32,000 nt of DNA from Mycolicibacterium smegmatis (GTDB lineage: Bacteria > Actinomycetota > Actinomycetes > Mycobacteriales > Mycobacteriaceae), in assembly GCF_001457595.1 (NCBI RefSeq), contig NZ_LN831039.1, positions 1,410,001 through 1,442,000 on the forward strand, read 5' to 3'. The notes under the pieces are model-generated. The model did not search any database. It saw nothing but the letters and a program-made list of their open reading frames with translations, and was not told the DNA's origin. Both the position numbers and the translations under genes were made by a program. Shown here one piece after another: positions 1 through 32,000 of this stretch. The number at the start of each line of letters is the position of its first letter. The first letter of the stretch is position 1.

Positions 1-747
1 ACCCTGGCCGAATGCCAACACATCGATCAGGTCGAGATCGACGCAGAGATTCGCCGCACCGTGGCGGAACTTGGTGGATTTGACTCGGGCACATGGCTGG
101 TCAGCGAGATCCCGCACATCGTGCGGCGGTACACCTCCGCTCACGTCGAGCGCCAGCGCAACCGATGGATTCCCGAGCGTTGGGCAGGTGTATTCGCCGG
201 CCACGAACAGGCTCACGCCGATCTGCGCGAGCACGTTGAAGAAGCCGGCGGTATTGCGCGCAGCTTCCTGCATGCCCAAGCCGGACGCGACCCCGTCGAT
301 CTTTTCCTGATGACCATGGCGTGGGGTTACCAGCCGAAGGACTACGGGCCGCAGCGCACCGCCGCCGTACTGGGCCAGGACGGGGCCGTGGAGAAGATCA
401 ATGCCATCGTGGAGGCCACCCGGACGGACGGGGCGGCCGCTGGATGGAGCGCACTGCTGGACAGCCACAAGATCCGCGGACTGGGCATGTCGTTCGGGAC
501 GAAGCTGCTTTACTACGCGGGCTACACGTGCCACCAAGAGCAGCGGCCGTTGGTACTCGACGAACGCGTACGAGCTGCGCTGGCCATCGTCGCGCCCGGG
601 ACGGTGCCAGCGCGTGGTTGGGTACGTAGGGACGACTATCTGCGGTACCTGGATCTCGCGGAGACGTGGGCGGCCAACCCGGCGTGGAATCAGGCACCGG
701 ACGTCGTGGAGTACGCGCTGTTTTCTCATGGCGGTGTACAGAAATGA
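1..747 (+). CDS. OGG-fold (HhH-GPD-like) DNA-glycosylase-fold protein; 5' end probably lies outside the window
   Basis: The frame is open from nt 1, with no stop before the GTG at 61, to the TGA at 745-747. Segments MTMAWGYQPKDYGPQRT and GLGMSFGTKLLYYAGY...LVLDERV resemble the family annotated as '8-oxoguanine DNA glycosylase OGG fold protein'. This is recalled from memory and not searched. Confidence 0.45.
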   Translation, partial: TLAECQHIDQVEIDAEIRRTVAELGGFDSGTWLVSEIPHIVRRYTSAHVERQRNRWIPERWAGVFAGHEQAHADLREHVEEAGGIARSFLHAQAGRDPVDLFLMTMAWGYQPKDYGPQRTAAVLGQDGAVEKINAIVEATRTDGAAAGWSALLDSHKIRGLGMSFGTKLLYYAGYTCHQEQRPLVLDERVRAALAIVAPGTVPARGWVRRDDYLRYLDLAETWAANPAWNQAPDVVEYALFSHGGVQK

Positions 748-786
748 TTCGCCGGAAATGTTGCGGTGCAGGTGATCGAGGGTGCC

Positions 787-3228
787 ATGTCGGATGAGCG
801 TCTGAAGAACTTCGTGTTGTCGCTGGCTGACCGCGATGACACGTTGAGCGAAGAGGCGAAGCTCGTCGTGCTCGCCGCGCTGGAAGGCGCCGACGACCTC
901 ACGGAGGTGTTGGATCAGTCGGCGACCCGTCCCGATTTGATCGAATCGCTGACCACCACCCACGAGGACACAACCGAACCTGTCGGGGCGTATCTGCGCT
1001 CGATCACCGTGCAGGGATTTCGGGGAATCGGGCCCGAGGTCACGCTCAACTTCCAACCCGGACCAGGCCTGACCGTCGTCGCCGGGCGGAACGGGTCCGG
1101 TAAGTCGACACTTGCGGAAGGTCTCGAGCTCGCACTCACCGGCAAGAACTCGCGCTGGGGTGACAAGCCGGGTGTGTGGTCGCAAAGCTGGCGGAACCTG
1201 CACGCCGGAGAACCGGCGCAGCTCCGTGTGGTGCTGGCCGAAGAAGGCTCGGGCGCAACCATAATCGGAGTGGACTGGCCCGCCGGTGACGACATCGACG
1301 TCGATAATTGCTCGTGCTGGGTGCAGCGGCCCAAACGCAAGCGGGAAGACGTCAGCGCGCTGGGGTGGTCCGGCGCGCTGGAGATGTACCGGCCGCTGCT
1401 GAGCTACGACGAACTGGGCGGCATCCTCGAAGGCGCACCTAGCAAGTTCTACGACCAGCTGCACAAGTTGCTCGGACTGGAGCAACTCACCGAGGCCATG
1501 ACGCGGCTGGAAGCCGAGGTCAAGGTGCTCAAGCAGCCGTCGGAGGAAGGGCGGAAGGCGCGTGCCGCGCTGCGGGTCAAGTTGGAGTCGCATGAGGACC
1601 CACGTGCCGCGAAGGCGCTGACCCAGGTCAAGAAGCGCCGGCCCGACCTCGACGCGCTCCGGCCGTTGGTCACCGGCGGAACGGGGGCCGATGTGCCGAC
1701 AGCTTGGCTACAGGCGGAGGGATTATCGATACCGACCGACGACGAGGTGGCGTTGGCGTGCGAAGTGCTTCGAGCGGCCGCCGGCGCGGAGCTGCAGGAG
1801 GCCGAACGCGCTGACGCTCTAGCCGCGGATCGGAGCCGGGTGTTGTCGATGAGCCTGGATTTCCATGCGGCCCATGGGGATCAGAAGTGTCCGGTCTGCG
1901 GGGAAGGGTATCTCACCGCGGAGTGGGCAACAGCAGCGCGCGAGCTGTTGGAGCAAGACCAACGGGTGGTCAAGGCGCTGGCGGAGGCTCGGCAGGCTGC
2001 CGCCGAGGCGCGCGCCGGAGTCTTGAGCCTTGTGGAGTCAGTCGATGCGCCACCTGCCGATGGGGACGGTGAGCTCACCACCCTGTTGGCTGCGCAGGCA
2101 GCCTTCGAGCAGTTCACCGTGGTCCCAGTTGACGGACAGCGTGCACTTGCCGACCACGTCGAGCACAAACTGCCCGTCCTACGTGATGCCTACACCGCCC
2201 TGCAACAGGAGGCCGCTGAGCTCATCAAGGCGCGACAAGACGCGTGGAGCCCGGTGGCCCTCGAGCTGGCGGCCTGGATGCGGAAGGTGGAACAGGCCAA
2301 CGAGATCGAGCCGCAACTCTCGGTCGCTTCGGAGGCGTTGAAGTGGTTGCAGGACAACGCCGCCGAACTGAGAGATCAGCGCATCGCACCTCTCGCTGAA
2401 CAGTCCCGCCAGATTTGGGCGGCACTGCGACAGGAAAGCAACGTCGAACTCGGTGCGATCCAGTTGGTGGGCCAGAAGACCAGCCGTCGGGTACTACTCA
2501 AAGCTGAAGTCGACGGATCCGACACCGAAGCGTTTGGCGTCATGAGCCAAGGCGAACTACAGGCATTGGCACTGGCGATCTTCATTCCGAGGGCAACATC
2601 GCCGGCGAGCCCCTTCCGGTTCCTGGTGCTCGACGACCCCATTCAGGCGATGGACCCGTCGAAGATCGACGGACTGCTGCACGTGCTGACGCAACTTGCT
2701 GAAACTCGCCAGGTTGTCGTGTTCACCCACGACGACCGACTGCCCGCCGCCATCCGCCGGTCGCGGCTGCCGGCGCGTGTGGTCGAGGTGGTTCGTGGCA
2801 TGAACTCCGTTGTCAGCGTGGCAGAAGCCAGCCGGCCGGCGATGAGAATGCTCGACGACGCGTTCGCCATCGCGGCCGACGACGCAGTCCCAGACGCAAT
2901 CAAACGAGTGGCGGTGCCAGTGCTCTGCCGTGACGCGTTGGAATCGACGGCGTGGGATGTGTTCAGCACCCGCCGTCTGGGGCAGGGGCATTCGCATGCT
3001 GACGTTGAACAACTCTGGGAGACTGCGCGGTTGACCAAGCGGCGTCTTGGGTTGGCGGTGGATCCAGATAACGAGACTGCTCTGGATCGATGGCTTTCCG
3101 GAGGGTCAGCCCGGCGGCATGCGCTGAAGGTGGCGGCGTCTGGTGCCCACAGCGATGTGGTGAACTACCGCGATGCCGTGCACGCGACACGACTCGCGGT
3201 CGGTGACCTCATGAAGCTCTCATCATGA
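787..3228 (+). CDS. Rad50/RloC-like ABC ATPase with coiled-coil insert, CxxC hook and a C-terminal helical domain
   Basis: ATG 787 is preceded by GAGGG (776-780); the track start at 766 is less likely. Walker A is GRNGSGKST (about 1087-1113). A long Ala/Glu/Leu-rich helical insert contains CPVC (TGT 1888, TGC 1897). ABC signature SQGELQAL is at about 2545-2562. Walker B is FLVLDDP (2621-2641), followed by VVVFTHDDR. About 170 aa of extra C-terminal helices carry an R-x3-E motif (CRDALE, 2926-2943). Confidence 0.75.
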   Translation: MSDERLKNFVLSLADRDDTLSEEAKLVVLAALEGADDLTEVLDQSATRPDLIESLTTTHEDTTEPVGAYLRSITVQGFRGIGPEVTLNFQPGPGLTVVAGRNGSGKSTLAEGLELALTGKNSRWGDKPGVWSQSWRNLHAGEPAQLRVVLAEEGSGATIIGVDWPAGDDIDVDNCSCWVQRPKRKREDVSALGWSGALEMYRPLLSYDELGGILEGAPSKFYDQLHKLLGLEQLTEAMTRLEAEVKVLKQPSEEGRKARAALRVKLESHEDPRAAKALTQVKKRRPDLDALRPLVTGGTGADVPTAWLQAEGLSIPTDDEVALACEVLRAAAGAELQEAERADALAADRSRVLSMSLDFHAAHGDQKCPVCGEGYLTAEWATAARELLEQDQRVVKALAEARQAAAEARAGVLSLVESVDAPPADGDGELTTLLAAQAAFEQFTVVPVDGQRALADHVEHKLPVLRDAYTALQQEAAELIKARQDAWSPVALELAAWMRKVEQANEIEPQLSVASEALKWLQDNAAELRDQRIAPLAEQSRQIWAALRQESNVELGAIQLVGQKTSRRVLLKAEVDGSDTEAFGVMSQGELQALALAIFIPRATSPASPFRFLVLDDPIQAMDPSKIDGLLHVLTQLAETRQVVVFTHDDRLPAAIRRSRLPARVVEVVRGMNSVVSVAEASRPAMRMLDDAFAIAADDAVPDAIKRVAVPVLCRDALESTAWDVFSTRRLGQGHSHADVEQLWETARLTKRRLGLAVDPDNETALDRWLSGGSARRHALKVAASGAHSDVVNYRDAVHATRLAVGDLMKLSS

Positions 3229-3575
3229 CCGACCGGTTGGCGCTATTGGATTTCGCCGATCAAGTGCTCGACGGCACCGTCAACCTCGGCGTGCGCGGTC
3301 CTCGTACAGCGGCACTGCTGGCACGTCGCGCGTTCGAAGACTGGCTCGAAGAAGTTAGCCGCTCATGGGCGGCGCACGTAGAGTCTGATCGCCCACCAAC
3401 CACCAGCTCGAAGTTGGTGGTGCTGGGAGCCCTTCGCGGCGAAGAACTCGGCGAGACGGCTAAACGGATATGGCACGGCCTGAGCCACGCCGTGCACCAC
3501 CATGCGTATGAGCTTCAGCCGTCGGTGGCCGAGGTGCGGAGTTTGGTGAGCCAGGTGAGAGCTGTCTGTAACTGA
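3225..3575 (+). CDS. small helical protein, apparent paralog of the C-terminal domain of the upstream ATPase
   Basis: An ATGA start/stop overlap with the ATPase (3225-3228) implies translational coupling. It has an R-x3-E motif (ARRAFE) and a His-rich helix (KRIWHGLSHAVHHH). These align by eye with CRDALE and ARRHALKVAASGAH in the ATPase tail. Confidence 0.6.
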   Translation: MTDRLALLDFADQVLDGTVNLGVRGPRTAALLARRAFEDWLEEVSRSWAAHVESDRPPTTSSKLVVLGALRGEELGETAKRIWHGLSHAVHHHAYELQPSVAEVRSLVSQVRAVCN

Positions 3576-3654
3576 GTAAGGGTTGCCGATATCGGCCTTG
3601 GTCGTGAGGCGAAGTTGATGTCCATCTGTCGGCGGTAGTGCCTACCCTCTGATC

Positions 3655-3701
3655 GTGGATTACGAGGCGATCACCGCATTGCGTGACCGGCACCCGGCGT
3701 G
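3655..3701 (+). pseudogene. jetA: 5' remnant of a second Wadjet jetA (15 codons, VDYEAITALRDRHPA), truncated by an IS end
   Basis: Region 3622-3701 aligns with 19757-19836 (jetA upstream region and start) with 7 mismatches in 80 nt, counted by hand. Homology stops exactly where an IS256-type terminal repeat begins (3701). Confidence 0.75.
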
Positions 3702-3719
3702 AGGAATTGTCAATACCTG
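3701..3719 (-). mobile_element. orphan IS256-family terminal fragment (~19 bp)
   Basis: GAGGAATTGTCAATACCTG is the exact reverse complement of the right terminus of the complete element (CAGGTATTGACAATTCCTC, 10540-10558). The rest is replaced by IS3 copy A. Confidence 0.7.
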
Positions 3720-3768
3720 ATCCGCCCCGGCGTGTCTGGAGAGTTCTTCCGTTGGGAAGGATGGGCAC

Positions 3769-4095
3769 GTGGGATCGAAGTCATCGAGGCGGTATCCAGA
3801 CGAGCTGAAGGTGCGGGCGGTGCAGATGGTGGCCGATCTGCGCAGCGAGACAGTTTCGGAGTGGGAGGCGATGGGCCGGGTTGCTGACCTGCTGGGCGTC
3901 GGTACTGCCGAAACGGTGCGCAAATGGGTCCGCCAGGCTGAGATCGACGCCGGCTCTCGGGCGGGGCAGACCAGCGAGGAATCCGAGGTCCTGCGCAAGC
4001 TGCGCCGGGAGAATGCCGAACTCAAGCGGGCCAACGCGATCTTGAAGGCGGCCTCGGTTTTCTTCGCCGCCGAGCTCGACCGGCCCTCTCAGTAG
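3769..4095 (+). CDS. IS3-family transposase OrfA (HTH plus leucine-zipper region)
   Basis: The 108 aa ORF is identical to 12178-12504(-). It shows the typical OrfA pattern: RRYPDELKVRAV, VRKWVRQAEID, then a coiled LRRENAELKRANAILKKA-type tail. Confidence 0.85.
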   Translation: MGSKSSRRYPDELKVRAVQMVADLRSETVSEWEAMGRVADLLGVGTAETVRKWVRQAEIDAGSRAGQTSEESEVLRKLRRENAELKRANAILKAASVFFAAELDRPSQ

Positions 4096-4097
4096 TC

Positions 4098-5051
4098 GTG
4101 GAGTTCATCAGCGCCCACCAGCACATGCGGGTGGGCGTTGATGGTCTCAAGTGGGGTGTCGAGTCGATGTGCGCTGTGCTTTCCGAGTACGGCGTCACGA
4201 TCGCCCCGTCGACGTATTACGCCCACCGCGCCCGTCAGGGCCCCTCGAAAGCCGACTGGGCCGATGCGCAGGTGATCGATGCGATCTGGCAGCTTCGCCA
4301 ATCGCAGAGTCTGTACCGAGTCCTGGGCGCTCGTAAGACATGGATTGTATTGCGCACCAATGGTATCGACGTATCGCGCTGTGTCGTGGAACGGGTCATG
4401 CGGGAGATGGGTTGGCGGGGTGCGTGCAAGCGCCGGCGGGTGCGCACCACCGTCGCCGATCCGGCAGCGACGCGAGCCCCGGATCGGGTCCGGCGTAATT
4501 TCGTCGCCGGTGCGCCTGACCGATTGTGGGTGGCCGATTTCACCTACTGCCGGACTCGTGCCGGCTGGGCCTACACGGCGTTCGTCACCGATGTCTATGC
4601 CCGCAAGATCGTGGGTTGGAAGGTGGCTACCGAGATGACCCAGAAGCTGGTGACCGATGCGATCGACCACGCTATCGACACCAGAAAGCGTTCGGGTGCA
4701 GCATCTTTGGATTCACTTATCCACCACAGCGACGCGGGCTCGCAATACACCGCGGTCGCGTTCACCGAACGTCTGGCCGCTGAGGGGATCCTGCCTTCAG
4801 TCGGATCCGTCGGGGATAGTTTCGATAATGCTCTGGCCGAATCGGTGAACAGCAGCTACAAGACCGAACTCATCGACCGCCAGCCGCTCTATCCCGGTGC
4901 CACCGAACTGGCGCTGGGGACCGCCGAATGGGTGGCCTTCTACAACCGTCAGCGACCCAACGGCTACTGCCAGGACCTGACCCCCGATCGGGCCGAAGCG
5001 CTCTACTACCACCGCCAACGGCACCCTCATGCCGAGGAGGCACTCAGATAA
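4098..5051 (+). CDS. IS3-family transposase OrfB (rve/DDE integrase core), probably made as an OrfAB fusion by -1 frameshift
   Basis: It lies in the -1 frame relative to orfA, and that frame is open far upstream into orfA. DDE-type blocks are LWVADFTY, HHSDAGSQYT and DNALAESVNSSYKTE. No canonical A AAA AAG site is present; the T-run GGTTTTC (4056-4062) is the only slippery-looking candidate. Confidence 0.85.
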   Translation: MEFISAHQHMRVGVDGLKWGVESMCAVLSEYGVTIAPSTYYAHRARQGPSKADWADAQVIDAIWQLRQSQSLYRVLGARKTWIVLRTNGIDVSRCVVERVMREMGWRGACKRRRVRTTVADPAATRAPDRVRRNFVAGAPDRLWVADFTYCRTRAGWAYTAFVTDVYARKIVGWKVATEMTQKLVTDAIDHAIDTRKRSGAASLDSLIHHSDAGSQYTAVAFTERLAAEGILPSVGSVGDSFDNALAESVNSSYKTELIDRQPLYPGATELALGTAEWVAFYNRQRPNGYCQDLTPDRAEALYYHRQRHPHAEEALR

Positions 5052-5081
5052 GAGAACCTCCCGACATGCCGGGGCGGATCA

Positions 5082-5457
5082 AGGTGAACTCCCGCAACAA
5101 AGTACCAACAGTTGACGGTGCATACACACCGCCAAAGAGTGTCTTCATGCCACCGGCGCGAACCAAGTCGAGGTCATCGATGCTGTCCGCGCCGACACAC
5201 ATGCCGGCGATCACCGTGGTCAGCTTCGGGGACGGATTCGCCGAGCCGGATTTGATCTTCGGTGCCGGAATGGAAATCTTGTCGGCCAACAACTTCGGTA
5301 GTCCGGTCTGGGCCGCCAACGTCATCACCGGCACCAGCCCGGCGCACGACACGAGATGGGCATCATCGAAGACCGCCGACGACACGGCGAACCTATGGGA
5401 CACTTGCACCGGAAGTGCCTTTCTGACCGTGGGCTGATCGAAGTGTGGTAACTCCAA
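5082..5457 (-). pseudogene. IS1380-family transposase, N-terminal fragment
   Basis: MELPHFDQPTVRKALPVQVSHRF...GTLLREFT parallels the N-termini of the ORFs 5669-7117 and 7131-8795. The reading frame then runs into the IS3 terminus. Confidence 0.75.
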
Positions 5458-5533
5458 TCATCCCAGCTCAAAGGGCACTTTCCTTATATCAACACCCTCC
5501 GACCAGGCGATTCATCGGTGGATCGAGGCTTAG
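5082..5533 (-). mobile_element. IS1380-family element, copy 0, truncated by IS3 copy A
   Basis: It retains the transposase-proximal terminus (TCATCGGTGGATCGAGGCTTAG, ending 5533) and only the first ~125 codons of the transposase. Confidence 0.7.
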
Positions 5534-7195
5534 CCTGAATCCGTGGAGCGGCCCTCCTTGAGGTGTCCGTGTGTGGTTTCTGCTGCGTTCGGTGTTGCGG
5601 GCATGCGGTAGTTGCTGGTCTGCCCAGCTTTTCCTGTGTGCTCCGGTTGGGCCTGTTCGGCGCGTTGGTCAGGTCGTTGCCGGTAGCGGTGGGCTGTATC
5701 CGATGGTGTTGCGCCACAACGTGAGCCAGTGCTCTGTCCAGGGCCAGTGCTCGGGGAGGTGCAGGATCGGTCGACGCTGGGGTCGGGCCAGACGGGCGGG
5801 AATGTTGACGATCTTGCGGCGCAGCGTCGCGCCGCGGGCAACCACGTGGGCACCTCCTGCGAGCACGCCGGCGGCGCGCAGCAGGTTGTGCGCGATCGCC
5901 GCGCACAACACCCACGCACTGTTGGCACCGAACTGTCCTGAGGGCATGTGGGCCAGGGGTCCGTCGATCAGATCGGCGAAGACGGTTTCGATGATCGCGT
6001 GCTGGCGGTGGGTGATGTCAGCCTCGGCGGTCGGCAAGTCTGTGTTGGTGAAGAACGGGTGATACCGCCACACCGGGAACAGCGCGTCCCGAAATCTCGC
6101 GTCTTTGACTCGCCGCACCACCAACCGCGCGGTGAACCGATCTTTGGTAGAGGCGAAGGCGGTGTAGCTGACCTCGGCGACCTCGGCATCAGAAATCCAG
6201 TCACCGGTGTCGGGATCACGCACTGCACCGGGATAGTTGACCGGCTCCCAGGCCTGCTCGTCGATCGAACTGATGGCCCGATCAACCGCGGTATTGCGGG
6301 TCATCACCACCGAGAAGTGCGCATTGTGGGCTCGGCAGGCGCCCACCACCGACCGGGTGCCGTAGGACGAATCGCCACGCACCAGCAGTTGCCCGCGCAC
6401 GCCGGCGGCGCGGGCGGTGGCGATGGCTTGGGCGACCATGCGGCCCGCACCCTTCCCGGAACTGGTCTTACCGGCGCGCAGCCGCATCCCGGCGATCACC
6501 GGCGCCGCTCCGGGGGTGCTGATCGTCGTCGCCAACGGGGAGAGCCCTTTACGCAGAACCTGCTTACCAGCGATCTTGGTATGCCCGTAGGAGGCACCCT
6601 GTTTGGCGTGGCCATAGACCGGGCGCAGCAGTGAGTCGATGTCGATGAACGCCCCCGTGTCGGATCCGGGCAGCAGGTCCACCCGCGCACAGAGTGCGGC
6701 CAGATGATGACGCAGGACCGACTCCAACTGCCGGGCGTGTCCGAAGGTGAACTCCCGCAACAGTGTTCCGATCGTCGATGGTGCATAGACCCCATCGAAG
6801 AGCGTCTTCATCCCGCCGCCACGCACGAGGTCGAGGTCATCAATGCTGTCGGCGCCGGCGCACATTCCGGCGACCACGGTGAGCAGCTTCGGCGACGGGT
6901 TGGCCGACCCGGACTTGATCCGTGGTTCGCTGATACGAACCTTGTCGGCCAGCAACTGTGACAGCCCGGTCTGGGTGGCCAGCGTCATTACCGGCACCAG
7001 ACCGGCGCACGACACGAGATGGGCATCATCGAAGACCGCCGACGACGCAGCGAACCTATGGGACACTTTCACCGGAAGTGCCTTTCGAAGTTGTGCCGAT
7101 AAGTGCCTAGAGAACACTCATCATCACAGCTCAGAAGGCACTTTCCTCGTCACGACACCCTGCGACCAGCCAATTCATCGGTGGATCGAGGCTTA
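5529..7195 (-). mobile_element. IS1380-family element, copy 1 (~1.67 kb), apparently intact
   Basis: Termini are CTTAGCCTGAATCCGTGGAGCG (from 5529) and CATCGGTGGATCGAGGCTTAG (ending 7195), forming imperfect inverted repeats. Exact ends are uncertain by a few nt. Confidence 0.7.
5669..7117 (-). CDS. IS1380-family (DDE) transposase
   Basis: This is a 482 aa uninterrupted ORF. It is about 85% similar by eye to the neighbouring copy, and the size and element length fit the IS1380 family. Confidence 0.8.
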   Translation of the reverse strand: MFSRHLSAQLRKALPVKVSHRFAASSAVFDDAHLVSCAGLVPVMTLATQTGLSQLLADKVRISEPRIKSGSANPSPKLLTVVAGMCAGADSIDDLDLVRGGGMKTLFDGVYAPSTIGTLLREFTFGHARQLESVLRHHLAALCARVDLLPGSDTGAFIDIDSLLRPVYGHAKQGASYGHTKIAGKQVLRKGLSPLATTISTPGAAPVIAGMRLRAGKTSSGKGAGRMVAQAIATARAAGVRGQLLVRGDSSYGTRSVVGACRAHNAHFSVVMTRNTAVDRAISSIDEQAWEPVNYPGAVRDPDTGDWISDAEVAEVSYTAFASTKDRFTARLVVRRVKDARFRDALFPVWRYHPFFTNTDLPTAEADITHRQHAIIETVFADLIDGPLAHMPSGQFGANSAWVLCAAIAHNLLRAAGVLAGGAHVVARGATLRRKIVNIPARLARPQRRPILHLPEHWPWTEHWLTLWRNTIGYSPPLPATT

Positions 7196-7204
7196 GGCAG
7201 CACC

Positions 7205-8875
7205 CCTTAGCCTCGATCCGTGGATCGACCCTGTTGAGGTTGTTTGGGGCTGATTTTTGTCGTGCGCCCAGGTCGTGGGCAGCCTGTAGCCGCTGGTCTG
7301 CCCAGCTTTTCCTGTGATGTTCGGGTCGGGGCCTGTGGGTCCGGTGGTCAGTGGGTCGCAGCAGTTGGCGGGCTGTAGCCGATTGTGTTGCGCCACAATG
7401 TGAGCCACTGCTGGGCCCACGGCCAATGCGAGGGTAGATGCAGGATGGGTCGGCGTTGGGGCCGAGCCAGTCGAGCCGGGATGTTGACGATCTTGCGGCG
7501 CAGTGTGGCTCCGCGCGCGAGGGCATGGGCACCGCCGGCGAGCACCCGGCGGCGCGCAGCAGGTTGTGGGCGATCGCCGCGCACAGGACCCAGGCCGAGT
7601 TCGCGCCGAACCGCCCGGAGGGCATATGCGCCAACGGTCCGTCGATCAGGTCGGCGAACACGGTTTCGATGATGGCGTGGCGGCGGTGGGTGATGTCAGC
7701 GGCGTCGACGGGTTCGTCGGAATCGGTGAAGAAGGGGTGATACCGCCACACCGGAAACAGCGCATCGAGGTATCGGGCGTCTTTGACCCGGCGCACGATC
7801 AACCGAGCGGTGACCGGGGTGTTGGTGGAACTGAAAGCGGTGTAGGTGGTTTCGGCGACTTCGGCATCGGAGATCCAGGCGCCGGTGTCGGGGTCGCGCA
7901 CTGCGCCGGGGTAGTTGACCGGGGTCCAGGCGTTATCGCTGATGGCCTCGATGGCCGCAGCGACGGCGCGGGTCTTGGTCAGCACCAGCGAGAAGTGGGC
8001 GCCGGCGCGGCGGCAGGCGGCCACCACGGTGCTGTTGCCGTAGGCCGAGTCTCCGCGCACCAGGATCTGCCCGTTGACACCGGCGGCGCGGGCGGTGGTG
8101 ACTGCTTGGGCGATCATCCGGGCTGCGCCCTTGCCGGAGTTGGTCTTGCCCGCCCGCAGCCGGGCTCCGGTGATCATCGGGGCACCCGTGGTGGTGCTGA
8201 TGGTGGTGATCAGCGGCGAGAGGCCTTTGCGCAGGATCTGCTTGCCGGCGATCTTGGTGTGTCCGTAGGAGGCTCCTTGTTTGGCGTGGCCGTAGACCGG
8301 GCGCAGCAGTGAATCGATGTCGACGAACGCTTGGGTATCGGCGCCGGGTAGCAACGCGACGCGCTCGCAGAGCCCGCCCAGATGCTCACGCAGCACTGCT
8401 TCCAGTTGGCGTGCGTGTCCGAAGGTGAACTCCCGCAACAGTGTTCCGATGGTCGAGGGCGCGTACACGCCGCCAAAGAGGGCTTTCATTCCACCGGAGC
8501 GCACGAGGTCGAGGTCGTCGATGCTGTCGGCGCCGGCGCACATTCCGGCGACCACGGTGAGCAGCTTCGGTGACGGATTGGCCGAGCCGGACTTGATCCG
8601 CGGTTCAACGATTTCGACCTTGTCCGCGATCAGGTCCGATAGCCCGGTCTGGCTGGCCAGGGTCATCACCGGCACCAGGCCGGCGCACGACACCAGATGC
8701 TCATCATCGAACACTGCAGACGCAGCCATGAAGTTGTGCGACACTTTCACCGGAAGTGCCTTTCGAAGTTGTGCCGATAAGTGCGTAAGGAACACTCATC
8801 ATCGCAGCTCAGAAGGCACTTTCCTTATATCGACACCCGCCTATCCAGGCTTTCCATCGGTGGATCGAGGCTTAG
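7205..8875 (-). mobile_element. IS1380-family element, copy 2 (~1.67 kb), transposase frameshifted
   Basis: Termini are CTTAGCCTCGATCCGTGGATCG (from 7205) and CATCGGTGGATCGAGGCTTAG (ending 8875). Only 9 nt separate it from copy 1. Confidence 0.7.
7348..8795 (-). pseudogene. IS1380-family transposase with a 1-nt deletion (~7545)
   Basis: Copy 1 reads GAGCACGCCGGCGGCGCGCA (about 5861-5880) and copy 2 reads GAGCACCCGGCGGCGCGCA (about 7540-7558). After ...LLRAAG the long ORF leaves the conserved frame. The conserved C-terminus (VLAGGAHALARGATLRRKIVNIPARL...) lies in ORF 7348-7584. Confidence 0.7.
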
Positions 8876-9069
8876 CTCGCCGCTGGGGGTCAGTAGCACG
8901 TTGATATCGGTGGGCCCGGAGATGGGATATTCGTCGTCGCGGCCGGTTCTCGCGGTCTGGATGGCTTTGGCGGTGAAGATTTGGAGGTGGATAACGCCGG
9001 GGCCCAGGTTCAGTTGCTGTTCTGGGGGCGGAGTACCGATGTAGGCACCGACCGCCAGGATTCCGGTGG
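8876..9069 (-). pseudogene. hypothetical protein, distal part (split by IS256 and 3'-truncated by IS1380 copy 2)
   Basis: After removing the IS256 element and one TSD copy, this part continues 10559-10838 in frame (...ELTTG|ILAVGAYIGTPPPEQQLNLGPGVIHLQIF...TPSGE). The frame then runs into the IS1380 terminus. Confidence 0.6.
9061..9069. repeat. 9-bp target-site duplication of the IS256-family element (left copy)
   Basis: TTCCGGTGG is identical to 10559-10567. Confidence 0.8.
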
Positions 9070-10558
9070 CGAGCAATGATCAATACCTGTGGATGAGCCT
9101 CGGTGTGGGGGCGTGAAGATGGGCGCACCTTCCCGGGGATGATCTTCACGGAATCAGGTATTCGATCAAGACCGGCGTTGGCGCGCTGGTTGGGAAGGTA
9201 CGCCCATGCTCACCGTAGTTCACGACACCGAGGACGCCAACGACAAGGCCAGCGGTGCTGGTCGGTCGTTGTTGGATGAGATCGTCCGCGACGGGGCCCG
9301 GCAGATGCTGGCCGCGGCGTTGCAGGCCGAGGTCGCCGCCTACGTGGCGCAGTTCGCCGATCAACTCGACGAGAACGGTCACCGGTTGGTGGTGCGAAAC
9401 GGCTATCACCAGCCCCGGGAGGTGCTGACCGCCGCCGGCGCGGTGCAGGTGAAAGCGCCGCGGGTCAACGACCGCCGTGTCGACCCCGACACCGGTGAAC
9501 GCAAGCGGTTCTCCTCGGCGATCCTGCCGGCCTGGGCGCGCAAGTCGCCGCAGATGAGCGAGGTACTGCCGCTGCTGTACCTGCACGGCCTGTCGAGCAA
9601 CGATTTCACCCCTGCCCTCGAGCAGTTCCTCGGCTCCGGCGCTGGGCTGTCGGCCAGCACGATCACCCGGCTCACGGCGCAGTGGCAAGACGAGGCCCGC
9701 GCGTTTGGGGCCCGCGACCTCTCGGCCACTGATTACGTGTATCTGTGGGTCGACGGCATTCACCTCAAGGTGCGGCTGGACCAGGAAAAGCTCTGTCTGC
9801 TGGTGATGCTGGGCGTGCGTGCTGATGGCCGCAAGGAGCTCGTGGCGATCACCGACGGCTACCGCGAGTCGGCCGAGTCGTGGGCCGATCTGTTGCGCGA
9901 CTGCAAGCGCCGCGGCATGACCGCCCCCGTACTCGCGATCGGCGATGGCGCGCTCGGGTTCTGGAAAGCAGTCCGCGAGGTTTTCCCGGCCACCAAAGAG
10001 CAGCGGTGCTGGTTTCATAAGCAGGCCAATGTTCTTGCTGCACTGCCGAAATCAGCGCACCCGTCGGCGCTGGCGGCGATCAAGGAGATCTACAACGCCG
10101 AGGATATCGACAAGGCCCAGATCGCGGTCAAGGCCTTCGAGGCCGACTTCGGCGCGAAGTATCCCAAGGCGGTCGCTAAGATCACCGACGACCTCGATGT
10201 GCTGCTGGAATTCTACAAGTATCCGGCCGAACATTGGATTCATCTGCGAACGACGAATCCGATCGAATCCACCTTTGCCACAGTGCGTTTGAGGACCAAG
10301 GTCACCAAGGGGCCCGGATCACGAGCGGCCGGACTAGCGATGGCCTACAAGCTCATCGACGCCGCCGCGGCCCGCTGGCGTGCCGTCAACGCCCCACACC
10401 TGGTCGCCCTGGTCCGCGCCGGCGCGGTCTTCCATAAAGGCAGACTGCTCGAACGACCCACCGACATCACCCCGCCAACATCGCCCTCAGACGGCGGTCA
10501 GCACGCCGGAACGGAGGTCGCCTGAAACACCCCGATCCACAGGTATTGACAATTCCTC
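9070..10558 (+). mobile_element. complete IS256-family insertion sequence (~1.49 kb)
   Basis: There are ~26-bp imperfect inverted repeats: GAGCAATGATCAATACCTGTGGATGAG at the left, and the reverse complement of the right end, GAGGAATTGTCAATACCTGTGGATCGG. It has a single 439 aa transposase and a 9-bp TSD. Size, inverted repeat and TSD match what I recall for IS6120 of M. smegmatis, which I cannot verify here. Confidence 0.85.
9206..10525 (+). CDS. IS256-family transposase
   Basis: The 439 aa ORF has typical IS256/mutator-type blocks: YLWVDGIHLKVR, LAIGDGALGFWKA, QRCWFHKQANVL, TTNPIESTFATVRLR. Confidence 0.9.
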   Translation: MLTVVHDTEDANDKASGAGRSLLDEIVRDGARQMLAAALQAEVAAYVAQFADQLDENGHRLVVRNGYHQPREVLTAAGAVQVKAPRVNDRRVDPDTGERKRFSSAILPAWARKSPQMSEVLPLLYLHGLSSNDFTPALEQFLGSGAGLSASTITRLTAQWQDEARAFGARDLSATDYVYLWVDGIHLKVRLDQEKLCLLVMLGVRADGRKELVAITDGYRESAESWADLLRDCKRRGMTAPVLAIGDGALGFWKAVREVFPATKEQRCWFHKQANVLAALPKSAHPSALAAIKEIYNAEDIDKAQIAVKAFEADFGAKYPKAVAKITDDLDVLLEFYKYPAEHWIHLRTTNPIESTFATVRLRTKVTKGPGSRAAGLAMAYKLIDAAAARWRAVNAPHLVALVRAGAVFHKGRLLERPTDITPPTSPSDGGQHAGTEVA

Positions 10559-10567
10559 TTCCGGTGG
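10559..10567. repeat. 9-bp target-site duplication of the IS256-family element (right copy)
   Basis: TTCCGGTGG is identical to 9061-9069. Confidence 0.8.
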
Positions 10568-10838
10568 TCAGCTCCAGGTTTCCGTCGAAGACTCGTTCCC
10601 CAAGCCCTGTGGGGTCGGTCCCGCGGTAGACCCGTACGTGGACTAACCGCTCAGCATCGTCGGATTCGTCTTCGCTCAATGTGTAGACATCGATGGCATG
10701 GTCTGTTGACCAGCACCAGATAGTGGTTTTAGCGCCGTCTGGGACACCCGCTTGATCCTCGGTATCGAGATCCTCGATGCTCACGGTGCTGCCCCACGGG
10801 AATACGTGAACATCAAGGAGCAGCTCGTTGTCACTCAC
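10559..10838 (-). pseudogene. hypothetical protein, proximal part (interrupted by IS256)
   Basis: MSDNELLLDVHVFPWGSTVSIEDLD...FDGNLELTTG is followed by read-through into the IS256 terminus. I recognise no family. Confidence 0.6.
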
Positions 10839-11221
10839 AGATCCAGCACCGCCTCATCTCGATGGGTTGGTTGCTTGGCCAGTCTCACGAGACGGCCCGT
10901 CTGGCGCAAATGGCCCGGCTTACCAGCGCAACTCGATGACTGCATGTCGCTTATTTACCGGAGGGTTTTTTGTGGTTTTTCTTGCTTTTCTTGTTCTTCT
11001 TTTTGTCGTTTTTCCTATTGTCGGACTTCTTCGATGACTGCGCCTTAGATCCCGAGTTACGACCTTGACCGCCGGCCTGATTGTTCTCACGGGCGGGTCT
11101 GCTGCACGAACAGGTGACATCTGAGTTGGCTTGTCCAGCGTGGGCAGGCTGGAAGGATGTCCCCATGGCAAGGCCCTATCCCCGTGAGTTCTGATCCACC
11201 CCGGCATGTCGGGAGGTTCTC

Positions 11222-12175
11222 TTATCTGAGTGCCTCCTCGGCATGAGGGTGCCGTTGGCGATGGTAGTAGAGCGCTTCGGCCCGATCGGGGGTCAGGTCC
11301 TGGCAGTAGCCGTTGGGTCGCTGACGGTTGTAGAAGGCCACCCATTCGGCGGTCCCCAGCGCCAGTTCGGTGGCACCGGGATAGAGCGGCTGGCGGTCGA
11401 TGAGTTCGGTCTTGTAGCTGCTGTTCACCGATTCGGCCAGAGCATTATCGAAACTATCCCCGACGGATCCGACTGAAGGCAGGATCCCCTCAGCGGCCAG
11501 ACGTTCGGTGAACGCGACCGCGGTGTATTGCGAGCCCGCGTCGCTGTGGTGGATAAGTGAATCCAAAGATGCTGCACCCGAACGCTTTCTGGTGTCGATA
11601 GCGTGGTCGATCGCATCGGTCACCAGCTTCTGGGTCATCTCGGTAGCCACCTTCCAACCCACGATCTTGCGGGCATAGACATCGGTGACGAACGCCGTGT
11701 AGGCCCAGCCGGCACGAGTCCGGCAGTAGGTGAAATCGGCCACCCACAATCGGTCAGGCGCACCGGCGACGAAATTACGCCGGACCCGATCCGGGGCTCG
11801 CGTCGCTGCCGGATCGGCGACGGTGGTGCGCACCCGCCGGCGCTTGCACGCACCCCGCCAACCCATCTCCCGCATGACCCGTTCCACGACACAGCGCGAT
11901 ACGTCGATACCATTGGTGCGCAATACAATCCATGTCTTACGAGCGCCCAGGACTCGGTACAGACTCTGCGATTGGCGAAGCTGCCAGATCGCATCGATCA
12001 CCTGCGCATCGGCCCAGTCGGCTTTCGAGGGGCCCTGACGGGCGCGGTGGGCGTAATACGTCGACGGGGCGATCGTGACGCCGTACTCGGAAAGCACAGC
12101 GCACATCGACTCGACACCCCACTTGAGACCATCAACGCCCACCCGCATGTGCTGGTGGGCGCTGATGAACTCCAC
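11222..12175 (-). CDS. IS3-family transposase OrfB (copy B)
   Basis: The 317 aa protein is identical to 4098-5051. Confidence 0.85.
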   Translation of the reverse strand: MEFISAHQHMRVGVDGLKWGVESMCAVLSEYGVTIAPSTYYAHRARQGPSKADWADAQVIDAIWQLRQSQSLYRVLGARKTWIVLRTNGIDVSRCVVERVMREMGWRGACKRRRVRTTVADPAATRAPDRVRRNFVAGAPDRLWVADFTYCRTRAGWAYTAFVTDVYARKIVGWKVATEMTQKLVTDAIDHAIDTRKRSGAASLDSLIHHSDAGSQYTAVAFTERLAAEGILPSVGSVGDSFDNALAESVNSSYKTELIDRQPLYPGATELALGTAEWVAFYNRQRPNGYCQDLTPDRAEALYYHRQRHPHAEEALR

Positions 12176-12177
12176 GA

Positions 12178-12504
12178 CTACTGAGAGGGCCGGTCGAGCT
12201 CGGCGGCGAAGAAAACCGAGGCCGCCTTCAAGATCGCGTTGGCCCGCTTGAGTTCGGCATTCTCCCGGCGCAGCTTGCGCAGGACCTCGGATTCCTCGCT
12301 GGTCTGCCCCGCCCGAGAGCCGGCGTCGATCTCAGCCTGGCGGACCCATTTGCGCACCGTTTCGGCAGTACCGACGCCCAGCAGGTCAGCAACCCGGCCC
12401 ATCGCCTCCCACTCCGAAACTGTCTCGCTGCGCAGATCGGCCACCATCTGCACCGCCCGCACCTTCAGCTCGTCTGGATACCGCCTCGATGACTTCGATC
12501 CCAC
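12178..12504 (-). CDS. IS3-family transposase OrfA (copy B)
   Basis: The 108 aa protein is identical to 3769-4095. Confidence 0.85.
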   Translation of the reverse strand: MGSKSSRRYPDELKVRAVQMVADLRSETVSEWEAMGRVADLLGVGTAETVRKWVRQAEIDAGSRAGQTSEESEVLRKLRRENAELKRANAILKAASVFFAAELDRPSQ

Positions 12505-12815
12505 GTGCCCATCCTTCCCAACGGAAGAACTCTCCAGACACGCCGGGGCGGATCATTCCGCGACGACGTCGTGCGCGTGGCCCGCAACCGCGAAGACGGT
12601 GTGACGATCGAGCAGATCGCCACCGATTTCGGTGTGCACCCGATGACGCTGCACAAATGGCTTCGCCAGGCCGACATCGACGAGGGCACCAAGCCCGGTA
12701 GAACCACCAGCGAGTCCGGTGAGCTGCGTGAGGCCCGGCGTCGGATCAAGCTGCTCGAGCTGGAGAACGAGGTGCTGCGCCGGGCCGCGGCGTATCTGTC
12801 ACAGGCCAACCTGCC

Positions 12816-12822
12816 GGGAAAA
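12816..12822 (+). promoter_or_regulatory. -1 programmed frameshift heptamer G GGA AAA
   Basis: It has X XXY YYZ form in the orfA zero frame (CCG GGA AAA GGC). A -1 slip gives ...NLPGK-RLYPLVKELAADGIPVAVTCRVLKLARQPYYRW, a typical IS3 OrfAB junction. Confidence 0.6.
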
Positions 12823-12836
12823 GGCTCTACCCGCTC

Positions 12837-13697
12837 GTGAAAGAGCTCGCCGCCGACGGGATCCCCGTCGCGGTGACGTGCCGGGTACTCAAGCTCGCCC
12901 GCCAACCGTATTACCGCTGGCTGGCCGCCCCAGTCACCGACGCCGACCTCGTTGAGGCCTACCGCGCCAACGCCCTGTTCGACGCTCACCACGAGGACCC
13001 CGAGTTCGGGTACCGCTACCTGGCCGAAGAGGCCCGCGACGCCGGCGAACCGATGGCCGAGCGCACCGCGTGGCGCATCTGCTCGCACAATCGCCTGTGG
13101 AGCGTGTTCGGCAAGCGCAAACGCGGCAAGAACGGCAAGCCCGGCCCACCAGCCCACGACGATCTCGTCGAACGTGACTTCACCGCTGAGGCGCCGAATC
13201 AGCTGTGGCTGGCCGATATTACCGAACACCGCACCGGCGAGGGCAAGCTCTACCTCTGCGCCATCAAAGACGTGTTCTCCAACCGCATCGTCGGCTACAG
13301 CATCGACTCCCGGATGAAGTCCCGACTGGCCACCCGTGCACTGCACAGCGCGGTAGCCCGACGCGGAGATGTCGCCGGGTGCATTCTGCATTCGGATCGT
13401 GGATCTCAGTTCAGGTCAAGGAGATTCGTACACGCGCTGCACCATCACGACATGGTCGGCTCCATGGGGCGCGTCGGCGCGGCCGGCGACAACGCAGCCA
13501 TGGAGAGCTTCTTCAGCCTGCTGCAGAAGAACGTCTTGGACCGCCGCCGTTGGCGCACCCGAGAAGAGCTGCGGATCGCGATCGTCATCTGGATCGAACG
13601 GACCTACCATCGCCGCCGGCGCCAGGCCGGCCTCGACCGGTTGACCCCCATCGAGTTCGAAGCCATCATGACCACACCGGCCAGTCAGGCCGCGTGA
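12837..13697 (+). CDS. IS3-family transposase OrfB (rve/DDE core) of the second IS3-type element
   Basis: Blocks LWLADITEH, HSDRGSQFRS and GDNAAMESFFSLLQKN are present. It is in the -1 frame relative to orfA. Confidence 0.8.
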   Translation: MKELAADGIPVAVTCRVLKLARQPYYRWLAAPVTDADLVEAYRANALFDAHHEDPEFGYRYLAEEARDAGEPMAERTAWRICSHNRLWSVFGKRKRGKNGKPGPPAHDDLVERDFTAEAPNQLWLADITEHRTGEGKLYLCAIKDVFSNRIVGYSIDSRMKSRLATRALHSAVARRGDVAGCILHSDRGSQFRSRRFVHALHHHDMVGSMGRVGAAGDNAAMESFFSLLQKNVLDRRRWRTREELRIAIVIWIERTYHRRRRQAGLDRLTPIEFEAIMTTPASQAA

Positions 13698-13826
13698 CCG
13701 AAACTGTCACCTGTTCGTGCAGCAGACCCAACGCACGCAGCTGGCCGAGATCGCCCTGCAGGCCGCTCTGGACCACATTGCCGAACAGAAGGCGCTGCCA
13801 ACCGCGCCACGCGAAAGAGCCCGCTG

Positions 13827-14039
13827 ATGGATGAGTCGATCTATCGCAACCTTGATTCCCAACATCGGATCCTGGACGAGATCGAACGCAGCCTTGACGC
13901 GGCACTTGCCGACGATGAAAGCCCTGCACTGCCGGCGGTGACGTTCGATCCGGCAATGACGTACAGCGAGCTCACCGATGCCAACGACGCCCTCCGTCTC
14001 AGCACGGGTGGGAGGACGTCGATCTGTACTCCGCCCTGA
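13827..14039 (+). CDS. hypothetical; probably the N-terminal part of a frameshifted gene continuing at 14040-15022
   Basis: The sequence looks coding (MDESIYRNLDSQHRILDEIERSLD...). Its ATG overlaps the TGA of an upstream 3' gene fragment (13825-13829, TGATG). The stop is at 14037-14039, while the -1 frame is open from 13916. Confidence 0.4.
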   Translation: MDESIYRNLDSQHRILDEIERSLDAALADDESPALPAVTFDPAMTYSELTDANDALRLSTGGRTSICTPP

Positions 14040-14110
14040 CGCCAGCACAACAGGAGCGCTACGAAAGCTGGCTTGATTCGCAGCGGCTGCCGTGGGCACG
14101 TGACGACTTC

Positions 14111-15022
14111 ATGGTGCTCGGCCTGGCCGGCGCCGCAGCAACCCTTTTCGACACACAACTCGACGGTCTCGTGTCCGACAGCCTCGGTAAGTTGAAACAA
14201 TCGAACTTGATCAAGGGATGGGAAGCTGACGGCCGGCGCCTGCCGATCGATTACACCGGAATCGGCGTGGGCGGCCCCGGGCATCGGGTGAAGTCTGCCG
14301 GGCATGATCTAGCTCGGCCCCTCGAAGCGCTCCGTCAGATCCGCGAAGGAGTCTTTCGTGCAACGGCATGGCCGCACGGGAACGAGATGTCCGTCGAGGT
14401 GTCGTTATCCACCTGGCGCACGGTGGACAGCTGGCCGGAAGCCATGATCCTGTGGGCGAAGCATCTGGCTGCCGACATCGTTACCCCGATGAGCCTGCCG
14501 ATACCGGGGTTCAGCAAGCTGAACGAGTTGGACAACCAATGGGTACGCGAGTTCGCCTACGCAGCCTACGAAGGACCGCGACCACTCGGTCAGGGGCTCA
14601 ATGTTCGGTCGGGGATGCTGACACCGACACTGTCGGTGCTCAGCACTGAGGCGATCATCCGCACCCACATATTGGCCCGTGCGTACCAGACCCGCGGCAC
14701 TCTACAACTGACTGCAGCCGAACGCGCATTGCAGACCGAGATGCTCCTCGCCGGACATGGGCTCGTCGGTGCCGTGGCCCTTGGCAAGTCGACCGCAGTC
14801 CTCCTTCTGACCGAGAATCCGGCCTTCGCGGTGCGACACATCAATGTCCCCGTCCTGATGCGAATCGCCACTTTGGGCTGGAGTGCGCTCCAGGACCAGC
14901 GTCGACGCGCGACGGCCGCGGCGCCATCCTGGGACGATCTTCTCCTCGAATGGGCGAGGCCGTGGCAGCTCGACGCTGTTCTCGAAATTGAGGTGGAAGC
15001 CAAGCGCCTCACTTTGGTTTGA
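14111..15022 (+). CDS. hypothetical protein, no family recognised; true start uncertain
   Basis: 303 aa from the first ATG, with no Shine-Dalgarno (SD) sequence upstream. The same frame is open and coding-like for 195 nt upstream (WEDVDLYSALTPAQQERYESWLDSQRLPWARDDF). Hydrophobic segments occur near the C-terminus. More A/T at third positions than in neighbouring genes. Confidence 0.6.
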   Translation: MVLGLAGAAATLFDTQLDGLVSDSLGKLKQSNLIKGWEADGRRLPIDYTGIGVGGPGHRVKSAGHDLARPLEALRQIREGVFRATAWPHGNEMSVEVSLSTWRTVDSWPEAMILWAKHLAADIVTPMSLPIPGFSKLNELDNQWVREFAYAAYEGPRPLGQGLNVRSGMLTPTLSVLSTEAIIRTHILARAYQTRGTLQLTAAERALQTEMLLAGHGLVGAVALGKSTAVLLLTENPAFAVRHINVPVLMRIATLGWSALQDQRRRATAAAPSWDDLLLEWARPWQLDAVLEIEVEAKRLTLV

Positions 15023-15042
15023 CGTTTCGACAAGCGAACGTC
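15021..15042. terminator. imperfect hairpin filling the gap between convergent genes
   Basis: GACGTTTCG-ACAA-GCGAACGTC: a GACGTT/AACGTC stem plus CG pairs. It lies exactly between the stop at 15020-15022 (+) and the stop at 15043-15045 (-). There is no U-tract. Confidence 0.35.
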
Positions 15043-16122
15043 TTACCGGTCAGCCCACCAGGGCGGGAAGCTGATATCAAGCCGCTCGCTGCGGCGGTAG
15101 CCCGCCCAGGTGGGCACCCCAACTGGCTGTCCGCGGTAGATTCCGCGAGCCGCGGCGACGACCCGTGGATGCTGGGTCGGCCATTGCAGGGTTGATGCAA
15201 TCTCCTCGAGCACTGCTACATCCCGCCCCAGTACACGATCAACGATCGCCACCGCGGGCAACGCGCCACCCTTGTCGCTGTTGCAGCGCGCACATGCCAG
15301 GACCAGGTTGGCCAGACCGTCGATCCCGACCAACGACCAGGGCAGCACGTGGTCGATCGGGTTGTCTGCGGGTAGATGAGTCCCGCAGTAAAAGCAGTGT
15401 GGGCCAAAGGCTTCCTTGAACGGCTCGCGCACCGCGGCGAGTGCGGTGCGTTCACGTCCGAACAGGTGGCCGGCGACATCAGGCACGTCGGCGTCGAGGA
15501 ATCGGTTCATCCGCCGCACGTCCTCCACCCACATGATTTCCAGTGCGGGCTTCAGCAGTCCGGCCAACCGCGCCAGACCGTGCGCGACGCCCGGTTTGAG
15601 CACGATCGCGTTACCGTGGGCACGCAGCGTCTTGCGGCTCACGTCGTCGTGCAGGAACGAGTCGTCGTAGAGGAACGCGTCGCTGCTCGATGCACCCGGC
15701 AACTTCTGCAACCGGTACAGGGGCTGCTGCGCCAGACACAGCATGATGTCGTCGATGGCGCGGTCATAGGCTTCCGGAGCACGCAGCCGCGCGATGTCTA
15801 CGGACAGCCCGCCACGCCGCGTCGCCGCAGCATCACGTAGGGCCTTCGTGGCAGCGAGGATCCGAGCCTTCGGCTGGGTGGACTGACGCAACTCATGCCC
15901 ATCGAAGGGCCGAACTTGGTGCCAGTAAAGCTCCAGCACACGATGTGCCAGCGCGGGAATCGGCACGGCGAGCGTGTCCGCGGGGTCGGCGGGCAGGTTC
16001 TCGACACAGTGCTCGATCAACGCCATCAACGTCGCGAGCTTGTAGGTGGCGGTGCGCAGACCGGTTTCGAGGATGGCGACCACGCGCTGTCCGAGCAGCA
16101 GAGGGTCGGATGCCTCGGTCAC
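15043..16122 (-). CDS. HNH endonuclease with uncharacterised ~230 aa N-terminal domain (paralog 1)
   Basis: C-terminal HNH zinc-finger core: CFYCGTHL...IDHVLPWSLVGIDGLANLVLACARCNSDKG. 359 aa. Confidence 0.8.
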   Translation of the reverse strand: MTEASDPLLLGQRVVAILETGLRTATYKLATLMALIEHCVENLPADPADTLAVPIPALAHRVLELYWHQVRPFDGHELRQSTQPKARILAATKALRDAAATRRGGLSVDIARLRAPEAYDRAIDDIMLCLAQQPLYRLQKLPGASSSDAFLYDDSFLHDDVSRKTLRAHGNAIVLKPGVAHGLARLAGLLKPALEIMWVEDVRRMNRFLDADVPDVAGHLFGRERTALAAVREPFKEAFGPHCFYCGTHLPADNPIDHVLPWSLVGIDGLANLVLACARCNSDKGGALPAVAIVDRVLGRDVAVLEEIASTLQWPTQHPRVVAAARGIYRGQPVGVPTWAGYRRSERLDISFPPWWADR

Positions 16123-16190
16123 GCCATCTCCTCACGACGCTGTCTCGTCGAACCGTACGAGAGCATTATCGCGGGAAGAACGGACAGCGT
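15043..16190 (-). repeat. ~1.15 kb direct repeat, unit 1 (HNH gene plus upstream region to the GTG of a MazG-like gene)
   Basis: It aligns with 17539-18688. The proteins differ at ~25 of 359 positions. Upstream similarity (ATTATCGCGGGAAGAACGGACAGCGTG versus ATTATCACGAAGGGAACCGACAGCGTG) ends at 16190/18688. Confidence 0.75.
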
Positions 16191-16230
16191 GACAGAAGTC
16201 AGCTGGTTCGGCGCCAGACTCGCACACCGA

Positions 16231-17358
16231 TCACGTGGCCCCGAACGCCTCCACATACAGCGCATAGAGCGAATGCGATGCGGCCATGTAGAGGCGGTTG
16301 TTCTCCGGGCCGCCGAAGGTGAGGTTGGCGCAGCGTTCGGGCAGGTGGATGAAACCGATCGGCTTGCCCTGCGGGTTGAAAACCATGACGCCGTCGAGAT
16401 TTTCGGGCTTGCCGCGGAGTTCGTACACCTTGCGGCCACCGACGTCGGTCGGCTGGTCGGCGACCAGGCCGTTGCTGCCCCAGCCGCACCACAGATTGCC
16501 GTCGCGGTCGACGGTGAACCCGTCAAGCGCGCCCTGGTCGGCGGCGTCGATCAGCTTGGTCTTGTTGGCGACGGTGCCGTCGTCGTTGACGTCGAAGCTC
16601 CACAGGCTGCGGTTCGGGGTGCCGCGCCACTCGATCACGTAGAGCTTTTTCTCGTCGGGGGAGAACCCGATCCCGTTTGGGTTGACCAGGTCGGTGATCA
16701 CCGCGGTCAGCTCACCGTCAGGCGTGAGCCGGTAGACGTTGGTGGTCGCCTGCTCGGGCTCGGCGCGGCTGCCTTCCCATTCACCGTTGATGCCGAACAA
16801 CGGATCGGTGAACCAGATGGTGTCGTCGGATTTCACCACGATGTCGTTGGGCGCGTTGAGTCGCTTGCCCTCGAAACTGTCGGCCAGCACGGTGATGTCG
16901 CCGTTCTCCTCGGTGCGGGTGATGCGCCGCGTCTCGGAGTGCTCACACGTGACGAGCCGGCCCTGGCGGTCGCGCGTGTTCCCGTTCGAGTAGTTCGACG
17001 GATGGCGGAATACCGTGAAGCTGCCGTCTTTTTCGTCGAACTTCATGAGCCGGTTGTTCGGGGTGTCGCTGCACAGCAGGTAGCCGCCGTCGGGGAAGTA
17101 CACCGGTCCTTCGGCCCAGCGCATGCCGGTGGCGACCTGCTCGAGCGAGCTGGAGAACAGCCGGTACTTGGTGATGCTCGGATCGAGGATCTCGATCGCC
17201 GGATCGGGATAGCGCTGGTTCGGCTGGAATGGCGGGGTCGGGGGAGCGGAGGGTTGCGCCTGGGGTTGTTGCGCCGCCGACGACGAGCACGCGCCCGTGG
17301 TCATGGCCACAATGGTCGCCGCCGTCCCGAAAAGCAAGTTGCGCCGCGTCGTGTACAT
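16231..17358 (-). CDS. SMP-30/gluconolactonase/LRE-like beta-propeller protein, probable Tat-exported lipoprotein
   Basis: It has a twin-arginine signal TRRNLLFG, a hydrophobic stretch and a lipobox-like TGAC. Blocks [51 protein letters not shown] and [15 protein letters not shown] are typical of the family. Confidence 0.8.
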
Positions 17359-17538
17359 CGACTCTCTTTTCAGCCCGTACTGGCACCGGCTTTGGTGCTG
17401 AGCGTGAAATTACGCGCGATACCGAGGCGGGTCTAATCCCATTCCGACATGGATCGATACCGCTGCGGCATCGATGCGCGTACGAAACTCGGAACCGAAC
17501 ATCGCGGGCGCACTACGGGTTTCGAGCCACACTGAGAA

Positions 17539-18618
17539 TCACCGGTCAGCCCACCACGGCGGAAATCGGATATCCAACTGCTCACTGCGGCGGTACCCCG
17601 CCCACGTCGGCACACCGGCCGGCTGTCCGCGGTAGATGCCGCGGGCCGCGGCGACCACCCGTGGATGCTGGGTCGGCCACTGAATTTCCGACGCGATCTC
17701 CTCGAGCACCGTCCGGTCGCGTTCCAGCACACGGTCGACTATCCCCACCGCGGGTAAGGCCCCACCTTTGTCGCCGTTACAGCGCGCACACGCCAGCACC
17801 AGGTTGGCCAGGCCGTCGATGCCGACCAGCGACCAGGGCAGCACATGGTCGATCGGATTGTTCGCGGGAAGGTGCGTTCCGCAGTAGAAGCAGTGCGGGC
17901 CAAAGGCTTCCTTGAACGGCTCGCGCACCACGGCCAGGGCGGTGCGCTCACGGCCGAACAGGTGCCCCGCCACATCGGGCACATCGGCGTCGAGGAACCG
18001 GTTCATCCTCCGCACGTCCTCGACCCACATGATCTCCAGCGCGGGTTTCAGGAGTCCGGCCAGCCGGGCAAGGCCATGGGCGACACCGGGTTTGAGGACG
18101 ATCGCGTCGCCGTGATCCCGCAGCGTCTTGCGGCTGACGTCATCGTGCAGGAACGAGTCGTCGTAGAGGAACGCGTCGCTGCGCGATGCGCCCGGAAGCT
18201 TCTGCAACCGGTACAGGGGTTGCTGCGCGAGACACAGCGTGATGTCGTCGATGGCCCGCTGATAGGCCTCCGGTGCGCGCTGCCGTGCGATGTCGACCGA
18301 CAGTCCGCCACGCCGTGTCGCCGCGAGATCGCGTAAGGCCTTGGTGGCGGCGAGGATCCGGGCCTTCGGCTGAGTGGACTGGCGCAGCTCGTGACCGTCG
18401 AAAGGGCGCACCTGCTGCCAGTAGATCTCCAGCACGCGGTGCGCCAGCGCGGGAATGGGCACGGCCAGCGTGGCGGCGGGATCGGTGGGCAGGTTCTCGA
18501 CGCAGTGCTCGATCAGGGCCATCAGGGTCGCGAGCTTGTAAGTCGCGGTGCGCAGCCCGGTCTCCAGGATGGCGACGACGCGCTGCCCGAGTAGCAGCGG
18601 ATCGGATGCTCCTGTCAC
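17539..18618 (-). CDS. HNH endonuclease (paralog 2)
   Basis: I chose the GTG at 18616-18618 as the start (VTGASDPLLLGQ..., colinear with MTEASDPLLLGQ of paralog 1). This gives the same 1080-nt length. The upstream part of the track ORF to 18834 has wrong-frame composition. Confidence 0.8.
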   Translation of the reverse strand: MTGASDPLLLGQRVVAILETGLRTATYKLATLMALIEHCVENLPTDPAATLAVPIPALAHRVLEIYWQQVRPFDGHELRQSTQPKARILAATKALRDLAATRRGGLSVDIARQRAPEAYQRAIDDITLCLAQQPLYRLQKLPGASRSDAFLYDDSFLHDDVSRKTLRDHGDAIVLKPGVAHGLARLAGLLKPALEIMWVEDVRRMNRFLDADVPDVAGHLFGRERTALAVVREPFKEAFGPHCFYCGTHLPANNPIDHVLPWSLVGIDGLANLVLACARCNGDKGGALPAVGIVDRVLERDRTVLEEIASEIQWPTQHPRVVAAARGIYRGQPAGVPTWAGYRRSEQLDIRFPPWWADR

Positions 18619-18688
18619 GCCACCCCCATGTCGGTGCACTGCGCCACAACGGTTCGACAGGATTATCACGAAGGGAACCGACAGCGTG
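17539..18688 (-). repeat. ~1.15 kb direct repeat, unit 2
   Basis: See unit 1 (15043-16190). Confidence 0.75.
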
Positions 18689-18982
18689 GCCAAACTTGTC
18701 CGGGACAGGATTCCCGAGCTCATCCGTGCGTCGGGCCGCACGCCGGTGATCCGCACGCTGTCCGACGACGAGTACTGGGCCGCTCTGGACGCCAAGCTGG
18801 ACGAGGAGGTTGCCGAGCTGCGCGCCGCGGACACCCGGGACGCGGCCCTGGAGGGAGGCCGCCATCGTCATCGAGGCGAGAGCGCTTCTGGCAATGGCAT
18901 CCAACATGGCGTCCCCCCGAACGTCGCACTGATCCCCAGTGGATCGACGTTATTGACGCCCGCGCGGTCGGGGCACGTGTAG
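18686..18982 (+). pseudogene. MazG-like / PRA-PH-like NTP pyrophosphohydrolase, apparently frameshifted after ~codon 55
   Basis: GTG 18686 is preceded by GAAGGGA. VAKLVRDRIPELIRASGRTPVIRTLSDDEYWAALDAKLDEEVAELRAA matches the KLVRD(K/R)IPEII family N-terminus. After ...DAALE the expected EEAAxVIExxxAL helix (EEAAIVIEARALLAMA) is found in the +1 frame from ~18852 (GAGGGAGGCC). Confidence 0.45.
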
Positions 18983-19090
18983 TCGACTACCCGAGCTCAG
19001 CGCCGGAGGAGACCGCGTGTCAACGACTGCTGACGCCGCGCCGCCGAAGGGGTCCCCCAAAGGGGACGGAGGCCTGCACATGAGTGAGAG

Positions 19091-19122
19091 GGTACCGAAT
19101 TTGGTACCGATAGCGGTACTAT
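19091..19122 (+). promoter_or_regulatory. putative operator repeats and -10 box of the RHH/Doc operon
   Basis: GGTACCGA-ATTT-GGTACCGA-TAGC-GGTACT: three GGTAC(C) repeats spaced 12-13 nt apart, at 19091, 19103 and 19116. TACTAT (19117-19122) lies 7 nt upstream of ATG 19130. Confidence 0.35.
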
Positions 19123-19129
19123 TGTGCGT

Positions 19130-19327
19130 ATGCCGTCGCTGAACATCGACTTCGACGAAGCCGAGATGGAACAGATCCGCGCTGCTGCCCGGGCGGATGA
19201 CCTGTCGCTGAAGAAGTTCGCGCACGCCGCCGTGATGGAGCGTGCCAGCGCGCACAAGCGCAGGGTCGCCGAGGCGGCGCGTCTGGTCGCTGAGCGTTCG
19301 GCTGAGCTCAACCGCCGCTTGGCGTGA
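19130..19327 (+). CDS. ribbon-helix-helix antitoxin partnered with Doc
   Basis: [39 protein letters not shown] shows a beta-strand/helix/helix pattern. Its stop overlaps the Doc start (GTGA at 19324-19327). The start could also be GTG 19124. Confidence 0.7.
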
Positions 19328-19713
19328 CCGAGTACCTCGACCGCGAGGACGTGCTCACCGCGGGATCGATCGCTTTTGGCGGCGAGCTGAAGGTGCGGGA
19401 CTACGGACTGCTCGACGCTGCGGTTGCCCGCCCGCAGGCCACGGTGTATGGCGTGGATGCGTACCCGCGGCTGTGGGACAAGGCCGCTGCGTTGTTGCAG
19501 TCCCTGGCGCGGAACCATGCGCTGGTCGACGGTAACAAGCGCACTGCGTGGGCTGCGGCATGGACATTTCTGCACATCAACGGTGTACAGCTGGCGGCTG
19601 ATTTCGATGTCGATCGCGCGGAGGACCTCATGAACGAGGTGGCCACCCGTGACTGCGACCTGGATTCCATCGCCGCCGAGCTGGCCGGTTTCGCCGCTGC
19701 GCAGACGGGGTGA
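19324..19713 (+). CDS. doc: Doc (death-on-curing) family Fic-fold toxin
   Basis: It has the Doc-type Fic motif [11 protein letters not shown], a size of 129 aa, and the N-terminal pattern LDREDVL...[15 protein letters not shown]. Confidence 0.85.
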
Positions 19714-19777
19714 ACTTTGGTAGCGCGGCCCGTCCGAGGCTCCCGTAACTCGATCCCCACATGTCGGCGGTAGTGCC

Positions 19778-19783
19778 TACCCT
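19778..19783 (+). promoter_or_regulatory. putative -10 element (TACCCT) for a leaderless jetA transcript
   Basis: It fits the TANNNT form and lies 6 nt upstream of the GTG start at 19790. No SD sequence is present. The element and its spacing are conserved in the jetA remnant (3643-3648 and GTG 3655). Confidence 0.3.
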
Positions 19784-19789
19784 CGGATC

Positions 19790-21220
19790 GTGGATTACGA
19801 CGCGATCACTGCACTGCGTGACCGGCATCCGGCGTGGCGGCTGTTGCGAGCGGGCAATGCCTCGTTGGTCTTGTCGTTCCTGGGGGAGTTCTTCGTGGAG
19901 GCCAACCGCGGTGCATGCCCGGCAGGCCAGGTCGCGGAGGCGCTGGACAACCATCTCTACGCGCTCAGTGCCGGATCCGGGGAGAGTCGCTATCCCAAGG
20001 AGCCGCGCGCGTATCTGGAGGACTGGGCGGCCACCGATGCCGGCTATCTGCGTCGATTCTACCCGCCGGGTGACGACGAAGTGCACTACGAGGTGACACC
20101 GGCTTTCGAGAAGGCATACGCCTGGGTCGTCAACCTTCAGAGCAGGTCCTTCGTGGGAACCGAATCCCGGCTGCACACCGTGGTCGCGCTCCTGCGCCAG
20201 ATCGTGCACGGCACCGAGGTCCAACCTGATGTCCGGCTGGCCGAACTTCGTCGCCGCCGTGCTGAACTCGAGGCGGAGATCGCGGCTGTCGAAGCCGGCG
20301 ACATCGCCGTGCTGGATCCGACAGCGGTACGCGACCGCTACCAGCAGTTGTCCACCACCGCGCGTGAACTGCTGTCAGACTTCCGCGAGGTCGAGGAGAA
20401 CTTCCGGCTGCTGGACCGAGCCGCCCGCGAGCGGATCGCCGCGTGGGAGGGCTCCAAGGGCGGCCTGCTTGAGGAACTGGTGGGCAGCCGTTCGGAGATC
20501 ACCGGCTCAGATCAGGGACGCAGCTTTCAGGCGTTCTACGACTTCCTGCTGTCCGAGCAGCGTCAGGCCGAACTCGCCGAGCTGATCGCCAAGGTGTCCG
20601 CACTCGACGTCCTGGAAGCCGACCCGCGGATACGTCGCATCCATCACGACTGGTCTGAGGCCGCAGACCGAGCGCAGCGCACGGTGCGGCAGATCTCCGA
20701 ACAGCTGCGCCGCTTCCTCGACGACCAGGTGTGGCTGGAGAACCGGCGGGTCCTGGACCTGGTTCGGGCGGTGGAGAGCATCGCGCTGGAAGTTCGCGAT
20801 GCCCCGCCGACCTTCGGGCTGGAGGTCGACGAACCGGGCATCGAGATCGCGCTGCCGTTTGAGCGTCCGCTGTATCAACCGCCGGCAGAGGTGGCGGTAG
20901 AGAGCCACGTCTCGGCGGCGACCGAGGAGGTCAACGCGGACCTACTCTTCGCGCAGACATACATCGACCAGGCACGTCTGGCCGACACCATCCGCGCCGT
21001 GCTGCCCGAGGACTCGTCAGCCCTGCTGTCCGATGTTGTTGCGGTGCACCCGATCGAGCAGGGGGCTGCCGAGATTGTCGGCTATCTCGCCCTCAACGAG
21101 GACGACCTGGCAATCGACGTGGATGACACCGAGGAGACCGTCCTGGAATACCCCGACCCAGCCGACCCGGACATCACCAAGCGGGCGAGACTGCCGAAGG
21201 TGACGGTGCGACGTCGATGA
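19790..21220 (+). CDS. jetA: Wadjet JetA (MksF/EptA-like kleisin, DUF3375)
   Basis: 476 aa. The N-terminus DYDAITALRDRHPAWRLLRAGNASLVLSFLGEFF is typical of DUF3375. It is the first gene of the four-gene operon, and ATGA overlaps jetB (21217-21220). Confidence 0.85.
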   Translation: MDYDAITALRDRHPAWRLLRAGNASLVLSFLGEFFVEANRGACPAGQVAEALDNHLYALSAGSGESRYPKEPRAYLEDWAATDAGYLRRFYPPGDDEVHYEVTPAFEKAYAWVVNLQSRSFVGTESRLHTVVALLRQIVHGTEVQPDVRLAELRRRRAELEAEIAAVEAGDIAVLDPTAVRDRYQQLSTTARELLSDFREVEENFRLLDRAARERIAAWEGSKGGLLEELVGSRSEITGSDQGRSFQAFYDFLLSEQRQAELAELIAKVSALDVLEADPRIRRIHHDWSEAADRAQRTVRQISEQLRRFLDDQVWLENRRVLDLVRAVESIALEVRDAPPTFGLEVDEPGIEIALPFERPLYQPPAEVAVESHVSAATEEVNADLLFAQTYIDQARLADTIRAVLPEDSSALLSDVVAVHPIEQGAAEIVGYLALNEDDLAIDVDDTEETVLEYPDPADPDITKRARLPKVTVRRR

Positions 21221-21795
21221 GCAACGAACGTGCAGTGGCAACCGCCATCATTCGTCTGATGCAGGGCGTCGTCTACCGCGATGCGGATGAGGACACGTGG
21301 CTGACGCTGGAACGTGCGGGGGCCGGCGTTCGGGACCACTTCGCCACCATCGGAATCGATGTGGTGGTCGACGACGCCGAGGGTTACGCCTACCTGCGCT
21401 CCCGGCCTTCGGAGGACGGTGAGGAGGAGTTGCCGCGCCTGGTGCGCAGGCGCGCGCTGACCTACAACGTCAGTCTGCTGCTGGTGCTGCTGCGTAAGCG
21501 GCTCGTCGAGTTCGAGACCAGCGGCGGCGACGGCCGTCTGGTCCTGAGCACCGAACAGATCGTGGAGATGCTGCGGCTGTTCCAAGCCGACTCCACCAAC
21601 GACGCCCGAGTCGTGGACCAGGCGGAGACCACCATCAGGAAGACCGCAGAGTTCGGCTTCCTGCGGCAGCTGCGCGGGCAGCGCGACCACTGGGAGGTGC
21701 GACGCATCCTCAAGGCCTATGTCGATGCCCAGACCCTGTCGGACTTCGCGGCCAAACTGCGCCAATACGCTGGAGCAGGAGCAGGCGATGAGTGA
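21217..21795 (+). CDS. jetB: Wadjet JetB (MksE/EptB-like, DUF4194)
   Basis: 192 aa. AIIRLMQGVVYRDADEDTWLTLE is typical of DUF4194. It overlaps the jetC start by 8 nt. Confidence 0.85.
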   Translation: MSNERAVATAIIRLMQGVVYRDADEDTWLTLERAGAGVRDHFATIGIDVVVDDAEGYAYLRSRPSEDGEEELPRLVRRRALTYNVSLLLVLLRKRLVEFETSGGDGRLVLSTEQIVEMLRLFQADSTNDARVVDQAETTIRKTAEFGFLRQLRGQRDHWEVRRILKAYVDAQTLSDFAAKLRQYAGAGAGDE

Positions 21796-24700
21796 AACGA
21801 TCTCTCGGACAGCCGAACTGAGCGTGCGTCCCGGGGCGGGATATCGACTCCAGTACGCCGAGATCTACAACTGGGGAACGTTCGACGGCCAGGTTTGGCG
21901 GTTCACTCCCGGCGCCGAGACCGCATTGCTGACCGGTGACATCGGATCGGGCAAGTCCACGATCGTGGATGCGCTCACCACGCTGCTGGTGCCGTCGCAC
22001 AAAGCCGCTTACAACAAGGCTGCCGGCGCGGACGCCAAGGAACGCACCCTGCGCTCCTACGTCGAAGGCCATTACCGATCCGAACGAAACGAGGCCACCG
22101 GAAAGTCTCGGCCGAAGGGGCTGCGGGAGAACAGACGGACCTACTCGGTGATCCTCGGTGTCTTCCGCAACCACGGCCACGACGAGACGGTCACGCTCGC
22201 CCAGGTTTTCCAGCAGCGTGAGAGCACCGGACAGCCCTATCGGTTCTTCGTCACCGCAACCAAGGAGCTGTCGATCGCCGTCGACTTCGCCGACTTCGGC
22301 TCCGATCTGCGCGAACTGCGAAAGCGGCTGCGATCCGCAGGAGCGGAGATCTTCGACGAGTTCCCCAAGTACGCGACCTCGTTGCGACGGCTGTTGGGAA
22401 TCCGATCGGAACAGGCACTCGAGCTGTTCCACCAGACGGTCTCGATGAAATCCGTGGGAAACCTCAACGATTTCGTGCGCGACCACATGCTCGAGCCGAG
22501 CGACTCGACCGAACGCATTCGCGAGATCATCAGCCACTTCGACGACTTGACCAGGGCCCACGACGCCGTCAAGCGGGCACGTGAGCAGCTCGAAGCGCTG
22601 GAACCGATTGCCGACACTGCGGCCAAATACGATGCCGCACTGGCTGAACGCGACGGCCTGGAGCACGAACGATCGGCAGTTCGGCTCTTCATCGCCGAAC
22701 TCCGTTCCGGACTTCTCGCCGATGAGATCGGTCGGTTAGAGGCCGACGGCGCCGCTCTATGGCAGCAACAGGATGCCGCCGAAGCCGACCAGCGCAGACT
22801 CAACCACGAACGCGACTCCCTGATCGAGGAGCGTGCCAAGGCCGGTGGGGATCGCATCGGCGAGTTGGAGCGGCTGGCCCACGAGGCCCGTGCCCAGGCC
22901 GAGTCACGGCGGCAGGCCAGGACATTGTTCGACTCCGCGGTCGGCGAGGCCGGGCTGACGACCGTCGCCGATGAAGAGGCGTTCCTCAACCTGCCCACTC
23001 TGGTCGCTGCCGAACGCACCAGGCTGGCCGCCGAGAAGCGCGAGGTCGATGCCGCCACTGTCGACGCGATCGGCCGTGAGCGTGACTGTGAACGCAAGTG
23101 CACCACCCTCAGCGCGGAGATCGAGAGCCTTGAACAGCGCACCAGCAACCTGCCTCATGAGCAGGTCGTGATGCGCGAAGAGTTGTGTGCCGCAATCGGA
23201 CTGACACCGGAGCAGCTGCCCTACGCCGGTGAGCTCCTCGATGTGTACGACGAACGCGCCGAGTGGCGAGGTGCCGCTGAACGAGTGCTGCGGGGCTTCG
23301 CACTCTCGCTGCTGGTGCCGCAGCCGCACTACGACGCCGTGACCCGATGGGTCAACGAACGCAGGCTCACCGTCGCCGGCAGGGGTGCCAAACTGGTCTA
23401 TGAGCGGGTCGCTGCGCGCCGCGTGCGGCTGCAGCCAGCGGAGTCTGACGGGCTGCTGCTGGCCGACTGCATCGAAGTTCGGGAGGGCCCGTTCGAGGAG
23501 TACCTCCGCAACGAACTGATGAAGCGCGCCGACTTCCGGTGCGCCACCACACTCCAGGAGTTCCGTGACCTGCGACGCGCGGTCACCCGAGAGGGGCAGG
23601 TGCGGTCCGGTGACCGGCACGAGAAGGACGATCGGCACCGCGTCGACGACCCACGCCGCTGGGTGCTGGGCTGGGTCAACGAACGAAAGCTCACCGCCCT
23701 GCGCGACGAGTTCGCCGACCTGGAACGCGATCGGCAGGAGGCCGCTGCCGTCGCGGCCGCCCTGAGTGCGCGCAGGGAAGTGCTGCAGCATCGGCTGGAC
23801 GCCCTTGTGCGAATCGAGGGCTTTCGGTCCTGGACTGAGCTCGATGCCGACGAGGCCGTATCGCGCGCCGGGGCCCACGACGCGGAGCGGGCTCGGTTGC
23901 AGTCAGGATCCTCTCGACTGGAGGAGATCACGAGGGCACTGGAACGCAATGCCGAAGAAGCCGGCGTTGTCGCCGAGCGGATCAGACAACTCACCGGTCA
24001 GCTCGCCACCACGGCCGCAGCCGTGCAGCGCGCGCAGCAGGACCGAAAACGAGATCAGGAGTTCGTGACTGCACAGTCACCCGAGCAACTCGAGGTGGCG
24101 CGGGCGTCCTACCCCGCTCTCGACCGCCGGCTCGCTGCGAGCCGGCCCACTCGAGCCGACGACTGCGCCGCCGCCGAGTCGGCGCTGTCGGAAGACCTGT
24201 ACCGGCGCATCGAGCGATTGACCCGTGAGCTCGGCGGGTATGGCCAGAGCCTGGCACAGTACATGCTGGAGGTGCTTCGCCGGTGGCCCGAGCTGCGCGC
24301 GGACATGGACGCCACCGTCGACGCGCGCGGCGACTTCCTGGCGTTTCGGCACCGCGTGGCGACCGACGACCTGCCGCGATTCGAGTCAGAGTTCAAAGAA
24401 CAGCTCAACAAGAACGCCATCCAGGAGCTGGCTGGCTTCAACAACTGGCTCAACCGGCAGGCCTCAGCCATCGACGAACGCATCGACCGCATCAACGAGG
24501 CGTTGGGCGCAGTGCCCTACAACCCAGGCCGCTTCATCCGGTTGGAGAAGGAGCCCACCACCAATCAGGATGTCGCACAGTTCCGTTCAGATCTTCGCAA
24601 CTTGACCAACGACGCGCTGGCGGTCGATGGCGACCAGTATTCCGAACAGCGCTTCCTCGACGTGAAGCGGATCATCGAGCGTTTCCGAGGTCGCGAGGGC

Positions 24701-25171
24701 TACGCCGAATCGGACCGGAACTGGACCCGGCGGGTCACCGATGTCCGCAACTGGTTCGTGTTCTCAGCCTCGGAACGAGACGTAGACACGGGCGCCGAGT
24801 GGGAGCACTACAGCGACTCGGACGGCAAGTCCGGCGGGCAGAAGGAGAAGCTCGCCTACACCATCCTGGCGGCGTCGCTGGCCTACCAGTTCGGGCTCGA
24901 ATGGGGCGCCGAGGAGTCGCGTGACTTCCGCTTCGCCGTCATCGACGAGGCGTTCGGGCGCGGATCGGACGTGTCGACACGGTACGCGCTCGATCTCTTC
25001 GCGACTCTCGGGCTCCAACTGTTGATCGTCACACCGCTGCAGAAGGTGCACGTCATCGAACCGTACGTGAAGGCGATCGGCATCGTGGACAACCCGACCG
25101 GAACGTATTCGCGTCTGCAGACCATGACGATCGAGGAGTATCGCGCCCGGCGCAACGGAACGCGGCCGTGA
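21788..25171 (+). CDS. jetC: Wadjet JetC (MksB/EptC-like SMC-family ATPase)
   Basis: I chose ATG 21788, preceded by GGAGCAGGAG. N-terminus: YRLQYAEIYNWGTFDGQVW...LLTGDIGSGKSTIVDA (Walker A). A long coiled-coil region follows. C-terminus: SGGQKEKLAYTILAASLAYQF (signature) and FRFAVIDEAFGRGSD (Walker B). 1127 aa with no interruptions. Confidence 0.9.
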   Translation: MSETISRTAELSVRPGAGYRLQYAEIYNWGTFDGQVWRFTPGAETALLTGDIGSGKSTIVDALTTLLVPSHKAAYNKAAGADAKERTLRSYVEGHYRSERNEATGKSRPKGLRENRRTYSVILGVFRNHGHDETVTLAQVFQQRESTGQPYRFFVTATKELSIAVDFADFGSDLRELRKRLRSAGAEIFDEFPKYATSLRRLLGIRSEQALELFHQTVSMKSVGNLNDFVRDHMLEPSDSTERIREIISHFDDLTRAHDAVKRAREQLEALEPIADTAAKYDAALAERDGLEHERSAVRLFIAELRSGLLADEIGRLEADGAALWQQQDAAEADQRRLNHERDSLIEERAKAGGDRIGELERLAHEARAQAESRRQARTLFDSAVGEAGLTTVADEEAFLNLPTLVAAERTRLAAEKREVDAATVDAIGRERDCERKCTTLSAEIESLEQRTSNLPHEQVVMREELCAAIGLTPEQLPYAGELLDVYDERAEWRGAAERVLRGFALSLLVPQPHYDAVTRWVNERRLTVAGRGAKLVYERVAARRVRLQPAESDGLLLADCIEVREGPFEEYLRNELMKRADFRCATTLQEFRDLRRAVTREGQVRSGDRHEKDDRHRVDDPRRWVLGWVNERKLTALRDEFADLERDRQEAAAVAAALSARREVLQHRLDALVRIEGFRSWTELDADEAVSRAGAHDAERARLQSGSSRLEEITRALERNAEEAGVVAERIRQLTGQLATTAAAVQRAQQDRKRDQEFVTAQSPEQLEVARASYPALDRRLAASRPTRADDCAAAESALSEDLYRRIERLTRELGGYGQSLAQYMLEVLRRWPELRADMDATVDARGDFLAFRHRVATDDLPRFESEFKEQLNKNAIQELAGFNNWLNRQASAIDERIDRINEALGAVPYNPGRFIRLEKEPTTNQDVAQFRSDLRNLTNDALAVDGDQYSEQRFLDVKRIIERFRGREGYAESDRNWTRRVTDVRNWFVFSASERDVDTGAEWEHYSDSDGKSGGQKEKLAYTILAASLAYQFGLEWGAEESRDFRFAVIDEAFGRGSDVSTRYALDLFATLGLQLLIVTPLQKVHVIEPYVKAIGIVDNPTGTYSRLQTMTIEEYRARRNGTRP

Positions 25172-26337
25172 GCACCATGTGGGCCACACCCGGTGACATC
25201 GCGGCCAAGGTCAGGCGCCGCTGGGACGACGGCTCCCTGCTGCGCGCCTACGGAAAGGGGGAGCCGTTCGCGCCAATCGAGCTGCCGCTTCGTGGTCCCA
25301 CCCCGGCGCAGATCGGTGACGACGTCGCACGTGTGCGCGACTGGGTGACGGCTCTCGACGCGGGGCGGCACGACGATGCGCGGTACATGCTGGAATGGAA
25401 GTCGGTGGGCGGCAAGAAGTTCGGCCGCAACATGCTTCCCGCTCGTGCGGTGATCTGCTCATACGGCCAGGCGTGGACACTGCTGGGGGTGACGGCGGCT
25501 GTTGGGCGTTTCGACGAGCTGCTCGCGTCGGCGCACGATCATCCCCGAATTCGTCAATGGGTGATCGCCAACCCGCACCGGGCGCTGGCACTGGCGGCGG
25601 ACATGCCGAAGCTGATCGCGGCTTGCGAGTGGCTCGACCGACACCGGCACTCGCAGCGTTACCTGCGCGAGATCAGTGCGCCCGGCGTGGACACGAAGTT
25701 CGTTGAACGCCGCCGGTCGGACTTGGCCGGGATTCTGGGCGTGCCATCCTCGGCCCAGGGATTCCTCACCGAACTCGGGCTACGGTCCAAGCCCAGCCTT
25801 GTTCGGCTGCGACCAGCACCGTCGCTGGGGCTACCGGCACCTCTCTCGGAGCTCGCGGTCCGGCCTGATGAATTGGCGCAGCTCGACCTGCGGCCACGCA
25901 CAGCGGTGATCGTCGAGAACGAGATCAGCTATCTCAGCGTCGACGTCCCTGAAGCTGGTGTGGTGATCTGGGGGAAGGGCTTCGATGTCGACAACGTCGG
26001 GCGGCTGCCGTGGTTGGCCGGTGTCCGCGTCGTGTACTGGGGCGATATCGATACCCATGGATTTGCGATTCTCGACCGACTTCGGGCGTGGCTGCCGACA
26101 GTAGAGTCCGTTCTGATGGACCGAGCCACCCTGATCGCCCATCGTGACCGCTGGGTGGTGGAGGACCGTCCTGCTAGGTCGATCCTGCCTCGACTGTCAC
26201 CCGAGGAACAGCAGCTCTACCGGGAACTCGTCGAGGACAGCCTCGGCGATCGCGTACGCCTCGAACAGGAGCGGATCGACTGGGGCTGGGTCGAGGGCCG
26301 ATTGAAGGCGATCTATCAAGGTCGTATAGATTCATGA
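25168..26337 (+). CDS. jetD: Wadjet JetD (MksG/EptD-like Toprim nuclease, DUF3322 plus DUF2220)
   Basis: The GTG start overlaps the jetC stop (GTGA). Toprim-like acidic motifs are [10 protein letters not shown] and [16 protein letters not shown]. 389 aa. Confidence 0.85.
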
Positions 26338-26345
26338 AGTCTGTC

Positions 26346-26351
26346 TATAAT
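26346..26351 (+). promoter_or_regulatory. putative -10 element (TATAAT) for a leaderless vapB transcript
   Basis: It is a perfect TATAAT lying 6 nt upstream of ATG 26358. No SD sequence is present. Confidence 0.35.
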
Positions 26352-26357
26352 CAAGAC

Positions 26358-26612
26358 ATGGCTCTAAGCATCAAACACCCGGAAGCCGACCGGCTGGCCA
26401 GAGAGCTAGCGGCACGTACGGGGGAGACACTGACCGAGGCGGTGGTGATGGCACTGCGGGAGCGACTGGCGCGCACTGTCGGGCGCACTCAGGTCGTTCC
26501 GCTTCGTGAGGAACTCGCCGCGATCCGTCGTCGCTGCGCAGCCCTACCGGTGTTGGACGACCGGACAGCCGAATCGATCCTGGGCTACGACGACCGCGGT
26601 CTGCCGTCCTGA
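26358..26612 (+). CDS. vapB: VapB-type antitoxin
   Basis: [37 protein letters not shown] is a typical N-terminus of the VapB/FitA-like family. I prefer ATG 26358 over the track start at 26334, which overlaps jetD. The stop overlaps the vapC start (TGATG). Confidence 0.8.
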
Positions 26613-27001
26613 TGGTTATCGACACTTCTGCCCTCGTTGCCATCTTGACCGACGAACCCGACGCCGAGTTGTTGGAGGGGGCGGTGGCTGACGATCCTGT
26701 TCGGACTATGTCCACCGCGTCGTATCTGGAGACAGCGATCGTGATCGAAAGTCGCTTCGGCGAGCCAGGTGGTCGCGAACTCGATCTGTGGTTGCATCGC
26801 GCATCAGTGGCACTGGTCGCTGTGGATGCCGATCAGGCCGACGCCGCCCGGTTGGCTTACCGGAGATACGGCAAGGGGCGCCATCCTGCAGGCCTGAATT
26901 ACGGCGACTGTTTTTCCTATGCGCTCGCCAAGGTCAGCGGTCAGCCTTTGTTGTTCAAGGGTGAGGATTTTCGGCTCACCGACGTCGCTGCGGTCCACTG
27001 A
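26612..27001 (+). CDS. vapC: VapC PIN-domain ribonuclease toxin
   Basis: [12 protein letters not shown] (first acidic residue), ...YLETAIV..., and DCFSYALAK near the C-terminus. 129 aa. Confidence 0.85.
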   Translation: MVIDTSALVAILTDEPDAELLEGAVADDPVRTMSTASYLETAIVIESRFGEPGGRELDLWLHRASVALVAVDADQADAARLAYRRYGKGRHPAGLNYGDCFSYALAKVSGQPLLFKGEDFRLTDVAAVH

Positions 27002-27019
27002 ACGAGGTCAGAATTCACG

Positions 27020-29425
27020 TCAGTCCATCCCCAACGCCGCGCGCAGTCGGTCGGCGTTCATACCCCGCTCGGTCGCCGGGAAGCTGTCAAGCAGCTTGAT
27101 CAGATCACCACGCCGTGTCGGGTCGTCGGCGGCCTGCCGTGGTGTCAGACCGTTCAGCGCCGGGATGGATTCGTCGAGCCAGCGGGTTTCGTAGCCGCGC
27201 ATGAATTCCTCCATGGCCGTGAGTATTTCGGGATCGTCCGGCTCGATCGGTTCCCGAGAGGACGCAGTGAAGTCGCTAATCGGCCGACGGGAATCCTCCA
27301 GCACCGTCATCGCCGGGTTGAGCCGGCCGAGCTCCGCCAGCACGCGGTCCATCCGCTCCTCGCTGTTGGTCTCCACGCGCAAGGTGTCGCCGTCGAGCTT
27401 CAGCGACGCACGGATCTGCGGCTTGCCGGGGACATGCTCAAACCACTGCGGTGAATCGTCATCGGCGCGCACGTACACCTCATCGAGCACCGCCGGGTCG
27501 GCGAGCCGCACGGCGGCTTCGCACACCATCAGCGAATCACCCTCGGTGTTGGTCAACGTCGGCGGCGCGAACCGCCTGGTGAGCGCCTCCACCAACGTCA
27601 CCTCGTCGGGACCGGAGTCGAGAAGTTCGATCAGCGCATCCCGCTCGCCCAGCGAAATCGGTTCGATACCACCGAAAAACTGCATGACGCTCCCGGCCGG
27701 CAGCACCCGCGTACACAGCAGCTGACCTTCCGTCACCTCCCGGCTGGCCAGGCGCTCCCGTACCTCGTGACGGTCGCCGGTACGGATATCGCGGACGGTC
27801 ACGCTCTCGCCGGGGCGCACGGCTTCGACCTCGAAGACCGAGCGATCCACCTGTAGCCACTGCTCGGCAAGCGCGCGCTCATCGTCCGGGAGCAGCGGCC
27901 CGCGTACCCGCAGGAAATCCGCGAACGCGTCACCCTCGTGCAGCAGAGCATCCATCACCAACGGGTCGGACATCGCCTCGGCGATTGCGTCGTGGAGGTC
28001 ATCGGCGTAGCGGCTGCGTTCGAGGGCCAGTTCCAGCAGCATGCCGTGCCAATGAGTCTCCGATACGTGCTGGGCCGCCTTGCTGTACAGCCAGGCCGCG
28101 CGTTCCTCCAGGGAAAGCTGCTCGTTGCCGAGATGGCATTTCTTGTACTTGCGGCCGGAGCCGCACCAGCATGGTTCGTTTCGGCCGAGGTCCGGCCGCG
28201 GTGCGACCAGATACCGTTGCAAGAACTGAACATTCGGATGGTCGGGTGGGAACCCGGCGCGGCGCAGCAGCGCCAAGGCACGCTCAGCGTCACCGCGGTC
28301 GGATGCGATGTGTGCCAGGTCGACCAGCGTCAGCGGCCACTCCGTGTCCATCGTTTCGGCCGCGAGCAGTTCACGTTCGGCCGCCGCGATGTCGCCGGCG
28401 CGCTCCAGCGCCGTGGCCCGCAACCACCGCACGGCCGCCCGCGCCGGCCGCGGCACCTGCGCCTCGAGCGCCTCGGTGAGCCGGCTCAATGACTCCGGTG
28501 AACCGCGCCCCGCGTCGACCGTCTCCTCGACCAGAGCGTCGGCGACCACCGGATTCTCCAACGCCGCACCCGCTCTCCGCAGCAGCGGCAAGGAGTCGGC
28601 GTCGACCGTCAACTGCTCCAACGCCATGATGAGCGTCTGCAGCGCCACCGCGTCGTCGGGATCCAGGCCGTGCGTGTCGGCTGACCTGTGGCAGGCGGTC
28701 TCAAAACGCCAGCGTCCGAAGTCGAACCCAGCCGGCGCGATGAACCCATCGCTGTAGGCAAGGCCGGCTTCGCGGATGACCTCGCTCAGCGGCGCCGTCG
28801 CCTCGACGAACACTGTCGGGTCCTCGGCGCACAGCGTCAAAGCCGCTGCGTCGACGAACGTCGGCTCATCGCCGGGCAGCACCTCGGCCAATCGGTTGCC
28901 GATATCGGCATCCACGACGGTCTCGATGGTTTCGAGCGCCAGCCCCTGGTCGGTCAGTCGCAGCCCGACCAAATCGCCCTCGGCCGCCTTGAGCGCTGCC
29001 AGAGTCCCCGGCGCCAGTAGCACCACGCCCGACTCACCGGCCAACTCCAGTGGGATGCCGCGGTCCTCCAGCAACTCGTCGTCGTAGTCCGCAACAGCGA
29101 AGCTCACCGGTGAGCCATCGGCCAGGCGCAGGTACTCGTCAAGATGGAACAGATCACTGACGGGGTCGAGGTCGACGGCCGCGTCGAGCATGTCGTGGGC
29201 CACCTCGTGGGCGCTGAGGCGGTGTGTGAACACCCGACCGTCCAGTACGGTGGGCAACCACACCCAGCGGTCGTCGACCAGCATCCCGACAGGCATGGAC
29301 AGTTCATCAACAACAGGCTCCGGCACCGGCTCGCCGCTTGCCTGGAGCAAACGCTCGATCTCGTCGGTGTGCAGGGGTCCCTGTTCGGCCAGGATGCGGG
29401 CCACGGCGTCGGTCACGGTGGCCAC
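27020..29425 (-). CDS. large SEC-C metal-binding-motif protein
   Basis: 801 aa. The SEC-C motif is EPCWCGSGRKYKKCH, with helical repeat-like regions around it. It is convergent with vapC. Confidence 0.7.
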   Translation of the reverse strand: MATVTDAVARILAEQGPLHTDEIERLLQASGEPVPEPVVDELSMPVGMLVDDRWVWLPTVLDGRVFTHRLSAHEVAHDMLDAAVDLDPVSDLFHLDEYLRLADGSPVSFAVADYDDELLEDRGIPLELAGESGVVLLAPGTLAALKAAEGDLVGLRLTDQGLALETIETVVDADIGNRLAEVLPGDEPTFVDAAALTLCAEDPTVFVEATAPLSEVIREAGLAYSDGFIAPAGFDFGRWRFETACHRSADTHGLDPDDAVALQTLIMALEQLTVDADSLPLLRRAGAALENPVVADALVEETVDAGRGSPESLSRLTEALEAQVPRPARAAVRWLRATALERAGDIAAAERELLAAETMDTEWPLTLVDLAHIASDRGDAERALALLRRAGFPPDHPNVQFLQRYLVAPRPDLGRNEPCWCGSGRKYKKCHLGNEQLSLEERAAWLYSKAAQHVSETHWHGMLLELALERSRYADDLHDAIAEAMSDPLVMDALLHEGDAFADFLRVRGPLLPDDERALAEQWLQVDRSVFEVEAVRPGESVTVRDIRTGDRHEVRERLASREVTEGQLLCTRVLPAGSVMQFFGGIEPISLGERDALIELLDSGPDEVTLVEALTRRFAPPTLTNTEGDSLMVCEAAVRLADPAVLDEVYVRADDDSPQWFEHVPGKPQIRASLKLDGDTLRVETNSEERMDRVLAELGRLNPAMTVLEDSRRPISDFTASSREPIEPDDPEILTAMEEFMRGYETRWLDESIPALNGLTPRQAADDPTRRGDLIKLLDSFPATERGMNADRLRAALGMD

Positions 29426-29446
29426 TCTATGCCGTGGCGCCGGTGG

Positions 29447-31207
29447 TCAGACACCCCCGCGCCGCGCATACGGCCACGGCACATTCCGCTCGGGTACCGA
29501 GGACGCGCGGACCTGTTTGAGCTGCGCCAGCAGATATTGGCGCACCTCATGTAAATCCGGGTAATGCCAACGGTTTACGGCCTCGACGGGATCGGCGGTC
29601 AGGTCGTAGAGCTCCCACTGGTCGTCGAGCGGATCGCTGCGGTACGTCTCGCCGCCGAGACCGTCGGCCGCGAGATGGCGCACGCCGGGCTCGGTCCAGG
29701 TGCTCGGATCGTCGAACGTGCGCACGAGTTTCCACAGATGCCCGGCCCCACCGTGCGCGTCGGCGTCGTCGACACGCACCACCAGCCCCTCGAAGTTCGA
29801 AGCGACATGCGCGGGGACCTTGATCCGCAGCGGCGCAGGTGGATTGACGTCACGGCCGAGCTGACGCGCGATCCCGGACGCGCCGGTATCGCCTTCGAGC
29901 ACGTTGTCGCGCGTCATCAGGTAGATGGGGCGGTGGTCGTCGGCGGACGCCCCGGAGACCACGGGCATCAGATCGCGGCCCGGCAGCGGATGGACCTCAC
30001 TGAACGATTCGCGCAGCTGTGCGGCGGCCGCGTCGAGGTCGACCCCGGCCGCACCGAGCAGCGTCGGCACCAGATCGACATGCGACGTCGGCGCATCGAC
30101 GGTGCGGGCCTCGGTCGCCTCGGAGCCGATGCGGGCGATGACGAACGGCACGCGGGTGGCCTCGTCGTACAGGTTGAACCACTTCTGGTGCAGCCCGCCG
30201 TGCGCGCCCAGCAGCTCACCGTGATCGGAAGTGCGCACCAGCACCGCATTTTCGGAACCGCCCTCGGTGACGGCGCGGCGCACCCGGTCGATCGGTCCGT
30301 CCACCTCGGCGTGCAGCCGGTAGTACAGATCGCGGTACTCCTGCGCCTTGCGGCGGTAGGTGCGCTCGACGGCCATCGCCGGGCCGTACCCGGTGTAGTA
30401 CGCCTCGCGGAACGCGATCTGTGCGGCCGGTTTGTCGCGCAGATCCTCCTCGGCGGTCGGTGCCGGGGGAATGTGCGGGGGATCGAGCTCCGAGGGACCG
30501 AACGGCATGCGCCGCGACCACGCCGGGAACAGCACGATGTCGTGCGGGTTGACGAAGCTCGCCACCAACAGGAACGGCCGCAGCGCGTCGGGATCGCCCG
30601 CGCGCCGGCGCGCGTACCGGTCCTCCAACCACGCCACCACACGGTCGGCGACGATCGGGTCGCGCCGGAAACCGCTGTTGGACATGGCCGCTCCGTGCGG
30701 CTCGGGCCCCACCCAGCCGGAGAATCCGAACGGCGCCAGCGGATCGGCCTCCAGGTAGGCCTGCACGGCGGCCTGGTCGATCACGCCGTCGTCGTCATTG
30801 GTGGCCAGCGGCTCCCCGGTGGCGGGATCTTCGAGGTCGGCGTGCGAGATGTGCCATTTGCCGTCGTAGTGGGTGTCGTATCCGGCGGCGCGGAACCAGT
30901 TGCCCAGCGTGGGCACCTCACCGCGGCGCAGCCAGCGCAGCCGGGAATCGTCGTAGCGCTTGCCCAGCCCGTCGGTCTGGGTGACACCGTGCAGATCGGG
31001 GTACTGGCCGGTGAACATGGTCGGCCGGCTCGGCACACACGCCAGCGACCCGGTGTAGTGGCGGGTGAAGTTGACGCCGTGCTCGTCGAACCAGCGCCGT
31101 CCGGTGAGCGTGCGCTGGCGCCAGGCGAGCACCGAAGACGACTCGTACGGCGGGATCGCGCGTTCCTCGTCGGTCATCACGATGACGATGTCGGGACGGT
31201 CGGTCAT
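29447..31207 (-). CDS. sulfatase-family (formylglycine-dependent) hydrolase
   Basis: N-terminus PDIVIVMTDEE and sulfatase signature CVPSRPTMFTGQYP (C-x-P-x-R). 586 aa. Its start overlaps the stop of the upstream SRPBCC gene (ATGA). Confidence 0.8.
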   Translation of the reverse strand: MTDRPDIVIVMTDEERAIPPYESSSVLAWRQRTLTGRRWFDEHGVNFTRHYTGSLACVPSRPTMFTGQYPDLHGVTQTDGLGKRYDDSRLRWLRRGEVPTLGNWFRAAGYDTHYDGKWHISHADLEDPATGEPLATNDDDGVIDQAAVQAYLEADPLAPFGFSGWVGPEPHGAAMSNSGFRRDPIVADRVVAWLEDRYARRRAGDPDALRPFLLVASFVNPHDIVLFPAWSRRMPFGPSELDPPHIPPAPTAEEDLRDKPAAQIAFREAYYTGYGPAMAVERTYRRKAQEYRDLYYRLHAEVDGPIDRVRRAVTEGGSENAVLVRTSDHGELLGAHGGLHQKWFNLYDEATRVPFVIARIGSEATEARTVDAPTSHVDLVPTLLGAAGVDLDAAAAQLRESFSEVHPLPGRDLMPVVSGASADDHRPIYLMTRDNVLEGDTGASGIARQLGRDVNPPAPLRIKVPAHVASNFEGLVVRVDDADAHGGAGHLWKLVRTFDDPSTWTEPGVRHLAADGLGGETYRSDPLDDQWELYDLTADPVEAVNRWHYPDLHEVRQYLLAQLKQVRASSVPERNVPWPYARRGGV

Positions 31208-31641
31208 GTTCTAGCTCCCATCGTGCGGGCGAGCCCGTCGAGCATGGCGTCGGATTGTTTGGCCAGCACCCGCGCGGTGACAGCCGAGGTGACCAGGGAG
31301 GCGAACCCGGCCGGGTCGACGGTGCTGGTCACGGTCACCTCGGTGCCCGCGCCGGCCGGGCGCAGCGTCCACCGGTTGGTCAGCCGGCCCATCCACGACG
31401 GCAGACCCTCGATCGCGTAGGCCAGCGTCGAGGGCTCCCGGAACTCGGTGATGCGCTCCACCAGCACCGTGCGGCCCACCTGGACGCGGCGCGTGGTGCC
31501 CAGCACCTCGGGGTGCGCATTGAGCACGCAGGAATGATCGATCTTGCCGGCCCACCTGCTCAACGCACCGAAATCGGCCAGGACATCCCAGATCGCCTGC
31601 TGCGGTGCGGGTATCACCCGGCTGCGGCTTGCCTGTCCCAT
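31204..31641 (-). CDS. SRPBCC (polyketide cyclase/START-like) family protein
   Basis: I chose ATG 31639-31641 (MGQASRSRVIPAPQQAIWDVLADFGALSRWAG...). The upstream part of the track ORF (to 31983) has wrong-frame composition. Confidence 0.65.
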   Translation of the reverse strand: MGQASRSRVIPAPQQAIWDVLADFGALSRWAGKIDHSCVLNAHPEVLGTTRRVQVGRTVLVERITEFREPSTLAYAIEGLPSWMGRLTNRWTLRPAGAGTEVTVTSTVDPAGFASLVTSAVTARVLAKQSDAMLDGLARTMGART

Positions 31642-31807
31642 AGGGCCATGAAACACGATGTGCCGACGTTCCGAGGCGAACTCAGGCCAACACGTCGCGA
31701 ATGGCGTCGTCGAGGGACTCGCCGGATTGAAAACACCTGCCGAAAGACGCCGGAATTGTCGCCGGTGTCGGTTAGCCTCGCCACGAATACCGCGAGGGGG
31801 AGCCAGT

Positions 31808-32000
31808 GTGATCGATTCGCCCAACGAGCCGCCGCGGCTGGCCAACGCCGCCGAACGCCGCACCTGGGAAGCGCTCGTCGACCAGGCGCAACCCGACGAC
31901 CTCGTGGTGCCCGGCCAGCGGGTCACCGACCACCTCAAGGACCACGAGGTCGACTTCGTCGTCGGCCTCGAAGGTGCGGGCATCGTGTGCCTGGAGGTCA
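31808..32000 (+). CDS. NERD-like nuclease-related domain protein, 5' part only (runs off window)
   Basis: GTG 31808 is preceded by GAGGGGGA. AERRTWEALV...DHEVDFVVGLEGAGIVCLEV resembles the NERD core (E...D-x-vv...G-i-x-v-E-x-K). Confidence 0.4.
   Translation, partial: MIDSPNEPPRLANAAERRTWEALVDQAQPDDLVVPGQRVTDHLKDHEVDFVVGLEGAGIVCLEV

Follow-up and report, generated by a model that had tools for sequence, protein, structure and literature searches.

Does the group of three genes at the start of a 32,000-nucleotide stretch of Mycolicibacterium smegmatis DNA (here referred to as the window) form a single defense system, and what might its products do? All three genes lie on the forward strand. 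Gene 1, of which the window holds the 3′ part (1 to 747), has a frame open from base 1 that ends in a TGA at 745 to 747, and it encodes a protein with MazG-like and OGG-like (PF21790) parts. It is separated by a 39-nt spacer (748 to 786), in which no promoter- or terminator-like site was seen, from gene 2 (787 to 3228), which encodes an 813-aa coiled-coil ABC ATPase (Rad50/LmuB-like; Pfam SMC_N, AAA_23, and AAA_21) that has a zinc hook and ends in a helical domain. The gene 2 start codon, ATG 787, fits both a GAGGG located 6 nt upstream and the N terminus of the homologues, M(S/A)D(D/E)RLKN. Gene 3 (3225 to 3575) encodes a 116-aa HEPN-like helical-bundle protein with five predicted helices, and its start shares an ATGA at 3225 to 3228 with the stop of gene 2. 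This tight same-strand packing, with a 39-nt gap followed by an ATGA overlap, agrees with a preliminary description of the locus. The same description placed the genes directly next to a Wadjet remnant; however, jetABCD (19790 to 26337) is a complete operon at a distance of 16 kb. Gene 3 is bordered instead by a nest of insertion sequences (3718 onward), and the window also carries Fic and PIN genes.

The conserved unit is a pair of genes

Genome searches returned 157 confirmed matches to the ATPase, and 80 loci were kept. The small gene lies immediately downstream of the ATPase gene in 79 of these, with a 4-nt overlap in 70. All 80 loci are from Actinomycetota except for one MAG contig labeled Ca. 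Sericytochromatia. The pair was found in Mycobacteriales, Pseudonocardiales, a Propionibacteriaceae MAG, and Jiangella; it is also present on Streptomyces plasmids, occurs in two copies in one Rhodococcus genome (L055 and L076), and is absent from phage genomes. Its distribution is patchy and strain variable and the flanking genes differ between loci, with no flanking family other than the small gene recurring in more than 13 of the 80. Its neighbors include a SauUSI-type PLD-helicase-DUF3427 protein (13 loci), SIR2_2, HNH, and ADP-ribosylglycohydrolase genes. The earlier proposal of a defense-island setting is borne out by a neighborhood rich in defense genes, judged qualitatively and without a genome-wide background. 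At several mycobacterial loci, the pair adjoins the housekeeping suf operon.

The preliminary description had treated the three genes as one module. An adjacent, same-strand OGG-ATPase-small gene layout occurred in none of the 80 wider loci, with three short contigs that have <2 kb of upstream sequence not assessable. An adjacent upstream OGG gene is limited to relatives that are at least 87% identical (L081 to L083). Conservation does not extend to the trio, an outcome that the preliminary description had itself set as a ground for rejecting its proposal. It extends to two genes only, the ATPase gene and the small gene, and gene 1 is placed 5′ of them only in the M. smegmatis/goodii-like lineage. 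No PADLOC system was matched, in line with the view that this is not a named system; the pair is unnamed and is common in actinobacterial defense islands.

Gene 2 encodes a zinc-hook ABC ATPase

Walker A (GRNGSGKST; 1084 to 1110, residues 100 to 108) and the ABC signature (SQGELQAL; 2545 to 2568, residues 587 to 594) are separated by an insert of ~480 aa, with the zinc-hook motif CPVC (1888 to 1899, residues 368 to 371) at its midpoint. These are followed by a Walker B/D-loop segment, FLVLDDPIQAMD (2620 to 2640; FLVLDDP at residues 612 to 618), a THD at residues 647 to 649, and CRDALE at residues 714 to 719. The motif order thus matches the one first described, from Walker A through CPVC, signature, and Walker B to a helical tail with R-x3-E. 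Across 73 homologues of 39 to 77% identity, all of the listed motifs are at least 90 to 95% conserved, and C368, P369, V370, and C371 are each conserved in at least 95%. CPVC is flanked by Pro/Gly-free stretches of 30 and 36 residues (334 to 363 and 375 to 410), and the Pfam SMC_N match covers residues 69 to 652, indicating a split ABC head. We therefore retain the identification of gene 2 as a Rad50-like zinc-hook ABC protein with a predicted coiled coil and an extra helical C-terminal domain.

Homologues of the ATPase fall into 973 clusters. Its top profile match is the PADLOC LmuB profile PDLC03859 (E = 7e-21; 1e-23 to 1e-28 for relatives); the PADLOC profiles show no curated cutoff. The match amounts to 73 to 96 bits (E = 7e-21 to 9e-28) over ~420 profile positions in the coiled coil and C-lobe, a low score for that length. 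Against Pfam AAA_13 (PF13166), which we take to represent the RloC/PrrC family, the ATPase scored 26.0 bits compared to a cutoff of 36, with only residues 494 to 649 aligned (profile positions 414 to 570 of 713), and the precomputed AAA_13 match on its relatives is marked "faint." Assignment to the housekeeping SbcC, RecN, RecF, or SMC families was rejected, with NCBIfam scores of 28 versus a cutoff of 172 for recF, 23 versus 454 for rad50, and 20 versus 729 for SMC. In source databases, it carries the names SbcC or RecF. Within the window, its neighbors are gene 1 upstream and gene 3 downstream, with no SbcD/Mre11 gene adjacent.

The ATPase tail and the small protein

The C terminus of the ATPase is an all-helical, weakly HEPN-like domain (2812 to 3225, residues 676 to 813). 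The tail measures about 135 to 160 aa after the ABC head, shorter than the ~170 aa reported initially. Conserved in at least 95% of the 73 homologues are R715 (2929 to 2931), E719 (2941 to 2943), and H788 (3148 to 3150), in the spacing R715-x3-E719-x68-H788. An AlphaFold2 (AF2) model of the tail (pLDDT, 88.8) has seven helices. In a Foldseek search of the PDB with this model, the HEPN protein 4nqf ranked only third (probability, 0.66; TM, 0.45; E of about 1), and the HEPN assignment of the tail is weak.

The fold of the small protein is clearer. Its AF2 model is confident (pLDDT, 92.8), with the helices in an up-down bundle like that of HEPN proteins. Seven of its eight top Foldseek matches in the PDB are HEPN proteins or toxins (2q00, 8xeh, 2hsb, 7ae6, and 8yuf among them), at weak E values of 0.07 to 0.6, and the match to 2q00 has a probability of 1.0 and a TM of 0.65. 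Its family comprises 1,075 clusters at 50% identity, some members of which carry the UniRef names DUF4145 or HEPN domain-containing; Pfam DUF4145 itself matches 1 of 29 members (E = 0.11). Family conservation marks R34 (3324 to 3326), E38 (3336 to 3338), H91 and H93 (3495 to 3503), and Y95-E96-L97 as invariant, and the conserved set comprises R27, R34, E38, S62, W83, H91, H93, Y95, and E96, with the spacing R34-x3-E38-x52-H91. Neither the tail nor the small protein had a significant match in sequence-profile searches of Pfam and the PDB. The canonical HEPN motif, Rx4-6H, is absent from both domains, and in the small protein no conserved Arg lies 4 to 6 residues before H91 or H93.

The small protein had been described as a free-standing paralog of the tail domain. 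An hhalign comparison of the two scored 21.7 over 105 columns, with R34, E38, and H93 in register with R715, E719, and H788. Block-shuffled controls averaged 12.5 ± 2.7, and none of 150 attained the real score; hhalign gave a P of 0.007 to 0.002, for a match that is marginal in absolute terms (hhalign probability, 6 to 16%). HMM matches between the two are reciprocal and confined to helices 1 and 2, and the predicted order of helices is the same. On these comparisons, the small protein plausibly shares its domain type with the ATPase tail. The Arg/Glu/His set that is invariant in both domains is suggestive of catalysis.

Proposed function of the pair and the place of gene 1

We propose that the pair is a predicted ABC-HEPN defense module. 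The full reading, that of a two-gene, translationally coupled conflict module built on RloC/Lamassu logic with gene 1 as a separate entity, is one that we hold with even confidence. Such a module would act against phages or plasmids as a system of the abortive-infection type. The ATPase would dimerize through the CPxC zinc hook that caps its coiled coil and would detect a DNA structure that arises during infection (DNA ends or replication intermediates, for example), with ATP-driven head movements controlling a HEPN-type RNase site. Because HEPN RNases require a dimer for their active site, this site may be built between the ATPase tail and the small protein as a heterodimer. Cleavage of tRNA or mRNA would then stop translation.

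A different division of labor, closer to that in Lamassu, is unlikely. The small protein would be the sole effector, held as an inactive monomer by a dead look-alike in the ATPase tail, and its release would yield an active homodimeric RNase. The small-protein family is the richer in invariant polar residues (R27, R34, E38, S62, H91, H93, Y95, and E96) and matches the HEPN fold better than the tail does, LmuB is the closest profile to the ATPase, and HEPN active sites arise at dimer interfaces (PMC13017515). However, conservation of at least 95% at R715, E719, and H788 would not be expected of a decoy unless these are interface residues.

Gene 1 is truncated by the start of the window, which begins at approximately residue 57 and contains the 248 3′ codons; ~170 to 210 nt of the 5′ end lie outside, and full-length relatives at 87 to 92% identity (L081 to L083) have 304 to 317 aa. 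A Pfam PF21790 match (E = 7e-42; 143.8 bits versus a cutoff of 27) places the OGG domain at ~142 to 723 and supports the original call of an OGG-fold protein. The N-terminal domain is in addition MazG-like, as judged by MazG/PRA-PH matches and the source names of homologues. The helix-hairpin-helix Lys (K224 in FGTK; 502 to 504) and an Asp 19 residues away (D243 in LVLD; 559 to 561) are invariant in 41 family members, and we presume that K249 and D268 of hOGG1 are their counterparts. Since it keeps both residues, the protein may be catalytically active as a glycosylase/lyase and not a sensor that has lost its activity. MazG-OGG genes elsewhere are paired with HNH or Mrr_cat genes or lie inside McrBC and restriction-modification (R-M) islands, and in the seven other contexts examined they occur with different partners and no such ATPase. 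As part of the favored reading, we propose that gene 1, which would encode a MazG-like NTP pyrophosphatase joined to an OGG-like glycosylase domain, is a separate portable module, putatively aimed at noncanonical bases.

Less probable again is a single three-gene system in which the MazG-OGG protein would recognize or excise modified phage bases and the ATPase would sense the lesions or breaks and fire the HEPN-like effector. PF21790-type domains are modified-base sensors in END nucleases (bioRxiv 10.1101/2025.03.31.646159), and the shared strand, the 39-nt gap, and the lack of a terminator-like site within it fit this reading. The trio is retained in three relatives, but at 87 to 92% identity these are too close to provide independent evidence. 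Counting the window, about 8 of 81 loci have an OGG-family gene no more than 8 kb from the pair, and these seem to represent about four lineages (Rhodococcus, Jiangella, M. arenosum, and this clade). In contrast, about 90% of loci have the pair without an OGG gene, in Rhodococcus unrelated genes separate the pair from the OGG gene and the latter is encoded on the other strand, and the seven ATPase-free contexts also count against it.

Least probable is that the helical bundles are non-nuclease adaptors of an SMC/Rad50-like machine that acts on DNA in repair, plasmid restriction, or segregation, with any effector encoded elsewhere: the missing Rx4-6H motifs, weak fold matches, SbcC or RecF annotations, and suf-adjacent loci would suit it, but no SbcD/Mre11-like, kleisin, or KITE partner is linked, the pair is patchy and strain variable with variable flanks and paralogous copies, both domains keep an Arg/Glu/His set suggestive of catalysis, and RecF, RecN, and SMC scores fall far below their cutoffs.

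Comparison with known systems

The ATPase has a "DDP"-type Walker B, which typifies the PrrC/RloC family. The preliminary description had read it as RloC, and the resemblance holds for the zinc-hook insert and the conserved R-x3-E...H. Both proteins are single polypeptides of ~800 aa with an ABC head that is interrupted by a coiled coil bearing a CxxC hook, both have an additional C-terminal helical domain with R-x3-E...H, and R-M linkage, absent here, is usually missing in RloC too (PMC2610378, PMC3710099). The RloC reading fails on its AAA_13 score, which is below threshold (26 versus 36 bits), on LmuB as the top match, and on spacing: the RloC catalytic triad is R-x3-E-x36-52-H (PMC2610378), whereas the Glu-His spacing is 68 in the ATPase tail. 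The small protein, with a spacing of 52, is within the RloC range. An obligatory second gene for a free HEPN-like protein is likewise not described for RloC (PMC2610378, PMC3710099), and the present ATPase family is almost confined to Actinomycetota. No RloC- or PrrC-named PADLOC family appeared in the complete match lists at an E value of ≤1e-5, and PADLOC may hold no such model.

The top, though low-scoring, profile match of the ATPase is to LmuB of Lamassu (sensor LmuB and effector LmuA, sometimes joined by LmuC; also ABC-3C or DdmABC). Lamassu further shares with the pair a small partner gene, a defense-island context, and a coiled coil that is short and carries a hook of the CPxCG type, as LmuB relatives often do (PMC10586767). 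Unlike Lamassu, the operon has no LmuA or LmuC homologue: genes 1 and 3 had no PADLOC match at an E value of ≤1, and neither full-length gene 1 nor the small protein of a Streptomyces relative had one at ≤1e-5. The partner gene is downstream of the ATPase gene here and upstream in Lamassu, the effector-like domain is partly fused to the ATPase, and the Walker B catalytic position is Asp here and usually Gln in LmuB.

The small protein also resembles RAZR and PD-T7-4 (DUF4145-type) in being a small, all-helical, divergent HEPN-like domain with DUF4145 or HEPN names in UniRef. Within the defense protein RAZR, DUF4145 serves as a divergent HEPN RNase, and the HEPN toxin 7AE6, the structural reference of the RAZR study (PMC13017515), is among the Foldseek matches of the small protein. 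It differs from RAZR in having neither a zinc-finger domain nor an R-x7-H motif, and its activation would presumably run through the ATPase, whereas RAZR is activated by phage ring proteins. Finally, gene 1 has PF21790 in common with END nucleases, which combine a nuclease with an inactivated EndoIII/OGG-like sensor, and its family members adjoin HNH or Mrr_cat nuclease genes and lie inside R-M and McrBC islands. In contrast to END nucleases, gene 1 lacks a fused nuclease and encodes a MazG-like domain at the N terminus, and it retains the invariant Lys and Asp, whereas the END sensor is inactivated.

Gene layout and motifs of the zinc-hook ATPase

Three ORFs on one strand occupy positions 1 to 3575 of the window. 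The first, a MazG-like and OGG-like (PF21790) gene, ends at 747 and has a reading frame open to base 1, so it is truncated by the window start. For gene 2, which encodes a zinc-hook coiled-coil ABC ATPase (787-3228), the preferred start is the ATG at 787, with GAGGG 6 nt upstream and homologues that begin M(S/A)D(D/E)RLKN. This choice of start yields the 39-nt gap between genes 1 and 2 that the preliminary description had reported, and the ATGA overlap it placed between genes 2 and 3 is also there: gene 3 (3225-3575), which encodes a small protein of 116 aa, starts at 3225 and overlaps the gene 2 stop. Genes 2 and 3 (here referred to as the pair) are translationally coupled, and no promoter- or terminator-like sites were found between genes 1, 2 and 3. 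The earlier order of ATPase motifs was likewise recovered in the 813-aa translation, namely, Walker A (residues 100-108), CPVC (368-371), the ABC signature motif (587-594), Walker B (612-618), THD (647-649), and CRDALE (714-719), the last within the C-terminal helical domain (residues 676-813; the tail). Gene 2 encodes an ABC ATPase that is complete and conserved and carries a CPxC hook.

The ATPase and small-protein genes are the conserved unit

Scanning one genome for each species, we recovered 157 ATPase relatives and kept 80 loci (Mycobacteriales, Pseudonocardiales, one Propionibacteriaceae MAG, and Jiangella; ATPase identity, 39-77%). In tblastn searches, a gene 3 homologue lay directly downstream of the ATPase gene in 79 of the 80 loci, and in 70 of those 79 its start and the stop of the ATPase gene share a 4-nt overlap. 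Two Streptomyces plasmids also carry the pair. A gene 1 homologue was upstream-adjacent to the ATPase gene in none of the 80 loci, three of which (L001, L044, and L071) have <2 kb of upstream sequence and are unassessable. OGG-family genes occur within 8 kb of the pair in ~8 of 81 loci, the window counted; at loci other than the window they are on the opposite strand or in different positions. The commonest flanking family besides the small gene was present in only 13 of 80 loci. These linkage and flank data indicate that the conserved unit is the pair. The preliminary description had proposed all three genes as one defence module, to be given up if they were not conserved together elsewhere, and by that measure the trio fails as a conserved system: gene 1 is adjacent, and the exact trio recurs, only in relatives of 87-92% identity, namely, two metagenome contigs and M. 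goodii CP012150.

The ATPase search returned 973 clusters at 90% identity, and no phage records encoding the ATPase were found. Scaffold 2 of Rhodococcus sp. BP-334 carries two diverged copies of the pair (L055 and L076) ~90 kb apart. A MAG labelled Candidatus Sericytochromatia (L010) contains a mycobacterial-type pair (62% identity) adjoining suf genes, like several mycobacterial loci; this is probably a mis-binned actinobacterial contig and not an occurrence in the cyanobacterial lineage.

The pair lies in accessory, defence-rich surroundings

Directly 3' of the pair in the window is a nest of insertion sequences. Two 1364-bp IS3-family copies, 99.85% identical and inverted (3718-5081, plus strand; 11192-12555, minus strand), enclose IS1380-like transposase genes (5669-7117 and 7131-8795; N-terminal fragment, 5044-5457) and one of IS256/Mutator type (9206-10525), an arrangement that looks like a composite transposon or an inversion-prone segment. 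We considered a fourth operon gene detached by this nest and dropped the idea because the genes 3' of the small gene are unrelated between L081 and L083 (M. goodii) and have no counterpart in the window. Between the nest and the first HNH gene lies an ORF of 303 aa with coding-type GC3 bias (14111-15022, plus strand) and no match in Pfam. Further downstream are paralogous HNH-endonuclease genes with ~85% nucleotide identity (15043-16122 and 17539-18834, both minus strand), separated by an SMP-30/gluconolactonase gene (16231-17358); a Fic/Doc gene (19324-19713) with a small ORF upstream (19124-19327); a complete Wadjet operon, jetABCD (19790-26337), encoding JetA (DUF3375), JetB (DUF4194/MksE), JetC (a 1150-aa SbcC-like ATPase), and JetD (DUF3322 plus JetD_C); and, on the far side of jetABCD from Fic/Doc, a PIN gene (26612-27001). 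The HNH, Fic/Doc, jetABCD, and PIN genes bear out the earlier view of a defence-rich region. The "Wadjet remnant next door" needs correcting on both counts, since the operon is complete and what adjoins the pair is the IS nest. M. goodii is without the Wadjet-containing insert between its own HNH and SEC-C genes.

At other loci, a SauUSI-type PLD-helicase-DUF3427 protein neighbours the pair in 13 cases; further neighbours include SIR2_2, HNH, ADP-ribosylglycohydrolase, and HD_4 proteins, and in some mycobacterial loci the pair adjoins the suf operon. Judged by inspection of its neighbours, the context of the pair is accessory and defence-rich. The M. goodii locus has more island content of defence type upstream of its trio: a 2120-aa HEPN_Swt1-DUF4011-AAA_11/12-MTES_1575-DUF3320 helicase protein (L083 1-637) as well as NUDIX/NrtR and ADP-ribosylglycohydrolase genes.

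A shared Arg/Glu/His pattern in the gene 3 product and the ATPase tail

The gene 3 product gave nothing significant against Pfam, NCBIfam, or PADLOC. At 90% identity its family forms 1097 clusters, and at 50% identity 1075. Almost all members are free-standing proteins of 110-150 aa, and the named members that we looked up were all from Actinomycetota, bar one spurious Phytophthora match. Invariant residues are R27, R34, E38, S62, W83, L86, H91, H93, Y95, E96, and L97. The AF2 model is confident (pLDDT 92.8) and has five helices, and seven of its eight best Foldseek matches in the PDB were HEPN proteins, including 2q00 (probability 1.0, TM 0.65), 8xeh, 2hsb, 7ae6, and 8yuf, at weak E-values of 0.07-0.6. 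Foldseek against viral structures returned nothing significant. Some members are labelled "DUF4145" or "HEPN domain-containing" in UniRef, and DUF4145 in the defence protein RAZR is a divergent HEPN RNase (PMC13017515). The AF2 model of the tail, likewise confident (pLDDT 88.8), has seven helices; its PDB matches were poor, with the HEPN protein 4nqf at rank 3 (probability 0.66, TM 0.45). Profiles of the small protein and of the tail each gave only chance-level matches to PDB sequences.

The preliminary description had called the small gene a paralog of the ATPase tail. BLASTP of the gene 3 product against the ATPase was silent (E=8), and the weak similarity emerged with profile methods only: hhalign aligned the tail and small protein end to end over 105 columns (score 21.7, P=0.0067), placing R34/E38/H93 of the small protein opposite R715/E719/H788 of the tail. 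In 150 block-shuffled controls the mean score was 12.5±2.7 and the maximum 19.7, with none reaching the real score, and a more diverse small-protein alignment gave P=0.0016. Among 1143 proteins, positions 6-60 of the small-protein HMM matched ATPase residues ~680-735 in six ATPases (i-E 0.01-0.08), and in the reverse search the tail HMM matched small proteins at the corresponding place. There is thus weak to moderate support, at the level of profiles, for the two being distant paralogues, clearest for helices 1-2. Both are helical domains with a common invariant Arg/Glu/His pattern, and one is HEPN-like by fold. A short motif, SEEAKLVVLAALEG in the ATPase N-terminal domain (residues 21-36, window 847-894) and its counterpart TSSKLVVLGALRG in the small protein (residues 60-73, window 3402-3443; hhalign P=0.0024), is kept in both families; this likeness may be fortuitous or reflect an interaction motif common to both.

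Because HEPN active sites are built at dimer interfaces (PMC13017515), we propose that tail and small protein would together make an HEPN-type RNase site gated by the ATPase, with one of its halves attached to the sensor and the other free. Alternatively, the small protein may be the sole effector, kept inactive by the tail; the better HEPN fold match of the small protein suits this reading, and conservation of R715, E719, and H788 in at least 95% of 73 ATPases speaks against it, unless these residues make up the interface. The helical bundles might also be adaptors rather than nucleases, for which one could cite the lack of the canonical Rx4-6H motif in both tail and small protein, set against the shared invariant residues.

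Family assignment of the ATPase

Against Pfam, the gene 2 product matches SMC_N over residues 69-652, which implies a split ABC head, plus AAA_23 and AAA_21. Its match to AAA_13, in our reading the model for the PrrC/RloC family, is below threshold (26 bits versus a cut-off of 36). Scores to the NCBIfam RecF, Rad50, and SMC housekeeping models fall far under the cut-offs; given this and the variable genomic context, we dropped the SbcC/RecF housekeeping labels that sequence sources attach to the ATPase. PADLOC matches were only partial, the best for the window protein being mad3, confined to the C-lobe, and LmuB PDLC03859 (E=7e-21; residues 206-657 on profile positions 229-593 of 611). LmuB was also the top PADLOC match of one Rhodococcus relative (9e-28) and one Streptomyces relative (6e-23), and RloC- or PrrC-named families were absent from the complete PADLOC lists (E≤1e-5) for the ATPases scanned.

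Gene 1 is probably a separate, portable module

The gene 1 product matches PF21790 ("OGG") at E=7e-42. Full-length relatives have 304-317 aa, the window beginning at about residue 57, and in a homologue search the extra ~90 N-terminal residues of the family proved to be a MazG/PRA-PH-type NTP pyrophosphatase domain, as judged by PF03819 and PF01503 matches and "nucleoside triphosphate pyrophosphohydrolase" names. Invariant in 41 PF21790 family members are the Lys of the helix-hairpin-helix (FGTK) and, 19 residues on, an Asp; K249 and D268 of human OGG1 are spaced alike, so the OGG domain may be an active glycosylase/lyase. PF21790-type domains are also the modified-base sensor of END nucleases (bioRxiv 10.1101/2025.03.31.646159), where they are inactivated, whereas gene 1 keeps the glycosylase residues.

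Elsewhere the family has other partners, without an ATPase of the gene 2 kind. An HNH gene (333 aa) is followed by MazG-OGG with a 4-nt overlap (L087-L089, 5003-6945), and a Mrr_cat gene (190 aa) precedes OGG next to a type I R-M system (L094, 5423-6687); in PADLOC, the Mrr_cat protein hits candidate PDC-S02 across the C-terminal half of that candidate (E=5e-72). Other family members occur with a 445-aa gene of no assigned family in a McrBC/NaeI island (L086), in a mobilisable element (L090 and L091), in a resolvase/Abi_C region (L092), and in a SIR2_2/DUF4268 region of M. mageritense (L093). The HNH/Mrr_cat plus OGG units look like split END-type nucleases; MazG-OGG with varied nucleases would extend END-nuclease logic to two-gene systems, maybe catalytically active ones. 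We regard gene 1 as an independent, portable module that in this lineage came to lie 5' of the pair, to which it may be functionally linked; that genes 1-3 form a single pathway would suit the close relatives with the same trio and sits poorly with these other partnerships.

A proposed mechanism

In our model, the ATPase would dimerise via its zinc hook and detect some DNA feature that marks infection, in the manner proposed for Rad50, RloC, and LmuB (PMC3458546; PMC10586767); its gating of the composite RNase site would end in translation arrest. RNase activity and sensing, the central biochemical claims, are predictions drawn from weak fold and profile evidence. The fullest version casts the pair as a widespread, hitherto unrecognised actinobacterial abortive-infection system in which a zinc-hook ATPase of Lamassu/Rad50 type gates a split, heterodimeric, non-canonical HEPN RNase, and in which, in the M. 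smegmatis/goodii lineage, MazG-OGG turns modified phage bases into strand breaks sensed by the ATPase, a base-excision-triggered suicide switch; taken whole, we consider it improbable. The pair is common yet not captured by PADLOC 2.0, which leaves a sizeable gap in the annotation of actinobacterial defence. The gap extends to mycobacteria, against which phage therapy is being used, and the phylum in which the module is widespread but unannotated is a clinically relevant one.

Comparison with known systems

Identity with Ceres, Geb, Veles, Prithvi, Ukko, or Oshun, six new actinobacterial systems, was considered and dropped: domains are named for only three of them, none an ABC ATPase, and HEPN, Rad50, and SMC are unmentioned. 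No description of an ABC ATPase with an HEPN-like tail and an obligatory free HEPN-like subunit was found in the literature searched, a comparison that excludes the ABC-ATPase classification of Krishnan et al. 2020. The architecture of the ATPase is like that of RloC, as suggested earlier, but RloC identity did not hold, since the ATPase fails the AAA_13 profile test and differs in the spacing of its tail triad. The experimentally verified RloC triad is R-x3-E-x36-52-H (PMC2610378), compared with R-x3-E-x52-H in the small protein and R-x3-E-x68-H in the tail. LmuB of Lamassu is nearest to the ATPase by sequence, and the module is without LmuA and LmuC. We predict that the ATPase-small protein module is an ABC-HEPN/Lamassu-like variant of a known theme. 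If true, it would join a Lamassu/Rad50-type DNA sensor to an RloC-type fused RNase, with one twist new within the literature searched, an effector fold of which one part belongs to the sensor and the other to a small subunit encoded separately.
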